This document shows positions 1 through 64,000 of a stretch of DNA of 64,000 nt, piece after piece; positions within the stretch are counted from its first letter, which is position 1, and every line of letters starts with the position of its first letter. The DNA is taken from IMG/VR virus record IMGVR_UViG_3300025319_000005, positions 124,001 through 188,000 of that record; one strand, given 5' to 3'. The notes beneath the pieces are model-generated. The model was not told where the DNA came from and made no database searches. It worked only from the letters and a program-made list of their open reading frames with translations. Position numbers and translations under genes: made by a program.

Positions 1-19
1 TTTTTCATCCAATCAATTT

Positions 20-778
20 ATGGACACAACAGATAGACAAATAAGTGTTAATAAATTTTTTAATGAGAATAGAGAACTAAAAGATTTTTTTAAAAAAATA
101 GGAGAAATAGATGCTTCTTTTGAGATAGAACATATATTAGTCTCAAAAGAAGAGGGGTTAAATCTTTTAAAAACAACAAAAAATAAAATCGCCTTAATTG
201 AAAGAAAAAATTTTAATTTTCTTAAGGATTTTTTCCTTGGAATTGGGGCTAAAAAAGAATTTATACAAGCAATATTAACAGATAAAGAATTTATAAAGCA
301 TTTATTTGAATACGGTTTATTCGATAATTTAATTGACTCTTATAAAGAAATGGATGTTCCCTTAGAAGGTCTTAATGTAATAAAATCATTACCATGGTTA
401 AATTCATGGATTATGAATAAAGACACTAAGCCTGAAAGAATTCAAGATTTTATATTTAGTATTTCAAAAAATTTAGGAAACGAAGGACAAGAGTTCGTTA
501 AACATTTACTAACAAAAGGAGGAATTATTTGGAATGCACTTCTTCAGCCTGGAAACATAAGAATAACACATTATTTTAATATGTTATCTTCAAGAAAATC
601 TCTTGGAACTTCCGGAATGATCATGTCAAAAAAATTATTAAGAAACCCAAGTGTTATAGCTGAATTATTATCAAAAGGGGTGTCTAAAACATCTATTGAA
701 ATGCTTAATAATTTTTACAATAGCGGAATAAAGGAATGTTATCAAGCACGTTTATATTTAAGAAACATACTTAGGTAA
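20..778 (+). CDS. hypothetical protein
   Basis: 252-aa ORF, no recognised motif. Confidence 0.6.
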   Translation: MDTTDRQISVNKFFNENRELKDFFKKIGEIDASFEIEHILVSKEEGLNLLKTTKNKIALIERKNFNFLKDFFLGIGAKKEFIQAILTDKEFIKHLFEYGLFDNLIDSYKEMDVPLEGLNVIKSLPWLNSWIMNKDTKPERIQDFIFSISKNLGNEGQEFVKHLLTKGGIIWNALLQPGNIRITHYFNMLSSRKSLGTSGMIMSKKLLRNPSVIAELLSKGVSKTSIEMLNNFYNSGIKECYQARLYLRNILR

Positions 779-780
779 TA

Positions 781-1137
781 TTAAAATGGCAAATCCTCTT
801 TATCATCATAAACAATCCCTGAGTTTTCAGCTGGAGTTTCTACAAAATCAGGAGATTTTTTAATAATCTCTATTCTCCACACTTCTAAAGAATTAAAAAC
901 TCTAACAATACTATTTTTATCAACAAATTCTTTTCCTTTTAAATCAAATAAAAGTTTCACTTCATCTCCTGGATTTAAACCATCAGCCAAAGAAACATTA
1001 TTTTGAATTAATGTAAATTCTGAAGTCTGTGGATAATTCGTACTTTTAGAATGTTCTACAATCAATCTTCTTTTCTTAAATTTTTCAGAAATCTGTTCCA
1101 GATTTTCTACTCTTATTATTTTTGCTATTATTTCCAT
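781..1137 (-). CDS. DUF3127-like OB-fold single-stranded DNA-binding protein
   Basis: Bacteroidetes DUF3127 pattern (KKRRLIVE..YPQ, FNSLEVWRIE) and SSB-type acidic tail EDLPF; TAnnTTTG promoter at 1154-1161. Confidence 0.75.
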   Translation of the reverse strand: MEIIAKIIRVENLEQISEKFKKRRLIVEHSKSTNYPQTSEFTLIQNNVSLADGLNPGDEVKLLFDLKGKEFVDKNSIVRVFNSLEVWRIEIIKKSPDFVETPAENSGIVYDDKEDLPF

Positions 1138-1244
1138 TTTATGTTGTTTTTAGCAAATGTAACTATTTAAAATAGAAAAACACATTATTATTGACTTTTT
1201 CATTAAAAAATGTTTTATTTGAATAATTTTAAAAAAACAAAAAT

Positions 1245-1502
1245 ATGAACGAACCGGATAATCAACAACAAAATAGTGACGAGACTATGCAATATGATTC
1301 TAAAATCAATAACGTAGTAGCTCTTACTCAACTCATAGGTACAATAGTCGATTATTATTCTTTCAAAAGCAAGATAATAGAAGATGAGGATGATGTGGAA
1401 AAATGGAAAAAAAATCCAGATGAGACTCCAATTATACCAACAAAAATAGACGGTGTTATAGAGAAATCCTTTCTATTCCAGCTTAAAAAATTCACCGAAT
1501 AA
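1245..1502 (+). CDS. hypothetical protein
   Basis: 85-aa ORF directly upstream of the next gene. Confidence 0.55.
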   Translation: MNEPDNQQQNSDETMQYDSKINNVVALTQLIGTIVDYYSFKSKIIEDEDDVEKWKKNPDETPIIPTKIDGVIEKSFLFQLKKFTE

Positions 1503-1504
1503 GG

Positions 1505-2176
1505 ATGGAATTTGATGAATTGATAAGTAATATTGATTTACATTCTCCGTTCCATAAAATGCTGGAAAAAAATAAATTAACAATTACACAAAATGAATTA
1601 TTAAAATATGTTGATGATAATCATTTTACAATAATACATAAAAGAAGGCAAGAAGGAGTTAGTACTGCGTTATCAGTTTATATTTTGTGGTTATTAATTA
1701 ATAATCCGGGACATTCAATTGCTTTGATATTTTCTCAGACAGAAGAGAGGGAAAAATTCAGACAAATTATCAACATGAATTTAACTTTACTTGAAAAAAT
1801 ATTTAAACTTCATGGCTATGATATGGTTTTAACAGCTAAAAACCATAACATAAATGAAACTATATTTCCAAATGGTTCGCGTATTCATTATTGGTCAAAA
1901 AACAATAAACATGCCGGCAGGGGTCATAGTTTAGATTTTGTTTATATATCAGAAGTAACTCACCAAGATAATTACATGGAACTAATTCAATGCCTTTATC
2001 CATGCGTTGCAATGAGTAAAAAAGGTAGATTTCTAATCACTTCATCAACTATTAGGACACTAAAGGAAGACTTCTTTATGAATGGAGAAGGAATTTCCGA
2101 ATACTGGTGTAATGATTTTTTCGATGGTAAAAGATTTGTAATAGTAGAAAAATACGAATTCAATCATAAAGTGTGA
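1505..2176 (+). CDS. stand-alone terminase-large-subunit ATPase-like protein (degenerate) with RFVIVEKY tag
   Basis: KRRQEGVST resembles terminase Walker A; AGRGHSLDFVYISE resembles Walker B with D>S; no nuclease domain. Confidence 0.6.
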   Translation: MEFDELISNIDLHSPFHKMLEKNKLTITQNELLKYVDDNHFTIIHKRRQEGVSTALSVYILWLLINNPGHSIALIFSQTEEREKFRQIINMNLTLLEKIFKLHGYDMVLTAKNHNINETIFPNGSRIHYWSKNNKHAGRGHSLDFVYISEVTHQDNYMELIQCLYPCVAMSKKGRFLITSSTIRTLKEDFFMNGEGISEYWCNDFFDGKRFVIVEKYEFNHKV

Positions 2177-2733
2177 ATTTTAAAATCAAGCTCTTTTGAT
2201 AGTGTGTCATAATAAATTCCTATATCTCTCTGTACACATGAAACATCTCTATATTTTTGAAACATGTCAAATACAAGCATTTCAAACACAGAGCTAGTCA
2301 AGAAATCAACCGAAACTTTATATCCACAAACACAAAGAGCTCCTGTTTTTTTTAAAAAATCTTTTATTCTTGAATTTTCAGCCTGAAGCACAAGACAACT
2401 TCCAAAGAAAATTATCTTATCCTTACAAGAATCCTTTAATATCTCTGATATTTCTTCTAATGTTATATCTTCTTTCCCTATTTTTATTTCTCCCTCATTC
2501 CCATGAAACGCTATATAACAAATAGAATAATTTGAATATTTTTTTAATTTCCATTGTGAAAGATAATAAAAGAGCGATTCTTTAGTCCCACAATGTTTAT
2601 GAATGTATTTAATGTCACAATTTTTTTCTAAAAACATTAAAGAAGCAAATATACTTGATTGTTGACGCAAATCTTTTTGCCAATCCCCTTCAAGACAAAA
2701 AATGTTCTTTTTATATTTTTTAGAGATTTTCAT
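2164..2733 (-). CDS. DUF6642-like protein
   Basis: IFCLEGDW, YIAFHG and FFGSC motifs. Confidence 0.55.
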   Translation of the reverse strand: MKISKKYKKNIFCLEGDWQKDLRQQSSIFASLMFLEKNCDIKYIHKHCGTKESLFYYLSQWKLKKYSNYSICYIAFHGNEGEIKIGKEDITLEEISEILKDSCKDKIIFFGSCLVLQAENSRIKDFLKKTGALCVCGYKVSVDFLTSSVFEMLVFDMFQKYRDVSCVQRDIGIYYDTLSKELDFKIHTL

Positions 2734-2830
2734 TATGTTCTTTATAGTAAATATAGAGGTTTTAATTTAAAATAAGGAATAATTTTTATATTTTTTTACA
2801 TATTTAGTTAAAAAGCTCTAATAACTTAAA

Positions 2831-3076
2831 ATGAAAAGATTTACGGAAAGTGAATTAAAAAAGTATCTACAATCACAAGTGGAAAAAATAGTTATTTCAG
2901 AAGGTTTAATTAAAAAACAGAAAAGTAATCCGGTTCCGGAATTTGAAAGCTCTAAGAAAGAAACTGTATCAGAATCAGATAATATTCAAATTGAGGATGT
3001 AAAATTACTGGCTGAAGAGATAAAACGTATGAAAGAGCTTATTGATTTTAGAAATCCTTTACTAAAAAAAGAATAA
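2831..3076 (+). CDS. small putative late/virion-associated protein
   Basis: TATTTA at 2801-2806; leader ending VISE. Confidence 0.6.
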   Translation: MKRFTESELKKYLQSQVEKIVISEGLIKKQKSNPVPEFESSKKETVSESDNIQIEDVKLLAEEIKRMKELIDFRNPLLKKE

Positions 3077-3114
3077 TAACAACTTCGATAACAATTGCAG
3101 TTATCCAACGAGTT

Positions 3115-3147
3115 TAAAAAACCTTCAATTTTATTGGAGGTTTTTTG
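3115..3147 (+). terminator. intrinsic terminator
   Basis: AAAAACCTTCAA-loop-TTGGAGGTTTTT followed by a T run. Confidence 0.7.
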
Positions 3148-3192
3148 TTTTTATCAATTTATTCCTTTTTATTTGCATTAAATTATTAAACC

Positions 3193-3780
3193 ATGGAAGA
3201 TTCAGAATTTTTTTTAAAAATAGATGCTATGTTAAGTAAAACATTAAAAAACCAAACACTCAAAGAGATGCAAGATGAATTAATAGTTGAAATTACTAAA
3301 AATAAAGAAAACCATAAAGAAAATTTTAATCCTGCATTAGTTTTTAAAAAAATTGGACAAAATATATTTCGAAAATTTCTTGAAACAGAGAGAGGGTATA
3401 CATTACTTTATGATTGTGAAGACAACACTTTTGACCAAACATATATAAAAAATGGGAAAATAGAAGTATTTGAATTAAAAACAGATTACACCCATATGAT
3501 AAATGATGATAATACTGGAGAAATAGCAGATACAAAAAACATAGTAATCGAATTTAAATCCATTGATAAAATGGCTAAATTTTTTGTTACATACTTTCCT
3601 CAAATAAATGAGTTATGGTTAATTAGAACAGAAAAATTAAAGAAGCTTATTGAAGAAGAGAAATATAATTTTCAAACAATAAAAACAGGTGACAATATAA
3701 CTTATTTAACAAATAGAATAGAAATTAAATCAGAATTCAGCATAACAAATGTTTGCAAAGAAGAAATTGTAGTAGTGTAA
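3193..3780 (+). CDS. PD-(D/E)xK nuclease-like protein
   Basis: FD...EVFELKTD and NIVIE pattern; stop overlaps the methyltransferase start (TAATG). Confidence 0.45.
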   Translation: MEDSEFFLKIDAMLSKTLKNQTLKEMQDELIVEITKNKENHKENFNPALVFKKIGQNIFRKFLETERGYTLLYDCEDNTFDQTYIKNGKIEVFELKTDYTHMINDDNTGEIADTKNIVIEFKSIDKMAKFFVTYFPQINELWLIRTEKLKKLIEEEKYNFQTIKTGDNITYLTNRIEIKSEFSITNVCKEEIVVV

Positions 3781-4403
3781 TGGTAAAAAGCATATCATAT
3801 AATGAAGAAGAAATTATAAACTGGATATTAAATCTCCATTGCAAGACTTCTATTGAGCTTGATCCAACATACAGTAAAGGAAATTTCTATAAAGGAAGTA
3901 TTACTAAACCGAAATATAAATTCGACCTATATCCTCAAATTGATGGAGTAGAACGTGCTAATGCTGAAAAATTGCCATTAGAAGACATTAGCATTAATAC
4001 TATAATGTTTGACCCACCATTCTTAGCAACAAAAGGAAAATCTTTAACAATAGACAATGGAAGTAATAAAATAAACAAAAGATTTGGTGTTTATCCTACA
4101 GAAAAAGAATTACACACATTTTATATCAATGCTTTAATTGAATTCCATAGAATATTAAAACCTAATGGTGTCCTTATATTTAAATGTCAAGATAAAGTAA
4201 GTTCCGGAACACAGTATTTTAGTCACAATTTCATAATTAATGAAGCAAATAAATTAGGGTTTTACACAAAAGACATGTTTATATTATTAGCAAAACAAAG
4301 AATAGTGGCAAACTGGCAGTTAAAAAACCAGAAGAATGCCAGAAAATTTCATTCATACTTTCTCGTATTTGAAAAATCGAATAAAACAGTCAAATATATT
4401 TAA
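3780..4403 (+). CDS. amino (N6A/N4C) DNA methyltransferase
   Basis: motif IV IMFDPPF; start reassigned to the ATG at 3780 overlapping the upstream stop. Confidence 0.8.
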   Translation: MVKSISYNEEEIINWILNLHCKTSIELDPTYSKGNFYKGSITKPKYKFDLYPQIDGVERANAEKLPLEDISINTIMFDPPFLATKGKSLTIDNGSNKINKRFGVYPTEKELHTFYINALIEFHRILKPNGVLIFKCQDKVSSGTQYFSHNFIINEANKLGFYTKDMFILLAKQRIVANWQLKNQKNARKFHSYFLVFEKSNKTVKYI

Positions 4404-4405
4404 CT

Positions 4406-4630
4406 TTGGGACATTACATTGATAATTATTTAAAAGCACTTCCGCCTTTTTTAAAACAAAATCAAAACGATGAAAATGTTCTAACAAGGATTGTTATTGT
4501 TGAAAAATATAATATAAATCCTTGGATTTGCTCAGGCAATTTAATAGAAGATTTAAAAAAAGACATGGATTATTTTCGTGCTAAAATGTTTAACTGTGTT
4601 GGAATTCCCTCAAAATACTTCGAAATATAA
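4406..4630 (+). CDS. small protein with RIVIVEKY tag and portal-like C-terminal segment
   Basis: TTG start; DMDYFRAKMFNCVGIPSKYF resembles the T4-type portal DxxYFxxKLxxxLxIP segment. Confidence 0.5.
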   Translation: MGHYIDNYLKALPPFLKQNQNDENVLTRIVIVEKYNINPWICSGNLIEDLKKDMDYFRAKMFNCVGIPSKYFEI

Positions 4631-4659
4631 TATTTTTTTAGATTATTTAATGATAAATC

Positions 4660-5298
4660 ATGTATTTATCTGAATCATATAAAAATCGTCTTAAATTGCT
4701 ATCTGGAGTTATTCTTGAAGATGGTTCTGATGCTGTGAAGCACACTCCTGGTCTTGACGAATTCTTAGAAAAAGTAGTCGAAAGATATAAAATTGACAAC
4801 ACATTTGTTGATATAATAAAACAATTTATTTTAAATTCTGATTGTAAAAAAATTTCAATTGAAAATCTTAAAATGGGTGATGCTGTTGCTATGTCTGATA
4901 GATTAATATTAAGTCCAAATGTTTTCAGAAATCATTTAGGTAGATTTTTATTCATATTATTTCATGAAACAGCTCATCAATATCAATTTAAAAAATATGG
5001 TGAGGATAAAATGCTTTCACTTTATACCGGCGACATTTCAATAAAAGAAGCTGCAGAACTTATGAAAAAAATAGAAGTTATCGCTGATGACTTTGCTGCA
5101 AGAAAAATTAGAGAATTAATTAAATTAAAATTTTTACATCCAAAGCATAGTGAATTCAAAGGATTTTACAAGGATGTTCCTATTGAAAAACTTTCACAAA
5201 CCATTATTCAAATAAAGGATATGTTAAAAAAACTAAACATAACCGAACCATCCAAAATTAGTGAAGTATTTTATAATTGGGTAAAGGCCGACTTATAA
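4660..5298 (+). CDS. HExxH metallopeptidase-like protein with shared N-terminal leader
   Basis: LFHETAHQYQ; leader MYLSESYKNRLKLLSGVILE; TATTTA at 4644-4649. Confidence 0.65.
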   Translation: MYLSESYKNRLKLLSGVILEDGSDAVKHTPGLDEFLEKVVERYKIDNTFVDIIKQFILNSDCKKISIENLKMGDAVAMSDRLILSPNVFRNHLGRFLFILFHETAHQYQFKKYGEDKMLSLYTGDISIKEAAELMKKIEVIADDFAARKIRELIKLKFLHPKHSEFKGFYKDVPIEKLSQTIIQIKDMLKKLNITEPSKISEVFYNWVKADL

Positions 5299-5338
5299 CT
5301 CTAATTATAACTTTTTTCAAGATATTTAATGATAAGTT

Positions 5339-7198
5339 ATGAACTTATCAGAATCGTACAAAAATCGCCTTAAATTATTGTCAGGAATTATTTCTGAGAA
5401 TGTTTCTAATATCCAAGAATTAGATATTGAAGACGTATCTATTCCGGCAAGCTACATAAAAGATTCCTTAAATCCACAAATATGGGATGGTGATAAGTTA
5501 AAACCAGAAATAAGAGAACATTTACTAAATATAGTTAATGGATACAAAAAGCATCTTGAATTAAAAATAGAACCTAAAGATGTTAAATTTTTGGGAAGTA
5601 TGGCTAATTTCAACTGGACAGATGCAAGTGATATTGATGTCCATTTATTTTATGACATAAAAAACATCTCTGATAATACAGAACTTACTAAGCAATTACT
5701 TGAAAGTAAAGGTAAAGATTGGAAAGATAATCACGATATAAAAATAAAAGGTTTCAATGTTGAATTATATGCTCAGGATATTAATGACCAATATCACTCT
5801 GGTGGTGTTTATGATTTACTTAATAACGACTGGATTAGTAAGCCAAAAAAAGAAGATGTTAAAGTTGACAAAGAATTAATAAAAAGAAAATCTTCTTCCA
5901 TTGCTACAAGAATAGAACATGTTGAAAAATTGTCTGATAATAATCCAGATAAAGTTTATAAAGAAGCAAAAAAATTAAAAGATAAAATCAAAAAAATGAG
6001 ACAAGCTGGTTTAGATAAAACTGGTGAATTTTCTGCTGAGAATTTAGTTTTTAAATACTTAAGAAACAATGGTTATCTTGATAGGTTAGGAAAAGTTATC
6101 TCAAAATCTTTTGATAAAAATCTATCACTGGATGAAACTAACATTACTGAAGCTAACCACGATATTGATCCAAGACATTTAAGGAAAGTTATTTTTAAAA
6201 GCAAACGCAGGCCAGAAATGATTATTGTCGTTAGTAAGACTTTAGATGGTAGAATTGTTGACATAGAAAATAAATTCAATATAAATTTCCCATTTAAAGT
6301 AGGACAGATTCTAAATAGAAACCATGAAACATGGGCTTGTAATAATCATTATTTTGTAAATGACAAAGATACTTGTCCGGAAGAAAAAGTATTTGGTATT
6401 AGAAAAAGTGATATTCCTCAAGGACATGAATTAAGAATGATGTTTCCGGGTAAATTTAAAAACGAATCAAAAATGGAATTAAATGAAGAAACCAATAAAC
6501 TTTCCTCGAAAGAATCACTTGAAATAAAAAGGGTAGCTAAAAAAGGAAATTTAAATATTGGAAGATATGATATCAACGAGCTTATTATGGGATTTCAAAT
6601 TGAAAAAGAACATGGTACAGTTAATCCAATAACAAATGTTACTAATGATGATGAAGTGAAAACCTTAAAAATTGCTTTAGCTCATCTTAATGAGGTACCG
6701 GACTATTATACAAAACTTAAAAAGTATGTAGAAAATGGGATTTCAGAATCAAAAAAAGTAAAAAAAAAATTAATGAATGAATCAACAGATTTTGAAGAAA
6801 AACAAAAGCATAAATTAATTATAAAAAAATCCGTTGACAATCTTGACGAAAACAAAATTAATCTTATTAAAAAGTTTATAATTTTTTGTTGTAAAGAATT
6901 AAAGATAGATAGTTCGTGCACTGTATTTTTAACAGGAAAAAGGGGTGGTCCAATTACTACTACTGCAAGTTATAATCCAGAAAATGACCATATTTGGATT
7001 TATACAAAAAACAGGAATATGCTGGCAGATCCAATGAGATCGATGGCGCACGAAATAAGACATTTTAAACAAAAATTAGATGGTGTTTTAACTGAAAAGT
7101 CAGGTGAGGATGGAAGCATTCATGAGAATGAAGCAAATTCTTTTAGTGGATGTATGATTAGAAAGTTTGGTAAAAACAATAGAGAAATTTATCAATAA
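5339..7198 (+). CDS. multi-module protein: leader + Pol-beta-type nucleotidyltransferase + unknown module + DUF5661-like + HExxH peptidase
   Basis: GSMANFNW..SDIDVH; MGFQIEKEH..IALAHLNEVPDYY; MAHEIRH; modules separated by LDE/ITE/LNE/ISE/MNE. Confidence 0.7.
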   Translation: MNLSESYKNRLKLLSGIISENVSNIQELDIEDVSIPASYIKDSLNPQIWDGDKLKPEIREHLLNIVNGYKKHLELKIEPKDVKFLGSMANFNWTDASDIDVHLFYDIKNISDNTELTKQLLESKGKDWKDNHDIKIKGFNVELYAQDINDQYHSGGVYDLLNNDWISKPKKEDVKVDKELIKRKSSSIATRIEHVEKLSDNNPDKVYKEAKKLKDKIKKMRQAGLDKTGEFSAENLVFKYLRNNGYLDRLGKVISKSFDKNLSLDETNITEANHDIDPRHLRKVIFKSKRRPEMIIVVSKTLDGRIVDIENKFNINFPFKVGQILNRNHETWACNNHYFVNDKDTCPEEKVFGIRKSDIPQGHELRMMFPGKFKNESKMELNEETNKLSSKESLEIKRVAKKGNLNIGRYDINELIMGFQIEKEHGTVNPITNVTNDDEVKTLKIALAHLNEVPDYYTKLKKYVENGISESKKVKKKLMNESTDFEEKQKHKLIIKKSVDNLDENKINLIKKFIIFCCKELKIDSSCTVFLTGKRGGPITTTASYNPENDHIWIYTKNRNMLADPMRSMAHEIRHFKQKLDGVLTEKSGEDGSIHENEANSFSGCMIRKFGKNNREIYQ

Positions 7199-7199
7199 A

Positions 7200-7552
7200 C
7201 AAGCTCGCGACTTGGTTTATTTATCCTTGTAAAATTTGTTTTGCATTTGCTACTGGTCCCGCAACATTTGCTGTATTATTTGATATTTTTATTTTATTAT
7301 CAAGCTTGTCACATCTAGAATCTAATTCCCTGTGAAGTTCATTGATGTCTTTTCTAAGTTCTTCATCACCAAAATTAATACTTTGATTTACAGTATTATC
7401 TAATTCATCAATCTTTCTACCTAACCTAAAAATTGCAACCACTACCAATGCGATGACAGTAACTACACATAAAGTTGACAGAATTGTTAAAAAAATAATT
7501 GTTGTTGTTTCCATAATTTGTTTCTCCTTTGTTTTTATAAGTCGCGAGCTTG
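7200..7552. repeat. 14-bp perfect inverted repeat pair flanking one gene
   Basis: CAAGCTCGCGACTT at 7200-7213 and AAGTCGCGAGCTTG at 7539-7552. Confidence 0.85.
7221..7514 (-). CDS. single-pass membrane protein with coiled coil
   Basis: hydrophobic N-terminus IIFLTILSTLCVVTVIALVVVAIF; start reassigned to ATG 7514. Confidence 0.7.
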   Translation of the reverse strand: METTTIIFLTILSTLCVVTVIALVVVAIFRLGRKIDELDNTVNQSINFGDEELRKDINELHRELDSRCDKLDNKIKISNNTANVAGPVANAKQILQG

Positions 7553-7636
7553 AGTAAAACAAATTTAATTAGAAAAACTATTAAAGTCAATAGGTAGGTT
7601 TAAATTTTGAAATAATCAAAAGCCTCTATAGCATTA

Positions 7637-8008
7637 CTATGCAGGAGTGTTGTATTTTCCATCATCAAATATTGTTAATTGTTGTATTCTTTGAAGAAAT
7701 ATTACCTTCATTTCTGTTTCTTCGCCTATCCACCATGGTTTTTTTGAGTACATATTTGACATTAATGTGAAGAATTCTTTTTCATTAAGCCCGGTATCTG
7801 TCAAATAAACTCCAGAAGCAATTATTCCACTTATGGTTCTATTGTCTGATTTCAAAACTCTGGCATAGCAAAAAAACCTTTCCCCAATCCTAATGTCAAA
7901 TTCCATTCCAGGATTATACGACTTGTAAGCTGGTCTTATTGTAGAAAATGTGTCACATAAAAGTTTGTTATTCCAATTTTTCGAAAACTCGATTCTTTCG
8001 TATTCCAT
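7637..8008 (-). CDS. hypothetical protein (possible ASCH/PUA-like)
   Basis: FSKNWNNKL...FSTIR pattern. Confidence 0.45.
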   Translation of the reverse strand: MEYERIEFSKNWNNKLLCDTFSTIRPAYKSYNPGMEFDIRIGERFFCYARVLKSDNRTISGIIASGVYLTDTGLNEKEFFTLMSNMYSKKPWWIGEETEMKVIFLQRIQQLTIFDDGKYNTPA

Positions 8009-8024
8009 TTACAATTATGCTTAT

Positions 8025-8216
8025 TTATTTGTAATTTTCCTTCCAACTATCACCTAATTCTTCTTTAATAATATCATCAATAAATGAATCAATTTCATCA
8101 TCTGAAAGGAATTTTTTACCAGCTTTCTTTTGCCGTTTTAATTCCCTATCCAAACCAAGTGAAATTCTTTCTATTAATTTTGATTTGTCTTTTATTAATT
8201 TATTTATTTCGTTCAT
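8025..8216 (-). CDS. hypothetical protein
   Basis: 63-aa ORF in a minus-strand run. Confidence 0.55.
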   Translation of the reverse strand: MNEINKLIKDKSKLIERISLGLDRELKRQKKAGKKFLSDDEIDSFIDDIIKEELGDSWKENYK

Positions 8217-8222
8217 TTCTAT

Positions 8223-9314
8223 TTAATCCTCCAATTTTGACTCCGGTTCTTCTGAATTTCTTTTTTCAATTGCATTTTTAATAGCTTCTATTTGTTTTTT
8301 ACCTAATTCTTCTGGATGGTGACAGATATCTATGCATAAATTTGATAAATCTGTATAATCCAATTGTGCAATGTAATTAATAAATGGCGCAAGGTCATGA
8401 CTTGTAACATCTGCAGTACTTAATAAAGCTCTCCATAATGTAGGTCCAAAAAAGTAATGCCACTGTTCGTGAGAATATTTATCAGCTTCAGCATAAACAT
8501 ATTCTAATTCATATGGAGGTAATTGAGGGATTCCAATTGAAGCAAGGTAATCAACTACTCCTTTTGAAAGTTCGTGAATTAACACTGGAAAATTCATTGC
8601 AGATGCTTTTATGTCCTTTTTTTCAATATCAACTTTATTATGACCCTGAACAACAGGACGACCACCCATCTGCATTGCATCAGCCTGAATCATTTGCCAG
8701 TTCCAATAATTTACAAGTGCAGACAATCTGTTGTATTTTCCTAAAAGCTCCGGATTTATATCATTTAATTTATCAGCAGCAATATAATAAGCTGATGTCC
8801 ATTGATGAATTGCGGCACCATGTACAATAGAATTAAGAATTCTTCTTTTTTCTATTTCAACTTTTAATTCTTCCTTTCTTTCATCACTAATCATTTCTTC
8901 TTCAACGTCACTATCATCAAAATCACCGTCTCCGGCTTCTTCATCTGAATTTTCTAAAAATGCTCTTAAATTAATTGTCTCAGGAACATTATACATTTCC
9001 CGAACAAGGTCTATTGCAATTTCCGTCAATTCTTCTCTGTGAGGAGCTTCAAGTTGTAATAATTCTTGCATTAACATCATTGCATGCATTGGACTTTGTC
9101 CTTCAGCACGTTCAATATATATGCGAGTGCAACGATTAAATTCATCCGCTCCAAGAAATGCCGGATTATAAGAAAAAAATCTATTCTCATTAAATGGAAA
9201 AGTTTTTTCATCAATCATTCTAACTATTCTTGGATTTGGCATATAATTTCCATTTTCCAAATATTCAGCAAACATTAATGTTGCATCTTGTTCTATTTTT
9301 TGTATTTCTGGCAT
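8223..9314 (-). CDS. conserved hypothetical protein
   Basis: 363 aa; KRRILNSIVHGAA, FPVLIHELSKG, FFGPTLW motifs. Confidence 0.65.
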   Translation of the reverse strand: MPEIQKIEQDATLMFAEYLENGNYMPNPRIVRMIDEKTFPFNENRFFSYNPAFLGADEFNRCTRIYIERAEGQSPMHAMMLMQELLQLEAPHREELTEIAIDLVREMYNVPETINLRAFLENSDEEAGDGDFDDSDVEEEMISDERKEELKVEIEKRRILNSIVHGAAIHQWTSAYYIAADKLNDINPELLGKYNRLSALVNYWNWQMIQADAMQMGGRPVVQGHNKVDIEKKDIKASAMNFPVLIHELSKGVVDYLASIGIPQLPPYELEYVYAEADKYSHEQWHYFFGPTLWRALLSTADVTSHDLAPFINYIAQLDYTDLSNLCIDICHHPEELGKKQIEAIKNAIEKRNSEEPESKLED

Positions 9315-9351
9315 GTTTTTTTATTTAAAATTTTATATAACTAATTAATTA

Positions 9352-9498
9352 TCAGGCTTTCGGGCTGGGTTTTGTACTTGGAGACGGTATAGACCATGGA
9401 TCATTACCAGGCTTTGTTCCGGGTTTTGTTGTTGGTTCTGTTGTCGGTTTTGTTACCGGCGGAGCTGTTGTTGGCTCTGGTGAAAAATTGTTTTTCAT
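9352..9498 (-). CDS. 48-aa Pro/Thr/Lys-rich small protein (not in ORF track)
   Basis: MKNNFSPEPTTAPPVTKPTTEPTTKPGTKPGNDPWSIPSPSTKPSPKA followed by TGA TAA. Confidence 0.65.
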   Translation of the reverse strand: MKNNFSPEPTTAPPVTKPTTEPTTKPGTKPGNDPWSIPSPSTKPSPKA

Positions 9499-9547
9499 AT
9501 TGATTGTTTTATTGTTTAAACTGATTTTGTTCGAATAGGTTGCGAAG

Positions 9548-10324
9548 TTAAATAAAATATTTTGGAAACTTGTTAACTAACTTAAGAAAATTATTATACA
9601 TATATTTTTCTCTATATTTTTCTTTATCCGGTATCCTTGAATCAATGTAAATTATATGGTCAAAAAGCCAATTTTCATGAGCAATCCTTATTGTTTCAGT
9701 TGTTCTATGGTCATTATCTGTTAATTTAAATTGGTTTACATGTATAAGTAAACTTTCAAAATCACATTTATATTCATTATCTTTTATGAATTCAAGAGAA
9801 CTGTTAGGCATTTCAGCGAGAAACATATTTTCAACTCTTTTATTGTGTTGCTCTTTATTATGTTGAAATAATTCAAGCTCATTAACCCTTCTTACGTCAG
9901 TAATAACTATTTTTTTATTGTCTCCAATTTTTAATAATGCTCTGTTTGTCCAATAATGCATACCATTTTTTTCCTTCATTAATTCAGCAAACCAAATCAT
10001 ATAAGGTCTTAAAATTTCTTTTATCTCTGAGTTTTTTGGATTAAGAAAATTTACATCTTCAATACTAATTTCAATTCCTTTATCAATTAAATCATTAAAT
10101 ACTTGCGGTCTCATATATTCATCAATATCACCTTTAACAACATCACCAAAAGAAATTCTTTTAAAGCCAAGTTTTTCTACCATTAAATTTCCAAAAGTAT
10201 CTTTCCCCGATTTAGAATATCCACAACATCCAATTATTGTTTTATTTTTTAATAAATCAAAATTTATTTCACCATCTCCAGAAGTAAGTAATTCCCCCGG
10301 AATTTCAATATCAATTTTTTCCAT
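9548..10324 (-). CDS. deoxynucleoside monophosphate kinase-like protein
   Basis: P-loop GCCGYSKSGKDT, ISFGD, ITDVRR.NE; start reassigned to 10324. Confidence 0.75.
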   Translation of the reverse strand: MEKIDIEIPGELLTSGDGEINFDLLKNKTIIGCCGYSKSGKDTFGNLMVEKLGFKRISFGDVVKGDIDEYMRPQVFNDLIDKGIEISIEDVNFLNPKNSEIKEILRPYMIWFAELMKEKNGMHYWTNRALLKIGDNKKIVITDVRRVNELELFQHNKEQHNKRVENMFLAEMPNSSLEFIKDNEYKCDFESLLIHVNQFKLTDNDHRTTETIRIAHENWLFDHIIYIDSRIPDKEKYREKYMYNNFLKLVNKFPKYFI

Positions 10325-10353
10325 ATCCAAATTTAAATATAAAAAACCACAAA

Positions 10354-12561
10354 TCAAAAATCAACAACATTATTATTGTCATTATGTGCAATATTTTGTA
10401 ATTCCTGAACGTTGAAATTAAAATCCAACATTTCGTTTTCTATATGTTTTGCTTGTTGAATTGTTTCTGGCAATTTCAAATCATAACAATTATTATATTC
10501 TTTTATTTCAAAGAATTTTTTAATAAAATCTTTTACTGAGTTAATTATTGTTTCGGTAGCTTTAGCATTATGTTTAGCTTTTAACTGATTAAAAGTATAT
10601 ATTGTTTTTTTTGAACCATCAGAATCAATATTCGAATATTGTATATTTATACTAAGAGTAGCTCTATCCATAGTTTCTAAATCTTCAACAGAATATATTA
10701 CAAAACTTCCTTTTGCAACATTTGCACAATAAGTTTTAACACAATGACTCATTACTGATGATTCTTCATAAAATTTTTCCGGAGTATCAATTAAATTAAA
10801 TTTGATATTATCAAAAATTCCTTCTGTATGTCTGAATTTATCTATGTGAATTTTTAAGTCTTCACTTAATTTTTTATCTGCAATCAACCTAAAAGAAAGA
10901 CTCAAAGAATTATGCATATCAACTAAAGCATCAAAAGTTTTTGATTTTAATATTTCAGTTAATTGAATCTCTACATTTATTAACATAAATATAGTGTCCA
11001 TATACAATTGAAGTATTTTTTCAAAATTAGCATCAGAGGTATGAAAGATTTTTAAAATATGGCAAAAATGTTTGTGGGTTATTTTAAAATGTCCTATTCT
11101 GTTAATGCTTTGATTATACATATTTTGCACACAAACAATAAAGTCGTAAGCATCTTTTATATTATTATTTAATATTATTTTGTCAACTGTTTCAATTTCG
11201 TCAAAAGCAGAATTGTTATGTAAGAATCCATAAAACACTTGAGCAACTTCATCAAAATTTCTTTCTAAAAATAAGTCTACATAAAATTTTCTAAATTGTA
11301 TATTTTTCAATCTCAATTTAATATCTTTATATATTGGAACCCTTGTGTCAACCTGTACTGTCGGATGAGTTGTTATTGAAAATAATAAATCTTTTTTTTG
11401 GGGATGAGCTTTTAATTTTCTCTTTCTTTTTTTCTCTTCTGTTTTTATGTATTTAATTATTTTTGTATGTTTCGAAAATTCAGAAGTTACTTTACTTTTA
11501 AACATAGTTTCCAAAATTGTTTTTGGATTGGTTGGATTTTTCTTTTTTAAGTTTGTCAAAGAACACACAAAAGAAGAATTTGTTAATAAATTAAGAAATT
11601 TATCCGGACCATAAGTAAGAATTAATGTCACGATGGGCTGATAAACTGAAAGTGACAACATTATACATAATCTTCTTTTTAAATATTGTATCCAAATATA
11701 TCTGCTTGTAGACATATTTCCATTATAGTTACTGAGCGATTCTGGCTTATAATGACAATTATTTAAAAAAGATTCTTCACCACAATTAGTTGGAGAGCTA
11801 CTTAAATTTCTAAATAAAGAATTCAAATACATTTCATCACGCTCTTTTTCTAATATTAAATTTATTCTATTAACATCCCTCTGGTCACATTTTGATTCTA
11901 CTAGTTCACAAAATTTTATTAAAGGTTTTATTACCTGTCTTTCAAAAAGTCCTTGCGAAATTACATTTTCATATAATGCATTTAATGTCATATTGTTAAC
12001 TATTGAAGAACAATGTTTAACAAGAAATCTAAACGGCACTGTAATTATTTTTTCCTTAATTTTTATCTTTATGGTATCGCTTTTTTTAGAAAGGTATAAT
12101 GAACGATTACTAATATTCCTAAAAATCAATTTTTTTGTTGTAACAGAGACAAACACTATAGTTGCAAAAGAATATAAAGCATAAAAATTTTCTTTTTCAA
12201 CTACACCAAATCTTTTTGATGTAACATTTCCTTCTATTTCTTTAGAGTAAATTAACTTTACACCGGAAAGGGATTTGTACTCTTTACTGCAACTATTGCA
12301 AATTGTTTTTTGACTTGAAATTATTTTACCGTATCCATTTCTACTTATTGCTTCAAAAGGAATTTCAGTCATTTGACCACAAGTACAATATAAAGCCCAT
12401 CTTTTATTGGAATAATTGTTTTGAAAATGGCTGAATTCTTTTTTTACATTTGTTTCTGGTGTGCTTTCCACGTCATCAAAAGACGGATTAGAAGAATCGT
12501 TATATTGTGGAGTCCTAACTAAATCAAATATAAGAGCAAGATATGGATTTTTTTCTTTCAA
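10354..12561 (-). CDS. PcfJ-like domain protein
   Basis: C-terminal EESSVMSHCVKTY..RATL..QLKAKHN; N-terminal Cys pairs. Confidence 0.65.
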   Translation of the reverse strand: MKEKNPYLALIFDLVRTPQYNDSSNPSFDDVESTPETNVKKEFSHFQNNYSNKRWALYCTCGQMTEIPFEAISRNGYGKIISSQKTICNSCSKEYKSLSGVKLIYSKEIEGNVTSKRFGVVEKENFYALYSFATIVFVSVTTKKLIFRNISNRSLYLSKKSDTIKIKIKEKIITVPFRFLVKHCSSIVNNMTLNALYENVISQGLFERQVIKPLIKFCELVESKCDQRDVNRINLILEKERDEMYLNSLFRNLSSSPTNCGEESFLNNCHYKPESLSNYNGNMSTSRYIWIQYLKRRLCIMLSLSVYQPIVTLILTYGPDKFLNLLTNSSFVCSLTNLKKKNPTNPKTILETMFKSKVTSEFSKHTKIIKYIKTEEKKRKRKLKAHPQKKDLLFSITTHPTVQVDTRVPIYKDIKLRLKNIQFRKFYVDLFLERNFDEVAQVFYGFLHNNSAFDEIETVDKIILNNNIKDAYDFIVCVQNMYNQSINRIGHFKITHKHFCHILKIFHTSDANFEKILQLYMDTIFMLINVEIQLTEILKSKTFDALVDMHNSLSLSFRLIADKKLSEDLKIHIDKFRHTEGIFDNIKFNLIDTPEKFYEESSVMSHCVKTYCANVAKGSFVIYSVEDLETMDRATLSINIQYSNIDSDGSKKTIYTFNQLKAKHNAKATETIINSVKDFIKKFFEIKEYNNCYDLKLPETIQQAKHIENEMLDFNFNVQELQNIAHNDNNNVVDF

Positions 12562-12566
12562 AATGA

Positions 12567-13679
12567 CTAATTACTTAATGGAAAATGAATTTTTGGATGC
12601 GATTTATAATTTTCTAAAGTAATATCTTCTAAGGCATATTCAGAAATGTCATTAACTATTTTATCAGATATTTTAACTATTGGTAACTCATATGACTCTC
12701 TTAACAATTGTTCATTAACTCCATCAATTTGATTTAAATAAATGTGACAATCACCTAAGTTTCCTATTATCTCATATGGAATCATACTTACTTGTTTGGC
12801 AATCATACTTAAAAGAAGAGAATAGCTGCTGATATTATATGGTAAACCAAGTGCCGTATCAATGCTTCTTTGATTCCAACTTAATGAAATTGCTCGTTTC
12901 GGAATGTTTTGTTGATCTAATTCAAAATCTTTCCAATTATTTTTCCCACCTTTGTCACTGCCACCATAACCCAAATTTTTATCAAACCACTTATTTCTTT
13001 CTTCTGTGGTTAATTCTCTTGTCCAACATTGGAATCCATAATGACAAGGAGGTAAAACACATTTATCTAAAGTTCCTGGATTCCAAGCACTAACCATTAA
13101 TCTTCTACTATCTGGATTGGCTTTTAAGTCATTTATAAGATTCGATATTTGATCTACGAAACCAATTTTTGCTTGGATGCCTTTTTCTGTTTTTTCATAT
13201 TCTGTAAAAGTCCACTTCCTCCATTGTTTACCATAAATTTCGCCTAAATTTCCCCATTTTTCAGAAAATCCTTCTTCGTTTTTTATTTTATCAATAAATT
13301 CTTCTTTTGATTCGTACCTTAATGGAGCTGGATTAAATTCTGGTGAATATTTTTTTGCTTCTTTGGTGGCATAATCATATAACATTTTCTTTTCTTTTTC
13401 AAATGCTTTATATGCGTCCCCATCCCAAATATGACAGTTGTTATCAACTAAATATTTTATGTTTGTATCTCCTTTTAAAAACCAAAGTAATTCAGTTACT
13501 ATTGTTTTAAATGCCATTTTTTTGGTAGTAAGTAAAGGAAAACCGGTAGACAATTTATGACGTATTTCTCGACTAAATACACTTAAAGTTCCAGTTCCTG
13601 TTCTATCAGATTTTTTAGTACCATTTTCAAGAATATCTTTAAGTAAATTTTGATAATCTAAATCTAATTTATTTGCCAT
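12567..13679 (-). CDS. thyA: thymidylate synthase
   Basis: DRTGTGT, GFPLLTTKK, LPPCH, QRSIDTALGLPYN, HIYLNQ. Confidence 0.97.
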   Translation of the reverse strand: MANKLDLDYQNLLKDILENGTKKSDRTGTGTLSVFSREIRHKLSTGFPLLTTKKMAFKTIVTELLWFLKGDTNIKYLVDNNCHIWDGDAYKAFEKEKKMLYDYATKEAKKYSPEFNPAPLRYESKEEFIDKIKNEEGFSEKWGNLGEIYGKQWRKWTFTEYEKTEKGIQAKIGFVDQISNLINDLKANPDSRRLMVSAWNPGTLDKCVLPPCHYGFQCWTRELTTEERNKWFDKNLGYGGSDKGGKNNWKDFELDQQNIPKRAISLSWNQRSIDTALGLPYNISSYSLLLSMIAKQVSMIPYEIIGNLGDCHIYLNQIDGVNEQLLRESYELPIVKISDKIVNDISEYALEDITLENYKSHPKIHFPLSN

Positions 13680-13693
13680 AATTATTTTTTATA

Positions 13694-13723
13694 CAAAAGT
13701 AGTAAAAATTTCAATACTATTTA
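13694..13723. promoter_or_regulatory. divergent promoters: TAnnTTTG (minus, thyA) and TATTTA (plus)
   Basis: CAAAAGTA at 13694-13701; TATTTA at 13718-13723. Confidence 0.6.
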
Positions 13724-13751
13724 ATGTAACATACAATATTTTTCAACAAAA

Positions 13752-15149
13752 ATGCCGTCAAAAAATAAAAAACAGTTAAATTTTTTCTTATTAGTTAAAG
13801 CCTATAAAGAATCTGGAGAAAATGGCGTTTTTCGTCAATTAAAACATCTTGAAGGATATAAACCAAGACTTACTCCAACTTATATGAACAAGTTGATTAA
13901 AACAGCTGAAAGTATTGCTGATTCAGATTTAATAGATATGACTTCTGGAGTAGAAGGAGAAAACCCATTAGGCGATACAAGAAATTTAAAAGTAGGCTAC
14001 TGGGCATTATTTACAGGAAAATACAAACCAGCCGGCTCAAAAGATGAAATTCCAAAAGAAGGAGAATTTATAGCCCAAATAAAAAAAGTAGATAACGCGA
14101 AAGGTTTGGTTGAATTTAATCAAAAAGGTTTTAGAAATAAGTATGGAAATACTATTTTCATACCAAGAAGAGCTGTGGTCATCAATCAAGAATTTCAATA
14201 TTTGGATTATGCTTTATTTGACAATGTAATACGTACCGGTAAAAACCCTCAAGAACTTGCGAAGCCAAAAGAAAATATGGAAGAGTCAATTGAACTTAAA
14301 AGCAAATCACATAAGGGCAATAGATTATTTGATATGCTTAAAACTGCAAAGTTTCAACATTATGATTCTCCAAAAGGAGAATTATCTACATTAAATCATG
14401 GAGAAGAAGATAGAAAAAGAATAGTTTCAAAACTAGGCAAAGCTGATAAAAAAACTTATAGAGAATGGATTAAAACTCCAGAAGGAAAAGAATCTTTGGA
14501 AAGGTTTGAGGATTTTACATCACCCTTATTTAAAAAGAATAAAATTGAAGAATCAGTAAGAAAAATGGTAAGGAAGTTGTTGCGAGAAAACTTATCAGGA
14601 GAAAATTTGATACCAGATGATATAATTGATAGCTTTTACAATAGAATAAAGAAAATATTAGACGCTGGAGCTGATAAAAAACATCCCTCAGTAGAACGAG
14701 AATTAAACAGAATCAAAATGTTGAATGCAGATGTTATACCTGAAAAGATAAAAGCTCTTTTAACAGAAGAAATCGAAAATAATAATATTGATTTATCGAA
14801 TTATAATGGCTGGGAAAAACAATCAGAATGGTTTGGAAATCCTTCATTAGGCTTAGAAAGTTATAAAAAGATATTTCAAAATCCATTTAACAACAAAATG
14901 GTTCCTGTTTTTATATACGGCAAAGAAGGAGAAGGAAAAGATAAACCAATTTTGGGCGGTACTGATGAAAAAGGAAACAGGGTTTTGTCAGGCGAAAAAT
15001 TCGATGCTTCAGATTGGCATTTTGTAGTGCATGCCGGAGCTAATAGTCAATATTCTTATTCTGGAGGATTTTATCCAGAAACCCCAACTTTAAAACAAGC
15101 TATGGATATTGTGGATGAGAAATATAAAAACAAAAAACTTATTCATTAA
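13752..15149 (+). CDS. multi-module putative virion-associated protein
   Basis: internal IEESVRKMVRKLLRE leader-type motif; MEE/IEE/LTEE junctions. Confidence 0.6.
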   Translation: MPSKNKKQLNFFLLVKAYKESGENGVFRQLKHLEGYKPRLTPTYMNKLIKTAESIADSDLIDMTSGVEGENPLGDTRNLKVGYWALFTGKYKPAGSKDEIPKEGEFIAQIKKVDNAKGLVEFNQKGFRNKYGNTIFIPRRAVVINQEFQYLDYALFDNVIRTGKNPQELAKPKENMEESIELKSKSHKGNRLFDMLKTAKFQHYDSPKGELSTLNHGEEDRKRIVSKLGKADKKTYREWIKTPEGKESLERFEDFTSPLFKKNKIEESVRKMVRKLLRENLSGENLIPDDIIDSFYNRIKKILDAGADKKHPSVERELNRIKMLNADVIPEKIKALLTEEIENNNIDLSNYNGWEKQSEWFGNPSLGLESYKKIFQNPFNNKMVPVFIYGKEGEGKDKPILGGTDEKGNRVLSGEKFDASDWHFVVHAGANSQYSYSGGFYPETPTLKQAMDIVDEKYKNKKLIH

Positions 15150-15296
15150 ATTCTTGTGATATTCAATCACATATTTTAATTTTTTCAAAATATATCATGA
15201 ATCTTTTAAAATTTCATTCGTGAATAAAAATATATTACTTTCAGTATGTTTGCCTTAAAAGTTTTTTATTGCATATTTATAGTAAACATACTTAAA

Positions 15297-15992
15297 ATGA
15301 AAACAGAAACAGAAAAAACAGAAGAGAAACAAAAAATCAAAGAATTGGTTGATAAGGGTTTAAAAAATAAAGAAATTGGGAAAATATTAGGAATGAAATA
15401 TCGTACAGTTTGTTTTAAGTTAAGAGAATATAAATTAATTAGATATTCTAAACCGCAAATTTCTCAAGAAAAAATAGATGAAATGATTAGATTATATAAT
15501 GAAGGATATAATTGTACCGAAATTTGTGAAAAAATAAATATAAGTAAAATTACAATTTCATTTATACTAAAGGAGAACGGAATCAAAATAGTTAAACGAA
15601 GTGCTGATAGTAAACCAGAATTAAGATTATTAAGAGGTGAAAAATGTATAATTTGCGATAGAAACCTTGGACCATATGTTACAATATGTAGCACTTGTGT
15701 TTCTCAAGTTAGAAGGTATAAAATAAAGAAAAAAATGTTTGATTTTAAAGGTGGCAAATGTGAAGATTGTGGAGATGATAGTTTATGTGTGGATATTTAT
15801 GATTTTCATCATTTAGATCCAGATGAAAAGGATTTTAATTTATCAAAAGTTTTAATAGACGGAAAATCTTGGGATGATATAGAAAAAGAATTAAAAAAAT
15901 GCGCCTTACTCTGTTCTAATTGTCACAGAATTAGACATTCTGTTGAAAGAAAAAGTGAAAAATTTTGGAAATATATAAAATTAATTTCTTAA
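15297..15992 (+). CDS. HNH homing endonuclease with N-terminal HTH repeats
   Basis: CEDCG..YDFHHLDPDEKDF..KCALLCSNCHRIRH; start reassigned to 15297 after TATTTA 15274-15279. Confidence 0.85.
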   Translation: MKTETEKTEEKQKIKELVDKGLKNKEIGKILGMKYRTVCFKLREYKLIRYSKPQISQEKIDEMIRLYNEGYNCTEICEKINISKITISFILKENGIKIVKRSADSKPELRLLRGEKCIICDRNLGPYVTICSTCVSQVRRYKIKKKMFDFKGGKCEDCGDDSLCVDIYDFHHLDPDEKDFNLSKVLIDGKSWDDIEKELKKCALLCSNCHRIRHSVERKSEKFWKYIKLIS

Positions 15993-15996
15993 AAAG

Positions 15997-16028
15997 AAAA
16001 GCTCCAGTAAAACAATTACTGGAGCTTT
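15997..16028. terminator. bidirectional intrinsic terminator
   Basis: AAAGCTCCAGTAA-AACAA-TTACTGGAGCTTT between the HNH gene and the convergent RNA cluster. Confidence 0.8.
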
Positions 16029-16033
16029 CACTG

Positions 16034-16150
16034 TGTTGATGGGGGGGATCGAACCAACCCGACTCATTTGCTTTCAGGAAATTGCTCTCACTTACTCCTT
16101 GCGAAGTAAAGGATTTGTCTTGCGAAAAACCACCACTGAGCTACATCAAC
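16034..16150 (-). tRNA. atypical tRNA-Phe(GAA)-like gene with ~41-nt two-hairpin D-loop insertion
   Basis: acceptor GTTGATG/CATCAAC, D stem GCTC/GAGC, loop CTGAAAG, T loop TTCGATC; insertion forms two GCAA-capped hairpins. Confidence 0.7.
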
Positions 16151-16173
16151 ATATTATTAAAGAACTAATTTTG

Positions 16174-16250
16174 TGTCGATTAGAGACTACAAGTCCTCTC
16201 TTTTCTGGTTGTTCACACCAGCACTTTACGTGTACATAAGTTAAATCGAC
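16174..16250 (-). ncRNA. non-canonical tRNA-like RNA, GAA anticodon (copy 1)
   Basis: GTCGATT/AATCGAC, ACTT/AAGT, CTGGT-GTGAACA-ACCAG, T-like loop CTTGTAG; 77 nt. Confidence 0.75.
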
Positions 16251-16255
16251 ATATG

Positions 16256-16332
16256 TGTTGGTGAGAGACTACAAATCCGCTCTTATTCGGCTGTTCACAC
16301 CGATACTTTATATGTGTATAAGTTACACCAAC
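16256..16332 (-). ncRNA. non-canonical tRNA-like RNA, GAA anticodon (copy 2)
   Basis: GTTGGTG/CACCAAC, ACTT/AAGT, TCGGT-GTGAACA-GCCGA, T-like loop TTTGTAG; compensatory changes versus copy 1. Confidence 0.75.
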
Positions 16333-16377
16333 ATATTTTATTTAAAAGAACTAAATCGTTTCAATTATTTAACGATA

Positions 16378-16410
16378 CAAAGATAATAATATTTAAAACT
16401 TAAAACCAAA
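16378..16410 (-). promoter_or_regulatory. Bacteroidetes sigmaA-type promoter for the tRNA-like cluster
   Basis: TTTG-N21-TATCTTTG on the minus strand. Confidence 0.75.
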
Positions 16411-16469
16411 TATTTTATAATAAAAATTTACCTATTTATTAAAAAGTTATTAACAATTCAAATACTACA

Positions 16470-17009
16470 ATGACTACAGAGGAAAAAAAATTAAGAATAG
16501 CTATAAGAAAATCATTAATGGAAATGGAAAACGTTTCTGAAAGCGATATTTTAACAAGAGCTGGAGTTAACTGGCAAGAGATGAAGCCTAAATTTTTAAA
16601 AACAGTTAAATGTCTTGTTTCAAAAATAGATGACGATAAATATAACGATGCAGAAGATTTAATAGGTAAAGCTATTGGTATGCTTAAAATTTGGAAAGCA
16701 AAAATGAAAAAAGGAATAGGAATGGTTGATAGAACTTCGAATACTGAGACGTTGGATGAAATTGATATTACGGAAACTTTTGGTGGGAAATATGCTCTAG
16801 GAACTGGATATAAAAAAGATGAAATTGGCGATAAAAAATATCAAGGAAAACTTATTGATTATATTCTTTATAATCAAGGAAGAAACACAGACCAAAGAGA
16901 GCCGACTGATAGAAAAATGTATTGCGGATATGATTTAGAACAATTATCTAATAAGGATTTACAAAAAATAAAGGATAACATGGAACATCCAAGAGGAAGA
17001 TACTGGTAA
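16470..17009 (+). CDS. putative virion-associated protein with leader motif
   Basis: KLRIAIRKSLME; TATTTA at 16433-16438. Confidence 0.6.
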   Translation: MTTEEKKLRIAIRKSLMEMENVSESDILTRAGVNWQEMKPKFLKTVKCLVSKIDDDKYNDAEDLIGKAIGMLKIWKAKMKKGIGMVDRTSNTETLDEIDITETFGGKYALGTGYKKDEIGDKKYQGKLIDYILYNQGRNTDQREPTDRKMYCGYDLEQLSNKDLQKIKDNMEHPRGRYW

Positions 17010-17054
17010 TTAAAGAGTTGCAGTAAAATCCTTCCAATCTTTTTCTGATTTAAT

Positions 17055-17504
17055 CTAATCATAATTACATCCAAAAAAGGTTTCATTCGTTAATACATTA
17101 CTTGTAAGTCCTGCTTCGGAAGTTACAACTACAGAGCTTTGTATTTCTCCTTTAACCCACATTTTAAAGATGTTATTATCCTCTTTATATTTATCTCTTT
17201 GTGATTTTATATCAAATCCGTAGTCTGCGTGTAGTCCAATAAAAACTCCTTTATTTTGATTGCCGATTTTTTCTACCAGCACTTCTGGCTTTACTAAATA
17301 ATATAAACATTCTAAAGCTTCTTCGCTGTGTGCTGTCGAGGATTTCTTGCTAATAAATCTTTCATCAAATTTTCCTAATTTAGAAATTAGCTCTTCGACT
17401 TTTGACCTGTTGTTTTTAATAACTTTCAGTTCTTCTTCTAAATGAATTGTATTAAAACTAATACCAAATAGTGTTGTTGTTTCTTCGAATTCTTCAATAT
17501 CCAT
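17055..17504 (-). CDS. hypothetical protein
   Basis: 149 aa; tandem TAGATTTG promoters at 17509-17516 and 17524-17531. Confidence 0.6.
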   Translation of the reverse strand: MDIEEFEETTTLFGISFNTIHLEEELKVIKNNRSKVEELISKLGKFDERFISKKSSTAHSEEALECLYYLVKPEVLVEKIGNQNKGVFIGLHADYGFDIKSQRDKYKEDNNIFKMWVKGEIQSSVVVTSEAGLTSNVLTNETFFGCNYD

Positions 17505-17541
17505 ATGACAAATCTAATATAAACAAATCTAAAATAAAGAT

Positions 17542-17811
17542 TTAAGAATATTTACCTCTTCGATTTGCTCTCCTTGGCTTTCTTTCTAATTTTACTGGAG
17601 CTTCTTCTGTTTCCTCTATTTGTTCCGGTTCTGGTACCGGTTGTTTTGGAAGTGGCGTTTGGTCTTGTTTAATAACTTCTGGATTACCTATAGAAGGTGA
17701 TTGCGTTTGTTGAGGAACAGATTCTCCTCCTTGAGAAGATTGTTCATCTTCGTTGATAATTCCTGCCAATTCACGCATTCTTTTTAGCTCTTCTGTAAGA
17801 TTTTTTTTCAT
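17542..17811 (-). CDS. small protein with shared leader
   Basis: MKKNLTEELKRMRELAGIINE followed by a low-complexity Q/P/E tail. Confidence 0.65.
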   Translation of the reverse strand: MKKNLTEELKRMRELAGIINEDEQSSQGGESVPQQTQSPSIGNPEVIKQDQTPLPKQPVPEPEQIEETEEAPVKLERKPRRANRRGKYS

Positions 17812-17824
17812 TTTACTTAATTTG

Positions 17825-18310
17825 TTATTTTCCTGGTTTTCCAGATTTTATCCACTCATCTCTAAGTTTCTCATTTTCTATTCTATTCCAAACTGATTTT
17901 TGAATTGCCTGAGATGCTTTTGTTCTAGAATTTGCAGATGCTTCATCTGGATAACGGACACGCCATTGATAAACAAGCTCCTTTGCTACTCCTAAACCTC
18001 TGTATTTCTTATCAACAACAAGAGTATTGCCAAAATGATAGCTGGCAATTATTTTATCACCATCATATACAACAGCACCATCTTCATTGAATTTCGCTGA
18101 ATATTTCCCTTTTAAAAATGGTTCTAATTTATCATCTTTTAATGTGGTAAGTTCACTTGGTTTTAAAAATTTCGCATTAGCGTTTGTTGTTATTGATGGT
18201 TTTCCTAAAAATTGGTCTTTTGTTAAATCATATACAGATGAAAACTTAGCTTCATTAATTCCTGCCAATTCACGCATTCTTTTAATTTCTTCTGTGAGAT
18301 TTTTTTTCAT
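17825..18310 (-). CDS. GNAT acetyltransferase-like protein with shared leader
   Basis: MKKNLTEEIKRMRELAGINE; VVDKKYRGLGVAKEL acetyl-CoA motif. Confidence 0.7.
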   Translation of the reverse strand: MKKNLTEEIKRMRELAGINEAKFSSVYDLTKDQFLGKPSITTNANAKFLKPSELTTLKDDKLEPFLKGKYSAKFNEDGAVVYDGDKIIASYHFGNTLVVDKKYRGLGVAKELVYQWRVRYPDEASANSRTKASQAIQKSVWNRIENEKLRDEWIKSGKPGK

Positions 18311-18324
18311 ATATCATAAATAGC

Positions 18325-19230
18325 TTACAATATATATCTATTCATTAGATTAGTTAAACTTGGATGGTGTTGCGTTATTATTTCCCAGTTTTTTTTAGAT
18401 AAAGATTCGAAATCGCAATGCTTTGAGTATTTATCTGGATTGTGTATTAATAACGTTTCCCATCCCAATGCAGAGATTTTATATTTATTTTCTTCTATTA
18501 AGTAATCTAAATGTGGAAATAATTGAACAATTTTTATAAGCAAAAAACAATCTCCTATTTGAAAAATGGATAAATCACAATGTTTTAAGAGTTCTGGTTT
18601 AGTAGTTAATATTTCTACCCAATCCAAAGCTTTTAATTTTTTTAAATCTAATTTATGTATATATTTTTCTCCGCTTTTTTTAATTAAAACCCTAACAGCA
18701 TAATGGTCAAGCGTTTCTAAATTCAATTTTTCTATTATTTCCGGAGTTTTATGGAAAGATTCAATTATTTTTCCAATTTCATGTTTAGAATACGTGTATT
18801 TACCCAAATCTATCTTTGGTAAGAAGCTAATGTTTATCTCGAGCATTTTTATAGCATCTATGGCCGACAAATTTTCATAATCCAAATCAAAGTATTCAAT
18901 CATGTCCGGATGTACTATAAATATAGGAATAAGGTCTCTAAGAGTAAAATCATGCTTATTTAAATCCAATCGTTCAAGAATATATTTATCCCTTACAATT
19001 AGTCTGATAAGCTTCATTTTATCTAATTTATCCCATTCGATAATATCTTTTATTCTTTCGTTTTTTAATAATGATTTATCATCTATAAAGTTGGGATTGA
19101 TGAATTTCGATAACACTTTAAATATAGGTTCCGGCAAAATCCTGTAATCTATTAACGCAGCATAATGACATATTGCTTTTTTGATAATTTCTCGTTTACT
19201 TTGTATGTCAGGAATTTTAACTGAACTCAT
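18325..19230 (-). CDS. hypothetical helical-repeat protein
   Basis: Leu/Asp-rich repeats; start reassigned to 19230. Confidence 0.55.
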   Translation of the reverse strand: MSSVKIPDIQSKREIIKKAICHYAALIDYRILPEPIFKVLSKFINPNFIDDKSLLKNERIKDIIEWDKLDKMKLIRLIVRDKYILERLDLNKHDFTLRDLIPIFIVHPDMIEYFDLDYENLSAIDAIKMLEINISFLPKIDLGKYTYSKHEIGKIIESFHKTPEIIEKLNLETLDHYAVRVLIKKSGEKYIHKLDLKKLKALDWVEILTTKPELLKHCDLSIFQIGDCFLLIKIVQLFPHLDYLIEENKYKISALGWETLLIHNPDKYSKHCDFESLSKKNWEIITQHHPSLTNLMNRYIL

Positions 19231-19265
19231 ATATACAAATATGAATAAAGAATTATATAAAGTAA

Positions 19266-19697
19266 ATGTTTGAAATGGCTGAAGAAAAATTTGATACATC
19301 AGGAAGACTAATCAAACATATTGAACCGGTTACTGGAATAATATATGAATACGAATATTTAGAAGATAGCTCAAGAATAATTACAATTACAAATGAAAGT
19401 AATAAATCAAATTTTAAGACTATAAAAAAACAAAAATTCGAAGATGGAAATTATATTGATGTGGAGGCTAATGAATTTGGAGATACATACAATATTTTAA
19501 AGAGATTTAATAAAGACAATAAAGAAAATTATTATGAACGGACAAATATAAAAACAGGAAAAATATTTAAGAAAAAAAGCATCTGGAAAGAAGGAAAAGT
19601 ATACCTTTGGACAACAGAATATGATGGAGAAACGAAAAAAATAGGTTTCCGAATGACACAAAATATAATTACAGGACTTACAAACAATAATGTATAA
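19266..19697 (+). CDS. hypothetical protein
   Basis: 143-aa ORF. Confidence 0.55.
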   Translation: MFEMAEEKFDTSGRLIKHIEPVTGIIYEYEYLEDSSRIITITNESNKSNFKTIKKQKFEDGNYIDVEANEFGDTYNILKRFNKDNKENYYERTNIKTGKIFKKKSIWKEGKVYLWTTEYDGETKKIGFRMTQNIITGLTNNNV

Positions 19698-19936
19698 TGG
19701 AAGAAAACACAATCAAAACAGAAAAAAAAGAAGATTCAGTATTTGAGATAGATTCTTTAGTAGCTGAAACTTATAATGAAATTGTAAAATGGCACAATGA
19801 AGAACCAACCAAAGAGGGATTAAAGCAATTATCATTAGAAATTGTTGAGAAAATTGCCGGAGCTACTTTAAGCCACGTTGGTTTAAAAGGGAATCTTTCT
19901 ATTTTTAAAGGAGAAGAGGCAAAGAAGGCAAAATAA
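19697..19936 (+). CDS. hypothetical protein
   Basis: 79 aa, start overlaps the upstream stop. Confidence 0.55.
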   Translation: MEENTIKTEKKEDSVFEIDSLVAETYNEIVKWHNEEPTKEGLKQLSLEIVEKIAGATLSHVGLKGNLSIFKGEEAKKAK

Positions 19937-20728
19937 TTATTTCTTAAACAATCCAACTAACAAATTGTAGGATAGTCCGACGCCAATGTACGGTCCAAAA
20001 GTTAAATTTTGTTTACCATAAACGATTCCATATCCAAGTTGTGCACTGAGTGAAAAATTGTTTTGTTTTTCAGGATTTAAAATGGCTCCCTCTAATTTTC
20101 CCACATGTACATTGGGATTTTTGGGAGTAACAAAAATCTCCTTAAACCCTGTCTTTTTATTTTTAGCAACACCAACGACAAAATCCATCCTCAATTCATC
20201 TTGTAAAATACTAGTGGTTCCAGGCAAAATATCCAAAGTATATGTTTTGTTATCACCGAATATATTTGCTTTTGCATTAAAAGAGCTTTTTCCTTTTAGT
20301 ATTCTGGAGCTATCTGCATTTATAAAATCCCAATTAAGGTCATAATTTCCATTTCCTTTATCAGAAAGTAAATTTTTAGAAGTAATAGTATCTCCAACAT
20401 AAATGACTTGAGTTTTAATTATAATCTCCGGCCTTCTATTTTTAAGGTCTTTAATTTCCTTTGCTAAATCTTCGCTGTATTTTTGAATATCTTTTACTTT
20501 TCCTTCAAAAGCAACAATAGAAGTTTGATAAAAACCACTTTTATTTTTTTCTATAGTCAATTCATTCTTTGATGCCTCTGCATTTTGAATAGCAAGTGCT
20601 TTTTGTTCTTTTAAATCACCACAAGATTTAAAATTCAGTAATATTAAAATTACTACCGCTGCAGTTAATATGAATATAAACAAATTTTTATTTGCAAATA
20701 ATTTACTAAATAAATCTAATATTTTCAT
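19937..20728 (-). CDS. membrane/lipoprotein, possible spanin-like lysis protein
   Basis: N-terminal TM ending NFKSC, coiled coil, C-terminal amphipathic strands GYG..GPYIGVGLSY. Confidence 0.45.
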   Translation of the reverse strand: MKILDLFSKLFANKNLFIFILTAAVVILILLNFKSCGDLKEQKALAIQNAEASKNELTIEKNKSGFYQTSIVAFEGKVKDIQKYSEDLAKEIKDLKNRRPEIIIKTQVIYVGDTITSKNLLSDKGNGNYDLNWDFINADSSRILKGKSSFNAKANIFGDNKTYTLDILPGTTSILQDELRMDFVVGVAKNKKTGFKEIFVTPKNPNVHVGKLEGAILNPEKQNNFSLSAQLGYGIVYGKQNLTFGPYIGVGLSYNLLVGLFKK

Positions 20729-23310
20729 TGTTTTTTTGTTTTTAATTTATATGCCTCAAGTAGTTTTTTTGATATTATTTTTCTAATAACATAACTTTCT
20801 TTCATTAAAACTTTTCCAAATTCTTCCCATTTAAATGCTTTAATTTCAAGCCAATCAGTTGTTTTTTTATTACCACCCATAACTTTTATTCTTGAATTAG
20901 CAATTCCGTTTATGATTTCGGGGTCAACATCCATTATGCTGTATTTATATCCTTTTTGTAATGCAAAATATCTACTGTCATTTTCTTTAACATCTCTGTC
21001 TAAGAATTCAACGAAATCACCAACTTCAATATTATATTTAGAGCTTGAGAATCCACTTATTAATTTTTCATATTCACCAAATCCAATTCTCGAGATAATT
21101 TCATCTCTGTTGATTACAATATCTTCTTTGGATTTTTCTTTAGATGTAAAATCAGTTAAAAAATCATAATATTTTCTATAAACAACTAAAGAAATATTTG
21201 AAGTATTTCCTTTAAAAGATTTTAAAGAAAATACTTCAAATATTTCTTTAGATTCTTCTATTTTTTCTTTGCTCTCACCAGCAATTTCTAACATTGTAAC
21301 ATAATCTTTCAATACTGTATATAGCATGTCTGGACTATCTGCAGAATAAGATTCTGGCTTATCTACTTTATAAAGTTTGGCGAAAAAATTAATAATAATT
21401 TTTGCTACTTGAGGGTCTCTTATATCTTCTAAATCAAATTTAATATAAGGTTTATCTGCCTCTTCTTTTCCGTACTTAGTAAGAATTCCTCTATTAAACA
21501 TTCTATAGAATTCAAATATCCCAGGAAGATGAACGCCTCTTAAAATATTATATTTAGTAACATGAGACGGGTCATCATAATATCTTATAAATCTTTCTTT
21601 TTCAGCCTTTAAATTTCTTTGTATTTCTTGAGGATTTGATTCCTTAAATAAAAGTCTTAAAAAATTTATTTCTTTTCTTTCTGAATCTCCTTCAATTTTT
21701 GATTTTATAAATTCTTCATTTTTTTTAAGTAAATCTCTTCTTTCTTTTTGAGGTAATAAAGAAAGTTGGTCACCCAATTCAAATTCAGCATCAGATTCAG
21801 TTCTTGTTCCATCTGGAGCTACTTTTACATCTTTTTTCTGTGCTATGATTTTTCCTTCCGGAGTCTTTCTTAAAAATTTATGTTTATCAGATTTTGGCAT
21901 TTCTAAAAAACTCATCATTTTGTTGATACCAACAGTTCCTCCACCAAACGCATCAGACATAACTGGGAAATAATTATCTAATATAGATTTAAAAATTTCT
22001 TTATATGATTTAGCTTCTTTAGAATTAACATTAGAAAGTTTCTTTAACAATTTTTCAAAATCATCTTTCTTTGTTGTAATATAATTTTGTAAATTAACAT
22101 GCTCAAACATTTTTTTAAAATCTTCTGCAGGTAAAAAATCTAATAAAAAATTAACTTTAGAAAGAATTAAATTTGGTTTTCTCTTTGATAGTTCGGGTAT
22201 ATGAATAGAGAGCTCTTGAAGTGATTGATTAAATGTTATTGATTTAGAGTAACTATCAATATTTTCAATGAATTTCTCTGGACCAAATTTCTTTAATGCT
22301 TCCAATGCATCTAAACTTCTGTTTTCGAACCATTCTTTTCCTTCTTTATTCGATATTATATATGGTTTACTATTTTCTACAAAATCTGGCCTTAACAAAT
22401 CCAATCTATTAAAAATATCAAATTTTTTATTATCAAATGCCCAAGAAAAAGTATATGAGTCAGTTGTTTTCTCTATTGTTTGTTTTGCAACTGGAGTCCC
22501 TAAAAATTCAACTAATTTTTCAAACAAGTCATCCCATCCATAGAGATTGGTTCCAACCGGTTGATTTCCAACTTGCTTACTTTCAACCATAATTTTTGTA
22601 GTAGTAACTATAGATAAAGACATTAATGTACTAATTGGAACTTTTGTTCCTTTTTCCGGTCCAAGTAAAGTATAAGTAGTTCTGCTATATTTTCTATGTT
22701 CATCATGCATCATACCATTATGCTTGCTTTGGCAGCCAACTCCAAAAGCTTTATTTGCATCGCAGAGTCTGTCAAAAAATTCACCCGCTCTTTGCGTATC
22801 AACTTTTACCCAAACACGACCTGAGCCGTCCGGTATTGTGTAAACTCTTTTAACAAGACCTTCTTCTTCAACTTTTGTTATGGGTGGTTCTGGAAATTCT
22901 TCTGCGGTCTTTTGAGAAATTTCTTTTTTATTTTTTTCTTCTATTTTTTTCTTTGAAAATTCGTAAGCTGTATTTAAGTCCATTTTTGGTAAATTACCTT
23001 CACTTCCGGCAATTTTAAACCAGGACATAACTGTGACCAATTTTTCTATATCTCCTGTTCCAAAATTCTCAATACCTCCCAAAACAGTAATTTGTTCAAT
23101 AATCCACTTTACCATTTTTTTATTAATGACAGCTACATTTTGTTCGCCACCAAACGCTCTGAAATATATATGTTCTACAAAATCAAGAATTCTTTCATCG
23201 GTTTTAGGCAATCCTTTAGCTCCAATTAAAAAATCTTTTTTCCAGTCAGCACTAACTTCTGTAATTAATCCACACTCAATAAGAAATGGTTTTATGCTTG
23301 GTTTTTTCAT
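20725..23310 (-). CDS. large putative virion-associated protein
   Basis: 861 aa; TATTTA upstream; C-terminal MKESYVIRKIISKKLLE motif. Confidence 0.6.
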   Translation of the reverse strand: MKKPSIKPFLIECGLITEVSADWKKDFLIGAKGLPKTDERILDFVEHIYFRAFGGEQNVAVINKKMVKWIIEQITVLGGIENFGTGDIEKLVTVMSWFKIAGSEGNLPKMDLNTAYEFSKKKIEEKNKKEISQKTAEEFPEPPITKVEEEGLVKRVYTIPDGSGRVWVKVDTQRAGEFFDRLCDANKAFGVGCQSKHNGMMHDEHRKYSRTTYTLLGPEKGTKVPISTLMSLSIVTTTKIMVESKQVGNQPVGTNLYGWDDLFEKLVEFLGTPVAKQTIEKTTDSYTFSWAFDNKKFDIFNRLDLLRPDFVENSKPYIISNKEGKEWFENRSLDALEALKKFGPEKFIENIDSYSKSITFNQSLQELSIHIPELSKRKPNLILSKVNFLLDFLPAEDFKKMFEHVNLQNYITTKKDDFEKLLKKLSNVNSKEAKSYKEIFKSILDNYFPVMSDAFGGGTVGINKMMSFLEMPKSDKHKFLRKTPEGKIIAQKKDVKVAPDGTRTESDAEFELGDQLSLLPQKERRDLLKKNEEFIKSKIEGDSERKEINFLRLLFKESNPQEIQRNLKAEKERFIRYYDDPSHVTKYNILRGVHLPGIFEFYRMFNRGILTKYGKEEADKPYIKFDLEDIRDPQVAKIIINFFAKLYKVDKPESYSADSPDMLYTVLKDYVTMLEIAGESKEKIEESKEIFEVFSLKSFKGNTSNISLVVYRKYYDFLTDFTSKEKSKEDIVINRDEIISRIGFGEYEKLISGFSSSKYNIEVGDFVEFLDRDVKENDSRYFALQKGYKYSIMDVDPEIINGIANSRIKVMGGNKKTTDWLEIKAFKWEEFGKVLMKESYVIRKIISKKLLEAYKLKTKKQ

Positions 23311-23356
23311 TTAAATAAAATGCTTTTCAGATAAATAGGTAAAAAAAGGATATTAT

Positions 23357-24871
23357 CTATAAAAATCCTTCGGTGGTAGCCCACCTATATTGTTCTGCAG
23401 TTAGGAAATTAGGAACTTTTTCTAAACCCTTTTTATTAGCTATCTTTGAAATGTAATAATTTTTCAAATCTTTTGAAAGCAAGTTAAAAAATCTATTAGG
23501 CATAAACGTATAAAAGTTATCTAAATATTTGTTTATGTAAAGTTTCTTTTCTCGTTCGTCAAGTTCGCTGAATTGTTCTGGTTCAATAAGATGAACTTTG
23601 TTTTTCAAGAGTCCTTTACGATAACGTTCTTTTTGTTCTGGCGTAGCCATTTCATATGCCCAAGAAGGTAGTTTTTTGCCAGAATTTGACATTTGTTCAA
23701 TGTAATAGGCCACTAACTTAGGGTCAGAGTCTAAAGCAACTGAATGAGGTAGTTCTCCACCTTTCTTTACTATATCTTTATAGTAGTAAACCTTTAGTCT
23801 GTTTTCTGCATTTTTAAAATAATAAGAAGGTAATGAGGTTGAGCTATATTTAGATAATTTTTTTTCTATAGCTTTTTGACGTTCCTCCGGTTCCATTAAC
23901 AATAAATATTTTTCAGCAATAGTCCATCCATTCTCAGCGAATATTTTTATTTGCAATTCTCTTAGTCCGGGTATTGTGTCAATTATTGTTTCTGGTATTT
24001 TTAATCCTTTTCTAATACGTTCTTCAAGTGCCGGCATAAATCTTTGAATAGCTTCTGGATTTCTTTCTGCAATAGCTCCAAGTAATGAAAGCGCAGTATC
24101 ACTTAAATCTTGACTTGTGGATAAATATTTTGCAATAGCTTCATTTAATGCATCAGCGATACTTGGATTATTTTTGAAAAATTCTCCGACATCTATCTGA
24201 CTATCATTCATGTTCATGAATTGATTCGACTCAAAATGAAACTGATATCTTCTTGTCGCATCATCTTGATTTAATTTCAATTTGTCTATAATGATGTATA
24301 ATGGACCGTCTTTTGTGTAATGTTCGTAATTATCAGGAAATCTCGTGCACCATTGACTAGTACATGCATAGAATTTCGAAGACTCGTAAGATTTAGGAAC
24401 AACAACCATCCATCTTCTGTTTTCGAAAAATAATTCTGCTTGACCGTTATTTATAAAAAATCTATCAGTTAAAAGATATGATTCATCATCTTTAACTTGA
24501 CCGGTTCCTCCAAATCTTGAATTAAGAATAAATAACTCTGGAAGTGAACTTATTTTACCAATATCCTTAGCATTTTCTGGAAGAATATTTTGTTTTTTAA
24601 GCTCATTATACATAATGAGATATTCCTTTGCTTTATATAAATCTTCTTTTCTTAATTTCCCTTTTTTGTGAAGAGAAAGTAACCACTTTGAATATTGTCC
24701 TAACTTATCTGGAATTCCTTTTTTTATAGGAGTTGTAGGGTCTGCTTTTATAATGTCGTAAAAAAAATCGAGACGAATATCTACATAGTACTTTTCGTAT
24801 ATGTCAGACACTTTTGACTCAGAGAGAATTCCAGCCAATTCCTGCAGTCTTTTTTTGAGTTTGTCGTCCAT
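23357..24871 (-). CDS. conserved phage protein with shared leader
   Basis: MDDKLKKRLQELAGILSE; SQWCT..GPLYIIIDK..YQFHFE segment. Confidence 0.6.
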   Translation of the reverse strand: MDDKLKKRLQELAGILSESKVSDIYEKYYVDIRLDFFYDIIKADPTTPIKKGIPDKLGQYSKWLLSLHKKGKLRKEDLYKAKEYLIMYNELKKQNILPENAKDIGKISSLPELFILNSRFGGTGQVKDDESYLLTDRFFINNGQAELFFENRRWMVVVPKSYESSKFYACTSQWCTRFPDNYEHYTKDGPLYIIIDKLKLNQDDATRRYQFHFESNQFMNMNDSQIDVGEFFKNNPSIADALNEAIAKYLSTSQDLSDTALSLLGAIAERNPEAIQRFMPALEERIRKGLKIPETIIDTIPGLRELQIKIFAENGWTIAEKYLLLMEPEERQKAIEKKLSKYSSTSLPSYYFKNAENRLKVYYYKDIVKKGGELPHSVALDSDPKLVAYYIEQMSNSGKKLPSWAYEMATPEQKERYRKGLLKNKVHLIEPEQFSELDEREKKLYINKYLDNFYTFMPNRFFNLLSKDLKNYYISKIANKKGLEKVPNFLTAEQYRWATTEGFL

Positions 24872-24898
24872 TTCTTTTAAATAGGAAATTAAAGAGGA

Positions 24899-24922
24899 AA
24901 GTCAGGAAAAATCCTGACTTTT
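24899..24922. terminator. hairpin / probable terminator
   Basis: AAAGTCAGGA-AAAA-TCCTGACTTT. Confidence 0.55.
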
Positions 24923-24980
24923 AACTTGATTTTTGTTGAATATTATCGTGCAACTTTCGAAAAATTCATTTTGTTTATCC

Positions 24981-25250
24981 TTATTTTCTCAATTTATAAC
25001 CTTCCATAAAACTATCCCTACTTTTACCTGTATGTCCCCAATGTGATTTATCATTTTTATTGTTAGTAAAAAATTGCCAAGTAACTATTTCATCCCCTAA
25101 TCCATTTGATTCAATTAAATGTTTAACAATCTTAATTGAGTATTTTCGGTTAGGGTTATCATATATACCAATGGGATATTTTTTTGATATAATTTCCAAT
25201 TCTTTTTTTAGTTTACTATCCATAATATTTTTTGGTTTCCTATACACCAT
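24981..25250 (-). CDS. hypothetical protein
   Basis: 89-aa ORF. Confidence 0.5.
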   Translation of the reverse strand: MVYRKPKNIMDSKLKKELEIISKKYPIGIYDNPNRKYSIKIVKHLIESNGLGDEIVTWQFFTNNKNDKSHWGHTGKSRDSFMEGYKLRK

Positions 25251-25329
25251 AAGGTTTTAACTTATAATTATAAAATTTACGAATTAAAATCCTGTCGAAT
25301 TTTTTAATACTGCGCTTAGCCGATATACA

Positions 25330-26364
25330 TTATCTAATTTCAACATTAAGACGCTCAATTGAGGTGAATTTTATATTTTCTTGGATTTCATTTATTTCTG
25401 TATTTGTTAAAGTGCGATCATTTGATTGAAAAACTATTCTATAACACTTAGATTGTTTACCTGTTTTTGGGTGAGCAAATTCATCTATTAATGAAACATT
25501 TTCTATTAAATCGCCTCCATTTTCTCTCACAATTTCACAAAAATTATTATGAGCGAAATTAGTATCTGCCCAAAATGCCAAATCTCTGGATATTGGTGGA
25601 TAACTTGAGTATTCCTTAAATTTAACTACATCTCCAGAAATAAATTGATTTATAAATCTTTCATCAGACGACCAAAAGTAACGTATGTCTGGTATTTCAA
25701 ATAAGAGGATAGACAATCTTTCCAAACCTAATCCAAAAGCAAATGCAGCTTTATTTTCTAAACCACAATTTTCCATAATTTTAGGTTGAACAACCCCTGC
25801 ACCAAGAACCTCTAACCATTTTCCCTGAAACATAACTTCAACTTCAAAAGATGGATGTGTAAAAGGAAAATAATCTTCATTGAAGCGGTATTCACAATTT
25901 GGAAAAAGAACATCAATAAGACCTTTTAATGTTTTTTTAAGTTCTTCTTCTGCGTTTTTTCCATCTTCAATTACACATACACCTTCCATTTGGTGAAAAA
26001 CCGGATAATGAGAGCTGTCAATATCATCTTTCCGATACACATCACCTGTAACTAAAAATTTTGTATGACCAGCAGTTAATAATTCATTTTGGTGAGCCGA
26101 TGTATGGGTTCGTAATATATGATTCTCATCAAAATAATAAGTATCACTCAATGAACGTGCAGGATGATCTTTTGGAATAAGTAGTTTATCAAAACAATTT
26201 TCAGTTGTAACCTTTGGATTTAAATCATCAAATTTTTTATATTCATCTCCAAAGTAATCATAGATTTTTCTTTTAATAATTTCTAAAGGATGATTTTTTT
26301 GATTGTGTAAATTTCTGCCAATTTTAGCTTGGATTCCGGGGGTAATGTTTGATTTAAATTCCAT
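25330..26364 (-). CDS. pheS: monomeric organellar (FARS2)-type phenylalanyl-tRNA synthetase
   Basis: IGRNLHNQKNHPL; LRTHTSAHQ; GDVYRKDDIDSSHYPVFHQMEG; GLGLERL..IPDIR; fused C-terminal FDX-ACB (RDLAFW..HPKTGKQSKCYRI); start reassigned to 26364. Confidence 0.93.
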   Translation of the reverse strand: MEFKSNITPGIQAKIGRNLHNQKNHPLEIIKRKIYDYFGDEYKKFDDLNPKVTTENCFDKLLIPKDHPARSLSDTYYFDENHILRTHTSAHQNELLTAGHTKFLVTGDVYRKDDIDSSHYPVFHQMEGVCVIEDGKNAEEELKKTLKGLIDVLFPNCEYRFNEDYFPFTHPSFEVEVMFQGKWLEVLGAGVVQPKIMENCGLENKAAFAFGLGLERLSILLFEIPDIRYFWSSDERFINQFISGDVVKFKEYSSYPPISRDLAFWADTNFAHNNFCEIVRENGGDLIENVSLIDEFAHPKTGKQSKCYRIVFQSNDRTLTNTEINEIQENIKFTSIERLNVEIR

Positions 26365-26451
26365 AAAATAATTGTTTAATTGTTTTTTGTACAAATTTAT
26401 AAAAATAATATTAATTAACAATATATTAAACGGAAATCTTTTTAGAATGTT

Positions 26452-27120
26452 TTAATCAAATTTCATATTCATTAGTTCTAACAATTCCTTGTCCATACTG
26501 TCAGAATATCCTGAGCTAAAAATGGCAAATTCCGTTATTAATTTTAAATATTTTGGAGACGGTTCTCCATTTGCCTTGCCCTTAGTCTGAATTGCCATTC
26601 CGGTATGAGTATCAATCTCAATTGTTACATGCGACTCATTCTTTTCGTCTCGTAAAGAAACTATTAACGAATTGCCTTGTTTCACTTTGGTAGTATATGT
26701 TCCTACGCAGTTTCTCATTGTTTCGCCTTCTGTTGCTAAATCTTCCACGTCCAAAAGAACAAAATAATGTATTCCATCACGGCATCTATATAATATTTTA
26801 TCATCCTCTTCTTTTTCTTTATTTTTAATAGTTTCATCAAATTTCATGTCGTCATGCCATACTTGTGCCAGTACATAAGCCTCCAAAAAAGATAAAGATA
26901 AGATATTTGGCTTTTCTTTTTTTGCCCAATCTATTATAAATAAAAATCCATCAAGATTATTCAGAAGAGTATCATCTTTCTTTACTTGACCTCCAATCCA
27001 AATATTAAATTTGTCAGTTCCGGATAAACGTCCGATTTCACTTATTTTTCTAACAAGCTCCTCATCAATTTTGAAGTTATCTAAGAGATATTTTTCTTTC
27101 TTTGTTAATTGCTCTGCCAT
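26452..27120 (-). CDS. PcfJ-like domain protein
   Basis: EGETMRNCVGTY..SHVTIEI..QTKGKAN. Confidence 0.7.
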   Translation of the reverse strand: MAEQLTKKEKYLLDNFKIDEELVRKISEIGRLSGTDKFNIWIGGQVKKDDTLLNNLDGFLFIIDWAKKEKPNILSLSFLEAYVLAQVWHDDMKFDETIKNKEKEEDDKILYRCRDGIHYFVLLDVEDLATEGETMRNCVGTYTTKVKQGNSLIVSLRDEKNESHVTIEIDTHTGMAIQTKGKANGEPSPKYLKLITEFAIFSSGYSDSMDKELLELMNMKFD

Positions 27121-27123
27121 AAT

Positions 27124-27840
27124 CTATTTCTTAATGTAATTCAAAATTTGCTTAGCACAATCCTCAACATTAAATTTTTGTGTATCAACAATAATCTCTG
27201 GGTTTAATGGAATTTCATAAGGTGCTGTATCGTGCACTCCTGTAAAATCCTTTATCTCCCCACTCCTCGCCTTTGCATACAACCCTTTAACGTCTCTTTG
27301 TTCACAAATACTCAAAGGTGTATTGACATATATTTCAGTAAAATCCTTACTTATACTCCTTACATAATCTCTTGCTTCAGCATATGGAGAAATAAGACTT
27401 ACGACAGGTATTATACCTTGACTTTGTAAATAAACTGCCATTTTTCCAACATCTTGATTGTGTCTTATTCTTGCAGCTTTATCAAAGCCATAATTTTTAA
27501 ATATTTCTCTGATTTCATCTCCATCCAAAAGCATGGCGGCATGACCACCTTCTTTCAGACGAGTTAAAACTTCTTTTGCTATCGTTGTTTTTCCAGAACA
27601 TGAGAGCCCGGTAAAAAATAACATGCTCGTTCTATATTTTTTCTTTGTAAGTTTATCCCACACAATATCAAACCAATAATATGTAAGTATTTTTACAATA
27701 TTTTCCACAAGGCCAAGCATTATGGAGAGTTTTATGTTTCCAGTAAGAAGAAAAGAAACAACAAATGTTACAACAAAAGAATAAATTCTGTAAATTACAG
27801 ATTTTGTCATGTGTTTTATGTTAATTATTTTCCTTAGCAT
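27124..27840 (-). CDS. cysC: adenylylsulfate kinase with N-terminal DUF2061-like membrane domain
   Basis: FTGLSCSGKTT, LLDGDEIR, ICEQRDVKGLYAKARSGEIKDFTG. Confidence 0.92.
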   Translation of the reverse strand: MLRKIINIKHMTKSVIYRIYSFVVTFVVSFLLTGNIKLSIMLGLVENIVKILTYYWFDIVWDKLTKKKYRTSMLFFTGLSCSGKTTIAKEVLTRLKEGGHAAMLLDGDEIREIFKNYGFDKAARIRHNQDVGKMAVYLQSQGIIPVVSLISPYAEARDYVRSISKDFTEIYVNTPLSICEQRDVKGLYAKARSGEIKDFTGVHDTAPYEIPLNPEIIVDTQKFNVEDCAKQILNYIKK

Positions 27841-27843
27841 TGT

Positions 27844-28110
27844 TTAAGAGTTCACTGTTATAGTTATTCTGCATTGTTGCTCATCTATTTCTTCTACCAA
27901 AAAATTTCCGGTAAGTATTTTCTTATCTTCAAATCTTTTACCATTAATCATATAGTTTTTTCTGAAACTAAATGTATTATTATCTTCGTTCATATGAAAC
28001 TCGCTCACAGTATAACAATTCATAACAACCCTCAATTTGTGTTGTATTGTAGTTCTTTTCCTTCTTTGAAATTTAGGAAAACTGAATAAAAATTGTTTTG
28101 TAGCTGGCAT
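27844..28110 (-). CDS. hypothetical protein
   Basis: 88 aa in operon. Confidence 0.55.
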   Translation of the reverse strand: MPATKQFLFSFPKFQRRKRTTIQHKLRVVMNCYTVSEFHMNEDNNTFSFRKNYMINGKRFEDKKILTGNFLVEEIDEQQCRITITVNS

Positions 28111-28682
28111 TAATTTGAGTTATTATTTTTTTCTGCTTCTATTTTTCTTTTTTTTCTCATTTGATATTGTTCACGATACTTCTTTTTAAGTTGTGGTTTT
28201 GTTAGTGGCTTTCTACCGGCACCCTTTGGTCGACCTCCTTTATTTGGAGTAGGTTCGATTACTTTAGTGGCATCTGAAACTTCCGGAGCTTCTTCGATTT
28301 TAGAAATGGGTTCAGTAACTATAAATTTAATTGAAGTACCTTCATTTTCAAGTTTGGGCTCTTTATATGGAAAATCATATATTGAGACATCTTCTTTTTG
28401 TGGTTTTGAAGTTTGTTCAAATATATCAAGAGCTTGTTCATTGACTGGGACAATAGGATATACTTGATACGAAATCATTCCAAATGGAACAGAAAAATTT
28501 TCTATGCTTTCAATATTCCCTTTTTTCCTTTGAATAATGATAGATTTTGTTTCTGTTCCAATATCATCAACGAGAATGCAGTTTCCATGAAATAATTCTA
28601 CAGTTATGCTTTGGCTGTCTGTTTTCATAACAGATACATTTACTTTAATCCCCATTGGAGATATGTTTTTTATTAGTTTCAT
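28110..28682 (-). CDS. hypothetical protein with AT-hook-like basic tail
   Basis: KGGRPKGAGRKP. Confidence 0.55.
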   Translation of the reverse strand: MKLIKNISPMGIKVNVSVMKTDSQSITVELFHGNCILVDDIGTETKSIIIQRKKGNIESIENFSVPFGMISYQVYPIVPVNEQALDIFEQTSKPQKEDVSIYDFPYKEPKLENEGTSIKFIVTEPISKIEEAPEVSDATKVIEPTPNKGGRPKGAGRKPLTKPQLKKKYREQYQMRKKRKIEAEKNNNSN

Positions 28683-28781
28683 TTGTAATTGATTTTATTA
28701 TACAAACATAACTAATTTAAAACAAAAAAGAAAGGCTCGCGATAAAAATTATGCGAACCTTTCTAATACAAAAAAATATTA

Positions 28782-30560
28782 TTATTTAATATTCGGATTT
28801 GGAACAAAAACCTTTGAATTCAAATCTAAAATGTATTTCTTATTCTCATTCAAAAAGTCTTTTTTATAGAATTTATACTCTAATTCAAATAAAGAGCCTG
28901 GTTTTTTCACGATTACAGTCTCTTCTGAATTGCTATTTATTTCCTTTACGTGTTCTTTGATAACTTTTATCGGCTCTTTGCATGGTTTTGAAGGAATAAT
29001 TGGCTTACTTGTATAATCACATTCATTTAAGAATTCATTAAGTTCTTCGTTCTCAACTATTGATTCATTAAGTTTGAAGCTTGTTAATTTTTTCCATCTT
29101 TCTTTTAAATATTCATCTGATGTTTTTTCTGTAACTAAGTATCTTTTATTTATTCCTTTTGCTTCATTTTCAGAAGTGGAGAACATTTTCTTTTTAGTTA
29201 AATCCAATCTTGCTTTTGGAGATTCGACAGATTCATTTTTTATACCATGTTTTTTTAAACCTTTTGAGGCAAATTCTAATTCTTCCGGACTATTAACTTT
29301 GATTCCATCCATTCCAGGTGCTCCAATGATGTGGTTGTGTTTTAAGTTGTCTAAGTTTTTTTGAGGAACTGTTGTCCAAAAATTATCACCTTCATTCATA
29401 GAAACAATTTTATATCCTTCTGCTATTTTGGGTCTCTTATTTGCTTTTTGTTTACCATATGCAGTTTCTTTTACTGTTTTTTTAAATGCATTAGGCGTAA
29501 GATAAGCGCCAGCTCCTGCACCACTTGGTCCGGAAGCTGTAACTCCTGCTCCAGCGCCACCTTCTTCATTAAGTTCCTCTGCTTTTTCTGTTTTAGAAAC
29601 ATGAATTTTATCTATATGATTGAAAAGATCTTTTTTCTCAATAGGAGTAAGAGATTTAAAATCAGATGTTCCAAATTTCTTTTTCATTTGACTCTTCACT
29701 AAATCAATATATTCTTCTTTTCCCATTGCGCTATTTTCAGCTCTTTCATTTAATTCTTTTTCATTTTTATCAAATAAAAGAGACTTCCCTTTTTCAGCTT
29801 TTTTATCGATTTTATCATAAGGACTTACTTTTGATAAAGGTTTAGTATTAGCATCTTTTATTGGTTTTATATTTTTTTCTTCTTTTTTTGATTCATTTAT
29901 TGAGCCAAATAATTCTTCCGAAGAGGAAAATATGCTTTTAAGTGTTAGTTTTTTCATTGATTGTTTATTTTCATTAACGATAGATGTTGTGCTTTTGTCA
30001 GTTTTATCTTCAACTCCAAGCTTAGTGTTTGATAGATAACCTACTTCTTTTTTTGCAGCTTCTGAAAAAAGTTCTTTCATAGCTTTTTGTAATTCTGCTT
30101 TTTTAGAAGCGTCAGCAGAAATTGATTTAATAAAAGCATAAGCTGTTGTACTTTTACCTGAATATTTATTAGAATCTACTCCTCTAAAAAATCCAGCTTC
30201 TGTAGTTCTGTATTCAACATTAACCGTTTTGCCATTAAATTCGAAATTGATATCAGACTGAACTCTTTTTACACCAAGTATTACTTGCTTTTCTAAGCTT
30301 GATTTAGTTTTACCAGCAATTTTTATACTGAATTTGTTTTGTTCAGTGCCGGTACCATAAGCTTTTCCAGTTCCGTAAAATCCAGCTTTCTTTTCATTTT
30401 TTTCAAATCCCATTTTGGAAAACGCATCTTCTGTTGTAGATTCAAGCAATTCTTTTGCAAGCTCTATAACACTTTCTTTTATTTCGACTCCCTGTTGAAA
30501 ATCGTCAGTTCTTTTAACTTCTGGATTCGTAGAGGGTTCTTTATCTTTTGGATTAGCCAT
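28782..30560 (-). CDS. putative late multi-module protein
   Basis: TATTTA at 30581-30586; repeated INE/LNE/KNE junctions; LNEEGGAGAG..AGAYLTPNAF. Confidence 0.6.
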   Translation of the reverse strand: MANPKDKEPSTNPEVKRTDDFQQGVEIKESVIELAKELLESTTEDAFSKMGFEKNEKKAGFYGTGKAYGTGTEQNKFSIKIAGKTKSSLEKQVILGVKRVQSDINFEFNGKTVNVEYRTTEAGFFRGVDSNKYSGKSTTAYAFIKSISADASKKAELQKAMKELFSEAAKKEVGYLSNTKLGVEDKTDKSTTSIVNENKQSMKKLTLKSIFSSSEELFGSINESKKEEKNIKPIKDANTKPLSKVSPYDKIDKKAEKGKSLLFDKNEKELNERAENSAMGKEEYIDLVKSQMKKKFGTSDFKSLTPIEKKDLFNHIDKIHVSKTEKAEELNEEGGAGAGVTASGPSGAGAGAYLTPNAFKKTVKETAYGKQKANKRPKIAEGYKIVSMNEGDNFWTTVPQKNLDNLKHNHIIGAPGMDGIKVNSPEELEFASKGLKKHGIKNESVESPKARLDLTKKKMFSTSENEAKGINKRYLVTEKTSDEYLKERWKKLTSFKLNESIVENEELNEFLNECDYTSKPIIPSKPCKEPIKVIKEHVKEINSNSEETVIVKKPGSLFELEYKFYKKDFLNENKKYILDLNSKVFVPNPNIK

Positions 30561-30625
30561 TTTTAATACTTCTTTGTTAATAAATAGCAGAAAAATTGGA
30601 AAAGCTGTAATGTTCTGAAAACAAA

Positions 30626-30648
30626 AAATCCAGCAACATTGCTGGATT
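30626..30648 (-). terminator. intrinsic terminator
   Basis: AATCCAGCAA/TTGCTGGATT hairpin with adjacent A run on plus. Confidence 0.65.
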
Positions 30649-30653
30649 AATTA

Positions 30654-30917
30654 TTAAATTAAATTTTTGCTTTTCCAAACCTCCCAAATATCTCTTTCTA
30701 TGTCTGGAATACCAGGATTATCAAGATATAACTTACCTTTATAAAGATAACCTTTGAATCTTTTTTTTGTTACAGATGATTCTAAAATGCCAAATCTATC
30801 TTTTTTATTAAAAGTTACAGTATCAAAAATCTTTTTAGCATTTAACCAAAATTTATAATTCCATATTGCATTTAAAATATAAAATCGCAGAGTAGAATAT
30901 TTCCAGTTATTAACCAT
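30654..30917 (-). CDS. hypothetical protein
   Basis: 87-aa ORF. Confidence 0.55.
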   Translation of the reverse strand: MVNNWKYSTLRFYILNAIWNYKFWLNAKKIFDTVTFNKKDRFGILESSVTKKRFKGYLYKGKLYLDNPGIPDIERDIWEVWKSKNLI

Positions 30918-30920
30918 ATA

Positions 30921-31160
30921 CTAAAAAGGTAAAATTAAAGATATTGAACTACATATTAATAAAATACAAAATGCAGATAATAAAATCATTAAAGAAACAG
31001 AACTGAATGCCATTGCTCCAATCATAAATTTTTCAATTAAAGAACCAGATTCAGACTCTTGAGACTTTGTGAATTTTTTATATTCCTTTATTATAAAATA
31101 AGATACATATCCAAACGCTATACTTAATAGCGCTAAGAATATTTTAAGAATTATTATCAT
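30921..31160 (-). CDS. small two-TM membrane protein
   Basis: two hydrophobic segments. Confidence 0.6.
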   Translation of the reverse strand: MIIILKIFLALLSIAFGYVSYFIIKEYKKFTKSQESESGSLIEKFMIGAMAFSSVSLMILLSAFCILLICSSISLILPF

Positions 31161-31467
31161 GGTTTTCTAAATTATTGTTTTCTTTTATTTGAGAAAATTG
31201 CTCTTGTAGTGCTGCTGTTATTTCGCCAACTTGTTTAGTAAATTGGTCTGGTTTTTCGTTCCCATTCTTTATAATTGTTAACGTTTCTATCGTTGATTCA
31301 ATTTTAGAAAGTTCAGTAAAAAGATCAACAGCTTGATTAACAATACCGGATACTCCACTATCTGAAATATTTTTATTTAAAACCAAATCAAGTTGAGCCA
31401 AAACATTATCTCTTTGTGAATAAAGTTTTGACTCCACGGCTTTTAAAATTAAATTTTCTTTTTCCAT
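31144..31467 (-). CDS. hypothetical coiled-coil protein
   Basis: 107-aa ORF. Confidence 0.55.
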   Translation of the reverse strand: MEKENLILKAVESKLYSQRDNVLAQLDLVLNKNISDSGVSGIVNQAVDLFTELSKIESTIETLTIIKNGNEKPDQFTKQVGEITAALQEQFSQIKENNNLENHDNNS

Positions 31468-31473
31468 TGTATT

Positions 31474-32043
31474 TTACATATCTTCTAATTCAACTTGCTT
31501 CTTTCCTTTTTTTACTTTGCCTTCTTTTGCAAGTTTTTTCTCTTCTTTTCTTTCTTCTAAGTTTCTTCTACAGGCCAAATCGACTATCTCAGATGTACTC
31601 ATTACTTTATCTGCTCCAAAGAAACGCATATTTGATTTGTATTCTTTTGAGTCCGGTGGGTTTTTACCAACTTTTTGTTTTTCCATATCACCCATGTCAA
31701 TACCACAAAGAGCTTTGTCAAGCATAATTATTTTTTGTTCAGGAGTAATGTCCTTCCACACATCATAAAATACAGTTAAAATGAAGTCATAGGTATCATT
31801 AATCATTTTGTCCATATCATTTCTTTTGAAAAGATCAAACAATGAATAACTGCTTCCATCTTTTTTGGGTTTATCCGAATATAAGAATTTAATCCTATTT
31901 GGCTCGATGTACTCGTTGTGTTGTGTAGTTTTTTTGATATGATTAGCTATAAATAGCATCTCATCATCAGCATCTTCAAATTTTTCAATACTTTGAAAAA
32001 CGGGGGTAGCATTTTTCAGCTTTAATTCTAATTCTTTGTCCAT
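31474..32043 (-). CDS. phage metallopeptidase-like domain, catalytic HExxH apparently lost
   Basis: YDFILTVFYDVW..Q..IMLDKALCGI where the family normally has L.HEL.HI. Confidence 0.5.
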   Translation of the reverse strand: MDKELELKLKNATPVFQSIEKFEDADDEMLFIANHIKKTTQHNEYIEPNRIKFLYSDKPKKDGSSYSLFDLFKRNDMDKMINDTYDFILTVFYDVWKDITPEQKIIMLDKALCGIDMGDMEKQKVGKNPPDSKEYKSNMRFFGADKVMSTSEIVDLACRRNLEERKEEKKLAKEGKVKKGKKQVELEDM

Positions 32044-32108
32044 TGGATAATTTTTTATTTGTTTAGGTTACAAATATAATTAGCGCAAACGAGAAAATCA
32101 AATTTTTT

Positions 32109-34619
32109 TTATCTTTTAATTCTTGTGTTGAGAGGATTCATCAAAGTTTTTGTGTCAACTCCATCCTCAGGGTTTCTTATTTTTTTTTTGGTTTGATTTG
32201 AACTTTCTTGTGATTTTAATTGCTGTCTTACCCAATTTCTTCCAGCATTTCCGCCCCAAAGATTCCATTTTTGAATTAAAGGTGAATTATTGATGTTTTT
32301 TCCAGCAGCAAGCTCTTGATTAACAGCCTGCTCATTGTTTGTAAAAAAAGCCTCCATTCTCTTTAATTGAGCATGCGTCATAAGCTCTGCATTAGATAAA
32401 GAATTGGCTTTTTGAATGCCGGAGCCTTCATTCGAGGCATCTGATTGAACAAGTTTATTATTTTGAACAGCTTGTAGTGCTTGTTGAGCCGTTTTAATAA
32501 CATCACCAGATGGTTTAAATGTAGCTACTGTATTATCATTAGTGTCTGAATAACGAAAATTTCCACCTTCAAATAGGATTTTCCTAATAGTTGCTCTTAC
32601 TTTTTCTTCAAATAAACTTTTCATAGTAACATAATGTGCTAAATTTTCAAATGGAATAAAACCTTCCTTAACTCCTTTTTTTGTAAGTAATCTAATTTTA
32701 AATTTTCTGTTATGTATATTAGTCTCTAAAACTTCTATAAAATCACCATCTGGCATTTTAACAGAATTTCTTTCGCCATTTTTACTTATAAATCCTAAAT
32801 TTCTCAATATACGTCCTGCTTCTTCTGAGTTTTGCACAACTTCTGGAGTTGTTTGAAGTTGTTCCAAATCTTCTTCTAATAACCTCTCTATTTCTTCTTG
32901 CATATAGGATAAATCTTTTGGTTTCGGCCATATATTTTGCCAAGCATCATCTAATCCATATCCATGTGCTCCTGTAATTTTATTTACATCAGAATCTTTT
33001 AAATCTTCAAAATCTTCAATAACATCATTTGAATTAAAGTTTTTTTCAGCAATGTATCTTAAAAGTTTTGTCCAAGGAAAAGTAATAACATCAGTATTAA
33101 AATCTATTTTAAATCTTTGTTCTTTCCTTATCATTTTATCCCTTACTTTTGCAAATTCATCTGATTTTTTTTCATAAATTTCAGATATATATATTCTTTT
33201 TATATCTTCTGAATTTGGAAGAAATTCATTAATAAAATCCCAAATGCCTTCACCGTTATTACTTTCTTCGTCTATTGGTGTTTTTAAAAAATTTGATATT
33301 GTTTTTAATAATTTTTCATTTTGTTTTCCGAGCATATGGTAAGACATTTGTTTTTCTTCTCTACTTTCCCCTTCTTCTACTGCATAATGATTTTCAACAT
33401 AATAAAATGCACTTTCATCCTCATCTGAAAAACCTGCCCAATCTCTCCAATCATCACCAATATAAAGTTGAATTTCTTTATTATTAGCTTCAAAATTAGA
33501 ATACATTTTTTTATCATTAAAATCACTGTATCCAAAAACGCTATGAGGCTCATCATAACCTCTCATTACTGCTATTATTTTCTGCATAAACATTGGTAAT
33601 GATTTTATCTCTGCAGATTTTATTTTATAACCATTTGCTAATTTTGCTATAGGAGATAAATTTTTTATTTCTTCATCAGTTAAAGGAATTTTGTGTTTTA
33701 ATTTTAAATCAGGAGACATTTCTTTTATCTCTTCATCAGTTAAAGGAATTTTGAATTTTAATTTAGATTCAACAGGAATAGACATTAATTGCTCTTGATT
33801 TATGTCGATACCTAATAAATATCTATTTAATGGTAATATTTTTATGTTAAACAATGAAGAAATAAGCTTTTTAAAATCGGGATACATTTTAATAGTTTGA
33901 TTAATAGTATTATTGTGACCAAAATCAATATTTAATATTTCGCCCAATTTAGATATTAAATCAGCAGATTTCATTGCTGAATTTTTATCTGGAACTTTAT
34001 TAAAAGCACCTTGAAAATCGATTAATTCTTTTTTTGCTTTATCAAATTGAATAGCAATTTTCACAGAACCATCTTTATTAACAAGCATATAACCACCTTT
34101 ACTTTTAACAAATTCTTTAGCTCTACCAATTTCAGAAAAACACCAACCCCTTTCTTCTCCCACTTTCATACAAAAGTTTTTATCTTTAACAATAATCCAT
34201 TTAGAACCATCTGGATAATTTATTACTGCTTTTCCTCCAGATATTTCTTTTAAAGTTAGAGGGTCTATATTTTTACTTTCAAACCACTTAACTGCAGTTT
34301 CGTAAACTTTATCAAATGGCATATTTGATGGAAATTTTGGAAAATTAGATTGATTAATCCAATTTATTATAACTTTTAATCTTGCATCGTTTATAATTTT
34401 TTCATTCAATTTTAATTCAGAAGCAAACCAAGGTATGTATTGGTTTTGTTGAATCAAATTTTCATCTTCAGGATTTTTTACTGTTTTTTTAGAAAACTGA
34501 ATAACGGTATTAATTATATCTTCAGGAACCCTTTGAGAACGAAGTTTATCTATTCTATTCTCATTAAGTAAACCTGCGAGTGACATTAATTTTGCTATAT
34601 ATTTTTCAGATAAATTCAT
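32109..34619 (-). CDS. large multi-module protein with leader and C-terminal head-morphogenesis-associated domain
   Basis: MNLSEKYIAKLMSLAGLLNE; internal LFEEKVRATIRKILFE; LKRMEAFF..WNLWGG.AG..W. Confidence 0.6.
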   Translation of the reverse strand: MNLSEKYIAKLMSLAGLLNENRIDKLRSQRVPEDIINTVIQFSKKTVKNPEDENLIQQNQYIPWFASELKLNEKIINDARLKVIINWINQSNFPKFPSNMPFDKVYETAVKWFESKNIDPLTLKEISGGKAVINYPDGSKWIIVKDKNFCMKVGEERGWCFSEIGRAKEFVKSKGGYMLVNKDGSVKIAIQFDKAKKELIDFQGAFNKVPDKNSAMKSADLISKLGEILNIDFGHNNTINQTIKMYPDFKKLISSLFNIKILPLNRYLLGIDINQEQLMSIPVESKLKFKIPLTDEEIKEMSPDLKLKHKIPLTDEEIKNLSPIAKLANGYKIKSAEIKSLPMFMQKIIAVMRGYDEPHSVFGYSDFNDKKMYSNFEANNKEIQLYIGDDWRDWAGFSDEDESAFYYVENHYAVEEGESREEKQMSYHMLGKQNEKLLKTISNFLKTPIDEESNNGEGIWDFINEFLPNSEDIKRIYISEIYEKKSDEFAKVRDKMIRKEQRFKIDFNTDVITFPWTKLLRYIAEKNFNSNDVIEDFEDLKDSDVNKITGAHGYGLDDAWQNIWPKPKDLSYMQEEIERLLEEDLEQLQTTPEVVQNSEEAGRILRNLGFISKNGERNSVKMPDGDFIEVLETNIHNRKFKIRLLTKKGVKEGFIPFENLAHYVTMKSLFEEKVRATIRKILFEGGNFRYSDTNDNTVATFKPSGDVIKTAQQALQAVQNNKLVQSDASNEGSGIQKANSLSNAELMTHAQLKRMEAFFTNNEQAVNQELAAGKNINNSPLIQKWNLWGGNAGRNWVRQQLKSQESSNQTKKKIRNPEDGVDTKTLMNPLNTRIKR
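33660..33770. repeat. 60-nt tandem repeat within CDS
   Basis: two copies encoding KLKxKIPLTDEEIK. Confidence 0.8.
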
Positions 34620-34633
34620 AGATAGTTAAATGA

Positions 34634-35092
34634 TTAATCGTTAACCATCTTTTTTAACATTGTTTTTATGTCTAATGGTTGCCTTGAATTAAAACCCATA
34701 TTATTTAAATTCCAATTAATTTCTTCATAAAATCCTAAATTATTAATAGGTGCACCTGAATCAATTGCTCTTTTTATGGCTAAACTTAAAGCCTCATTAG
34801 ATTGAAGATAAGTATAATTTGGATTATACATTTTTACATTTTGTTCCGTGGTACTTGGCATGAATGTATTTACAGTCACCCCATTACTTGCATTATTAAG
34901 ATTGGTTGCATTTTTTTGAGGATTTGTAATCCACTCATCTATTCTTGCAATCTCCTTAAGTCTGCCTGCTTCTTTTAAAATAGCACTTTTATCCACCTTA
35001 TTTTCAGTGGTTTCTTTTAAAATCTCGTTTTTTTCTTCAAAAGACTTAACGAGTTTTTTCATCCTATCTTTTTCGCTTGTATTTTTGTTCAT
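34634..35092 (-). CDS. putative late protein
   Basis: ILKEAGRLKEIARIDE leader-like segment. Confidence 0.55.
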   Translation of the reverse strand: MNKNTSEKDRMKKLVKSFEEKNEILKETTENKVDKSAILKEAGRLKEIARIDEWITNPQKNATNLNNASNGVTVNTFMPSTTEQNVKMYNPNYTYLQSNEALSLAIKRAIDSGAPINNLGFYEEINWNLNNMGFNSRQPLDIKTMLKKMVND

Positions 35093-35110
35093 TTTTTATG
35101 ATTTTTATAA

Positions 35111-35599
35111 TTACCAACTTACGAATCCACTTATCGCTCCAGTATTAAAATTATCCCATCCTTTTGTTCTTGATTGATAATCTGATGTCGAATCTTTAGT
35201 AGATAACCCTATCATTCTGTCTGAATTTTTTGGCATGTCTTCATCTCCTATCAGCCCATTATATTCATCTACTATTTCTGACATAACTTTATTTACTGAT
35301 TGCTGGTGATGTTTTAAAAACCAAACCACAAAACCATATGTTGGATTTTCATCATCTTCTTGGCTTGTTCTTAGCCATTTAAAAAAGTTAATAGATTTTG
35401 TTTTAAATTGTGCATTTCTATTATCTTTTGTAGTGAAATCAATAATTATCACACCCTTCTCTGGTTTAATTTGTACATTAGAAACAGAACTAATATTATC
35501 AGGTGAAAATTTAGGTATTTCATTTCCTGTATCTTCTGATTCTAAAATTATATTTGAAAGCCAGGATTTAACACTAAGTTTCTTATTAAGTTTTTTCAT
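35111..35599 (-). CDS. putative late protein
   Basis: TATTTA at 35620-35625; leader ending IILE. Confidence 0.55.
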   Translation of the reverse strand: MKKLNKKLSVKSWLSNIILESEDTGNEIPKFSPDNISSVSNVQIKPEKGVIIIDFTTKDNRNAQFKTKSINFFKWLRTSQEDDENPTYGFVVWFLKHHQQSVNKVMSEIVDEYNGLIGDEDMPKNSDRMIGLSTKDSTSDYQSRTKGWDNFNTGAISGFVSW

Positions 35600-35647
35600 T
35601 ACAAACTACGATTTAAGATTAAATAGTCTGTAATAACTTAAAAATGT

Positions 35648-36118
35648 TTAAAACTTCTTCATATAATATTGAATATTGGGAGCTATTTTAAGATCAAAAA
35701 GAGGAGCATTGGAAATTGTTAATGTTTTTTCAAATTCAGGAATTGATTCTTTAATGTCTTTTTTGATTGTTTTCCATCTTTCTACTACGAATTTTCCAAA
35801 ATCAGATACAGAAATATTGTTTTTTATCAAAGTTATTTGTTTTTCCTTATCTGGCATGTTATACTGAACACATTCATCGGTATTTGAATCAAAAACTGTT
35901 ACAAAACTTTCTCCAGACATAAATTTTTGTTTTAATTTAATTTTTGATTTAAATGTTATAAGTTGTTTAGTGTCTGTTGTTCTATCAAATCTTATTAAAG
36001 TTTTATCTTTTATTATAAAATAAGAAATTACTTTATCAGCCTTATTAAGTTCTATATAATTGTAAAGTTCGTTTTGCTGATTGTATTTGAAAATATATTT
36101 ATTATTATTTTTTGGCAT
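35648..36118 (-). CDS. hypothetical protein
   Basis: start reassigned to ATG 36118. Confidence 0.5.
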   Translation of the reverse strand: MPKNNNKYIFKYNQQNELYNYIELNKADKVISYFIIKDKTLIRFDRTTDTKQLITFKSKIKLKQKFMSGESFVTVFDSNTDECVQYNMPDKEKQITLIKNNISVSDFGKFVVERWKTIKKDIKESIPEFEKTLTISNAPLFDLKIAPNIQYYMKKF

Positions 36119-36309
36119 ATATTTGGTATTTTTATAAAACAAACGAGTTTAGATGAGATTGGAAATAGTTAATAATTATTTGTTCTGCTTTTCTAAGTTT
36201 TTTTAAAAAAATTATAATTGTGAATGCGAATTTAAAGTTCACAAGATGATTCTGATGACACTATAATTGATGTTTTACTTGATAAAATATATTTAGAACA
36301 TAAGAATAA

Positions 36310-37266
36310 TTATTCCTTAAATATTTTAAAATATAGCTCTTCTATAGTTATGGAACATTTTTTATATTTCGAAGAATTTTTTCTCCATGTAATAAATTCA
36401 AGATTAGCAATATGCCCTATAACTTCAGGAGGAATATTGTTTCTGAAGCCCTCTGAAATTGAATATTTATGATCTAAATGATAAGCTCCTTCAGTTCTAT
36501 AATTTCCTCTTTTCTCATGATGAATAAGTGAACGTATTGGTTGTTTTTCTGTAATTGATTTGACTTTTCTATAATATTTTTGTCTTTCAGATAATGTTTT
36601 TTCATATTCCTCATAATTTAATCCTGTACGTTTAACAAAATCACATTCTGGACATCCTTGTTCGTGTCCTGTGTGTGCAAGTGGAATTTGAAGGAAGTCA
36701 CCATGTTCTTTACAGGTTATAAATCCTTTTGTGTGATTATTAATATATATAAAATTTACATATGTATATTTATTTTTATGAATTGCATTTGAATCGTTTA
36801 CAAACTTTTCATGTGTACCTCTTTGAGAGTTGCCTTTTTTTATTATTCCACATTCTGGACATCCTTGTTCTTGATTTAAATGAGCATCTGGAGTTTGTGA
36901 AAAACCTCCATGACTTGGACAAGTTATAATTCCTTTTGTGAAAGCATCAATATATATAAATTTATCGTATATATAAAAAGAATCATGAACATCATTTCCT
37001 TCTTTAACAAATGTTTCTTTTGTTTTTCTACATCTATCTCCAACTAATTCATTTGCACATTTTTTACATCCATGAATACTCAAATGATTTCTTGGTAGTT
37101 GAGAAAAATCTCCGTGTTTTTCACAAGTAATTATAATATGCGTATCCCAATTAACAAATATTGATTTAGGGTATGTATACAATTTATTATGAATATCATT
37201 TGCTCTTTCAATAAATGTTTCTGTTGTTATTTTTTCAATAACCAAACCGTTGTTATTCTTTAACAT
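36310..37266 (-). CDS. homing endonuclease-like protein with three DUF723-type Zn repeats and C-terminal HNH-like segment
   Basis: 3x F....N..H...Y.Y......IITC..HG.F.Q.P..H....GC..C; YHLDHKYSISEGF. Confidence 0.75.
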   Translation of the reverse strand: MLKNNNGLVIEKITTETFIERANDIHNKLYTYPKSIFVNWDTHIIITCEKHGDFSQLPRNHLSIHGCKKCANELVGDRCRKTKETFVKEGNDVHDSFYIYDKFIYIDAFTKGIITCPSHGGFSQTPDAHLNQEQGCPECGIIKKGNSQRGTHEKFVNDSNAIHKNKYTYVNFIYINNHTKGFITCKEHGDFLQIPLAHTGHEQGCPECDFVKRTGLNYEEYEKTLSERQKYYRKVKSITEKQPIRSLIHHEKRGNYRTEGAYHLDHKYSISEGFRNNIPPEVIGHIANLEFITWRKNSSKYKKCSITIEELYFKIFKE

Positions 37267-37444
37267 TTTTTATAAATTTTTTTTCAAGTATTTCACGTAT
37301 GACTTCTGCTACGCTTATAAAGTTGTTTTTTTCAGAAGACCTTTTTATTGCTTCTCTTTTTAATTCTTCATGAAGCTCTTTTGACATTCTCATATTTAAT
37401 TGAAAATTTTTTTTCATTGTTTTACAAGCTTTAGTGTTATACAA
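37253..37444 (-). CDS. ribbon-helix-helix DNA-binding protein
   Basis: FQLNMRMSKELHEELKREA..SVAEVIREIL. Confidence 0.7.
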   Translation of the reverse strand: MYNTKACKTMKKNFQLNMRMSKELHEELKREAIKRSSEKNNFISVAEVIREILEKKFIKNVKE

Positions 37445-37540
37445 ACATAAATAGTATAGAAAAAATGTAAACTCTTATTTAATTGTAATTAAGTGTTTAT
37501 TTTTACTCATTAATTATTTATTTTTAAAAATAAAACAACA

Positions 37541-38458
37541 ATGCGTAAATTCAACATTATCGGAGGCATGCCTAGATGTGGCACAACTTTAGCTGGACAA
37601 ATTTTAAATTCTAATCCGAATTTTCATGTGACACCAACTTCTTCAATTTTGGATTCATTAAAGAATATAAGAAGCACATTTAGTCACAACCCAACTTGGA
37701 AGGCTCAAGATAGATTAAAGCTTATGCCAAATATTAGAGCTTCTATGAAGGGGTTTTTAAATGGATTTTTTGAAAATGAAAATGTTGTGTTTGACAAAAA
37801 CAGAGGTTGGTCAAATAATATTTCTTTATTAGATGATGTTCTTGGAAATAATGACACAAAAATAATCTGGTTTTATAGAAATCCTGTTGAAATTATTTCT
37901 TCCATAGAAAGCCAACACAACAAGACAATACTTTTAGAAAACACTGATGAAGCTACTATTCCAGGAATGTTTATGTCGCTCGACCGGCGCATAGGAACGT
38001 ATACAAATGAAGATGGATTAGTTGGACACCCAGTTGCCACATTGAAAGACGCGATTGAGATGGGATATCTTTCAAGAATTTTATTTGTAAAATACTATGA
38101 TTTAACTAATAACACACAATTTGTTATGAACGCTATTCATCAATTTATAGGAGAAGATTTCTATGAATATGATTTAAAAAATGTTAAACAAACAACATAT
38201 GAATTTGACGGGACTTATAATTATAAATTTCCACACACAATAAAAGAAGGAGAGATAAAATGGAAAAAAGCAGATATGACTCTTCCTATGAAATATATAC
38301 AAGCAATAAATGAAAGATTTTCCACTCTTAATAAATTAATTTTTGAAGGTGATGTATCTGAATTTGCTGGAGAAGAATTTTCTTCACATCAATTAAATAT
38401 TGTTATGCCACCAACACAACAAAATTCGGTTATAGAACAAAATCCTTTTCAAATATAA
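37541..38458 (+). CDS. sulfotransferase family protein
   Basis: 5'PSB GMPRCGTTL; 3'PB FYRNPVEIISS. Confidence 0.85.
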   Translation: MRKFNIIGGMPRCGTTLAGQILNSNPNFHVTPTSSILDSLKNIRSTFSHNPTWKAQDRLKLMPNIRASMKGFLNGFFENENVVFDKNRGWSNNISLLDDVLGNNDTKIIWFYRNPVEIISSIESQHNKTILLENTDEATIPGMFMSLDRRIGTYTNEDGLVGHPVATLKDAIEMGYLSRILFVKYYDLTNNTQFVMNAIHQFIGEDFYEYDLKNVKQTTYEFDGTYNYKFPHTIKEGEIKWKKADMTLPMKYIQAINERFSTLNKLIFEGDVSEFAGEEFSSHQLNIVMPPTQQNSVIEQNPFQI

Positions 38459-38461
38459 TGT

Positions 38462-40573
38462 TTACAAATTATCATTATTATTTTGTAAATTCCTTATGAA
38501 TTCAATAGGATTAACTCCTCCCAAATCTTCAATACGTTGAATGTTTTGAATGAAATTATCTAAATTTAATTCAGATTCATTTCCTCTCGAAGTAGAAAGT
38601 CTTAAATCTGCAAGCTCTTTATAAGAAATTTCTTTTTCTTGTAAAAATTCCATTATATTAGTTTTAAATCGGTCAGAACCTTGTCTATTGCAAGTTGCTT
38701 TAACTTGGTCAAATTCTAATTTTCCATATTTATCAGCTTTCAATCCAAGCATAAATTTTTCAGGTTCCCCTCCCTCTCTTTTTTCGTCAATATCTTCTAC
38801 TATGCATAACACATATTGAGAATTAGAAACTCTATTTACATATGAGCCGGCACAATTTTTCATGTCCTGCGAAGCCTTAAGGAGTAATTCTGGTGTTCTT
38901 ATCAATCTTACTTTTAAGTTTTTTTCATATTCTTCAAGAATTTTATATTGTGAAACAAAACTTACAAATTCTTTATTTTTAGCATCATTAGAAAGTAAAT
39001 TAAAATGGTCAATTAATTTATTATGATATTCTTCTAATTCCTCTATTTTTTTTATTTTGTGGAATTCTTTATTTGAATCCCAGTTGAGCGCTCTAATCAT
39101 TCTAAGACTATCGTCGTAACTCGTCAAATCAAAACTCTTCAATAAAGTATAATCTAAAGGTATTTTTGACAATTCTTCCTCATTTACTTCTTGAATTTGT
39201 TCTGTGTCTTTAATTAAAAATCTTTCTCTGGCATATTTCAATTCAGTATTAGTTTTATTAAAAGAAAATAGTTTTTTTCTTTCTAAAGAACTTAAGGCCA
39301 ACGAAATTATTTGATTAATTTTAAGCATATTCATATCTGCTCTAAATTCTAAGCTATACCATAAATTAACTAATAAATTAACATTATTTTTTTTAACAAG
39401 TTCTATAAGTTCATTAAATGAAATGAATTTAGTATATTTTATTAAAATTTTATAATCAGAAAATCTTTCTATTATATTAAAAACATATGGGGAAACACTT
39501 TTTTCTTTTATGTCTTCACGCAAAAATCTTTCACCATCTTTATTTTTTCCTGTTTGATTTTCATTGTTGTTAAATCTGGAAGCATCAAACTTAAACGTTA
39601 CCTCTCTTCCGCTTTCAGCCTTAAATACATAACCCATTTTTTCAGAATCATAAGCATCTAATTCTTTGCTTATTTCTTCGTTTTTATAATTTACAAGATA
39701 ATTGAAAATTTTAAGAGGAGATGTTGCTCCATTATCTGATAACTCTTGTGGATTAGGAAGTTTGCAATCATTCATCATATCAAAAAGAAATATAGTTCCT
39801 TTTGTTAATGCTATTGTAGATAAGTTTGAATAGCAAATTATTCCAAAAAATATTGAGGCTACTTTTATAATAATGTCCAGTCCTGATTTACCGACCATTT
39901 GACTCATTAATTCATCTATTATATTTATGTTCTGTGAATCGGATACAAAATTAGCCATTCTATTTATAAATAAATGAACATCAAATAATCGTTCAGTTGT
40001 CTTTACTTCTCCATAAAGAAAAAACTCTAAAACAATTGACATCACCCTATCAAGATTAAATTCAATTTCTTCCTTGCTGAAATCTTTAAAATAAAGTTTT
40101 TTGGCAGTTTTATCAAATTTTATCCAAGATAAACTTTCATTTAATTCTAAAGAAGGTTCATCTTTTGAAATGACGAAAGGCATTGACCTTTTTTTATCAA
40201 AATTTATTTTTGCTATAAATCTTTGTTTTATTAATTTAACATCATTTTCATCTTCATAAAAACAATATGACTCAAAAAATTGTTTTTCACATTCTTGAAT
40301 AATTCCAGCCGTTTCCTTAGTTGAATAATCTGTATCGCATTTTTCGCATTTAAGAGAAAATCTGGCCATACTATTCTCATCGAATAAACCTGTAATATCA
40401 CCTATATCAGCTCCTTCTTTTATACTTACTTTCATTTCTGAGGCTACGACCTTTCTATCTTGTTTGATTAAATGGCCACATTTACAAAAAAATAAATCTG
40501 TATCATTTTTTGCGTCATCATAATGAAAAGTAAACTTATTTAATATTTCTTCTTCTTTGATTAATTCTCTCAT
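38462..40573 (-). CDS. PcfJ-like domain protein (paralog of 10354-12561)
   Basis: ASQDMKNCAGSY..FDQVKATCN; N-terminal CKCG/CEKC. Confidence 0.65.
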   Translation of the reverse strand: MRELIKEEEILNKFTFHYDDAKNDTDLFFCKCGHLIKQDRKVVASEMKVSIKEGADIGDITGLFDENSMARFSLKCEKCDTDYSTKETAGIIQECEKQFFESYCFYEDENDVKLIKQRFIAKINFDKKRSMPFVISKDEPSLELNESLSWIKFDKTAKKLYFKDFSKEEIEFNLDRVMSIVLEFFLYGEVKTTERLFDVHLFINRMANFVSDSQNINIIDELMSQMVGKSGLDIIIKVASIFFGIICYSNLSTIALTKGTIFLFDMMNDCKLPNPQELSDNGATSPLKIFNYLVNYKNEEISKELDAYDSEKMGYVFKAESGREVTFKFDASRFNNNENQTGKNKDGERFLREDIKEKSVSPYVFNIIERFSDYKILIKYTKFISFNELIELVKKNNVNLLVNLWYSLEFRADMNMLKINQIISLALSSLERKKLFSFNKTNTELKYARERFLIKDTEQIQEVNEEELSKIPLDYTLLKSFDLTSYDDSLRMIRALNWDSNKEFHKIKKIEELEEYHNKLIDHFNLLSNDAKNKEFVSFVSQYKILEEYEKNLKVRLIRTPELLLKASQDMKNCAGSYVNRVSNSQYVLCIVEDIDEKREGGEPEKFMLGLKADKYGKLEFDQVKATCNRQGSDRFKTNIMEFLQEKEISYKELADLRLSTSRGNESELNLDNFIQNIQRIEDLGGVNPIEFIRNLQNNNDNL

Positions 40574-40631
40574 TTTTTGGATTGTTATTGTTCGCTTTTC
40601 AAATTTAAATCAAATAAAGTTAAAAAACAAA

Positions 40632-40659
40632 AATCCGGACAGTAATACCATCCGGATTT
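40632..40659 (-). terminator. intrinsic terminator
   Basis: AAATCCGGA...TCCGGATTT with adjacent A run on plus. Confidence 0.65.
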
Positions 40660-40678
40660 CTAAATAAAAATTATTTTT

Positions 40679-41476
40679 TTATAAATTTTTCAACTCTTCG
40701 TTTATTTTTTTAAGCTCTTCTTCTAACATAGATTTTTTTGCCATTTTACGAGCTTCTCTTCTGACTGTTTCGATTAATTCTTTTCTGGTATAGCTTTCTT
40801 TAAGTTCTACCTGAAGAGCTTCTTTAGGAGCATCTTTTGGCTCCCCATCTTGATTGCTGTTACCTTGATCGGTTTCTATACCTTTCATAATAGGTGCTTC
40901 ATCTTTTACAACAGGAGCCTTTTCTTTCACAACGGCTTTAGCTTGACCAGCAGTAACACCTTTTCCACCTTTTGCAGCACCTGCCTCAACATATGTTTTT
41001 GTTTCTTTATCCGTAAGACCATCCATTGTATTCATTTCTTCTTTGTTTTTTTCAACAAATGGTGCAGAAACTTCTTTTTTTGGATTTTCTTTTTTGGATT
41101 CAAAAGTTGCGTTGTGTTGACCAGCAGTAACACCTTTTCCGCCTTTTTCTGTGCCGGCTTTTACACTGACAGCGGTAGCAGCTTTTTGGTCACTACCTAA
41201 ATTTTTAGCAGTTGAATTTAGTTTCACATCTGCCGGAGCAACTGATGGAGCTTTCCCTGTTTTAGATTCTGAATTTTTTGTGCTTTTAAAAACAAGAGCC
41301 TTATTAGAGTCTCCAAGACCATCATTTTTATTCATTTTTTGATCGATTGGACTCCCGAGAGATTTAATCTTTGCAGGTTGTTCTTTTTCTTCTGATAATT
41401 GTTTTTGGATATTTTTTGCTTCTGCAAGAACCATTTTTTTAAAATCTTCTGCAGTGATTTTTTTTATATTTGCCAT
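40679..41476 (-). CDS. putative late (scaffold-like) charged protein
   Basis: leader FKKMVLAE; duplicated GGKGVTAGQ; TATTTA at 41496-41501; start reassigned to 41476. Confidence 0.55.
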   Translation of the reverse strand: MANIKKITAEDFKKMVLAEAKNIQKQLSEEKEQPAKIKSLGSPIDQKMNKNDGLGDSNKALVFKSTKNSESKTGKAPSVAPADVKLNSTAKNLGSDQKAATAVSVKAGTEKGGKGVTAGQHNATFESKKENPKKEVSAPFVEKNKEEMNTMDGLTDKETKTYVEAGAAKGGKGVTAGQAKAVVKEKAPVVKDEAPIMKGIETDQGNSNQDGEPKDAPKEALQVELKESYTRKELIETVRREARKMAKKSMLEEELKKINEELKNL

Positions 41477-41536
41477 TTTTTCTATTGTTTTAGAATAAAT
41501 ATAGCGTGAAAAAAGGAAAATCAAGAATTTAAAGTG

Positions 41537-42028
41537 TTATTTAATCCATGGAAAATCTTTTCTGAACAATACTTTTGTTTTTTCATTTCTGTTTAAATCA
41601 CTTTCTGTTATTTCTTTAAAATATTCTTCGGCAGTTTTTTTAAGAAGGACTATTTTATGCGTATCTAAATCCTCTTTAATAAAAGCAGTACTTCTATTTC
41701 TTCTAAGTAATTCATATTGTTGATATATTGAATTAACTAAAACAGCCCAATTATTTTTAACTACTAAATCGAAATGCTTTAAAGCATGGCACGCTTCACA
41801 CAAAAGAATAAACTCTGCAGTATCATGTTCAGTTCCATTCCACCATTGTAAATGTGCTTGTAATGACTCTTTATCGCCATTAGTGTATCCACAACCAAGA
41901 CATGTATCTGAGCCGTTTTCAAAAACATCTTTTATAATTTCATTATATTTTTCTCTGCCTCCAGGTAGTGATTTTAAAAATTCCTTTTCAGAAGGAGAAA
42001 TTGACGGTATTAACTTAAAATGTTTCAT
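41537..42028 (-). CDS. HNH-like Zn-finger protein
   Basis: CLGCG...LLCEACHALKH. Confidence 0.6.
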   Translation of the reverse strand: MKHFKLIPSISPSEKEFLKSLPGGREKYNEIIKDVFENGSDTCLGCGYTNGDKESLQAHLQWWNGTEHDTAEFILLCEACHALKHFDLVVKNNWAVLVNSIYQQYELLRRNRSTAFIKEDLDTHKIVLLKKTAEEYFKEITESDLNRNEKTKVLFRKDFPWIK

Positions 42029-42062
42029 ATTTGGATATTAACCAAACAAAGATAGTAAAATA

Positions 42063-42644
42063 TTAGCTTTTAACAAAACCAACCTTAATATTATTATTAA
42101 CAAACATAAAATAACAATTTTTTCCAGAATGTTTTAAACCGGTTGCTCTATAATTGAAAAACTTAGCATCTTTTCCTGAATAATTTTCAACATAAGAATT
42201 AGCTATTTCTTCGTTTTTCATATTAAATTCAAACTCTTGTCTTGATATCGCTTTAATATTATCTTTGTTTTTAAGGCACATAAAATATGCGTAATTTTTA
42301 TCGTCATATGAAGAATATGACCTTACCATAAGAAGCTTTCCTGATATATCTAATTCTTCCGGCCTGAAATAAAATTGCTCAAGATGTTTTTCACATTTTT
42401 CTAAAATACCTACCATCATAGTAAATACCTCTGGAAGCTCTATTTTTCTCTCTTTCCATAAATTTTCAATATTTATAACCATATTATACGCTTCGTCGTT
42501 CTGACTAATCCCATAAGCAAAATGAGGGTCAAATTTTAGAGATTTTTCAAAAGCATGTATTCTGAAAACGTCAATTCTTTTTTCGTTTGATACTATAATA
42601 GTTCGTATAAGATTTTCTTTCATTTCATTTAAATATGCATCCAT
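42063..42644 (-). CDS. hypothetical protein
   Basis: 193-aa ORF. Confidence 0.55.
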   Translation of the reverse strand: MDAYLNEMKENLIRTIIVSNEKRIDVFRIHAFEKSLKFDPHFAYGISQNDEAYNMVINIENLWKERKIELPEVFTMMVGILEKCEKHLEQFYFRPEELDISGKLLMVRSYSSYDDKNYAYFMCLKNKDNIKAISRQEFEFNMKNEEIANSYVENYSGKDAKFFNYRATGLKHSGKNCYFMFVNNNIKVGFVKS

Positions 42645-42737
42645 AGTTCAAAATTAACATCAATTTTAAAATAGTGAACGGAAATTTGTTTTTTCTTAGT
42701 ATTTATAAGAAAATATCTAAGATAAAATACATAAACA

Positions 42738-43259
42738 ATGGAAAAGAAAATCATAAAAATATCAGCAAAGCAACTTCAAACAATAATTTCCGAAGAAGCG
42801 TCAAGATATAAAAAAGTTTTAGAACTTAAAAGAAAACAAAAATCAATTATATCCCAACTAAATGAAATGTATGAGGCTCAAGAACTTCAAGAGTTGATGG
42901 GTGGAGAAATTAATGTTGATGAGGGATTTAAAGAGATACTTCAAAAAGCTAAAAAAGCTATAGGAATGCAAACTCCAGAGGAAAAAAGAGAAGCAGCGTT
43001 AGCAAAAATAAATTCAAACAAAAATTTAAAGGCTAAATATGCAGAAGCATTATCGATAAGCTCAGAAAGAGGAGAAGCTTATATTAAGTATTGGGAAAAA
43101 TGGCCAAATAGCAACGAAGGTGCAGAATGGGATGAAGCTCAAAAAAATTATGTACCATTATCTGATGTTGGACTTTCTAATAGACCTTTAGCTCAAAGAC
43201 TTGGAGCAGGAACAAGCTCTATGACTACTGGTGGCGGAGCTGGTGCTGTTAAAAAATAA
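42738..43259 (+). CDS. putative late protein with leader
   Basis: ISAKQLQTIISEE; TATTTA at 42700-42705. Confidence 0.6.
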   Translation: MEKKIIKISAKQLQTIISEEASRYKKVLELKRKQKSIISQLNEMYEAQELQELMGGEINVDEGFKEILQKAKKAIGMQTPEEKREAALAKINSNKNLKAKYAEALSISSERGEAYIKYWEKWPNSNEGAEWDEAQKNYVPLSDVGLSNRPLAQRLGAGTSSMTTGGGAGAVKK

Positions 43260-43280
43260 ACATATAAATATTTAAACATT

Positions 43281-43306
43281 AGAAAAGACTCCTCGGAGTC
43301 TTTTCT
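43281..43306. terminator. bidirectional terminator
   Basis: AGAAAAGACTCC-TC-GGAGTCTTTTCT between convergent genes. Confidence 0.75.
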
Positions 43307-43309
43307 GTT

Positions 43310-43738
43310 TTAAGTAAGTGCTAATATTTTTTTATCTATTTCTGTTAATGAAGAAATTCCTTTTTCACTTATTTTATCCAATACAGCATCTGAATTGAGA
43401 TTTTCTCTAATAAATGAAGTTGTCAAGTAATTTAAATAATCTTTTTTCGATTCTCCAGATATTTCTAATGAATTACCAAATAAAACAAACTTTGTGATGT
43501 CTTCATAGGAAAAATTAATTTCACATCTCAAATATTCGGTAAATAATTTTTCAATTGTCGAATCATCAACAACTGCATACATTGCTTCAAATCCTTCTTT
43601 TGTAGTAAATTCAATACATTCAAAAGAATTATATAACTCACATAATTCCACTACATAAGAATCTTCAAGTTTTCCAACAATTGTTTCCATTTGTTTAACT
43701 GTGTGTTTTGTTATTACTTTAATGAATTTCATAATCAT
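43310..43738 (-). CDS. hypothetical protein
   Basis: 142 aa; C-terminal LDKISEKGISSLTEIDK motif. Confidence 0.55.
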   Translation of the reverse strand: MIMKFIKVITKHTVKQMETIVGKLEDSYVVELCELYNSFECIEFTTKEGFEAMYAVVDDSTIEKLFTEYLRCEINFSYEDITKFVLFGNSLEISGESKKDYLNYLTTSFIRENLNSDAVLDKISEKGISSLTEIDKKILALT

Positions 43739-43809
43739 TAGTTTTTAATAAATACTAATCCTTTCCTATTAAAACGAATTTTAGCACAATTTGTTGCAAA
43801 ATTTTAAAT

Positions 43810-44076
43810 TTAAGAGAATATCATTCTCGTATTTGATTGGAAAATACAATAATAATCTCCATCTTCGTATTTTGTATTCCAAATACCATTTTTTGTTTTT
43901 TCATCCCACTCAGCAACAGCTTCTTGTTTTGATACATTTTTTGTTATATCAATCCATAAATTATCAAATCTGTCATATAGCCTTACAATATATTCTTCTT
44001 TTTCTTCTAAAGAATCAATAATTCGATGACGTTCTAATATTCTTTGATTCTTTTCATACTTTGTTCTTTTGCTCAT
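43810..44076 (-). CDS. hypothetical protein
   Basis: 88-aa ORF. Confidence 0.55.
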   Translation of the reverse strand: MSKRTKYEKNQRILERHRIIDSLEEKEEYIVRLYDRFDNLWIDITKNVSKQEAVAEWDEKTKNGIWNTKYEDGDYYCIFQSNTRMIFS

Positions 44077-44077
44077 A

Positions 44078-44734
44078 TTATTTACAGTTTTTTAAATAAA
44101 CACATTCCATATGTTTTTTATTAGTTCCCATCATCTCTTTTAATGATTTAAAATTTAACCATTTATCATTTTGATTACCACAAACTATAACCTGTGTATC
44201 TAAAGAATTTATTATATTTTTAAGCTTATCATAATCAACTTTCCAATATGTGTATTTGTGAGATTGAACGGAATAAGGTGGGTCTATAAAATATGTGAAA
44301 TTTTCATTTACTGGCATGGTCATAGCATCCTTTTGATAAATTTTCCAATGTTTTATTTTATATACTTCGCCTGCAATCCTTTTTCTATCTTTTTCCCACG
44401 TACTCCTTACGCTCATTATGTTATTTGGTCGCGCCGCTCCCCTATTTCCTTGATAACCTATTAACCACCTTTCTTCATTACTTAAACTTTTTATGGTTCG
44501 TAAATCAAAACCAGGAGGAGCATCTGGTAAATTTAAAATATCATTTGCAGTTGCACCTTGCAAATATTTCCAGATTTTAAAAACTTTATCATATGTTTCA
44601 TAAAGAATTACATTTTTTTCAAAATATTCTAATGAATATCTTGCAAATCCAGCAAATGGCTCTATAATAGTGTCTTTTTCTGGAGCTGGATAACATCCTT
44701 TGACTTTCGATTTGGTACCGTAATAGCTAATCAT
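44078..44734 (-). CDS. D12/Dam-class N6-adenine DNA methyltransferase
   Basis: SYYGTKSK, IIEPFAG, YFIDPPY. Confidence 0.85.
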   Translation of the reverse strand: MISYYGTKSKVKGCYPAPEKDTIIEPFAGFARYSLEYFEKNVILYETYDKVFKIWKYLQGATANDILNLPDAPPGFDLRTIKSLSNEERWLIGYQGNRGAARPNNIMSVRSTWEKDRKRIAGEVYKIKHWKIYQKDAMTMPVNENFTYFIDPPYSVQSHKYTYWKVDYDKLKNIINSLDTQVIVCGNQNDKWLNFKSLKEMMGTNKKHMECVYLKNCK

Positions 44735-44822
44735 GTTTTTATGTTTTTAATTGTTTATGCAAAAATACTATTTTTTTATTAACATTGTTGTTTGCTGGAT
44801 ATTTTTTAATTAAAATTGCACT

Positions 44823-45608
44823 ATGGAAAATAATGTTACAAAAATAGAAAAAGAAGGCGTTTCATATATATGTGCCCCTGATTTAAAAAAACAACATATT
44901 AACAAATTCATAAGCTTCACTCCGTTTGAGATAGAAAGATGCGCTCAATTTTCTATTGATATGATGAACAATAAGAACAAACCCAGAGGAAAACACGCAA
45001 AAGAAAACAGGCAAAGAGATGATGAAGAATATCTTTTCAACTGGTTTATTGGCTCATTGGGAGAAGTTGCAACCTATAACAAAGCATTAAAATCAACAAT
45101 AGATTGTTCTCCAGTTGATTTAACAATGATTGAAGGTTTTGATAATCAAGATTTTATATTTTTTGATAAATTTCCGATAAGCGTAAAATCGACTAAGCAT
45201 TATGGAGGAAACATGTTATTAGAAGACGATAAATATGATTTAGACGCACTTTATTTGCATAGTGAAGGTGGTAAAACTACTCCTTTGGAAGTAACTGCAT
45301 TTATAGGCGTTGCAGTTGGATTAGATAAATATAGATTTGATGAAGGTCTTAAAAAAGAAGATTACAAAAAATTTCTAATGTCATTAAACCCAAAATATCA
45401 CATTTATGGTTTTTTAGGAAAAAATGATTTAAAAAAAGAAAAGGAAAAAGGGAATCTTTTTTTAAAACACACAATAATAAGCGGAAAAACAAAAATGGAA
45501 GAAAATAATGTTGTTATACGTTTAGATGCATTAAGACCATTTGAAGGGCTCATAAAATTAAAAGAAAAAATTTTAAAAGAAAAAAATGAAGAAATTGAAA
45601 TTAGGTAG
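44823..45608 (+). CDS. putative restriction endonuclease-like protein
   Basis: GSLGEVA..D..FDNQDF..ISVKST resembles PD-(D/E)xK; overlaps the C5 methyltransferase. Confidence 0.4.
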   Translation: MENNVTKIEKEGVSYICAPDLKKQHINKFISFTPFEIERCAQFSIDMMNNKNKPRGKHAKENRQRDDEEYLFNWFIGSLGEVATYNKALKSTIDCSPVDLTMIEGFDNQDFIFFDKFPISVKSTKHYGGNMLLEDDKYDLDALYLHSEGGKTTPLEVTAFIGVAVGLDKYRFDEGLKKEDYKKFLMSLNPKYHIYGFLGKNDLKKEKEKGNLFLKHTIISGKTKMEENNVVIRLDALRPFEGLIKLKEKILKEKNEEIEIR

Positions 45609-46527
45609 TCTATACTCTGGAGTAGAAGGGATAGGGTTAGGATTTGAACAGGCTGGTTCAGAAACTTTATGGGCAAATGAAATGGATGCGAACGCATGCA
45701 AAACAATAATGGCTAATTTCAACAACAAAGTATATGAATGTAAAGTTGAAGAATTAAAACCAGATTCTTTGGTGCCAGTTGATATTTTAACTGCAGGTTT
45801 TCCATGCCAGAGCTTCAGTATTGCTGGATATCAAAAAGGGTTTGAAGATGAAAGGGGACATCATTTTTTTGAAGTTATTCGATTAGCAAAAATAATTAAA
45901 CCAAAAGTAATATTTCTTGAAAATGTTAAAAACCTTAAATCACACGACAAAGGTAAAACATTTCAAATAATGTGCGATACACTTACTAATATTGGTTATA
46001 ATTTTAAATACGATATTTTAAATACATACGAATATGGAAATATTCCACAAAACAGAGAGCGAATTTATATAGTCTGTTTTAGAAATGATTTAGATATAAC
46101 AAAATTTGAATTTCCAAATAAAATACCTTTAACCTTATCTTTTGAAGAGTTATTAGAAAATAATGTAGATGAAAAATTTTATTATAGAGAAGATAAATAC
46201 AACTACACACAATTAGCAGAAACAATGACCAAAACAGATACTGTTTATCAATGGAGAAGAGTCTATGCTAGGGAGAACAAAAAAGGATTATGTCCAACGT
46301 TAACCGCAAACATGGGAACTGGAGGTCACAATGTTCCGCTTATTTTAACAAAAGAAGGAATAAGAAAATTAACTCCAAGAGAATGTTTTAATTTACAAGG
46401 TTTTCCGTTGAATTTTATTTTACCAGATAAAATGTCTAATGCTCAATTGTACAAGCAGGCAGGAAATAGCGTAAGTGTTCCAGTAATCAAAAGAATAGCT
46501 GAAAACATATTAAATGCATTGAATTAA
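45586..46527 (+). CDS. dcm: C5-cytosine DNA methyltransferase
   Basis: LYSGVEG (motif I variant), AGFPCQSFS, LENVKNL, QNRERIY, YKQAGNSV. Confidence 0.93.
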   Translation: MKKLKLGSLYSGVEGIGLGFEQAGSETLWANEMDANACKTIMANFNNKVYECKVEELKPDSLVPVDILTAGFPCQSFSIAGYQKGFEDERGHHFFEVIRLAKIIKPKVIFLENVKNLKSHDKGKTFQIMCDTLTNIGYNFKYDILNTYEYGNIPQNRERIYIVCFRNDLDITKFEFPNKIPLTLSFEELLENNVDEKFYYREDKYNYTQLAETMTKTDTVYQWRRVYARENKKGLCPTLTANMGTGGHNVPLILTKEGIRKLTPRECFNLQGFPLNFILPDKMSNAQLYKQAGNSVSVPVIKRIAENILNALN

Positions 46528-46769
46528 TATTCAATTTCTCCTGATTTATAAACCGTGAATGTTGTTGAAATATACTGTATCGGTTTTGTGACTTTAACAT
46601 TAATATACATTACGCCTTTATTTTTTTCTGGATATTTTTCAAATATTACAAATCTGGTGTTTTCATCATGATTAGCGAAATGCATTTCATCAATTTTGTA
46701 ATCACCCGTAGCTAATAGTTCAACAATTTTGCCAACAGAATTTAATGATTCATCATTATTTTTTTTCAT
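46524..46769 (-). CDS. small protein with RFVIFEKY tag and tail-sheath-like C-terminal segment
   Basis: YINVKVTKPIQYISTTFTVYKSG resembles the sheath C-terminal I.IKP....EFI.L.F.....G. Confidence 0.45.
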   Translation of the reverse strand: MKKNNDESLNSVGKIVELLATGDYKIDEMHFANHDENTRFVIFEKYPEKNKGVMYINVKVTKPIQYISTTFTVYKSGEIEY

Positions 46770-47017
46770 GATTTCATATTTTTAAACATTAAGCTTTCCA
46801 TTGAGACTTGAAATTCTGTTTCAAATACAGGACTAGCCACTAAATCATAAGAAAATAATGAAATATCTATTTCACTTGTATAAATTCCAGGACTTACAAA
46901 CATTTTAGGACTAGCCCACCAAATAGGAACGTTTCCATAACAATCAAATTTGGGAGTATAATAACGTCTACCAAAGTATTTTTCAATTATAACAAATCTT
47001 GTAAATATGTTTTCCAT
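46766..47017 (-). CDS. small protein with RFVIIEKY tag
   Basis: FSYDLVASP weakly resembles the gp21-type prohead protease D.V..PS segment. Confidence 0.45.
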   Translation of the reverse strand: MENIFTRFVIIEKYFGRRYYTPKFDCYGNVPIWWASPKMFVSPGIYTSEIDISLFSYDLVASPVFETEFQVSMESLMFKNMKS

Positions 47018-47023
47018 TATTTA

Positions 47024-47842
47024 TTACAAATTTCTATTTCTACCATCAAATATCATCATCATCTCTGTAGAACCGCTTCTTACTGGGATAAAATAATCAT
47101 TTTCAAATACTATGCTATTTAAACTAGTTGAGCCTGATACATTATTGTTCCACCGATTAACTTTTGGTTTATATTTTTCAAAAAGAACAATTCTTGAATA
47201 AACATCTTCTCTTTCAAATGTGTAATCAAAATAATTTAACATTCCAGTAGATGCTGATAATGGTTGAACCGGGACGAGATCAAGAGCTATAGTTTGTGCA
47301 AAAACTTGCCTTATCATAGGAAATACTATTCCGTCAAAATTTGTTTCTTCCTTTTTTTTCTTGAATATTTTATTCCAGATAGAAACAAAAAATGATTTTA
47401 TTTTTAAGAATATCTTTTTCCACTTAGAGTCAAAACTTCTACTACTAACACCAATAATAGAAGATGAAAATTTACGTATTAAATCATTAGTTTCTTTTGT
47501 AGTTAATTTTCCAACCGGAACTGTATATGTTCTTTGTATCGGACTATTAACATCATTTATAAAACAAGATGCTTGATTTTCATATAATTGAACAATATTA
47601 CTTTTTTGATAACCGTGTAAACCATCAAGGAATCCTGAGTTTTTCCAATTTTTATAAATAATCTTTCTTTGATTTTCTAAATCTATGGATTTGTTGTGTT
47701 TTTCAAAGAGAACTTCTCTGGTTTCAGAACTGCTTTCTTCTTCTACTTTTTTGGTTTCATTTACGAGATTTGTCCAATTACTAATAACATTGAACACAGA
47801 ATTATCTCTTTCGGTTATTTTTATATCTAAAGGCATGTGCAA
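47024..47842 (-). CDS. truncated gp23-like major capsid protein paralog with RIVLFEKY tag
   Basis: WKNSGFLDGL..LYENQA and FPMIRQVFAQTIALDLVPVQPL..TGMLNYFDY match T4-like MCP N-terminal motifs; only 272 aa. Confidence 0.65.
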   Translation of the reverse strand: MHMPLDIKITERDNSVFNVISNWTNLVNETKKVEEESSSETREVLFEKHNKSIDLENQRKIIYKNWKNSGFLDGLHGYQKSNIVQLYENQASCFINDVNSPIQRTYTVPVGKLTTKETNDLIRKFSSSIIGVSSRSFDSKWKKIFLKIKSFFVSIWNKIFKKKKEETNFDGIVFPMIRQVFAQTIALDLVPVQPLSASTGMLNYFDYTFEREDVYSRIVLFEKYKPKVNRWNNNVSGSTSLNSIVFENDYFIPVRSGSTEMMMIFDGRNRNL

Positions 47843-47889
47843 TTTTAACTTATATTTTTGTTAAAATCAATTTTTTAGTTGCCTATTTT

Positions 47890-48357
47890 TTAGTCACCTT
47901 TTGTAGAAATGTTTTTTTCTTGGTTTCTGGTAAGTTCGTTTTCTACACCTATAGATATGCTTCTAAAAGATTCTGGCGATTTTTCAATAATTTTTAAAAT
48001 ACTTTCAAAATCAAATCTTTGAGCCGAAAATTGTTTTGGCTTATTTAAACTTCCACCAACGTCAACTTTCCATACATACCATTTTGTATCTGGCTCTGTG
48101 TATATTACTTTGGATTTTTCCCAATTCTGAATAGCTTCTTCTCCTGTGTTTGAAACTGAATTTGATGGCCAGGAACTTGGGATATTAATACTTTTCTTAA
48201 TTTCGTAAACTTCTGGCTTATTGCTATAATGAACCAAATCAATTAATTTCAACAAAAAATAGTTCATTTCTTCAGTAGAATATTCTCCTGGTTTTGATGT
48301 GTTTTCAAAATATGATTCGAAAAGACACTTTCTTATTATTTTTCTAATTTGTTCCAT
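47890..48357 (-). CDS. protein with shared leader
   Basis: MEQIRKIIRKCLFE; TATTTA at 48364-48369. Confidence 0.6.
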   Translation of the reverse strand: MEQIRKIIRKCLFESYFENTSKPGEYSTEEMNYFLLKLIDLVHYSNKPEVYEIKKSINIPSSWPSNSVSNTGEEAIQNWEKSKVIYTEPDTKWYVWKVDVGGSLNKPKQFSAQRFDFESILKIIEKSPESFRSISIGVENELTRNQEKNISTKGD

Positions 48358-48394
48358 TGATGATAAATAGATTTAAAATTCTATTTATCTTTGT

Positions 48395-48850
48395 ATGAGA
48401 AACATCAGAAAAATGATAAGGAAAATCTTAATAGAGGAATCAAAACCCACGGTTGTTTATTCTGCTGTTGTTATTGAGAAACTTGAAGGTATTGGGAAGT
48501 TGGATTTGATTTTTAGTAAGTACATCGAAAACGGTTGGCAAAAACCGGTTCATTATCATATGACAATCGGACCGGGAAAATTTCCTGAGAGCTTGTATTT
48601 AAAAGGAGATTTAGATAAAGAAGTAACATTAGAAATAACGTCTGTAGGAATTTCAGAAAATGCTATAGCATTGGGAGTTTCAGGATATTATTCAAGAAAT
48701 GACAATCCACACATTACTATTGCTTTCAATAAAGAAAACGGAGGAAATCCGGAAGATAGCAAAGTGATTGAAAATTGGGGACATATTGATAATTTTTATG
48801 TGACTGGAATAATAAGAGAAGTTGGCGAAAATAATTTAGTTATTAAATAA
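48395..48850 (+). CDS. 2H phosphoesterase (cyclic phosphodiesterase-like) with shared leader
   Basis: two HxT motifs (YHMTI, PHITI); MRNIRKMIRKILIE. Confidence 0.75.
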   Translation: MRNIRKMIRKILIEESKPTVVYSAVVIEKLEGIGKLDLIFSKYIENGWQKPVHYHMTIGPGKFPESLYLKGDLDKEVTLEITSVGISENAIALGVSGYYSRNDNPHITIAFNKENGGNPEDSKVIENWGHIDNFYVTGIIREVGENNLVIK

Positions 48851-48854
48851 TTAG

Positions 48855-48933
48855 TACCTTCAATAGGATTCGAACCTACATTTTCAGCTCCGTTACACTT
48901 ATTGAGTCCGTAGCTCAATGTGGCTATAAAGGC
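48855..48933 (-). ncRNA. D-arm-less tRNA-Arg(ACG)-like RNA
   Basis: acceptor GCCTTTA/TGAAGGT, ATTGAG-CTACGGA-CTCAAT, canonical T arm GTAGG-TTCGAAT-CCTAT; no D arm, 21-nt extra region. Confidence 0.65.
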
Positions 48934-48934
48934 A

Positions 48935-49621
48935 TTATATTAATTCATATCGTTTTGCCCACTTTCTCACCGCAACATCACTAACTCCAAATTTTCTACC
49001 AAGTGCACAATATGAATTATTTTCTATCATTTCTTTTAATTCTTCTTTAGAGGGTCTGTTTTTTACTTTTCTAAAATTTAATCTAGGTACATATTTTCTC
49101 GTTGTTTTTTTATTTGTTTTATTTTTTTTTGCATTTTTTCTGTCTACGCCAATTTTACCACGGCAATGAGTTTCTAATGTGAAATTGCAGTTTGGACATA
49201 AAAATCTTAAGTTTTCTAATCTATTATCATTATTTATTCCGTTTTCGTGGTCAATAATTAAACTAATTTTTTTACCTCTCCATATTTCTCCTTGTCCACA
49301 TTCTTTACATTCATATTCTATCATGTTATTATCTCGTATTCTTTTTTTTAAACAAGCCCTTGCAACAGAACTGTTTTCACAAAAAATTTCTTCATCACTT
49401 TTCCTTAATAATCTGTCTTCATTAAACATTTTTTTAGCAAAATCACTACGGTTTAAAAAATGAGAAGTATCTATTGACCATTTATTTAAATTTGTTTTAA
49501 GTATTTTATAAGATGAAGAAGAATCGCTTCTTCCAGATTTTACTATAACATCTCTAAATGTGATGCTTTCAGATACTAATTTTTGTAATTCTTCTTTTGT
49601 ATATTCTTTATGTTCTTTCAT
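48935..49621 (-). CDS. HNH homing endonuclease
   Basis: CKECG..IIDHENGINNDNRLENLRFLCPNC; C-terminal HTH. Confidence 0.9.
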   Translation of the reverse strand: MKEHKEYTKEELQKLVSESITFRDVIVKSGRSDSSSSYKILKTNLNKWSIDTSHFLNRSDFAKKMFNEDRLLRKSDEEIFCENSSVARACLKKRIRDNNMIEYECKECGQGEIWRGKKISLIIDHENGINNDNRLENLRFLCPNCNFTLETHCRGKIGVDRKNAKKNKTNKKTTRKYVPRLNFRKVKNRPSKEELKEMIENNSYCALGRKFGVSDVAVRKWAKRYELI

Positions 49622-49678
49622 AATTCTAACTTATTTTAATGTAAATAGGTTAGAATTTTTTAATAAAGTAAATAGTTG

Positions 49679-49754
49679 AGGATAAGAAGAGAATTAAACT
49701 CCTGTTAAATATGTTTTGCAGACATATCCCGATTTCAACATTGGGTACTTATCC
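49679..49754 (-). tRNA. tRNA-Cys(GCA)
   Basis: GGATAAG/CTTATCC, CT-GCA-AA, U73, T loop TTTAATT. Confidence 0.8.
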
Positions 49755-49768
49755 TTGTAAAAATTAAA

Positions 49769-50038
49769 AAAGTAAAATCCTAAGTATAGCCGCGATTTTG
49801 TTCTATCTCATCATTTATCTGAAGGTATTGCTACCAACTGGAGACTTTAAACGTCTACCACGCACCTACCCGACTATCAACAACGTAAAGGTTCCCCGTC
49901 TACAGTCTGTTTGGCTTGCATCCTATGTTGCGGAAGTACATACGCTATTTGTTATAGCTTCTTCCTCCTTTTAAAAGATGTCGCGAACTTCCTCTCGATT
50001 TTAAGAATCGAGCGATGAGTCCTTCAGGATTTTACTTT
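49769..50038 (-). ncRNA. rnpB: RNase P RNA, compact A-type-like with reduced specificity domain
   Basis: P1 AAAGTAAAATCCT/AGGATTTTACTTT; CR-I GAGGAAGTTCGCGAC; GCAAGCCAAA; GGGTAGGTGC; AGATAAATGAT; CR-V ACAAAATCGCGGCTATA; P4 with bulged U. Confidence 0.88.
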
Positions 50039-50043
50039 TCTTG

Positions 50044-50115
50044 AGGCTCCACTGACAATCGATGTCAGGACTCAAATTTACAAGATTCGTGTTTTGCCAC
50101 TTAAACTACGGAGCC
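50044..50115 (-). tRNA. tRNA-Thr(TGT)
   Basis: 72-nt cloverleaf, CT-TGT-AA, T loop ATCGATT. Confidence 0.85.
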
Positions 50116-50131
50116 ATTATTTGTTCTTATG

Positions 50132-50205
50132 TGGAATCTACCGGCATTGAACCGGTCTCTCAGGCGTGCAAGGCAAGTGTTCTAAGCCAAATGAACTAAG
50201 ACCCC
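50132..50205 (-). tRNA. tRNA-Ala(TGC)
   Basis: G3:U70, CT-TGC-AC; anticodon stem has two mismatches. Confidence 0.85.
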
Positions 50206-50243
50206 AATTTAATTTGTTCAAAGTACAAATTATTAAAAACTTT

Positions 50244-50319
50244 TGGCGAGTATGACCGGTCCTGACCCGGCGACCTCCTCATAGACAGTGAGGCATTCTT
50301 CCAACTGAACTACACACTC
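50244..50319 (-). tRNA. tRNA-Asp(GTC)
   Basis: cloverleaf, CT-GTC-TA, G73, encoded CCA, T loop GTCAGGA. Confidence 0.9.
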
Positions 50320-50332
50320 ATTATTTTTTAAA

Positions 50333-50639
50333 AAAGTAAGACGCCATTTCGCTGATAGCGTTTTTTGTGTTCTGTTTAATGCGCCAAAGAACATCTGATT
50401 ATGTTCAGCATTTAGCGTTCATGCTTGGTTATTATAACATACTAACATTCCTAATATTGTCTGATTACCTATTTTGAGTTTGCATAGTAGGTTGATTTTT
50501 ATTTCCAGGGTAAAAATCAACAAACAAACCTAACGTCTGATAAACTTTATTTTTCATCCGGTAAACGTTTTGTACATTGTTTAGTTCATTAGGCTAAAAC
50601 AACACGTCTTTTTCACGGACAACATTAGTAACTTACTTT
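50333..50639 (-). ncRNA. unidentified ~307-nt structured RNA
   Basis: closing stem AAAGTAAG/CTTACTTT, perfect 11-bp hairpin GTTGATTTTTA/TAAAAATCAAC and further hairpins; no long ORF; lies between tRNAs; strand inferred from the operon. Confidence 0.65.
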
Positions 50640-50644
50640 TCTTG

Positions 50645-50718
50645 TAGTGCATCTGAGAATTGAACTCAGTACTTCCACGTTATCGGCGTGGCACTCTGGA
50701 CCGATGAGTTAATGCACT
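50645..50718 (-). tRNA. tRNA-Ile(GAT)
   Basis: cloverleaf, CC-GAT-AA (C33). Confidence 0.88.
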
Positions 50719-50732
50719 GTTTTTATTTAAAG

Positions 50733-50805
50733 TCTAGGTGGCCTGCTCCGACCAGGCGGTCTCCAGTTCCCAAAACTGGCGGATTTCCAACTTTCCCACA
50801 CCTAG
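50733..50805 (-). tRNA. tRNA-Pro(TGG)
   Basis: C1:G72, TT-TGG-GA, T loop GTCGGAG. Confidence 0.87.
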
Positions 50806-50842
50806 AAATTTTGTTTATCTTTCCAAACTGTCTTTTAATAAG

Positions 50843-50906
50843 AGTTCAAGCTCGGTTATCCACCGATTCGAAGGACTGCATTAGCCTTCTCTGCAGACAC
50901 TTGAAC
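50843..50906 (-). ncRNA. 64-nt tRNA-sized element lacking D and anticodon arms
   Basis: acceptor-like GTTCAAG/CTTGAAC, T-like hairpin TCGG-TGGATAA-CCGA, alternative central stems. Confidence 0.5.
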
Positions 50907-50908
50907 AT

Positions 50909-50984
50909 TGGAGCGAAAAACCAGGTTCAAACTGGCGACCCCCAGAGTGGAAATCTGGCGCTCTATCAACTGAGCTATTTTCGC
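50909..50984 (-). tRNA. tRNA-Gly(TCC)
   Basis: cloverleaf, TT-TCC-AC, U73, CCA. Confidence 0.9.
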
Positions 50985-51073
50985 TTATGTATATAATTCT
51001 CTCAGACCATATTACCAAGATTTACTTTGGACTCACCGTATTTTAAAAGTGAGCAGAATTGTATTTAATTAAA

Positions 51074-52021
51074 TTATTCTAATAATAATTCATCAATTGT
51101 TAAAATTGAATTTAAATTATCTATTGTTTTTTTAAATATCATTTTAACATTAATGTTGTTTTGTTCTAATACTAAACTCATTTTTGTTTTATCTATTATT
51201 GAATAATATCCTTTAGTTTCTATGTATAAGTTAAAATTTGGCAAATAAAAATCTGGCACATACGTTTTTTCAACACCTTCTTTAATATATTGAATATATA
51301 TTTTTCTAATCCACAATATTTTATTGTCATTTAACCATTGCGACATTTTTAATTCATATTTTCCTCTTAAAGAATATTCTTCACCAATAATATTTTTTTG
51401 TTTATAAAATTTCACATGTTTAAAATTGTTACTTATTTCATTTTCTTCTAACATCTTGGAGTGAGATTTGCTAATTTTCGATTTTTGTTCAGAAGAAAGT
51501 GGCTTTCCTAATTGGTGATGTATTCTCTTACCAGTAGCATACATTTCTTTTTGTTGCTCAGATGCTTTATTTACCCTATTATCAGTTTCCTTTGTAAGTC
51601 CTCTTGACCATCCCATTTTTGATTTAGTCTCTGCATTACTGTATTTTTTATTTTTATATTCAACTCCATCCGGTGTATGCATTTGAAATATATGACCACA
51701 TATACCAAGTTTGTGAAATATTAATTCGCAATGAGGACATTTATATTTATCTACATCAACTTTCCAAGATTCATCTACTGTTATTTGTTTTTTATTAACT
51801 GTATTACATTTATTATAATGCCTTTCAAAATTAGAAACAGAAATATTTTTATTACATTTATCACAACATTTTGTGTTTTTAGGTTTTCCAAGTAAAGAAA
51901 TACTTAAATTTTTTAATCTTTCTTTTAACTTTGGATTAGATTCACAATTTACTATATGAGCACCAAATTGTTGTGGGATCTCAAACTCAAAAGACTCTTT
52001 GCAATGCGGACAAGTTTTCAT
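51074..52021 (-). CDS. homing endonuclease-like protein (Zn fingers + PD-(D/E)xK)
   Basis: CPHC and CDKC fingers; YVPDFYLP..LYIETKGY. Confidence 0.8.
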   Translation of the reverse strand: MKTCPHCKESFEFEIPQQFGAHIVNCESNPKLKERLKNLSISLLGKPKNTKCCDKCNKNISVSNFERHYNKCNTVNKKQITVDESWKVDVDKYKCPHCELIFHKLGICGHIFQMHTPDGVEYKNKKYSNAETKSKMGWSRGLTKETDNRVNKASEQQKEMYATGKRIHHQLGKPLSSEQKSKISKSHSKMLEENEISNNFKHVKFYKQKNIIGEEYSLRGKYELKMSQWLNDNKILWIRKIYIQYIKEGVEKTYVPDFYLPNFNLYIETKGYYSIIDKTKMSLVLEQNNINVKMIFKKTIDNLNSILTIDELLLE

Positions 52022-52090
52022 ACTTTTTTATTATAAATAGTATAAAAAATTGCAGGTTAGAAAATTGTTAGCACGTTATTGTTTTTTGAG

Positions 52091-52173
52091 TGGGAGTTGA
52101 TGGAGACGAGCCACCCGAGTTTTAAAACAACCGATTTACAGTCGGTCCCGCTACCCCTACGGAATAAACTCCC
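52091..52173 (-). tRNA. tRNA-Tyr(GTA)
   Basis: CT-GTA-AA, long variable arm, T loop CTCGTCT. Confidence 0.87.
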
Positions 52174-52185
52174 ATTTTAATGTTG

Positions 52186-52257
52186 CACAGACGGTTATAA
52201 TCGAAATAACTACGTGTAGTTTTTGGAGAACTCACCGACACCAAGCCTGTCGTCTGT
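52186..52257 (-). tRNA. tRNA-Trp(CCA)
   Basis: CT-CCA-AA, G73, canonical T arm; weak D arm. Confidence 0.75.
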
Positions 52258-52296
52258 ATTTTATCTATTTTTTAAGCTGTAAGATAATTAGCTAAG

Positions 52297-52368
52297 TAGC
52301 GAAAACTGGAATCGAACCAATGTAGACACAGCTTATGAGACTGGTGGGAAACCAACATCCTTTTCGCA
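52297..52368 (-). tRNA. tRNA-Met(CAT), initiator-like
   Basis: 1:72 mismatch, CT-CAT-AA; weak D arm. Confidence 0.75.
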
Positions 52369-52381
52369 ATATATTTTTTTG

Positions 52382-52454
52382 TAGCCCCTGCCGGTCCTGA
52401 CCCGACGACTTCATTCATGTAAAAAATGCACTCTACCAACTGAGTTAAGGGGCT
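52382..52454 (-). tRNA. tRNA-Val(TAC)
   Basis: cloverleaf, TT-TAC-AT, T loop GTCAGGA. Confidence 0.88.
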
Positions 52455-52459
52455 ATTAG

Positions 52460-52533
52460 TAGCATATATCAGAATCAAACTGATGACCTTCCTCATATGA
52501 AAAGGACGCTCTAATCAACTGAGCTAATATGCT
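52460..52533 (-). tRNA. tRNA(CAT): elongator Met or Ile2
   Basis: cloverleaf, TT-CAT-AT; identity not resolvable from sequence. Confidence 0.85.
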
Positions 52534-52543
52534 ATTTAAAAAG

Positions 52544-52615
52544 AGCGGGTGATGAGGATTAAACTCACGGCCTCATCCTTGGCAAGGATGCGCTCTATCG
52601 CTGAGCTACACCCGC
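52544..52615 (-). tRNA. tRNA-Gly(GCC)
   Basis: cloverleaf, TT-GCC-AA, U73. Confidence 0.92.
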
Positions 52616-52691
52616 TTTTTTGATTATCAATATGTCAAATAACTCTGCAAACTTTTAAGTCATTGCTCGACTTGTAAACTTTTTAAGCAAC

Positions 52692-52727
52692 AAAAAACCC
52701 GAACCTTTTTTAAGTCCGGGTGTGTTA
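52692..52727 (-). terminator. attenuator terminator of tRNA operon 1
   Basis: ACCCGGAC/GTTCGGGT + U6; 5' arm overlaps the antiterminator partner TAACACACCC. Confidence 0.85.
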
Positions 52728-52760
52728 TGTTGTTTCCCTTTTAAGTTTTTATATCTTACT

Positions 52761-52889
52761 TCATGAAACAAAATGTTTTAACACACCCATATTATCGCGG
52801 CTATAATCGCCAGGGGTAATACACGCATACCCGACTGTCGGCATGACTGCCCAAATCGTTGTAATTGTTGTATGTGTTAAATTTTTCAT
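52761..52889 (-). CDS. attenuator leader peptide 1 (42 aa)
   Basis: MKNLTHTTITTIWAVMPTVGYACITPGDYSRDNMGVLKHFVS; between promoter and terminator upstream of tRNA operon 1. Confidence 0.85.
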   Translation of the reverse strand: MKNLTHTTITTIWAVMPTVGYACITPGDYSRDNMGVLKHFVS

Positions 52890-52916
52890 TGAAGATGTTT
52901 TCTTTTTAATTAAACT

Positions 52917-53002
52917 TAAATAGTATAAAAAATTATTTTCTCAAATATTTCTTTCGACCAATTATAACGCAAAGATATAATTAAAGTTTAATAAAAAGCA
53001 AA
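52917..53002 (-). promoter_or_regulatory. tandem promoters of tRNA operon 1
   Basis: TTTG-N21-TATCTTTG (52970-53002) and TATTTA (52917-52922). Confidence 0.75.
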
Positions 53003-53031
53003 TTTATTTTCATTTATTTTTTATTTAACTT

Positions 53032-53094
53032 GTAAAATCCTGATATTCAGCTAAATAATTTTTTGTAAAATCCTAAACATAATCGTAAAATCCT
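53032..53094. repeat. three GTAAAATCCT direct repeats
   Basis: at 53032, 53065 and 53085. Confidence 0.75.
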
Positions 53095-53201
53095 GTCATT
53101 GATAATATTAAACAAAAAATCCACAATTTTTTTAAGCAAGGGAGCCAACGAATTTATTCGTTGGAGTATGTCAGTCAATAATATTTCCTTGCAATTTGTT
53201 T

Positions 53202-53405
53202 TTACCAACCTTCTTTAGCAACTCCGGATGCAACTGCAGCTTCTGCGTTAGCAGAGCTCATTATAGCACACATTTTATGTCCTTCTTTAGTTTCTCCTTT
53301 ACATACGTATCCACCTTTTGCGTTTTTAGATATGATAGGATTAACGAAAGTTTGTTTGCTTTTTAATTTCATACAATATCCTTCTAATACGATTAATGTG
53401 CTCAT
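53202..53405 (-). CDS. small DUF5679-like protein (paralog of 54800-55000)
   Basis: YCMKLK..KGGYVCKGETKEGHKM..SANAEAAVASGV. Confidence 0.7.
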   Translation of the reverse strand: MSTLIVLEGYCMKLKSKQTFVNPIISKNAKGGYVCKGETKEGHKMCAIMSSANAEAAVASGVAKEGW

Positions 53406-53509
53406 GATTTTTAGTTTTAAGTTTTTTATAAATATGAAATATTTTATAAAACAAGTTTTAATATATGTTTATGTTCTAAATTAGCTTATATTTATATAAA
53501 AACAAGCTC

Positions 53510-53680
53510 ATGAAAAATTTAAAAAAAATAATAGAAGAAACAGTAAGTAAAGTTCTGGGTGAAGGCGATTTTTTAACACATCAAATAAAAAATTCAATAA
53601 GCGTGTTAAATAATGTTTTCAAAGACAACTTAGTTGCAAAGATAAACGAAACAAATGATAAAGATAAACGAAACAAATGA
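53510..53680 (+). pseudogene. 5' part (leader) of the ART-like gene, detached by a 22-nt duplication
   Basis: MKNLKKIIEETVSKVLGE..; removing one repeat copy fuses it in frame to 53655-54263. Confidence 0.7.
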
Positions 53681-53681
53681 T
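53638..53681. repeat. 22-nt perfect tandem duplication
   Basis: AAAGATAAACGAAACAAATGAT x2. Confidence 0.95.
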
Positions 53682-54263
53682 AGTGTTATTGATGTTTATA
53701 TTAAGAAATACAATATAAATGCATTAACAAAAATAGATAAAACGATAGAAAATTTAGGATATTTTATTTCTATTTTTAGTATAAATGGATTTCAAAAGAA
53801 ATTTAACAAAGATTCATTTTTTAAAAAAATAAAAGACTTAAAAGAATTAACTCCAATATACCTAAAGCTGGAGAAAAAAATGGACTCAAATGAAGATATA
53901 GATACAATTATCCCATCTATGTTATATCACATTACACATGAAAGACATCTCGCAAAAATCAAGAAAATAGGTTTAGTTCCAAAATCTAAATCTAAAAAAT
54001 CAGCTCATCCTGAAAGAATATATTTAGCGTGGAATGAAGAATCTGCTATAAAATTAGTAAAAGAATTTTCAGATTTAGAATACGAATTTGAACATAATTA
54101 TGTTTTATTAAAAATTGACACAAGTAAAATTTCTGAGTTTAGACGTGATAAAAATTTCAAATTACATAATGACCCAAACTTTACAGATGGTTATTTTACA
54201 TATGATAATATACCTCCTGCTGCAATAAATTTTGAAAATATGAAATTAATAAACCTTGAATAA
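53655..54263 (+). CDS. Tpt1/KptA-like ADP-ribosyltransferase-fold protein
   Basis: LYHITH....IKKIGLVP, IYLA, LLKID, NIPPAAI. Confidence 0.6.
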   Translation: MIKINETNDSVIDVYIKKYNINALTKIDKTIENLGYFISIFSINGFQKKFNKDSFFKKIKDLKELTPIYLKLEKKMDSNEDIDTIIPSMLYHITHERHLAKIKKIGLVPKSKSKKSAHPERIYLAWNEESAIKLVKEFSDLEYEFEHNYVLLKIDTSKISEFRRDKNFKLHNDPNFTDGYFTYDNIPPAAINFENMKLINLE

Positions 54264-54795
54264 TATGAGTTTGTTAGAAAAAATTAAAATAGAAAGATTT
54301 ATTTCGGAAGATATTGACGAAGTTAAACAGTTAATTAAAAACATACATTCAAAAATCTGTTTTAATGAAACAAATATTCACATTTATAATAATTTAATGT
54401 ATAAACTTTTTTTTAACGGTTATAGTTTTCTTTTGGATTTTTCATTAAAAGTAACATATAGAAAAAAAATAATAGGAGTTATGTTATTATCTGACTTTTC
54501 GTTTTATTGGCTATTAGAAACATATAAAGAAGATGACAAAAACATAAGCAAAAAAATAAAAAAATATAAGAACAAAGAAGGTTTAAGGAGTGTTTTTTTT
54601 GGAATTGATAGGAAATATCAAAAAAAAGGATTAGGCTCTAAAATGATTGAATATATACAAAAAAACTATAAGCAGTTTGATTATTTGTGGGGAATTCAAC
54701 ATAAAGAGATTTCAAATATGGAATTTTTCTTAAAAAGAAGAAAAGTTGTTGCAGAAATAGGAAATTCCGTATATACTGTGCAGGATTTGAAATAA
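54256..54795 (+). CDS. GNAT acetyltransferase
   Basis: FGIDRKYQKKGLGSKMI. Confidence 0.75.
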   Translation: MNNMSLLEKIKIERFISEDIDEVKQLIKNIHSKICFNETNIHIYNNLMYKLFFNGYSFLLDFSLKVTYRKKIIGVMLLSDFSFYWLLETYKEDDKNISKKIKKYKNKEGLRSVFFGIDRKYQKKGLGSKMIEYIQKNYKQFDYLWGIQHKEISNMEFFLKRRKVVAEIGNSVYTVQDLK

Positions 54796-54799
54796 AAGC

Positions 54800-55000
54800 T
54801 TAAAACCCTTCTTTAGTAACTCCAGATGCTACGGCAGCTTCTGCGTTGGCTTTACTCATTAATAGACTCATCTTATGTCCATCTTTACTTTCGCCCTTTG
54901 CAATGTACCCACCCTTTTTAGTTAAGCTAATAACAGCATTAACCATTACTCCCTTTGATTTTGTCTTAAGACAATAAGCCTCTAATACTACTTTTTCCAT
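54800..55000 (-). CDS. small DUF5679-like protein (paralog of 53202-53405)
   Basis: YCLKTK..KGGYIAKGESKDGHKM..KANAEAAVASGV. Confidence 0.7.
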   Translation of the reverse strand: MEKVVLEAYCLKTKSKGVMVNAVISLTKKGGYIAKGESKDGHKMSLLMSKANAEAAVASGVTKEGF

Positions 55001-55038
55001 TTTTTTTGGTTTTATAGTAAATATTAAAAATTTTTATT

Positions 55039-55386
55039 TTAAGTCGGTGATGTTATTAATTGAAATTTAGTAGGATGCGACAATCTATAATCAACTTGTC
55101 TTTCATCAACATATTCTCGATAATTAACATAACCTTTAACATATGGAGTTACGCGAGCATCGAAAAAAATAACATCTCCGTTATTTAACGCTCCTAATTT
55201 CTCAAATCCTTTTGTTTTGTTAAACCACAAATGGTCAGTAACAATTTTATCAGACTTATCCTTAATATCTTTTAAGAGTATTGTTTCTACAGGATATCCA
55301 TGATAATTCTTCTTTGTTCCAAATTTCTCAAATATTCCACTAAATCTGTCCCGTATATTTTCTATTTTTTCTAAATCTTTTCTCAT
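55039..55386 (-). CDS. conserved phage hypothetical protein
   Basis: VTDHLWF..FDARV..YVKGY..DYRLSHPTK. Confidence 0.6.
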   Translation of the reverse strand: MRKDLEKIENIRDRFSGIFEKFGTKKNYHGYPVETILLKDIKDKSDKIVTDHLWFNKTKGFEKLGALNNGDVIFFDARVTPYVKGYVNYREYVDERQVDYRLSHPTKFQLITSPT

Positions 55387-55955
55387 TGATAAAACCCTTT
55401 TCTTTTTATATAATTAGCAACTTGCGGTGCTAAAAAATCTTTCACATCTCTATTTTCCTTTATCTCGTTTCGGATAAATGTGGAAGACATTTCAATTAAA
55501 TTAACATCAAACATTTTTACTTTTGGATGTAAAATTAGATTACCGCCATCGCTGGAGCTACGTGAATATACATAAATTTGATATTCTTCAAGTATTTTTT
55601 GATAATCTTTCCACTTGTGTAAGTTTTCTAAATTATCAGTTCCCATTATTATAACAAATTCATTTTCTTTAAATGTTTCTTTTAATAAATTGAGCGTATC
55701 TATAGTATACGAAGGTTTTGATAAATTAAATTCAATATCACTGGCTCTCATATGTTCATTATCAATTAATGCCATATTAACCATTTTTAACCTTTCTTTT
55801 TCTGATAGTAGAGAATTTTTATCCTTGAGAGGATTGTGAGGAGATATTATAAACCACACACATTCCAATTCGGTATGTTCAAGCATGTAAGACGCCAATA
55901 TTGTGTGACCGTTGTGGATTGGATTAAAACTACCGAAGAATAAACCTATTTTCAT
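55383..55955 (-). CDS. nadD: nicotinate-nucleotide adenylyltransferase
   Basis: FFGSFNPIHNGH, SYTIDTL, IMGTDN, WKDY, MSSTFIR; start reassigned to 55955. Confidence 0.93.
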   Translation of the reverse strand: MKIGLFFGSFNPIHNGHTILASYMLEHTELECVWFIISPHNPLKDKNSLLSEKERLKMVNMALIDNEHMRASDIEFNLSKPSYTIDTLNLLKETFKENEFVIIMGTDNLENLHKWKDYQKILEEYQIYVYSRSSSDGGNLILHPKVKMFDVNLIEMSSTFIRNEIKENRDVKDFLAPQVANYIKRKGFYQ

Positions 55956-56037
55956 ATGTGATATTATTAAACGAAGATAATCATTATAATGTTGCAACTA
56001 ACTTTTTTAAACTATTTATTGAAAAAAGAAATATAAA

Positions 56038-57411
56038 ATGAATAATAAAGAACTAAGAAAATCGATAAGAAGGATTTTAAAGGAAAATCTTGAAAATTCT
56101 GATTGGGTGAATGCCAGTGATGCTCAAAAAGCTGCAATGCAAGATATAGACTCAGAAGATGAATTTGAACACTTAGGAACTAATAGGTTTGAAAAAGATT
56201 TTGATGTTGAAGATTTTCTATATGATTTAGAAGCTCAAAAAAATATGTCTGAGCCATCTGTAAAAAGATTAGAAAAACAAATTGGGCAATTAAAAAGATT
56301 TGGAAAGGGTTCTTTGAATGAATTATCGCCAGAAATAAGACAATCCGCACTTAAAAAAGCTGTTGATTATATTGAACAACCTGGAGATACCTATCATAAA
56401 GACCCGCTCCAATATATTAAGAAAAAAAACCAAGCAAATTCATTTATTTCTCATGTTAATCCTGAGTTAAAAAAAGAAGCTATGGAAATAGCAAAAATGA
56501 TAGATGTAAATTGTGAAAGTCGTATAGAAAAAGAAGCGGTAGGAAGTACACTTGAACCAAATGTTGTATTATATTTTGGTCAAAACATTGCAGATTTAAG
56601 TAATCAAATACTTAAAATTGCCATTAAAAAAGATAATCATACATGGGAAACCAAAAAATTTATTCCTGAAAATATTCAAAGAAGATTGGCTAATTTTATA
56701 AAAAAGATTCAAACAAAAGAAATATCTAGTCCAGTTAAACAATTGAATGAGAGATTTCTTGGTGGATGGCATTATTTCGCAACTCCAGAAGGTAAAGAAG
56801 AATATATTAAAGACCTCGAGTCTAAAAAGATTAATGCAAAAGGAGAAGAATTAGAGCAAATTGAAAAAGAACTTAAAAAGTTAAAATCAATAAAACCAAA
56901 ATCCTTAAAAGAAGAAACATCAAAACTTGACAAGCCAAAAGATTCTGCAGGAAATTCAATATCATCCGGAGTGAGAGTTGAAGATTTAGAGTCGGGTAGT
57001 GCTGGACGAGTTGAGAGATTTGGTATTGACGACAAAGGACAATTAACAGTTCATGTTGCTTGGATAACAAAATATGGACAGATAGCTCCAAAGTCCATTG
57101 TTTATCCCAAAAATATAATTGTTAAAGATTCTGCAAAAAAGATAACAGACGAAGGAATTAAAGATACTTTAAAAAATATTTATAAAGAATTGAATCCTAT
57201 TGAAAAATGGAAACAAATGAAAGAAAATCGTAAAAAGCTCGAAAAAGAAGTTAGTGATTTACGAAGAGAAGTTTCTGAAAAGGAAAAAGAATTAGAAAAA
57301 ATAGTGAATAGTAATCATATTAAAGCTGATGTAAGTAATGATGTTGACGAAGGAATTGGAGCTGGATTATCACTTCCAATAAAAAAAGGAGCCGGAAGCA
57401 GATTTAAATAA
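56038..57411 (+). CDS. multi-module protein with shared leader
   Basis: MNNKELRKSIRRILKE; LNE/LNE/LKEE/VDE junctions; TATTTA at 56013-56018. Confidence 0.6.
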   Translation: MNNKELRKSIRRILKENLENSDWVNASDAQKAAMQDIDSEDEFEHLGTNRFEKDFDVEDFLYDLEAQKNMSEPSVKRLEKQIGQLKRFGKGSLNELSPEIRQSALKKAVDYIEQPGDTYHKDPLQYIKKKNQANSFISHVNPELKKEAMEIAKMIDVNCESRIEKEAVGSTLEPNVVLYFGQNIADLSNQILKIAIKKDNHTWETKKFIPENIQRRLANFIKKIQTKEISSPVKQLNERFLGGWHYFATPEGKEEYIKDLESKKINAKGEELEQIEKELKKLKSIKPKSLKEETSKLDKPKDSAGNSISSGVRVEDLESGSAGRVERFGIDDKGQLTVHVAWITKYGQIAPKSIVYPKNIIVKDSAKKITDEGIKDTLKNIYKELNPIEKWKQMKENRKKLEKEVSDLRREVSEKEKELEKIVNSNHIKADVSNDVDEGIGAGLSLPIKKGAGSRFK

Positions 57412-57418
57412 AACTATT

Positions 57419-58432
57419 TTGGAAAATAAGTTAAGAAAATATATTCAAAAAATCCTTCAAGAATCTTTAAATACAGAAGACATTCCTGAAGACATCCCCA
57501 TTAAAAAAGATTTAAAATTCACTGAGACCTCAAGAGGTTCGCATCATGGCCAGCAGGATTTAACAGCTTATGCCACAATAGAGGGAATAGTAGTTGGCTA
57601 TGTTGAATATTCTATATTTCAGAACGAAATCCACATAGAAATGATTGAAGTTGTTGAAGAACAAAAAAGACAAGGAATAGCAACAAAATTATTTCATTTT
57701 ATAAGACTTAAAAATTCTGGTATGAAAATTATTCCAGGATATTCAACCGAAGAAGGAAGTAAATTTTATAATGCTTATAAAAGCAAAAAACTAAAAGAAG
57801 ATATAAATGTTCCTATAAATGTTGGAGATACCGTTCTTGGTGGCCGTTTTAAAAATAAAAAAATTATTATTAAAGATATAGGAAAGTCAGATAAGGGCGA
57901 CATTACAATTAATGACAAGCCTCTTTTAAAAGTTAGGATTCCAAAGAAAATAAATGAAGAAAAATTGACATGTTTATATATTCATGGTTTAGGAGCTGAA
58001 ATATCTGATGATATTAAAAATTCTCTTTCCAAATACAATCTCATATATCCCAAAATAAACTACGACAAAACAACAAAACCATATTATCAATGTTTAGAAA
58101 TATTAAATAAAGATAAGGTGGATTTTATAATAGGTCATTCTATAGGTGGAGTTATGGGTTATTATTTAGCTAAAGAAACAAATATTCCAGCTTTATTATT
58201 ATGTCCGGCATTTGGAGATGAATATAAAGTTCTCACAAGTAAGTTAGTTAAAGATAATAACCCAAAAATAGTTGTTATCATAGGAAAAAAAGATGATGAA
58301 GTTGATAATAAAAAAGTTAAATCCACTTTAGAAAATCAACCCAATTGTGTTATTAAAGAATTAAATATCGGACATGATATTACAGAAAAAAATCTGATTT
58401 TATTTGCTGATGGTTTTGTTGAAAATTTATAA
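57419..58432 (+). CDS. leader + GNAT + small beta module + alpha/beta hydrolase
   Basis: TTG start; KLRKYIQKILQE; KRQGIATKL; LKE and INEE junctions; GHSIGG nucleophile elbow, terminal GHD. Confidence 0.7.
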   Translation: MENKLRKYIQKILQESLNTEDIPEDIPIKKDLKFTETSRGSHHGQQDLTAYATIEGIVVGYVEYSIFQNEIHIEMIEVVEEQKRQGIATKLFHFIRLKNSGMKIIPGYSTEEGSKFYNAYKSKKLKEDINVPINVGDTVLGGRFKNKKIIIKDIGKSDKGDITINDKPLLKVRIPKKINEEKLTCLYIHGLGAEISDDIKNSLSKYNLIYPKINYDKTTKPYYQCLEILNKDKVDFIIGHSIGGVMGYYLAKETNIPALLLCPAFGDEYKVLTSKLVKDNNPKIVVIIGKKDDEVDNKKVKSTLENQPNCVIKELNIGHDITEKNLILFADGFVENL

Positions 58433-58459
58433 TTGAAATTATTATTTTTTAATATAAAG

Positions 58460-58532
58460 TGCTTCCAGTTGGACTTGAACCAACGACCCGAAAATTAAGA
58501 ATTTCCTACTCTACCATCTGAGCTATGAAAGC
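58460..58532 (-). tRNA. tRNA-Lys(CTT)
   Basis: cloverleaf, TT-CTT-AA. Confidence 0.92.
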
Positions 58533-58620
58533 AATAATTTATAATGTATTATAGATATATGTTGAGTAAAATCCACAGAATGTTCTATTTTATGGATTGT
58601 GCTCAACAAATATGTAATTG

Positions 58621-58694
58621 TGTGTCCGACAAGATTTGAACTTGTGACCTCCGCATTAAAAGTGCGGTATTCTAACCAGCTGAATTACGAACAC
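58621..58694 (-). tRNA. tRNA-Lys(TTT)
   Basis: cloverleaf, CT-TTT-AA. Confidence 0.92.
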
Positions 58695-58698
58695 ATAG

Positions 58699-58785
58699 TG
58701 TACCCAGAAAGATTCGAACTTTCAACGGCCTTTCGGCTCCCCACAGGGTAAAAACCTGTTGCTCTACCAATTGAGCCATGGGTAC
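58699..58785 (-). tRNA. tRNA with Lys(TTT) anticodon and 19-nt variable arm
   Basis: ACAGG-TTTTTAC-CCTGT; variable region GGGGAGCCGAAAGGCCGTT. Confidence 0.85.
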
Positions 58786-58789
58786 AAAT

Positions 58790-58826
58790 AAAAAAGCCTG
58801 AATCTACACAGAGACTCAGGCTTTTT
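58790..58826 (-). terminator. attenuator terminator upstream of the three tRNA-Lys genes
   Basis: AAAAAGCCTGAGTC/GATTCAGGCTTTTT + U run. Confidence 0.85.
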
Positions 58827-58841
58827 GGACTTATAAAAAAG

Positions 58842-58907
58842 TCAATGAGCTATCGTCCCCGGAGACCAGGGTTTCTTAGATTTTTTTATTTTGATTATTG
58901 TTAACAT
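58842..58907 (-). CDS. attenuator leader peptide 3 (21 aa, Lys-rich)
   Basis: MLTIIKIKKSKKPWSPGTIAH; stop lies inside the antiterminator 5' arm. Confidence 0.8.
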   Translation of the reverse strand: MLTIIKIKKSKKPWSPGTIAH

Positions 58908-59018
58908 TTTGTTTATTTTTTTAAATTAAAAAGAGCCCACACTCAACTGGTGGCTAATTTTTATGAACGAGTATTACCCAAGTTCTGTCATCCACTATGA
59001 CAAATTTCTATTGTTATT

Positions 59019-59371
59019 TTAACCTTGAATATCTTGACATTCCGTGATGTTATAGGTCTTTATAAAATCCTTACCATCAGTTATTATTAAATCCAAGTTA
59101 CTTGAATAGTACCCGTTATTAGAACCGTGTCCAGCTATTTTTACAGAATGTCCTTGTATTGGAATTAATTCAATTCCGTAATCAGGAATTCTTTTGAAGA
59201 AATCATCATTTGTTAAATCAAATTCTAATCCTTCAAATCAGCGATTGTTAAATCATCTAATGTTAATGAATGTGATTCACAACAATCTGATTCATGATTT
59301 GAATATAACTTTACTTCATTTTCAAATTCAATTGCATCTGAGTCAACTTTTACTACTTTTAATTTGTTCAT
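59019..59371 (-). pseudogene. frameshifted conserved hypothetical gene
   Basis: MNKLKVVKV..DCCE..AD then a frame change near 59235; one extra T gives DFEGLEFDL..NNGYYS and a 117-aa product. Confidence 0.65.
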
Positions 59372-59387
59372 TTTATTTATGTTTTTG

Positions 59388-59461
59388 GGTGCTATATCGG
59401 CTACGACCCGATTACCTTCTGTACCACAAACAGACACTCTACCAATTGAGCTAATAACACC
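59388..59461 (-). tRNA. tRNA-His(GTG)
   Basis: G-1:C73, TT-GTG-GT, T loop GTCGTAG. Confidence 0.9.
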
Positions 59462-59474
59462 ATATTAAATTTGT

Positions 59475-60245
59475 TTAAAATACAAATTTTAAGACTTTAA
59501 TATTATTTACTTTTTCACTATATCCAAAATTTCTAATTTCATCATGTATTTCTATGTGACAATTTGCACAAACCATAATACATTTATCAACTTCTACTTT
59601 TAATCTTTCAAAACCATAAGATTTGCCACCAATAGTAAAATCTTTTTCACTTGGATTTGTATGATGAAATTGTAAAACTGATGTTGATTTATTATATCCA
59701 CAACATTCACATTTCCATCCTTTATATTCAATTAATCTAATTTTACTTCTTTTTCTCCAATCTATAACAGCCTGACTTTTGGTTTTAGTTTTTTGTCTTT
59801 TTTTATTTGTTTTAATCAAATCATCAGAAATGTAATTTCTAATTGTTGTCCTATCTACCTTAAAATAAGCGGCTGTTTTTCTTAAAGACTTACTTTCTAT
59901 ATAAAAATTAACAACTTCTATTTCAATAAGTTCTTTTTTCTTAAATGTACCACTTGATTTATTTAATCCATACAAATTACATATTTTAATTAACTTATCT
60001 TCTCCAATGTCCAAAATTGACCTTATTTCGTCATAGCTTTTCAATTCTCTTCTGTAAGCAATTATTTTGTTTATAACTTCATCAGTTATTCCAATTAAAA
60101 AACTGTTTCTTACTCCGCCAAGTCCAACATTATTTATGTGATAAGACACAGTGCTTTTTGAACACTTTAATTGTTCAACTATTTCTTTTATAGTTGAGCC
60201 TTTTTCTCTTAAAGAGATAATTTTATTTTTCAAACCTTTATCCAT
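59475..60245 (-). CDS. HNH homing endonuclease with HTH repeats (paralog of 15297-15992)
   Basis: CECCG..LQFHHTNPSEKDF..KCIMVCANCHIEIH; start reassigned to 60245. Confidence 0.87.
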   Translation of the reverse strand: MDKGLKNKIISLREKGSTIKEIVEQLKCSKSTVSYHINNVGLGGVRNSFLIGITDEVINKIIAYRRELKSYDEIRSILDIGEDKLIKICNLYGLNKSSGTFKKKELIEIEVVNFYIESKSLRKTAAYFKVDRTTIRNYISDDLIKTNKKRQKTKTKSQAVIDWRKRSKIRLIEYKGWKCECCGYNKSTSVLQFHHTNPSEKDFTIGGKSYGFERLKVEVDKCIMVCANCHIEIHDEIRNFGYSEKVNNIKVLKFVF

Positions 60246-60316
60246 ATTATTAACTTTATTTGTTAATAAATATGGGATAAAATTCAAAAAAACAAAATTT
60301 ATTTCAAAGAACGTTG

Positions 60317-60388
60317 CGGACCCGCCTGGACTTGAACCAGAAAACGCAGATTAACAATCTGAAGTGATACCAATTTCACCACAGGTCC
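60317..60388 (-). tRNA. tRNA-Asn(GTT)
   Basis: cloverleaf, TT-GTT-AA, G73. Confidence 0.88.
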
Positions 60389-60394
60389 CAATAT

Positions 60395-60715
60395 TTATTT
60401 TTTAATTTCTTCTTTAGTAATAGAATCACCAACCTCTATTACTTTGCCAAAAACTTTTTTTGTCCAACCATTTATTCCTCCTTTATTATTTCCTATTAAA
60501 CAACCTTTTTGTGCATTAATTGCTTTTACTAAATGTGTGTAGAAATTGCCGTGCACTTTCGCATAGACTATATCTCCTACTTTAACTTCATCTATTGTAA
60601 TTGGGGCAATTTTATGTTCTTGTCCCGACTTAATTAAAGGAACCATTGAGTTTCCTTTTTCACTGGTGACGAAAGTCTCACCGTTTTGTAATCTTTCTAA
60701 TTTATAATTTCTCAT
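60395..60715 (-). CDS. S24/S26 peptidase-like protein
   Basis: GNSMVPLI..VGDIVY..HLV. Confidence 0.6.
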   Translation of the reverse strand: MRNYKLERLQNGETFVTSEKGNSMVPLIKSGQEHKIAPITIDEVKVGDIVYAKVHGNFYTHLVKAINAQKGCLIGNNKGGINGWTKKVFGKVIEVGDSITKEEIKK

Positions 60716-60731
60716 TTTTTATTATTTGTTT

Positions 60732-60820
60732 TGGCGGAAAACGGGCAAATCGAATACCATTCAAATTAACGAACCTCTCGCTTAGCAGGCGGAGACAACT
60801 CCCTGGTTGTTTCGTTTTCC
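60732..60820 (-). tRNA. tRNA-Ser(GCT)
   Basis: CT-GCT-AA, long variable arm, G73, CCA. Confidence 0.82.
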
Positions 60821-60847
60821 ATTTATTATTTCAAAGAACATTTTTTG

Positions 60848-60933
60848 CAGAGGCTAAGAGAGTTCAACTCTTACAACCTTTTCAAGTCCTAGCTATTTTC
60901 AAGATAGTGTACCTCCGTCAACTGGGAGCCTCT
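60848..60933 (-). tRNA. tRNA-Ser(TGA)
   Basis: AGAGGCT/AGCCTCT, CT-TGA-AA, long variable arm, G73, T loop TTGAACT. Confidence 0.8.
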
Positions 60934-61012
60934 ATGTTTGCCTATTAACTCTATCACTCACCTAAACGGTGGATTACAGAACTTCGGCAGGATTTTATTC
61001 CTGTTCAGTTAG

Positions 61013-61089
61013 TGGAGATTGCCAGAATTGAACTGGCGTTAATTTCACGGTTCTTCAAACCGCAGCTAGACCGTCTCAGCTAAATCTCC
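61013..61089 (-). tRNA. tRNA-Phe(GAA)
   Basis: cloverleaf, TT-GAA-GA, 9-nt variable region. Confidence 0.88.
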
Positions 61090-61114
61090 ATTATTTTCAA
61101 AAAACGTTATAAAA

Positions 61115-61150
61115 CAAAAAACCCGAACTCTTTTGTAAGTCCGGGTGTGT
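61115..61150 (-). terminator. attenuator terminator of tRNA operon 2
   Basis: ACCCGGACT/AGTTCGGGT + U6; 5' arm overlaps ACACACCCG. Confidence 0.85.
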
Positions 61151-61174
61151 TTATGTTGTTTTAATTTTAATCTT

Positions 61175-61264
61175 TTACGATTCAAAAGGACAATACACAC
61201 CCGCTCGGCTTTTATTACTAAAACTCGATTTGTTAAAATGCTTATGTGTATTATTTGTTGTCAT
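61175..61264 (-). CDS. attenuator leader peptide 2 (29 aa)
   Basis: MTTNNTHKHFNKSSFSNKSRAGVYCPFES. Confidence 0.85.
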   Translation of the reverse strand: MTTNNTHKHFNKSSFSNKSRAGVYCPFES

Positions 61265-61284
61265 TTTGTATTCTTAATATTCTT

Positions 61285-61368
61285 TAAATAGTATAAAAAA
61301 TTATTTTTCTAAAAATTCTTATTATCAATTATAACGCAAAGATATAATTAAAGTTTCAAAAAAGCAAA
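61285..61368 (-). promoter_or_regulatory. tandem promoters of tRNA operon 2
   Basis: TTTG-N20-TATCTTTG (61337-61368) and TATTTA (61285-61290); homologous to 52917-53002. Confidence 0.75.
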
Positions 61369-61404
61369 TTTATTTTGATTTATTTTTTATTTCATTAAAA
61401 AAGG

Positions 61405-61687
61405 TATCTCGGGTTTTCTGATAATTTGCCGTTGTCATACTGATTAGAGTCGAACTAATCGTGTTGCGTTTCTACATTTCTACAATTTACATTTTTACAA
61501 AGTCGGCCTTTTTGATTCTATTGCCTTTTCCATAAGGATGTCTTGTGAGACTTGTTTTTTGTATTTATCTCCTTTCGAAGTTAATTACTATGAACGTTTT
61601 TTAGAAACTTTCTTGAAACTATCTGGTGTATCGTCACCTGAACCTATCCGGTAAATGTTGCCGGAACCATCCATACTGGCCCGAGAA
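61405..61687 (-). ncRNA. unidentified ~280-nt structured RNA downstream of the DIP1984-like gene
   Basis: closing stem TCTCGGG/CCCGAGA; T-arm mimic GATTAG-TTCGACT-CTAATC; four TGTA-A-rich repeats. Confidence 0.6.
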
Positions 61688-61692
61688 TGTTT

Positions 61693-62229
61693 TTATTCAG
61701 AACTCATAAGAGATTCTAAATCTACATGAGAAAAAGAAAGCTCTATTGTTTTTTGATTTAATATTTCAATTTCATTTTGAGTGGTTCTGTACTTTGTTTT
61801 GAAGTGTGAAATTTTACTTTTCACTTCCGTAGAAGTAACAGCCGGAATATATTCAACTTTTATTGATTTTCTTGTTCCGTTTCCAAGGTTCTCAAATTTT
61901 GTTGTTTTTGTTGGTTTAGTGCGAGCTAATGCATTTTCATAAATTGATAATAGCAATTTGTTATTATGCATAGAGCGAACTTTATTGTCTACTTGATTTT
62001 CTTTGTTAAAAGAAGAAATCTTTGAATTTATTTCTTCAGAAAATCCAAGGGCTTTTTCCAAACGAGAAACAGCTTCTCCAAATTTTTTAATATCTGCCTC
62101 ATCAGTAATGACCTGGTCATCTTCTTTAGTTGAACCAAGTGGAGCTCTAAAAGTTTCACTTTGAATAGATTGAACTGATTTAGAAATTTCATTTTTAAGT
62201 CTTAGTGCTTCTGATACAGTAATGTTCAT
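61693..62229 (-). CDS. DIP1984-like coiled-coil protein
   Basis: VSEALRLKNEI..INSKISSFN..TQNEIEILN pattern. Confidence 0.55.
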   Translation of the reverse strand: MNITVSEALRLKNEISKSVQSIQSETFRAPLGSTKEDDQVITDEADIKKFGEAVSRLEKALGFSEEINSKISSFNKENQVDNKVRSMHNNKLLLSIYENALARTKPTKTTKFENLGNGTRKSIKVEYIPAVTSTEVKSKISHFKTKYRTTQNEIEILNQKTIELSFSHVDLESLMSSE

Positions 62230-62295
62230 GATGATATATTTTAATTATTTATTGTTTGGGATACAAATGTAATAATAAATTTAATACAAACAAAT

Positions 62296-62445
62296 TTATT
62301 TACATTTTTCTTCTTTAGATAACTCTTCTATAATAACAGAAAGTTGTCCACATGCGGCACCGTTGTTAATTTCTGATTGAGTTGCCACTGCTACGGCATA
62401 TTCAAAACCGCTTTCTTCTAATTGTTTTTTTATTTCTTCGTTCAT
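62296..62445 (-). CDS. 49-aa peptide matching the C-terminus of RlmN-like radical SAM enzymes (not in ORF track)
   Basis: MNEEIKKQLEESGFEYAVAVATQSEINNGAACGQLSVIIEELSKEEKCK contains AACGQL. Confidence 0.7.
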   Translation of the reverse strand: MNEEIKKQLEESGFEYAVAVATQSEINNGAACGQLSVIIEELSKEEKCK

Positions 62446-62457
62446 TTTTTTGTTTTT

Positions 62458-63345
62458 TTAAATTAAAGTTAAACCGTTAAATCCAAATTTTAAATTCTTA
62501 CCATTAAATACAACTAAATTAGAAGGATGTTCTGGCTTTAAAACGCATCTTGAGTATGCTTTTACAACCTCTATATCTAATTTTTCTGGTATATATAAAT
62601 AGTTATTACATTTACAACTATCAAAATAATTCCATTGTTTTGATAATAACATTCTTTTCGTTTTAAAATCAAAACTCGAAAAGTCTATAAAATTTTCTTT
62701 ACAAAAGTCATTAATTTTCATCAAAGAAACAAATCCAACATCATATATTTTTAAAAAATTTGCAAATTCTAAAAATTCGTATATTTCTTTCTCAGAATCA
62801 ATATTGTTTTTAATTAGATTACAACTTAAATGTAGTAAGTTTTTGTTAATTAATTTTTCTTGAGCTCTTTTTAACTCTACGGTAGATAATGCCTTAAAAC
62901 CTAAAATTTCATTATTCTTAACATCTTCATAGTGATGTCTACTAATAGAAATGCTATCAAAATTATTTATTTCGCCATTCTCGAATAAATTTAATAATTG
63001 AAATCCATTTGTGTTCATTACAAGAAATGTTTCCGGAAAGTAAAATCGAATTAAATCAATTATTTTATAAAGTTTTTTTAGTTCTAAAGTTGGTTCACCT
63101 CCAGTGATTGATATTTTTTTAACTTCAATTTCTTCTTTTAATGAAATTAAAGTTTGTTCAAATTTTTCAAAATCAAAAGCGTTTGCTACATTTTTAAACT
63201 CACAAAAAGAACAATTTGCGTTACATCCATTTAATTGAACATATAAATTAATATACGGTTCCGTTATTGGAACCATTTCACAGCCATTTAATGAACAGTT
63301 ATGAGATTTTAAATCTATAGTTTTCCCAAAAATAGTTGTTTGCAT
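62458..63345 (-). CDS. radical SAM protein
   Basis: CNANCSFC, ITGGEP, MNTNG. Confidence 0.9.
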   Translation of the reverse strand: MQTTIFGKTIDLKSHNCSLNGCEMVPITEPYINLYVQLNGCNANCSFCEFKNVANAFDFEKFEQTLISLKEEIEVKKISITGGEPTLELKKLYKIIDLIRFYFPETFLVMNTNGFQLLNLFENGEINNFDSISISRHHYEDVKNNEILGFKALSTVELKRAQEKLINKNLLHLSCNLIKNNIDSEKEIYEFLEFANFLKIYDVGFVSLMKINDFCKENFIDFSSFDFKTKRMLLSKQWNYFDSCKCNNYLYIPEKLDIEVVKAYSRCVLKPEHPSNLVVFNGKNLKFGFNGLTLI

Positions 63346-63347
63346 TT

Positions 63348-63659
63348 TTAACAGTGGCTAAAATTACTTGTTTTACCTCCTCTACCACACGGATCTACAT
63401 CAGAAGAATTAGAAGAAGATTTTCTCTTTAAGTCTTCAATTTCTTTTTTTAATTTTTCCAACTCTAAACATTTTTTATCTAATTCAATTTGTGTTTTACA
63501 CTTTAATTTGAATTCTTTCAAAACTGCTTCTGAAATTTGCCCAGTATCAACAAGTGTTTTTTCTGCTGCTTCAACAAAAGTTTCCATATCGTTTGGGTGA
63601 GTTTTAGAAAAAAATTTATAATATTCTTCCAAAAATGCTATTTCGTCTTTTTTTGCCAT
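63348..63659 (-). CDS. hypothetical protein
   Basis: 103-aa ORF. Confidence 0.55.
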   Translation of the reverse strand: MAKKDEIAFLEEYYKFFSKTHPNDMETFVEAAEKTLVDTGQISEAVLKEFKLKCKTQIELDKKCLELEKLKKEIEDLKRKSSSNSSDVDPCGRGGKTSNFSHC

Positions 63660-63666
63660 GTTGTTT

Positions 63667-64000
63667 TTATTTTAAATTTACACCTTCAATAACTCCTTCT
63701 CCAAGATGGTTATTATTAGAAACTTCATTTGGATTTATAGGACTTAATTTAATGAAAAAATTGTCCTTATCAAAATTTTCTTTTAATTTATCAATATTAA
63801 AATCACTTTCATCAACTAAAGTCATGTTTAAAGTAGTTTTTAAGTTGCTGAAAGTTTTTATTTTTCCAAGTTCTGAAATTGTCATTTTCTTTTTGTATGG
63901 AATTAGCCAATTTCTTTTTTCATCTTCCAGTGAATGCAAAGATACTTGAAGAGTGATATTATCTTTTATCCAACTAAAATCAGCATCTTTAATTCCAATT
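63667..64000 (-). CDS. RlmN-like radical SAM protein, 3' part (5' end outside the window)
   Basis: frame stays open to the window edge: IGIKDADFSWIKDNITLQVSLHSL..RNWLIP..IKLSPINPN; ends without ACGQL. Confidence 0.6.
   Translation of the reverse strand, partial: IGIKDADFSWIKDNITLQVSLHSLEDEKRNWLIPYKKKMTISELGKIKTFSNLKTTLNMTLVDESDFNIDKLKENFDKDNFFIKLSPINPNEVSNNNHLGEGVIEGVNLK

What the first reader, a model, noticed from the sequence alone, without database searches (positions are those of the whole stretch)
52692..52889. Leader-peptide attenuator whose codons spell out the tRNA inventory of operon 1
Seen: a 42-codon ORF sits between the tandem promoters and a U-tailed terminator, upstream of tRNAs for Gly, Met/Ile, Val, Trp, Tyr, Pro, Ile, Asp, Ala, Thr, Cys and an Arg(ACG)-like RNA. 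Residues 7-32 (TTITTIWAVMPTVGYACITPGDYSRD) use all 12 of those amino acids and only one other residue (S30). The peptide has no Gln or Glu, and no Leu, Lys, Asn, Phe or His in that stretch. Classical four-segment pairing is present: 1 (UUUAACACAU, 52872-52881) with 2 (GUGUGUUAAA); 2 (GGGUGUGUUA, 52779-52788) with 3 (UAACACACCC, 52718-52727); and 3:4 as the terminator. Established: trp/his/thr-type ribosome-mediated attenuation. Inference: stalling on any of these codons (uncharged or cleaved host tRNA) lets 2:3 form and switches on the phage replacement tRNAs. I know of no described attenuator controlling a tRNA operon with a multi-amino-acid sensor.
Basis: partly seen in the sequence, partly recalled or inferred. 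Interest (0 to 1): 0.95.

Follow-up and report, generated by a model that had tools for sequence, protein, structure and literature searches.

The report
Codon-barcoded attenuators switching phage tRNA operons
A large uncultivated phage places, in front of each block of its own tRNA genes, a tiny reading frame plus a stop-transcription hairpin, and the frame is written in the codons that the block's tRNAs read, so the phage probably makes its tRNAs only when decoding of those codons falters; no such control of tRNA genes turned up in the papers I searched.

Summary
The window holds a paralogous module (61368..61113) before the Phe/Ser/Asn/His tRNAs, with a leader rich in Asn, His, Lys, Phe and Ser. 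It also holds a third, unrelated Lys-rich leader plus terminator directly before three Lys tRNAs. A DNA pattern that contained no tRNA information found seven or eight divergent leader types in other phage contigs, and every one is followed by a same-strand tRNA array. In seven type representatives, 84% of leader residues before segment 2 belong to the array's own amino-acid set, against 35% after segment 2. The true leader-array pairing is the single best of 5,040 permutations. Other reading frames and nucleotide shuffles do not reproduce the match. Weak points: the 1:2 pairing is no stronger than in shuffled sequence, the codon-level match is modest, the invariant 2:3 core was imposed by my search pattern, and nothing shows translation or read-through. 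No description was found in the literature. Verdict: a new variant of leader-peptide attenuation that autoregulates viral tRNA operons. High interest.

The parts
52970..53002 (-). Promoter-like site of Bacteroidota type (TTTG, 21 nt, TAtcTTTG) upstream of leader 1
   Evidence: Pattern match. The same block is repeated upstream of leader 2 (families D3/D4). The pattern is not significantly enriched in the window as a whole (14 found against 8.5 expected).
52917..52931 (-). Conserved motif TTTTTATACTATTTA between the promoter-like site and the leader ATG; possibly a second promoter, function unknown
   Evidence: Three exact copies in the window, at 52931, 61299 and 52048 on the minus strand, each 20-40 nt before an ATG. 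Conserved in type-1 orthologues.
52761..52889 (-). Leader ORF 1, 42 codons. Codons 5-29 are dominated by Thr, Ile, Val, Ala, Gly, Pro, Met, Asp, Cys, Trp and Tyr.
   Evidence: Orthologues of 43-46 codons keep the frame and the stop position. Composition statistics.
52872..52881 (-). Segment 1 (UUUAACACAU), codons 3-6 of the leader; pairs with segment 2
   Evidence: The MFE fold of the free leader pairs it with segment 2. Its position (ATG+7 to +25) and the ACAYAU core are conserved across types, with compensatory flank changes. The duplex energy is not better than in shuffles.
52779..52788 (-). Segment 2 (GGGUGUGUUA), inside the ORF at codons 34-37
   Evidence: Predicted duplex energy with segment 3 is -15.8 kcal/mol.
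52718..52727 (-). Segment 3 (UAACACACCC); forms the antiterminator with segment 2 and overlaps the 5' arm of the terminator
   Evidence: The pairing extends 3 bp beyond the 7-bp core here, and up to 11 bp in L213.
52691..52721 (-). Intrinsic terminator (segments 3:4): 9-10 bp stem, 5-nt loop, U-run
   Evidence: The stem covaries across types.
49678..52615 (-). tRNA operon 1. Called at default threshold: Gly-GCC, Met-CAT, Val-TAC, Gly-TCC, Pro, Ile-GAT, Asp, Ala, Thr-TGT, Cys. Sub-threshold, between Val-TAC and Gly-TCC: Met, Trp, Tyr. Interrupted by an endonuclease-like ORF (52021..51074) and an RNase P-like RNA.
61113..61368 (-). Paralogous module 2: promoter-like site 61368..61337, motif 61299..61285, leader ORF 2 at 61264..61175 (29 codons, rich in Asn, His, Lys, Phe, Ser), segment 2 at 61202..61196, terminator 61146..61121
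59387..61089 (-). tRNA operon 2a: Phe-GAA, sub-threshold Ser-GCT (60820-60732), Asn-GTT, His-GTG, with small ORFs in between
58791..58907 (-). Third, sequence-unrelated module: Lys-rich leader ORF 58907..58842 (21 codons, 5 Lys), a small hairpin, and a 15-bp terminator at 58826..58791
   Evidence: (fold z = -4.1). Orthologues carry five consecutive Lys codons.
58459..58785 (-). tRNA operon 2b: Lys-TTT, Lys-TTT, Lys-CTT, starting 6 nt after the Lys-leader terminator hairpin (58791)

Best explanation
Each module is a ribosome-mediated (leader-peptide) transcription attenuator that gates a phage tRNA operon.

Proposed sequence of events: transcription starts at the promoter about 100 nt upstream, and a ribosome loads on the short ORF.

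- If the ribosome reads the ORF quickly, it runs over segment 2 and on to the stop codon about 25 nt further. Segment 3 is then free to form the 3:4 terminator, and RNA polymerase stops before the first tRNA gene.
- If no ribosome loads, segment 1 holds segment 2 and the terminator also forms.
- If the ribosome is delayed on codons whose decoding tRNAs are scarce, segment 2 stays free. This is clearest for the early codons that lie on or just after segment 1. Segment 2 then pairs with segment 3 (GGGUGUG with CACACCC), the terminator cannot form, and the tRNA genes are transcribed.

The ORF is written mostly in the codons served by the tRNAs behind it. The operon's own products would therefore speed up leader translation and shut the operon down again, giving a demand-driven negative feedback on decoding capacity.

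Shown by sequence and comparison: the ORF, the terminator, the mutually exclusive complementarities, the invariable linkage to tRNA arrays, and the frame-specific and position-specific tracking of leader composition with array content.

Inferred: that the ORF is translated, that stalling switches the RNA fold, and what causes the shortage in nature (host tRNA cleavage by defence nucleases, phage-induced loss of host tRNAs, codon demand late in infection, or starvation).
For: Anatomy. The free-RNA MFE has 1:2 plus the terminator (z = -2.35).

Paralogue in the same genome with opposite composition matched to its own operon: (Fisher P = 1.4e-4).

Family: a pattern with no tRNA content retrieved 7-8 leader types from IMG/VR and metagenomes. 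All are followed by same-strand tRNA arrays.

Tracking: in-set fraction before segment 2 is 0.70-0.96, and the identity pairing is unique best of 5,040 permutations. Other frames give 0.17-0.57 (one at 0.70). Nucleotide shuffles give P <= 0.003 in 8 of 9 leaders. Binomial P against proteome background reaches 8e-9.

Position effect: 129/154 before segment 2 against 23/65 after it.

Codon level: 210 of 256 in-set codons are decodable by the operon's anticodons, against 180 expected. In other modules, ATA codons precede tRNA-Ile(UAU) and CTT codons precede tRNA-Leu(GAG).

Footprint emulation: a footprint on codons 2-10 gives the antiterminator; one on late codons or the stop gives the terminator.

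Structure: the terminator stem and the flanks of 2:3 and 1:2 covary.

Independent modules with the same logic.
Against: - The 1:2 duplex energy is not better than in dinucleotide shuffles of the ORF for most members.
- In 7 of 18 sequences the free-RNA MFE already shows the antiterminator, so the two states are nearly isoenergetic and kinetics must decide.
- The 7-bp core of 2:3 never varies and was imposed by my search pattern. A scan allowing one compensated change found no further member. Independent support for 2:3 therefore rests on flank extensions and on the first scan, which used only segment 3.
- Many matched codons lie 30-70 nt downstream of segment 1, where a stalled ribosome would not mask it.
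- For the Lys leader the candidate antiterminator is much weaker than the terminator.
- The codon-level excess is modest and depends on wobble assumptions.
- Some conserved leader residues (Ser, Arg, Asn before segment 2) are outside the set.
- In type 6 the motif that resembles segment 1 lies upstream of the ATG, by my reading of the sequence; the duplex scan found only a weak 1:2 pairing there.
- The types are related, so the seven representatives are not fully independent.
- There are no transcript or ribosome data.
Confidence: 0.75

Rival explanations
1. Factor-dependent antitermination. The invariant GGGUGUG/CACACCC helix next to the terminator is the binding site or target of a phage or host protein (or small RNA) that decides read-through. 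The short ORF is incidental or only sets timing.
For: The 7-bp core is invariant across otherwise very divergent leaders, with no compensated variants found. This is what a sequence-specific recognition site would look like. The 1:2 pairing is not above chance.
Against: It does not explain why ORF composition tracks the downstream tRNA set in a frame-specific and position-specific way. It does not explain why sequence-unrelated modules without this core show the same logic. The invariance is partly a by-product of how members were found. No candidate factor was identified.
Confidence: 0.08
2. The leader is translated and attenuates transcription, but it senses general translation speed or amino-acid starvation (charging) rather than the abundance of particular tRNAs. 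The composition match would only reflect shared history of each leader with its array.
For: Classical attenuators respond to charged tRNA, so starvation would also stall the ribosome. The codon-level match to the anticodons present is only modestly above background. The leader types are homologous and inherited together with their arrays.
Against: Two leaders in one genome have diverged to opposite compositions matching their own arrays. In-set residues turn over in position while the bias is kept, for example Thr positions among type-1 orthologues. Non-homologous modules converge on the same rule, including rare codon choices: ATA with Ile-UAU and CTT with Leu-GAG.
Confidence: 0.1
3. An ordinary small phage gene followed by an ordinary terminator that ends the upstream transcription unit. 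The tRNAs would have their own promoters, and the complementarities and composition match would be coincidence.
For: In AT-rich DNA short ORFs and hairpins are frequent. The promoter scan is not informative: 79 sites found against 78 expected. A conserved 45-nt block lies between the terminator and the first tRNA in type 1 and could hide a promoter.
Against: No canonical promoter was recognised in that block, by my reading. The ORF-terminator unit has its own promoter-like site directly upstream in both window copies. The unit is always linked to tRNA arrays. Permutation, frame and shuffle controls reject coincidence.
Confidence: 0.04

Closest known systems
E. coli thr operon leader (thrL) and ilv leaders (ilvL, ivbL): multi-amino-acid leader-peptide attenuators
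   Same: Short ORF, four-segment RNA with a terminator and a mutually exclusive antiterminator, and control codons for more than one amino acid. From my own knowledge, the thr leader mixes Thr and Ile codons. Leader 1 here begins its control region with Thr-Thr-Ile-Thr-Thr-Ile.
   Different: Those leaders gate amino-acid biosynthesis enzymes and sense 2-3 related amino acids. Here the gated genes are tRNAs, the control codons cover 6-11 amino acids that have in common only that their tRNAs lie downstream, and the element is viral. There is no Rfam leader-family match.
E. coli pheST attenuator (pheM leader)
   Same: Leader-peptide attenuation applied to a component of the translation apparatus and tied to the state of a tRNA. 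Closest in regulatory logic (own knowledge).
   Different: It gates a synthetase gene, with a single amino acid and a cellular operon. Here the product that is sensed (the tRNA) is itself the product of the gated genes, giving direct autoregulation.
T-box riboswitches
   Same: Transcription attenuation that reads the state of a specific tRNA upstream of translation-related genes.
   Different: T-boxes bind uncharged tRNA directly through a specifier codon and need no ribosome or ORF. No T-box match in the Rfam scans. Here the sensor is a translated ORF.
Phage tRNA arrays as counter-defence or codon compensation (phage T5 tRNA against PARIS, PMC11464382; mycobacteriophage tRNAs, PMC10264068)
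   Same: Phage-encoded tRNA clusters thought to replace host tRNAs that are depleted or cleaved. Homing-endonuclease-like ORFs lie between the tRNA genes in this window.
   Different: The abstracts of those papers concern what the tRNAs do, and I did not read their full text. None of my literature searches found demand-sensing control of phage tRNA transcription.

Membership tests
Ribosome-mediated (leader-peptide) transcription attenuators | Short translatable ORF in the 5' leader, between the promoter and the first regulated gene | tested here: met
   42-codon ATG ORF at 52889..52761. The frame, the start and the stop position are conserved in orthologues, and all length differences are multiples of 3. 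Translation itself is not shown.
Ribosome-mediated (leader-peptide) transcription attenuators | Intrinsic terminator between the ORF and the regulated genes | tested here: met
   Hairpin 52721..52697 with a U-run. The stem covaries across types. The first tRNA starts 82 nt downstream.
Ribosome-mediated (leader-peptide) transcription attenuators | Antiterminator (2:3) that excludes the terminator (3:4) by sharing segment 3 | tested here: met
   GGGUGUGUUA pairs with UAACACACCC at -15.8 kcal/mol and shares ACCC with the terminator arm. Flank extensions reach 11 bp. A masked-ribosome fold switches to 2:3. Caveat: the 7-bp core was imposed by the search pattern and never varies.
Ribosome-mediated (leader-peptide) transcription attenuators | Segment 1 within the translated region that sequesters segment 2 when no ribosome is stalled | tested here: inconclusive
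   A conserved ACAYAU core lies at ATG+7 to +25, with compensatory flank changes. It is present in the MFE of 11 of 18 leaders. The duplex energy is not better than in dinucleotide shuffles. In type 6 the candidate motif lies upstream of the ATG, by my reading.
Ribosome-mediated (leader-peptide) transcription attenuators | Control codons in the ORF are cognate to what the regulated genes supply | tested here: met
   84% of residues before segment 2 are in the operon's tRNA set, against 35% after it. The true pairing is the best of 5,040 permutations, with frame and shuffle controls. Window cross-table P = 1.4e-4.
Ribosome-mediated (leader-peptide) transcription attenuators | Regulated genes encode amino-acid biosynthesis enzymes or aminoacyl-tRNA synthetases (as in all described cases known to me) | tested here: not met
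   The downstream genes are tRNAs interspersed with homing-endonuclease-like ORFs. This is the point of novelty rather than a mechanistic mismatch.
Ribosome-mediated (leader-peptide) transcription attenuators | Read-through rises when the cognate charged tRNA is limiting and depends on leader translation | not testable with these tools
   Needs reporter, in vitro or Term-seq/Ribo-seq experiments.
Rfam curated leader families (Thr, His, Trp, Leu, Phe leaders and relatives) | Match to the family covariance model | tested here: not met
   No leader-family hit at gathering score in the whole window, nor at E <= 1 in 48000-64000. The only 'leader' hit is L10_leader at 58781-58898, 27.7 bits against a gathering score of 44, E = 0.44, taken as chance.
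T-box riboswitch | Specifier loop and T-box motif recognised by the Rfam model; no ORF needed | tested here: not met
   No T-box hit. The element contains a conserved ORF instead.
Protein-dependent processive antitermination (N/nut, Q, put-type) | Dedicated RNA site bound by an antiterminator protein or by RNA polymerase, acting independently of translation | not tested
   No Rfam match and no candidate protein was sought. This kind of system would not explain the codon tracking.

The most novel reading that the evidence does not exclude
A clade of large, uncultivated phages (probably infecting Bacteroidota) runs its tRNA arrays as a set of autoregulated, demand-driven modules. Each sub-operon would be gated by a translated 'codon barcode' listing the codons its tRNAs read, so the virus measures decoding failure codon family by codon family and replaces only what is missing. 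This could serve as an inducible answer to host tRNA-cleaving immunity or to the phage's own destruction of host tRNAs. It would be the first tRNA genes known to be controlled by leader-peptide attenuation, and the first natural attenuator that multiplexes 6-11 amino acids.
Probability: 0.65. Interest if true: 0.93.

Novelty: new variant of a known kind. Interest (0 to 1): 0.9.

Why it matters
From my own knowledge, tRNA genes are generally regarded as promoter-controlled (growth rate, stringent response), and phage tRNA arrays as simply expressed cargo. Several things would follow if these leaders work as the sequence says.

- tRNA supply can be closed-loop regulated by translation itself.
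- The leader gives a direct, genome-encoded statement of which codons each phage tRNA block is meant to serve. That bears on the long debate over why phages carry tRNAs: codon compensation or counter-defence.
- Attenuators would not be limited to one or a few related amino acids. This is of interest for the theory of kinetic RNA switches.
- It would offer compact, programmable sensors of decoding capacity for synthetic biology.
- Several sequence-unrelated modules follow the same rule, which suggests a general principle that could be searched for in other phages and in bacteria.

Tried and rejected
- **Cultured relatives.** blastn of four leader types against about 50,700 GenBank phage records gave no leader match, only tRNA hits. 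No cultured model phage was found.
- **Known RNA families.** Rfam at gathering score and at permissive thresholds gave no leader, T-box or riboswitch family.
- **Covariation in the 2:3 core.** A scan allowing G/A in segment 2 and C/T in segment 3 returned only chance hits. The core gives no covariation evidence.
- **1:2 shuffle test.** Not significant. I therefore rate segment 1 as inconclusive rather than confirmed.
- **Global alignment.** The MAFFT alignment of all types (A1) aligns segments 2-4 well but not segment 1 across types. I used anchored comparisons instead of the pair-counting tool.
- **Bacterial genomes.** The scan of genome contigs found no host amino-acid operon carrying this element. 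It found only three Bacteroidia MAG contigs (L231, L232, L241) with similar leaders before tRNA genes, which may be binned phage DNA. The idea that the phage borrowed a host attenuator of this sequence family is therefore unsupported.
- **Lys-leader homologues.** A pattern scan found only the same three lineages.
- **Lys-leader switch.** Thermodynamic folding never displaced its terminator, so its switching mechanism is unresolved.
- **Phage classification.** PHROGs gave one family of unknown function for ten large ORFs. The phage could not be classified. Host assignment rests only on promoter-like motifs and on the Bacteroidia MAG hits.

Full report
**1. What is in the window**

On the minus strand, a 42-codon ATG ORF runs from 52889 to 52761. 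It is followed by a hairpin at 52721..52697 with a U-run. After a further 82 nt come the tRNA genes Gly-GCC, Met-CAT and Val-TAC, followed further on by Gly-TCC, Pro, Ile-GAT, Asp, Ala, Thr-TGT and Cys.

Segment 3 shares ACCC with the 5' arm of the terminator, so 2:3 and 3:4 exclude each other.

The free leader folds into 1:2 plus the terminator (-49.9 kcal/mol, z = -2.35).

A Bacteroidota-type promoter pattern lies about 100 nt upstream of the ATG. A second conserved motif lies between it and the ATG.

ARAGORN calls Met, Trp and Tyr at 52368-52090 only at a 90% threshold, in the order found in relatives with canonical genes. The 'Arg-like' RNA at 48855-48933 is tRNA-like by Rfam only, and its anticodon is unresolved.

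**2. Chance, within this genome**

Amino acids with a default-threshold tRNA in operon 1 make up 39% of the window's proteome. They make up 22 of the 32 leader residues before segment 2 (P = 6e-4), or 25 of 32 when Trp and Tyr are counted (P = 9e-5). The other two reading frames of the same bases give 0.45 and 0.32, and nucleotide shuffles reach the observed value in 0.05% of trials.

**3. A second copy gives an internal control**

A paralogous promoter-leader-terminator module lies at 61368..61113. It keeps GGGUGUG, CACACCC and a near-identical terminator, but the ORF is different (61264..61175, 29 codons). It precedes Phe, a sub-threshold Ser-GCT, Asn and His tRNAs.

Its control region is built of Asn, His, Lys, Phe, Ser and Thr. 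Eleven of 19 residues are in the set Phe/Asn/His/Lys and only 3 of 19 in the set of operon 1. Leader 1 scores 22/32 and 4/32 the other way round (Fisher P = 1.4e-4).

Between the two copies, the flanks of segment 1 and segment 2 change together: UUAACACA with UGUGUUAA in one, AAUACACA with UGUGUAUU in the other.

**4. A family, always in front of tRNA arrays**

The window is part of a 212.6-kb IMG/VR contig. I searched with a pattern that specifies only segment 2, segment 3 and the end of the terminator. It retrieved seven or eight divergent leader types from viral contigs and metagenomes, alongside GC-rich chance hits and tRNA-plus-terminator hits that are easy to tell apart.

Every true member with sequence downstream is followed by a same-strand tRNA array. 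The leaders differ, and each resembles its own array:

- A leader whose core is a run of 16 residues made only of Thr, Ala, Arg, Pro, Val and Gly precedes Pro, Thr, Arg, Ala, Val and Gly tRNAs (L109).
- A leader with a 12-residue run of Pro, Thr, Ile, Gly, Cys, Ala, Tyr and Trp precedes Ala, Tyr, Gly, Trp, Pro, Ile, Arg, Thr and Cys tRNAs (L112).
- A Gln-rich leader precedes Gln, His, Pro, Ala, Ser, Met, Gly and Leu tRNAs (L215).
- A leader containing HITTKTNKHNNT precedes Asn, His, Thr, Leu, Lys and Ile tRNAs (L172).

**5. Statistics across types**

I took as leader the longest ATG ORF overlapping segment 2, an objective rule, and used one representative per type.

- The fraction of residues before segment 2 that fall in the array's own set is 0.70-0.96.
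- The true pairing of seven leaders with seven arrays gives the highest total of all 5,040 permutations (5.92 against a mean of 3.65).
- Against proteome background, single-leader P values reach 8e-9.
- The effect is position-specific. It holds for 129 of 154 residues before segment 2 but only 23 of 65 from segment 2 to the stop. This is expected if only codons read before the ribosome reaches segment 2 matter.
- At codon level, 210 of 256 in-set codons can be read by the anticodons present under simple wobble rules, against 180 expected from local codon usage. This is positive but modest, and it depends on the wobble assumptions.

**6. Coding signature**

Type-1 orthologues have 42-46 codons, so all length differences are multiples of three. 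The stop codon stays 25 nt after the start of segment 2 in types 1 and 2.

Among orthologues, Thr positions move while Thr richness is kept. That is the pattern expected for control codons rather than for a folded peptide.

**7. RNA switch**

Predicted 2:3 duplexes are -12 to -24 kcal/mol and extend beyond the imposed core by up to 11 bp. Terminator stems covary freely.

I emulated a 30-nt ribosome footprint. A footprint on early codons (about 2-10) gives the antiterminator. A footprint on late codons or at the stop gives the terminator. Free RNA gives 1:2 plus the terminator in 11 of 18 leaders and the antiterminator in the other 7.

Weak points:
- The 1:2 duplex is no more stable than in shuffled ORFs.
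- The 2:3 core never varies, and a scan for a compensated variant found none.
- Matched codons far downstream of segment 1 do not fit the classical masking geometry. A kinetic race, in which any delay keeps the ribosome off segment 2 while segments 3 and 4 are being made, would accommodate them. This is inference.

**8. Independent modules with the same logic**

Inside operon 2, a 21-codon ORF with five Lys codons (58907..58842) is followed by a 15-bp terminator (58826..58791) and then at once by three Lys tRNAs. Its orthologues carry five consecutive Lys codons before five Lys tRNAs.

I scanned array starts in the fetched loci without using any sequence pattern. This found two more unrelated modules:
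- An ORF whose Ile codons are ATA, ATA, ATT, ATA, ATA lies before tRNA-Ile(UAU).
- An Ile/Lys-rich ORF whose two Leu codons are both CTT lies before Leu(GAG), Lys and Ile tRNAs.

For the Lys leader a candidate antiterminator exists with one compensatory change between lineages, but it is far weaker than the terminator.

**9. Comparison with what is known**

The architecture is that of classical leader-peptide attenuation. The closest cases are the multi-amino-acid thr and ilv leaders and, in logic, the pheST leader.

It is not a member of any Rfam leader family or of the T-box family. It fails the one contextual feature shared by described cases: the regulated genes here are tRNAs.

Full-text searches found no report of leader-peptide attenuation of tRNA genes, in phages or otherwise. 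Recent work frames phage tRNAs as counter-defence (PMC10264068, PMC11464382). I saw nothing on their regulation in the abstracts, and I did not read those papers in full.

No cultured phage with the element was found. The phage is otherwise poorly classifiable. Three Bacteroidia MAG contigs carry similar leaders before tRNA genes.

**10. Verdict**

The element is best described as a new variant of a known kind: an autoregulatory, multiplexed leader-peptide attenuator of viral tRNA operons.

My confidence in the mechanism is about 0.75. The natural trigger is open.

Noticed in passing
window 49771-50032 (minus strand); also L184:7370-7608: A 262-nt RNA resembling a shortened bacterial RNase P RNA lies inside the tRNA operon between tRNA-Thr and tRNA-Cys. 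Rfam RNaseP_bact_a scores 39 bits (gathering score 100) with E = 8e-11 for the 551-nt stretch searched. Helices P1-P4 and the GAGGAA..UC, AGAUAAAUG and ACA.AA motifs align, but about 110 nt of the specificity domain are missing. A syntenic weak hit occurs in a relative (RNaseP_arch, 29 bits, E = 1e-4). A phage-encoded minimal RNase P RNA would be notable in itself.
   Followed up: partly
window 58791-58907 (minus strand): A Lys-rich leader ORF plus a strong terminator lies directly before three Lys tRNAs. Orthologues in L118/L205 and L115 have five consecutive Lys codons. It is unrelated in sequence to the GGGUGUG family, and its antiterminator is unclear.
   Followed up: partly
L108:6528-6651 (+) and L172:4553-4684 (minus strand): Two more unrelated leader-plus-terminator modules in other phage contigs. 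An ATA-rich Ile leader precedes tRNA-Ile(UAU). An Ile/Lys/CTT-Leu leader precedes Leu(GAG), Lys and Ile tRNAs.
   Followed up: partly
window 52090-52368, 60732-60820 and 48855-48933 (minus strand): Non-canonical tRNA genes missed at default thresholds: Met, Trp and Tyr in operon 1 and Ser-GCT in operon 2, called by ARAGORN only at 90%. There is also an Rfam-only tRNA-like element (34.6 bits) with an unresolved anticodon. They may be decaying copies or unusual functional tRNAs.
   Followed up: partly
window 51074-52021, 48935-49621 and 59475-60287 (minus strand): ORFs sitting between the tRNA genes look like homing endonucleases or mobile-element proteins: Phage_endo_I, HNH, and HTH/NUMOD1 domains. 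If the attenuators work, these ORFs are under the same control as the tRNAs.
   Followed up: no
window 52917-52931, 61285-61299 and 52034-52048 (minus strand): The exact 15-mer TTTTTATACTATTTA occurs three times, each 20-40 nt before an ATG: both leaders and the endonuclease-like ORF. Near-copies lie at 37448-37462 (minus strand) and 56004-56018 (+). It may be a phage-specific promoter or a translation signal.
   Followed up: no
L049:6676-6769 and L187:8976-9069: A 94-nt tRNA (Rfam 37-39 bits) that ARAGORN reports with a four-base anticodon (AGGG), next to Arg-ACG and Arg-CCT tRNAs in relatives of operon 1. It may be a frameshift-suppressor-like or intron-containing tRNA.
   Followed up: no
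window 59020-59370 (minus strand): An ORF that appears split by a frame change near 59228: an in-frame TAG, with the reading continuing in another frame. It could be a broken gene, a sequencing error or programmed frameshifting.
   Followed up: no
window 53202-53319 and 54800-54917: A 118-nt direct repeat at 75% identity, 1.6 kb apart, just upstream of the leader-1 promoter region.
   Followed up: no
L231, L232 and L241 (Bacteroidia MAG contigs): Elements similar to the GGGUGUG family, with short ORFs, lie before tRNA genes on contigs binned as Bacteroidia. These may be binned phage DNA or prophages. This is the only hint at the host group besides the promoter-like motifs.
   Followed up: partly

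What the first reader, a model, noticed from the sequence alone, without database searches (positions are those of the whole stretch)
58790..58907. Lysine-specific attenuator gating a triple tRNA-Lys cassette
Seen: the 21-aa ORF MLTIIKIKKSKKPWSPGTIAH has five Lys codons (4 AAA, 1 AAG) within seven positions. Its stop lies in GCUCAUUGACUUUUU (58836-58850), which can pair with AAAAAGCCUGAGU (58814-58826), the 5' arm of a strong terminator directly before three tRNA-Lys genes. I found no separate TAnnTTTG promoter, so this looks like a second checkpoint nested in operon 2. Established: tRNA-Lys(UUU) is the target of PrrC and of the PARIS effector AriB, and phage-encoded tRNA-Lys variants can rescue infection. 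Inference: a sensor that deploys tRNA-Lys variants only when host tRNA-Lys is destroyed or uncharged.
Basis: partly seen in the sequence, partly recalled or inferred. Interest (0 to 1): 0.9.

Follow-up and report, generated by a model that had tools for sequence, protein, structure and literature searches.

The report
Lysine-sensing gate before phage tRNA-Lys genes
A giant phage places a tiny lysine-rich reading frame and a strong transcription stop signal directly in front of its lysine-tRNA genes, probably so that these tRNAs are made only when ribosomes slow down on lysine codons, a type of control not previously described for tRNA genes.

Summary
On the minus strand there is a 21-codon ORF (58907..58842) with five Lys codons in seven positions. 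A strong intrinsic terminator follows (58826..58791), and three tRNA-Lys genes start 5 nt after it.

The element is not a chance ORF. Six sequence variants of the module occur on 16 phage contigs, and each sits directly upstream of tRNA-Lys(UUU) genes, whatever gene lies upstream. The last two codons before a conserved hairpin are always Lys-Lys.

A different, trp-like four-segment switch fits all variants:
- A ribosome parked on the last Lys codons frees GGGAC to pair with the terminator's 5' arm.
- A ribosome at the stop codon covers GGGAC, so the terminator can form.

A diverged homologue (L139) has a different terminator and C-terminus but keeps this logic (p=0.002 against shuffles).

Unrelated leaders in related phages also mirror their downstream tRNAs:
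- Ile(AUA)-rich leader before tRNA-Ile(UAU)
- Leu/Val/Cys-rich leader before Cys/Val/Leu arrays
- Thr/Asn/Ser/His/Phe/Lys leader before exactly those tRNAs

The most likely reading is a ribosome-mediated attenuator that feeds back on tRNA-Lys supply. The defence-sensor idea is untested, and there is no experimental evidence.

The parts
58842..58907 (-). Leader ORF: 21 codons plus a TGA stop, with an A-rich upstream context and no Shine-Dalgarno sequence
   Evidence: Homologous ORFs of 21-23 codons occur in L014, L015, L032 and 6 more loci, L139/L140, and L146/L147. In the aligned C-terminal block, 6 of 9 variable sites are at third codon positions.
58872..58892 (-). Lys-codon cluster: codons 6-12, with Lys at 6, 8, 9, 11 and 12 (four AAA, one AAG)
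   Evidence: Every variant has 4-6 Lys. The two codons immediately before the Pro codon are Lys-Lys in all six variants, with AAA/AAG synonymous exchange.
58866..58871 (-). Segment 1: CCCUGG (Pro-Trp codons), the 5' arm of hairpin P1. A ribosome whose A site is on Lys codon 11 or 12 covers it.
   Evidence: P1 = -9.1 kcal/mol; 5-6 of 6 pairs are kept in V1-V4. The equivalent in L139 is AACCU:GGGUU.
58855..58862 (-). Segment 2: CCGGGGAC, which is both the 3' arm of P1 and the 5' strand of the predicted antiterminator
   Evidence: GGG (6% of Gly codons) and ACG (5% of Thr codons) are rare in this phage but invariant in V1-V4. A ribosome with the stop codon in its A site covers these bases.
58828..58843 (-). 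Small A/U-rich hairpin P2 that overlaps the stop codon (GACUU...AAGUC)
   Evidence: All 5 pairs are kept in V1-V4.
58809..58822 (-). Segment 3: the parts of the terminator 5' arm and loop that pair with segment 2 (AGC at 58822..58820; GUCUCUG at 58815..58809)
   Evidence: antiterminator complex -16.9 kcal/mol. Sequestration of the arm is worth 11.2 kcal/mol against 5.5 +/- 2.5 in shuffles, p=0.034.
58791..58826 (-). Intrinsic terminator: 10 G/C-rich pairs extended by A:U pairs, a 6-nt loop and a U6 tail
   Evidence: -19.7 kcal/mol. The stem is identical in V1-V4. It is replaced by an unrelated stem in L139. The upstream A-tract that would make it bidirectional is present only in the window.
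58698..58785 (-). tRNA(UUU) of 88 nt with a 15-nt extra variable arm. It is the first gene after the terminator.
   Evidence: and (Rfam tRNA, 64 bits, insertion in the variable region). Long-arm tRNA(UUU) is also the first gene after the terminator in L014, L015, L032, L054, L071, L101 and L147.
58620..58694 (-). Ordinary tRNA-Lys(UUU)
   Evidence: 70.9 bits.
58533..58619 (-). Spacer containing a strong hairpin with no U-tail
   Evidence: -18.1 kcal/mol, z=-4.2.
58459..58532 (-). tRNA-Lys(CUU)
   Evidence: 62 bits.
61121..61372 (-). Context: the upstream module that starts the transcription unit. It has TTTG and TAnnTTTG promoter-like boxes, a 29-codon leader (61264..61175) and a terminator (61146..61121). 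It precedes tRNA-Phe, Asn, His and then the Lys gate.
   Evidence: Homologues are in L015 and L090, and their terminator inner stems covary.
52697..53010 (-). Context: a paralogous module (the same 30-nt promoter-like box, a 42-codon leader and a terminator at 52721..52697). It precedes tRNA Gly, Met, Val, Gly, Pro, Ile, Asp, Ala, Thr and Cys.

Best explanation
The element is a ribosome-mediated (leader-peptide) transcription attenuator that gates the phage's tRNA-Lys array. It works as a negative feedback on Lys decoding.

How it would work:
1. Transcription enters from upstream, because there is no promoter between the terminator and the tRNAs.
2. The 21-codon leader is translated while it is being transcribed.
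3. If Lys-tRNA(Lys) is plentiful, the ribosome runs to the UGA stop. Its footprint then covers GGGAC (segment 2).
4. The terminator 5' arm stays free, the terminator hairpin forms, and RNA polymerase stops 5 nt before the first tRNA.
5. With no ribosome at all, segment 2 is held by the Pro-Trp codons in hairpin P1. In the relatives it is also held by a longer fold-back of the ORF on itself. The terminator forms in this case too.
6. If Lys decoding is slow, the ribosome waits on the last Lys codons, which directly abut segment 1, and covers segment 1.
7. Segment 2 is then free and pairs with the loop-proximal half and the base of the terminator 5' arm (the antiterminator).
8. Polymerase reads through and more tRNA-Lys is made, which relieves the stall.

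Shown directly: the anatomy, its conservation, its linkage to tRNA-Lys genes, and the energies and geometry of the alternative folds.

Inferred: translation of the ORF, stalling at the Lys codons, and conditional read-through.
For: 1. Linkage to tRNA-Lys genes.
- Six leader variants on 16 contigs all lie directly before tRNA-Lys(UUU) genes. The upstream neighbour varies: a DUF7448-like gene, a 109-135-aa gene, another gene, or tRNA-Cys.
- In the close lineage, every Lys(UUU) array fetched that shows at least 100 nt of upstream sequence starts with this module.

2. No separate promoter.
- Only 8-40 nt separate the U-tract from the first tRNA. The conserved, intact tRNAs must therefore be transcribed through the terminator.

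3. Regulatory codons.
- Lys-Lys always directly precedes segment 1, with AAA/AAG exchange.

4. Coding signal.
- ATG and stop are kept.
- The ORF lengths of 21, 22 and 23 codons differ by whole codons.
- Variable sites are mostly at third codon positions.

5. Alternative folds.
- With a ribosome mask on the last Lys codons, the terminator 5' arm is paired upstream in all five variants tested. With the mask at the stop codon it is not.
- Arm-sequestration energy exceeds 500 dinucleotide shuffles: p=0.034, 0.038, 0.028 and 0.126 for V1-V4, and p=0.002 for V5.
- V5 has a different terminator, segment 2 and peptide C-terminus, yet keeps the same logic.
- Energies in the window are 1:2 = -9.1, 2:3 = -16.9 and 3:4 = -19.7 kcal/mol.

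6. The same principle in unrelated leaders.
- L010: four of the first five Ile codons in the leader are AUA, and tRNA-Ile(UAU) follows. A leader segment copies the terminator's 3' arm.
- L143 and L144: Leu/Val/Cys-rich leaders precede Cys/Val/Leu arrays.
- L015: leader residues 2-19 are 17 of 18 from {T,N,S,H,F,K}, and the array is Phe, Ser, Asn, His, Thr, Lys.
- In an enrichment matrix, each of the 8 leaders matches its own array type best.

7. Control.
- The operon-type hairpin pattern hits 9 viral stretches, all before tRNA arrays. It also hits 16 cellular genome stretches, none before a tRNA.
Against: - There is no experimental data. Translation, stalling and read-through are all inferred.
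- V1-V4 have identical terminator stems and identical GGGAC, so the antiterminator shows no base-pair covariation. Only one compensatory pair was seen, in the fold-back helix, and four sequences are too few for significance (243 of 500 shuffles do as well).
- A plain duplex test of segment 2 against segment 3 is not better than dinucleotide shuffles (p=0.09-0.30). It is only modestly better than synonymous recoding (p=0.02-0.18).
- The antiterminator helix is short (5-7 pairs plus 2-3) and leaves the middle of the terminator arm free.
- Lys is the commonest residue in this phage, so Lys richness alone is weak evidence (P about 0.08 per leader).
- Conservation of PW..GTIA in V1-V4 is more than a simple codon counter needs.
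- Phage-specific promoters of unknown type cannot be excluded.
- The ribosome masks are approximate, and cross-ribosome pairings in the predictions had to be ignored.
Confidence: 0.6

Rival explanations
1. The hairpin is a fixed, leaky terminator or insulator, and the small ORF is either an independent micro-protein gene or only a translational spacer. A constant fraction of polymerases reads through, and Lys supply is not sensed.
For: - The terminator is canonical and strong.
- The PW..GTIA peptide motif is conserved in V1-V4, with synonymous changes at the Pro, Ile and Ala codons.
- The 2:3 duplex alone is not beyond shuffles.
Against: - It does not explain why the module always travels with tRNA-Lys genes.
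- It does not explain why Lys-Lys always abuts the hairpin.
- V5 swaps both the peptide C-terminus and the terminator but keeps the alternative-fold logic.
- Unrelated leaders mirror their own tRNA arrays.
Confidence: 0.15
2. It is a purely RNA-level element, such as a 5' leader structure that guides processing or stabilises the tRNA precursor (RNase P, E or III). The ORF is then incidental.
For: - The leader region is strongly structured (z=-4.3; consensus fold-back of the ORF on itself).
- One compensatory pair was found.
- Another strong hairpin lies between the tRNA-Lys genes.
Against: - The hairpin has a U6 tail in every variant, which is the terminator signature.
- The ATG, the frame and the stop codon are kept despite length differences, and variation is biased to third codon positions.
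- The Lys codons are kept through AAA/AAG exchange, which points to codon identity rather than sequence identity.
Confidence: 0.1
3. It is a nascent-peptide arrest leader of the TnaC or SecM type. The PW..GTIA[HY]-stop peptide would stall the ribosome in response to another signal, with the Lys run only slowing passage.
For: - The C-terminal peptide is invariant in V1-V4 at P, W, G, T, I and A.
- The spacing to the stop codon is fixed.
Against: - The homologous V5 and V5b leaders have an unrelated C-terminus (PDRGWLRLLS) but the same position and fold logic.
- A ribosome arrested at the stop codon would cover segment 2 and favour termination, which gives no obvious regulatory gain.
- Part of the apparent peptide conservation is explained by RNA helices: P1 and the fold-back helix.
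Confidence: 0.07
4. Chance: an A-rich intergenic stretch in a 28% G+C genome happens to contain a Lys-rich ORF next to a terminator.
For: - Lys is 11.7% of residues.
- There are 22 windows with at least 5 Lys in 7 positions across the six frames of the 64 kb.
Against: - The module is conserved as a unit in six variants on 16 contigs.
- It always lies before tRNA-Lys genes.
Confidence: 0.02

Closest known systems
Leader-peptide transcription attenuators of amino-acid operons (E. coli trp, his, leu, thr, ilv, pheA)
   Same: - A short translated leader with a run of codons for the regulated amino acid.
- Four RNA segments forming mutually exclusive 1:2, 2:3 and 3:4 pairings.
- An intrinsic terminator as 3:4.
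- A ribosome stalled on the regulatory codons favours 2:3 and read-through.
- No translation, or fast translation, favours termination.
- The relative energies resemble the values I recall for trp (about -11, -12 and -20 kcal/mol; from memory).
   Different: - The cargo is tRNA genes, not biosynthetic enzymes. The product acts directly on the sensor, because more tRNA-Lys relieves the stall.
- The stop codon lies after segment 2 rather than between segments 1 and 2.
- The antiterminator is short and split.
- The element sits inside a phage tRNA operon and has no promoter of its own.
- No Rfam leader family matches (Thr_leader 18.7 bits against a threshold of 55).
pheST (pheM leader) attenuator of E. 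coli phenylalanyl-tRNA synthetase (from memory)
   Same: A leader-peptide attenuator that controls a component of the translation apparatus. It responds to the charged level of one tRNA species.
   Different: - It controls a synthetase gene in a cellular chromosome, not tRNA genes in a phage.
- There is no sequence relationship.
T-box riboswitches
   Same: They sense the state of a specific tRNA and decide between terminator and antiterminator upstream of translation-related genes.
   Different: - T-boxes bind the tRNA directly and need no ORF.
- No T-box family match was found.
- The UGGN candidate in the leader is not conserved: UGGU, UGGA and UGGC.
Phage tRNA-Lys variants that escape anticodon nucleases (T5 tRNA-Lys against PARIS AriB; PMC11464382, PMC12409363)
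   Same: The phage carries several tRNA-Lys(UUU) copies that differ from ordinary ones. Lys(UUU) is a known defence target.
   Different: - The T5 escape rests on anticodon-stem substitutions. Here the odd copy carries an extra variable arm.
- No regulation of the T5 genes by a leader peptide is described.
- No nuclease was examined here.
Nematode nev-tRNAs (class II tRNAs with non-Leu/Ser anticodons; PMC3333845)
   Same: They are long-variable-arm tRNAs carrying an anticodon that belongs to a class I amino acid. The first tRNA of the cassette has the same combination.
   Different: - The group of organisms is different.
- The phage tRNA shares its D arm and anticodon arm with an ordinary phage tRNA-Lys and has A73.
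- Charging with Lys is therefore plausible, but it was not tested.

Membership tests
Ribosome-mediated (leader-peptide) transcription attenuator | A short ORF immediately upstream of the regulated genes, maintained as an ORF in relatives | tested here: met
   ORFs of 21-23 codons in six variants. The ATG and stop codon are kept, and the lengths differ by whole codons. In the aligned C-terminal block, 6 of 9 variable sites are at third codon positions.
Ribosome-mediated (leader-peptide) transcription attenuator | The ORF is actually translated | not testable with these tools
   Only indirect signs are available: frame conservation and an A-rich start context without a Shine-Dalgarno sequence.
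Ribosome-mediated (leader-peptide) transcription attenuator | A cluster of codons cognate to the regulated function | tested here: met
   Each leader has 4-6 Lys codons, and Lys-Lys directly precedes segment 1 in all variants. The cargo is tRNA-Lys(UUU) and tRNA-Lys(CUU).
Ribosome-mediated (leader-peptide) transcription attenuator | An intrinsic terminator between the leader and the cargo, with no promoter after it | tested here: met
   Only 8-40 nt lie between the U-tract and the tRNA. No TAnnTTTG match on this strand lies between the module near 61340 and the tRNA-Lys cassette. Unknown phage promoter types are not excluded.
Ribosome-mediated (leader-peptide) transcription attenuator | An antiterminator that is mutually exclusive with the terminator | tested here: inconclusive
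   It is predicted in all five variants. Arm sequestration is better than shuffles (p=0.002-0.126), and the logic is kept in V5 with different sequences. However, there is no base-pair covariation, and the plain duplex test is not significant.
Ribosome-mediated (leader-peptide) transcription attenuator | Geometry: a ribosome on the regulatory codons uncovers the antiterminator strand, and a ribosome at the stop codon covers it | tested here: met
   Codon-by-codon ribosome masks. The GGG codon is exactly five codons before the stop in V1-V4.
Ribosome-mediated (leader-peptide) transcription attenuator | Read-through responds to the supply of charged tRNA | not testable with these tools
   This needs a coupled transcription-translation assay, or 3'-end mapping in infected cells.
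T-box riboswitch | Stem I specifier loop and a conserved T-box sequence that pairs with the tRNA 3' end | tested here: not met
   No T-box hit in the Rfam scan at E up to 10. The UGGN candidate is not conserved.
Lysine riboswitch, or other curated leader RNA families (Thr_leader, L10_leader) | A match to the family covariance model at its gathering score | tested here: not met
   L10_leader 27.7 bits against 44, and Thr_leader 18.7 bits against 55. There is no lysine riboswitch hit.
Nascent-peptide arrest leaders (TnaC or SecM type) | A peptide motif conserved across homologues that is needed for arrest | tested here: not met
   PW..GTIA is kept in V1-V4, but V5 and V5b have a different C-terminus in the same module.

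The most novel reading that the evidence does not exclude
Proposed reading: a whole lineage of giant phages, probably infecting Bacteroidota, gates each of its tRNA arrays with a leader peptide that samples exactly the codons those tRNAs read. This would give codon-by-codon demand sensing of tRNA supply.

Within that system the Lys gate would be a counter-defence trigger. When a host anticodon nuclease cuts tRNA-Lys(UUU), ribosomes stall on the leader. The gate opens and releases a burst of phage tRNA-Lys, led by a long-variable-arm version that the nuclease may not recognise.
Probability: 0.2. Interest if true: 0.95.

Novelty: new variant of a known kind. Interest (0 to 1): 0.82.

Why it matters
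- Leader-peptide attenuation is a textbook mechanism, but it is known for enzymes that make amino acids, not for tRNA genes. Six full-text literature searches found no description of it for tRNA genes or phage tRNA arrays.
- If confirmed, it would show that phages measure the decoding speed of particular codons and adjust their own tRNA output accordingly.
- It would give a direct handle on the long-open question of why phages carry tRNAs and when they use them.
- It would offer a compact, portable sensor of the availability of a single tRNA species.
- It would link tRNA supply to the arms race around tRNA-cutting defence systems.
- The element is about 120 nt long and can be tested in vitro.

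Tried and rejected
2. Known RNA families, including T-box, lysine riboswitch and Thr/L10 leaders: nothing reaches threshold.
3. A degenerate tRNA or tmRNA 5' end. GGGGACGAUAGCUCA looks like one by eye, but ARAGORN and Rfam find nothing there. The string is instead explained by the Gly-Thr-Ile-Ala codons and their pairings.
4. A bidirectional terminator serving the convergent plus-strand genes. The upstream A-tract exists only in the window, not in V2-V5.
5. A promoter between the terminator and the tRNA. There is no room for one and no TAnnTTTG match. The sigma-70-type scan is at chance level.
6. An upstream terminator at about 58960..58930. It is a weak 4-pair hairpin, and the region is not more structured than shuffles.
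7. Leader segment CCUGGUCU pairing with the terminator's 3' arm. This is possible in the window but not conserved, so it was dropped.
8. Searching for more variants through the neighbouring 109-aa gene. The homologues found (L137, L141-L145) are not followed by a Lys leader.
9. A scan of cellular genomes for the Lys terminator: no hit.
10. A scan of cellular genomes for the operon-type hairpin: 16 hits, none near tRNAs.
11. A leader in the gap before the Leu tRNAs of L144: none found.
12. DnaA-box-like strings in the tRNA spacers: not pursued.
13. My metagenome pattern was too degenerate. More variants certainly exist.
Full report
**Setting**

The window is bases 124001-188000 of a 212,632-bp viral contig, IMGVR_UViG_3300025319_000005. 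It has 28% G+C and carries 16 tRNA genes, all on the minus strand. Homing-endonuclease-like and other small genes lie between the tRNAs. The nearest cultured relative by DNA is a Winogradskyella phage. A 636-kb uncultured phage also matches.

Two conserved modules carry TTTG and TAnnTTTG boxes, the Bacteroidota promoter type as I know it. A Bacteroidota host is therefore inferred, not shown.

**Check of the observation**

Lys codons are at positions 6, 8, 9, 11 and 12. The hairpin at 58826..58791 has 15 pairs, a 6-nt loop and a U6 tail, and folds at -19.7 kcal/mol. The first tRNA begins 5 nt after the U-tract.

The three tRNAs are Lys(UUU, 88 nt), Lys(UUU) and Lys(CUU). No TAnnTTTG match lies on this strand between 61337 and 58270. 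The element therefore sits inside the unit that starts at the module near 61340.

Within the window alone the Lys run is only mildly unusual. Three of 536 small ORFs have such a run, and Lys is 11.7% of residues.

**Homologues**

Pattern scans of viral and metagenome contigs recovered the same module elsewhere:

| Variant | Leader peptide | Where found |
|---|---|---|
| V1 | MLTIIKIKKSKKPWSPGTIAH | the window, plus two identical contigs |
| V2 | MLVVTAIVTKKKKKPWTQGTIAY | L014 |
| V3 | MLVVVAIVIKKKKKPWSQGTIAY | L015, a 518-kb contig |
| V4 | MLVLAIVIKKTKKPWPPGTIAY | seven metagenome contigs |
| V5 | MKTTIKIMKSKKPDRGWLRLLS | L139, L140 |
| V5b | differs from V5 at residues 4-6 | L146, L147 |

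That makes 16 contigs in total. Four points stand out:

- In every case a hairpin with a U-tail follows the stop codon by 17-22 nt, and tRNA(UUU) genes follow that by 8-40 nt.
- The upstream neighbour differs. It is a DUF7448-like gene in the window, a 109-135-aa gene in V2-V4, another gene in L063, and tRNA-Cys in V5. The leader and terminator therefore travel with the Lys tRNAs.
- In the close lineage, every Lys(UUU) array fetched that shows at least 100 nt of upstream sequence begins with this module. More distant phages (L004, L142) lack it.
- Lys-Lys always directly precedes the Pro codon, with AAA/AAG exchange.

In the 12-codon block shared by V1-V4, six of the nine variable sites are at third codon positions. 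P, W, G, T, I and A never change.

**The switch**

Folding with ribosome footprints gives a different and consistent picture.

The footprint model masks 12 nt on the 5' side of the P site and 12-13 nt on the 3' side of the first A-site base. The segments in the window are:

- Segment 1 is CCCUGG, the Pro-Trp codons, at 58871..58866.
- Segment 2 is CCGGGGAC at 58862..58855.
- Segments 1 and 2 form hairpin P1 (-9.1 kcal/mol).
- Segment 2 can instead pair with GUCUCUG (58815..58809), which is the loop-proximal end of the terminator's 5' arm.
- GCU (58850..58848) pairs at the same time with AGC at the base of the arm. The whole antiterminator complex is worth -16.9 kcal/mol.

The three ribosome states give three outcomes:

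| Ribosome position | What is covered | Predicted result |
|---|---|---|
| A site on Lys codon 11 or 12 | segment 1 | antiterminator forms, read-through |
| Stop codon in the A site | 58859..58831, so exactly GGGAC but not the terminator | terminator forms |
| No ribosome | nothing | P1 forms first, then the terminator |

This is the trp logic. In V2-V4 a further 8-pair helix joins the Ala-Ile-Val codons to the Thr-Ile-Ala codons. It shows one compensatory exchange, and the start region pairs with the stop region. The untranslated ORF therefore folds back on itself.

V5 has an unrelated terminator (AUCCAAGUC...GACUUGGAU), a different segment 2 and a different peptide C-terminus. It still shows the same three states, and its antiterminator (-14 to -16 kcal/mol) is as strong as its terminator (-13.5 kcal/mol).

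**Statistics of the switch**

I measured the free energy gained by pairing the terminator 5' arm with the stretch left free by a ribosome on the last Lys codon. I compared it with 500 dinucleotide shuffles of that stretch.

| Variant | Observed (kcal/mol) | Shuffle mean (kcal/mol) | p |
|---|---|---|---|
| V1 | 11.2 | 5.5 | 0.034 |
| V2 | 8.8 | 4.6 | 0.038 |
| V3 | 10.1 | 4.7 | 0.028 |
| V4 | 7.5 | 4.9 | 0.126 |
| V5 | 8.6 | 2.4 | 0.002 |

V1-V4 are not independent of each other. V5 is independent of them in the relevant sequences.

Weaker points:

- A simple duplex test is not significant against shuffles.
- There is no base-pair covariation in the 2:3 helix, because V1-V4 are identical there.
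- GGG and ACG are rare codons in this phage (6% and 5%) yet invariant. This fits an RNA constraint, but P1 and the fold-back helix could explain it as well.

**The same principle elsewhere in the lineage**

The window has two paralogous modules of promoter-like box, leader and terminator in front of its two large tRNA groups: 61372..61121 and 53010..52697. In both, GGGUGUGU inside the ORF is complementary to ACACACCC, which overlaps the terminator arm. ACACA in the N-terminal codons can hold GGGUGUGU instead.

The terminator's inner stem covaries between the window, L015 and L090, while the part shared with the antiterminator is kept.

Leader composition tracks the tRNAs that follow:

| Locus | Leader composition | tRNAs that follow |
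|---|---|---|
| L015 | residues 2-19 are 17 of 18 from {T,N,S,H,F,K} | Phe, Phe, Ser, Ser, Asn, Asn, His, Thr, Lys x5 |
| L010/L012 | contains all nine amino acids of its array | Ala, Tyr, Gly, Trp, Pro, Ile, Arg, Thr, Cys |
| L010 (unrelated leader) | four of its first five Ile codons are AUA | tRNA-Ile(UAU); a leader segment copies the terminator's 3' arm |
| L143, L144 (distant) | Leu/Val/Cys-rich | Cys/Val/Leu arrays |

In an enrichment matrix, each of eight leaders fits its own array type best. The residue ranges and sets were chosen after looking at the data. The individual P values are therefore descriptive only.

As a control, the operon-type hairpin pattern hits 9 viral stretches, all before tRNA arrays. 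It also hits 16 cellular genome stretches, none near a tRNA.

**Interpretation**

The best explanation is a ribosome-mediated attenuator that makes transcription of the tRNA-Lys array depend on how fast Lys codons are decoded (confidence 0.6). The phage proteome is Lys-rich, with 88% of Lys codons being AAA, so demand for tRNA-Lys(UUU) must be high. The array carries 3-5 Lys tRNAs.

The feedback would close directly, because the product relieves the stall. Rivals are a fixed leaky terminator with an unrelated micro-ORF, a processing or stability structure, and a peptide-arrest leader. V5 argues against the last of these.

The background facts are correct (PMC11464382, PMC12409363). Nothing here tests that step, and ordinary supply-and-demand control explains the anatomy as well.

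**Comparison and novelty**

The element works like the trp, his, leu, thr and pheA leaders, and in purpose like the pheST leader (the latter from memory). It meets the anatomical criteria of that class. The antiterminator criterion is supported but not proven. Translation and the regulatory response could not be tested.

It is not a T-box, a lysine riboswitch or any Rfam leader. Six literature searches found no report of leader-peptide attenuation of tRNA genes or of phage tRNA arrays. That library does not cover most subscription journals.

I rate it a new variant of a known kind: a classical mechanism with a new cargo and a new feedback logic, apparently used systematically by a phage lineage.

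**Limits**

- All evidence is computational.
- Energies are for 37 C and naked RNA.
- The ribosome masks are approximate. Pairings predicted across a masked ribosome were ignored as sterically implausible.
- The host is unknown.

Noticed in passing
window 58698-58785 (-); also L014:1416-1504, L015:4389-4474, L142:4353-4439, L147:490-577: The first tRNA after the Lys terminator has a UUU anticodon, A73 and an extra variable arm of about 15 nt. In the window-type copies the arm is a 3-pair stem capped by a GNRA tetraloop (GAAA, GUAA or GCAA in different phages). Its D arm and anticodon arm are identical over 26 nt to an ordinary 73-nt phage tRNA-Lys (L004). Which amino acid it carries, and why it leads the array, are unknown.
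   Followed up: partly
L007:4497-4582, L011:3621-3713 and 5598-5683, L015:2853-2940 and 3063-3149, L139:1218-1303, L142 (several), L143:3520-3608: Long-variable-arm (83-95 nt) versions of normally short tRNAs are common in these giant phages, often next to a normal copy. They cover Asn, His, Trp, Pro, Thr, Cys, Glu, Asp, Ile and Met. There are 29 such genes in 20 related loci. I found no description of this in the literature searches.
   Followed up: partly
window 61121-61372 (-) and 52697-53010 (-): Two paralogous modules share an identical 30-nt promoter-like box, followed by a 29- or 42-codon leader and a terminator, in front of the two large tRNA groups. The leader composition mirrors the tRNAs served. 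GGGUGUGU in the ORF can pair with ACACACCC at the terminator. These modules look like the main gates, and the Lys element is a nested one.
   Followed up: partly
L010:6509-6655 (=L013:4192-4223 region); L143 near 2228; L144 near 2273: Unrelated leader and terminator modules with matching codon content. An AUA- and Arg-rich leader precedes tRNA-Ile(UAU). Leu/Val/Cys-rich leaders precede Cys/Val/Leu arrays in distant giant phages.
   Followed up: partly
window 59019-59374 (-): A DUF7448-like gene is split into two frames near 59225: a 49-aa piece and then a 65-aa piece in another frame. This could be a frameshift, a sequencing error or decay. The pieces were searched separately. Only the first gave a weak Pfam hit.
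   Followed up: partly
window 58533-58619 (-): A strong hairpin (-18.1 kcal/mol, z=-4.2) with no U-tail lies in the spacer between the second and third tRNA-Lys. Spacers in relatives carry inverted repeats containing TTATCCACA-like strings. It may be a processing site or a protein-binding site.
   Followed up: partly
L010:6865-7150; L139:1528-2060: One tRNA gene carries an insertion of about 230 nt in its anticodon loop, which looks like a group I intron. Another tRNA-Lys-like gene is interrupted by a stretch encoding an HNH-type endonuclease.
   Followed up: no
window 59475-60287 (-), 51074-52021 (-), 60395-60715 (-): Genes lie between the tRNAs: an HTH/NUMOD1 protein (homing-endonuclease-like), a protein with a phage endonuclease I domain, and a weak S24-peptidase-like protein. 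This suggests the tRNA region is a mosaic shaped by mobile endonucleases.
   Followed up: partly

Follow-up and report, generated by a model that had tools for sequence, protein, structure and literature searches.

Leader-peptide attenuators and related systems

Leader-peptide transcription attenuators are known from amino-acid biosynthetic operons, such as trp, his, leu and pheA of E. coli and Salmonella (general model as in PMC1183508), in which a short translated leader ORF carries a run of regulatory codons, mutually exclusive 1:2, 2:3 and 3:4 pairings can form, an intrinsic terminator precedes the first regulated gene, and a ribosome stalled at the regulatory codons favours the antiterminator. 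Multivalent attenuators, such as those of ilvGMEDA and ilvBN (Leu/Val/Ile codons) and of thr (Thr/Ile codons), appear to integrate the supply of two or three amino acids, with a set of codons that mirrors what the products of the operon provide. The pheST attenuator of E. coli, with its pheM leader, probably controls a component of the decoding machinery, a chromosomally encoded aminoacyl-tRNA synthetase, and so closes a feedback loop on the decoding of a single amino acid. T-box riboswitches, in turn, sense the state of specific tRNAs and switch between terminator and antiterminator before genes of the translation apparatus, but they bind tRNA directly and need no translation.

The locus analysed here shares with the amino-acid biosynthetic attenuators the short ORF, the regulatory codons, the 2:3 and 3:4 pairings and the terminator, but the downstream genes are tRNAs and homing endonucleases, in some relatives together with the RNA-repair proteins RtcB or Ro60, instead of biosynthetic enzymes, and the element is carried by phages. 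The control codons are a mixture of 5 to 11 different amino acids rather than a run of one, region 2 lies inside the ORF, 4-26 nt upstream of the stop, and the control codons fill the loop of the predicted 1:2 hairpin. Compared with the ilv and thr leaders, up to 11 amino acids are represented, each tied to an individual tRNA gene downstream, and the set changes from array to array within one genome. No prior description of such an element was found in literature searches.

Anatomy of a predicted attenuator upstream of phage tRNA genes

The window, a stretch of 64,000 nucleotides corresponding to positions 124,001 to 188,000 of the IMG/VR record IMGVR_UViG_3300025319_000005, contains two homologous leaders, both on the minus strand. 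The preliminary description had proposed that the element at 61264-61115 (leader 2) is an attenuator homologous to a first one, with control codons exchanged to match its own tRNA operon; the sequence features are confirmed, and this interpretation is supported. The leader 2 ORF, at 61264..61175, has 29 codons plus TAA and translates to MTTNNTHKHFNKSSFSNKSRAGVYCPFES. Region 1 (AAUACACAU, codons 5-7) is at 61252..61244, region 2 (GGGUGUGUAUU, that is GGGUGUGU followed by AUU) is at 61202..61192, and region 3 (ACACACCC) is at 61150..61143, with its last four bases being the first four of the terminator stem. The intrinsic terminator, ACCCGGAC-loop-GUUCGGGU, is at 61146..61121 and is followed by UUUUUG (to 61115), 25 nt before tRNA-Phe, and it was found independently by a terminator scan. 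The minimum free energy structure of the leader shows the 1:2 hairpin plus the 3:4 terminator, with z = -4.8 against shuffles. The core of region 2 (61202..61195) pairs with region 3 with a duplex energy of -17.9 kcal/mol, and ACCC is shared with the terminator. The 1:2 duplex energy is -15.4 kcal/mol against -9.4 for shuffles (fraction 0.025), although support for this helix is modest, being marginal for leader 1 (0.07) and not significant for many relatives; mononucleotide shuffles are a weak test in this case, because any A/C-rich segment pairs with the G/U-rich region 2.

Upstream of the ORF, at 61337..61368 (-), there is a promoter-like site composed of TTTG (-33), a 20-nt spacer and TATCTTTG (-7, TAnnTTTG), which resembles the probable consensus of Bacteroides and Flavobacterium promoters and is thus considered of Bacteroidota type. 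Ten such sites were found in the window against 5.0 +/- 2.1 expected, and one sits before each leader. An overlapping block of 30 nt, 61326-61355, is identical to 52959-52988 before leader 1, with 2 matches in the window and 0 expected. Leader 1 (52697..53002, minus strand) has the same architecture, with a promoter at 53002..52970, an ORF at 52889..52761 (MKNLTHTTITTIWAVMPTVGYACITPGDYSRDNMGVLKHFVS), region 1 at 52880..52871, the region 2 core at 52788..52781, region 3 at 52725..52718, and the terminator at 52721..52697, and its minimum free energy structure also contains the 1:2 pairing.

Residues 7-19 of leader 2 (61208..61246) are 13 consecutive codons, CAU AAG CAU UUU AAC AAA UCG AGU UUU AGU AAU AAA AGC (H K H F N K S S F S N K S), which use only His, Lys, Phe, Asn and Ser, with both Lys codons and both Ser boxes being used. 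In a six-frame scan of the whole window this is the longest such run, but only narrowly, the next ones in this AT-rich sequence having 12 and 11 residues, while the run of 23 residues in leader 1 (residues 7-29), which uses exactly the 11 isotypes of the other array, is unrivalled, with none other of 14 or more.

The tRNA arrays

ARAGORN at default settings and Rfam confirm tRNA-Phe(GAA) at 61012..61089, the first gene after the terminator, tRNA-Asn(GUU) at 60316..60388, tRNA-His(GUG) at 59387..59460, and two tRNA-Lys(UUU) and one tRNA-Lys(CUU) at 58459..58785, all on the minus strand. The two Ser tRNAs of the preliminary description are weak calls. Ser(GCU), at 60733..60821 (-), is divergent and appears only at a relaxed ARAGORN threshold, though with a good cloverleaf and an encoded CCA. 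The candidate Ser(UGA), at 60848..60934 (-), is a type-II tRNA-like sequence that relaxed ARAGORN calls Ile(aat); it has a 7-bp acceptor stem, a T arm and a long variable arm, its CUUGAAA loop can be read as anticodon UGA, and it is syntenic with a Ser(tga) in the related contig L142 (L numbers denote loci recovered in the searches described below). The Rfam tRNA model detects neither Ser candidate, even at E up to 10 over 60700-61020.

The three Lys tRNAs lie immediately behind a separate Lys-rich leader ORF (58907..58842, MLTIIKIKKSKKPWSPGTIAH) and a strong terminator (58826..58791), a feature absent from the preliminary description. This arrangement is conserved before 5 tRNA-Lys in L009 and in L201. 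Folding with a masked ribosome revealed no antiterminator for this Lys leader, as the terminator always forms. Two of the five isotypes' worth of evidence for leader 2 therefore rests on weakly called or separately controlled genes.

Array 1, at 49678..52615 (-), comprises Gly(GCC), Met, Val, a CAU-anticodon tRNA, Trp, Tyr, an endonuclease ORF, Gly(UCC), Pro, Ile, Asp, Ala, Thr, an RNase P-like RNA and Cys. A search of eight large window ORFs against PHROGs gave almost nothing.

Distribution of the scaffold in viral and metagenomic contigs

Three collections were searched with the terminator half of the element only (ACACACCCGRA..YCGGGTTTTTT), a pattern that contains no leader sequence, which gave 47 unique hits and 25 distinct leaders from viral, metagenomic and MAG contigs. 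All 27 unique hits with a same-strand tRNA within 1.5 kb downstream have a match of at least 7/8 to GGGUGUGU 15-120 nt upstream, although this arm was not part of the search pattern. Of the 20 hits without such a tRNA, 17 match at 6/8 or less, while the other 3 are a contig-end truncation, a near-duplicate leader and a case with an intervening gene, all of them family members. Every hit near tRNAs that has enough upstream sequence carries an ATG ORF of 17-46 residues whose stop lies 4-26 nt after region 2 and 16-35 nt before region 3, and the peptide sequences diverge freely while the RNA arms stay fixed. An ORF homologous to that of leader 2 (MRTTKSHNHFNSSTFSNKSRLGVNCPCLI) lies before Phe-Phe-Ser-Ser-Ser-Asn-Asn-His in L142. 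The Thr codon of the L142 leader could not be linked to the tRNA-Thr(GGU) at the start of L009, since the two loci come from one contig but do not overlap and their adjacency is unproven. The ORFs between the L005 leader and its first tRNA have no Pfam match. In contrast to the terminator-based patterns, which were specific, scanning viral contigs for the hairpin GGGTGTGT-N-ACACACCC, a pattern that is its own reverse complement, returned over 110 unrelated hairpins.

BLAST of both leader regions against 50,697 phage records found only homing-endonuclease and tRNA matches, and none of these isolates carries the element. In the 212-kb source contig the scaffold occurs only twice, as far as exact patterns could be scanned outside the window. 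The expectation of the preliminary description that a further operon with Leu/Gln/Glu tRNAs would carry a leader rich in these residues is fulfilled in related phages, where leaders rich in Arg/His/Gln/Leu/Pro/Ser/Gly precede His-Gln-Pro-Arg-Ala-Ser-Met-Gly-Leu arrays (L139/L148, L151, L177, L178). In MAG contigs, the same scaffold precedes tRNAs plus the RtcB ligase (L191) or Ro60/TROVE plus 18 tRNAs (L188), which fits a response to tRNA trouble.

The terminator keeps pairing through CG/UA/AU/GC exchanges. RNAalifold on 20 family members keeps the stem, with compensatory changes in 3 pairs, and in an anchored pair count 0 of 1000 shuffles reach the observed pairing. The antiterminator has an essentially invariant 8-bp core, which gives no covariation evidence, and region 3 was fixed by the search pattern; the extension of this helix shows modest covariation, with more double changes than shuffles do (14 against 8.4 +/- 2.4, with 8 of 500 shuffles reaching it). 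By eye, an ACAYAU-like motif recurs at about nt +7 to +16 of most of the leader ORFs, and region 1/region 2 changes from UACACAU/GUGUGUA in the window to UAGACAU/GUGUCUA in L139, one compensatory C-G to G-C exchange.

Correspondence between leader codons and tRNA arrays

The composition of the leaders tracks the arrays downstream of them. In leader 1, 25/32 residues are cognate against 0.44 expected and 11/11 isotypes are represented, in leader 2, 15/19 are cognate against 0.33 expected and 5/5 isotypes are represented, and in L178, 23/24 are cognate. The two window leaders partition the amino acids as the arrays do, with 0.78 and 0.79 of residues cognate to their own array and 0.16 and 0.16 when the arrays are swapped. 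When arrays were permuted among 9 distinct leader types, the observed score was 6.25 against 2.75 +/- 0.64, with 0 of 200,000 permutations reaching it, and 7 of 9 leaders fit their own array best. Many family members are homologous, however, and the per-leader p-values are not independent. In the ORF frame, 72% of residues are cognate and 97.5% of array isotypes are covered, against 38-51% and 64-69% in the five other frames, which usually contain stops in the control segment. At the codon level, 342 of 399 isotype-matching codons are readable by the anticodons of the array under strict wobble, and most of the rest are NNY codons in four-codon boxes served by U34 tRNAs. Some control-zone residues have no cognate tRNA in the detected array, for example Asn and Glu in L007 and several residues in L169 and L184.

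The signal is also confined in position. The cognate fraction is at background (about 0.35) at codons 2-5 and after region 2, but mostly 0.8-1.0 at 5-16 codons before region 2. Folding of the RNA 3' of a masked ribosome predicts the antiterminator only for A-site codons 7-17 in leader 2, where the cognate run is 7-19, and 6-30 in leader 1, where it is 7-29. The family-wide odds ratio is 2.4, though the sequences are not independent, and in several relatives (L007, L153, L182, L005) equilibrium folding keeps the terminator wherever the ribosome is placed, so a kinetic argument is needed there.

Proposed mechanism and alternative explanations

These observations support the reading of the element as a ribosome-mediated transcription attenuator that reports decoding capacity for the tRNAs of its own array, belonging to a family that is widespread in phages of Bacteroidota-like hosts, with an estimated probability of about 0.8; translation of the leader, stalling and regulated read-through are inferred from sequence without expression data. 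In the proposed mechanism, transcription starts at the Bacteroidota-type promoter and the 29-codon leader is translated. If decoding is fast, the ribosome runs through region 2 towards the stop codon, and behind it, or with no ribosome at all, region 2 would pair with region 1, leaving region 3 to form the terminator with region 4, so that transcription ends before tRNA-Phe. If the ribosome stalls at codons 7-17, because tRNAs able to decode His, Lys, Phe, Asn or Ser codons are scarce, uncharged or damaged, it would sit in the loop of the 1:2 hairpin, with region 2 then free to pair with region 3, the terminator unable to form, and RNA polymerase reading into the tRNA genes. Because the control codons are those read by the tRNAs of that very array, each array would be expressed on demand and would shut itself off once its products restore decoding, a negative feedback loop on decoding capacity.

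An unlikely alternative is that the attenuator reports general translation status, so that any slowing of ribosomes, or loss of coupling between transcription and translation, would open the tRNA operon, with the codon composition fine-tuning the response or being partly historical. The architecture would indeed respond to any stall in the loop between regions 1 and 2, some leaders sample 17-20 different amino acids and precede the general RNA-repair genes RtcB and Ro60, and several control-zone residues lack a cognate tRNA in the array. Nevertheless, the two leaders of one genome use disjoint amino-acid sets that match their own arrays, the match survives permutation, and array isotypes are represented far more completely in the ORF frame than in the other frames, none of which a general sensor needs. 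It is still more improbable that the ORF is a small protein-coding gene, or a non-translated spacer, followed by an ordinary leaky terminator that merely insulates or doses the tRNA operon, with the resemblance between peptide and tRNA set being coincidence or a by-product of phage codon usage. Phage tRNA sets may generally correlate with phage codon usage, runs of 11-12 F/S/N/K-rich residues occur by chance in this window, and expression data are lacking, but genome-wide codon usage cannot explain why two leaders of one genome split the amino acids as the two arrays do, nor why the enrichment is confined to the ORF frame and to the segment between regions 1 and 2, and an ordinary terminator does not need a conserved complementary GGGUGUGU arm inside an upstream ORF. 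Direct, T-box-like sensing of tRNAs without translation is very unlikely, even though the output is tRNA-related and the codon-like triplets match the anticodons of the array, since no Rfam T-box or other cis-regulatory family reaches E of 1 or better over 48000-64000, apart from chance-level hits, the leader has a conserved ATG, an open frame and a stop codon at a constrained distance from region 2, up to 23 consecutive in-frame triplets are a poor fit to a single specifier loop, and the signal is frame-specific relative to the ATG.

Implications for the biology of phage tRNAs

Leader-peptide attenuation would be extended to non-coding RNA genes as the regulated output, to viruses, and to highly multiplexed inputs of 5-11 amino acids. 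In practice, the composition of such a leader predicts the content of the downstream tRNA array, which can help to annotate divergent phage tRNAs, and the scaffold could also serve as a compact, reprogrammable sensor of codon-specific translation stress.

A more tentative possibility is that the leaders are programmable sensors of tRNA abundance and integrity, not of amino-acid supply, and that each phage tRNA array, and in some contigs an RtcB or Ro60 RNA-repair module, would be switched on only when the cell can no longer decode exactly the codons that the array can rescue, as could happen after attack by host anticodon nucleases or after phage-induced loss of host tRNAs. The system would then be a closed-loop counter-defence and homeostasis circuit, and would give direct genomic evidence for why large phages carry tRNAs. 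Phage tRNAs have been proposed to counter host tRNA depletion (PMC10264068), and rescue from PARIS by tRNA-Lys has been reported (PMC11464382), which gives a reason why a phage would want tRNAs specifically when host tRNAs fail; Lys tRNAs, a known nuclease target, have a dedicated Lys-rich leader here, although the link between this attenuator and host defence is an inference.

Why phages carry tRNA genes has been debated for decades, the main ideas being codon compensation and replacement of tRNAs destroyed during infection (PMC10264068). A leader that is written in the codons of its own array suggests that the phage probably makes its tRNAs only when ribosomes struggle to read those codons, and says something about what the phage itself is set up to measure, namely failure to decode them.

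Organization of the leader elements

The feature lies on the minus strand and, reading from 61450 down to 58300, starts with a promoter-like TTTG-N20-TATCTTTG at 61368..61337, followed by an A-rich untranslated stretch and a 29-codon ORF at 61264..61175, MTTNNTHKHFNKSSFSNKSRAGVYCPFES. After a 24-nt spacer, ACACACCC (region 3) at 61150..61143 overlaps a terminator hairpin, ACCCGGAC/GUUCGGGU, at 61146..61121, which is followed by UUUUUG, and tRNA-Phe begins 25 nt later. Inside the ORF, AAUACACAU (region 1, codons 5-7) is complementary to GUGUGUAUU, and GGGUGUGU (region 2, codons 21-24) is complementary to ACACACCC. The minimum-energy fold shows the 1:2 hairpin plus the terminator, with z = -4.8, and the anatomy given in the preliminary description is thus correct.

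A second element, at 53002..52697 (leader 1), has a 30-nt promoter block identical to that of the first (2 matches, 0 expected). It also shares the 5' leader, region 3 and the terminator, but carries a different ORF, MKNLTHTTITTIWAVMPTVGYACITPGDYSRDNMGVLKHFVS. Between the leader 1 terminator and tRNA-Gly, at 52616-52696 on the minus strand, lies a conserved block (AGTCGAGCAATGACTTAAAAGTTTGCA...TTGACATATTG) that is shared with related phages (loci L004, L006 and L009) and absent after leader 2, and which could be a second promoter or a processing signal. In addition, a conserved hairpin (UAUUAUUGCCGGCGAUUAUAGCCGCGAUAAUA in the type-A relatives L006, L009 and L162, weaker in the window) is found just 5' of region 2, at 52790-52830 on the minus strand. 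It encodes the conserved ...GDYSRDN... residues, which are not cognate to the array, and may be a polymerase pause hairpin.

Content of the tRNA arrays

ARAGORN at default settings and Rfam agree on 16 tRNAs. Relaxed ARAGORN adds well-formed cloverleaves for divergent tRNAs on the minus strand, namely a CAU-anticodon tRNA (52297-52369; Rfam 25 bits), Trp (52186-52258) and Tyr (52091-52174; Rfam 23 bits) in array 1, and Ser(GCU) in array 2. A His-like tRNA at 48855-48934 (minus strand; Rfam 34.6 bits, above the gathering score) is also missed at default settings. The sequence at 60848-60934, assigned to Ser(UGA) in the preliminary description, has tRNA-like features, such as a 7-bp acceptor stem, a T arm and a long variable arm. 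Relaxed ARAGORN calls it Ile(aat), but it can be read with a CUUGAAA anticodon loop and is syntenic with a Ser(tga) in a related contig. Nevertheless, the tRNA model of Rfam finds neither Ser candidate, so the Ser tRNAs are plausible but weak.

Array 1 therefore carries Gly, Met, Val, Trp, Tyr, Pro, Ile, Asp, Ala, Thr and Cys, and residues 7-29 of leader 1 use exactly these 11 amino acids and no others. Array 2 carries Phe, Ser (tentatively), Asn, His and Lys, and residues 7-19 of leader 2 use exactly these five. In a six-frame scan of the window, the leader 1 run of 23 residues has no rival of 14 or more, while the leader 2 run of 13 is the longest of its kind but only just, with the next at 12 and 11. 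Leader 2 taken alone would therefore not be compelling, but the pair, and above all the family, is.

The three Lys tRNAs, listed in the preliminary description with the other tRNAs of operon 2, are not simply part of it. A 21-codon ORF at 58907..58842 (MLTIIKIKKSKKPWSPGTIAH) and a strong terminator at 58826..58791 lie directly before them, and the same arrangement precedes five tRNA-Lys in two other phages. This third, different leader (window 58791-58907, minus strand; L009:1266-1400; L201:about 4260-4390) consists of a 21-22-codon ORF with five Lys codons, a small conserved hairpin and a strong terminator, directly before 3-5 tRNA-Lys genes in three phages. No antiterminator was found for it by masked-ribosome folding.

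RNase P RNA-like sequences of about 240-260 nt lie inside the tRNA arrays, at 49771-50032 on the minus strand of the window and in two other loci (L007:5431-5689 and L161:7370-7608). Rfam RF00010 scores 39 and 44 bits (E about 1e-10) and RF00373 scores 29 bits, all far below the gathering scores. In the window and in L161 the sequence sits between tRNA-Thr and tRNA-Cys, and it may be a reduced phage-encoded RNase P RNA. The ORFs interspersed among the tRNAs, at 59475-60287, 51074-52021, 48935-49621 and 60395-60715, all on the minus strand, look like homing endonucleases (HTH/NUMOD1, phage endonuclease I-like, and HNH), and a fourth is a small S24-peptidase-like protein, as is typical of phage tRNA regions. 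Neighbouring genes, at 48395-48850 (plus), 55383-55997 (minus), 45586-46527 (plus) and 62458-63345 (minus), include a weak LigT-like 2H phosphoesterase hit (E 9e-4, below the cut-off), a cytidylyltransferase-like protein that is also next to the leaders in L006 and L178, a C5 DNA methylase, and a radical SAM protein. Most large ORFs of the window have no PHROG match.

A family of leaders recovered with the terminator alone

The source is a 212,632-bp viral contig, IMGVR_UViG_3300025319_000005, also recorded as Ga0209520_10000002. Viral contigs, metagenome contigs and one genome per prokaryotic species were scanned with the terminator half only (ACACACCCGRA-N8-20-YCGGGTTTTTT and a looser form), that is, without using the leader, and 47 unique sites were obtained. 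All 27 sites with a same-strand tRNA within 1.5 kb downstream also carry a match of at least 7/8 to GGGUGUGU 15-120 nt upstream. Of the 20 without such a tRNA, 17 match at 6/8 or less, and the other three are a contig-end truncation, a near-duplicate leader and a case with an intervening gene, all of them family members. Moreover, every tRNA-linked site with enough upstream sequence has an ATG ORF of 17-46 residues, whose stop lies 4-26 nt after region 2 and 16-35 nt before region 3.

This search yields 25 distinct leader peptides, which come from contigs of 2 to 519 kb, including Bacteroidia, Bacteroidota and Flavobacteriales-type MAG contigs. The Bacteroidota-type promoter and the absence of a Shine-Dalgarno sequence, features probably linked to this phylum, point to the same host phylum. 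The further leader predicted in the preliminary description, rich in Leu, Gln and Glu and preceding tRNAs of those isotypes, was not found in this genome with exact patterns, but leaders of that type exist in related phages. In one leader type (L005:8360-8490, also L128, L164 and L167), the ATG ORF is only 18 codons (MSHDDNKSGFKRVCYDVS) and the region-1-like ACACAU lies upstream of the ATG, in frame with a TTG; with the TTG start, all 8 isotypes of the array would be represented instead of 6. In this locus, about 890 nt containing an ORF with no Pfam match separate the terminator from the first tRNA.

Correspondence between leaders and arrays

The composition of the leaders tracks that of their arrays, as seen at several of the loci recovered in the search. 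In L178, the leader MLMTSRHMAPAQTLQGQLHISRPGRMGV... precedes Gln, His, Pro, Ala, Ser, Met, Gly, Leu, Thr and Arg tRNAs, and 23 of 24 residues are cognate. In L139/L148, ...RHMRMHQLQGSRPAGRSGV... precedes His, Gln, Pro, three Arg, Ala, Ser, Met, Gly and Leu tRNAs. The leader of L007, ...TYRNIEPTITGTCPAYGW..., precedes Ala, Tyr, Gly, Trp, Pro, Ile, Arg, Thr and Cys, whereas that of L131, ...TYKNIRPTATGICPAYRW..., precedes the same tRNAs as L007 plus tRNA-Lys(CUU), and has AAG where L007 has CGC. In L145, ...YQISAAPSADYPYGMADYGTG... precedes Gln, Asp, Gly, Ala, Tyr, Met and Pro, and in L182, which lies on a GC-rich contig, ...GTGTFGAVVQPWAGTWTA... precedes Thr, Gly, Trp, Ala and Pro.

Across 19 leaders with reasonably complete arrays, 97.5% of array isotypes are represented in the control segment and 72% of its residues are cognate, while in the five other reading frames of the same DNA the figures are 64-69% and 38-51%, respectively. 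Permuting arrays among nine distinct leader types gives a score of 2.75 +/- 0.64 against 6.25 observed; none of 200,000 permutations reach it, and seven of nine leaders fit their own array best. Many leaders are homologous and the individual p-values are thus not independent, so that the permutation across types and the frame control are the fairer tests. Within the window, each leader scores 0.78 or 0.79 on its own array and 0.16 on the other. At the codon level, 342 of 399 isotype-matching codons are readable by the array's anticodons under strict wobble, and most exceptions are NNY codons in four-codon boxes served by U34 tRNAs.

Position of the control codons and RNA structure

The enrichment sits where the proposed mechanism needs it. 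When the leaders are aligned on region 2, the cognate fraction is mostly 0.8-1.0 from 16 to 5 codons upstream, falls to the background value of 0.35 after region 2, and is also at background at codons 2-5. A ribosome was modelled by removing everything up to 14 nt past the first base of the A-site codon and folding the remaining RNA. For leader 2, the antiterminator is the minimum-energy state only for A-site codons 7-17, apart from codon 9, and the terminator forms for codons 2-6, when region 1 is still free, and for 18-30, when region 2 is covered. For leader 1, the predicted antitermination window is codons 6-30. These windows coincide with the cognate runs at 7-19 and 7-29. Family-wide the association has an odds ratio of 2.4, although in some relatives equilibrium folding always prefers the terminator, so co-transcriptional kinetics would have to matter there.

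The terminator is kept through CG, UA, AU and GC exchanges at its inner pairs; RNAalifold finds 3 pairs with double changes, and 0 of 1000 partner shuffles reach the observed pairing. The 8-bp core of the antiterminator is essentially invariant and so gives no covariation evidence, but its extension shows 14 double-change cells against 8.4 +/- 2.4 in shuffles, a value reached by 8 of 500. The 1:2 helix is the weakest part. By eye, an ACAYAU-like motif recurs at codons 5-7 in most leader types, even where Thr, His or Tyr are not in the array, and L139 changes UACACAU/GUGUGUA to UAGACAU/GUGUCUA.

Proposed mechanism and biological role

Full-text literature searches found nothing describing a leader peptide or attenuator before tRNA genes, and no cultured phage in the reference collection carries the element. 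Rfam finds no T-box family in the region, so the element is unlikely to be a T-box. The element has the structure of a leader-peptide attenuator, with the 1:2 helix as its least supported part, but departs from that family in the class of regulated gene, in the multiplexed codon set, and in being viral.

The mechanism proposed, in which translation of the leader, stalling and read-through are inferred from the sequence, is classical ribosome-mediated attenuation (general model in PMC1183508), with the control codons in the loop of the 1:2 hairpin. A ribosome stalled there prevents 1:2 pairing and leaves region 2 free to capture region 3, while a ribosome that runs on covers or passes region 2, and the terminator forms. 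What is new is both the output and the input, since the regulated genes are tRNAs and the control codons are a one-to-one sample of the isotypes in that array, 5 to 11 of them.

The physiological trigger may be amino-acid starvation, loss of host tRNAs during infection, or cleavage by anticodon nucleases, among which the sequence cannot distinguish, but two observations lean towards tRNA trouble. First, in Bacteroidia and Bacteroidota MAG contigs the same scaffold precedes RNA-repair genes. In L191 (4656-7672) the order is tRNA-Phe, tRNA-Cys, an HNH gene and the RtcB ligase (Pfam E 3.5e-84), and in L188 (1239-3124) a Ro60/TROVE protein (E 4e-33) is followed by 18 tRNAs; their leaders use 17-20 different amino acids. 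Second, the Lys tRNAs have a dedicated Lys-rich leader, and tRNA-Lys is the target of PrrC and PARIS (PMC10264068, PMC11464382). The logical consequence of the proposed mechanism is a negative feedback on decoding capacity, in which the array is transcribed when its codons are read slowly and is shut off by its own products.
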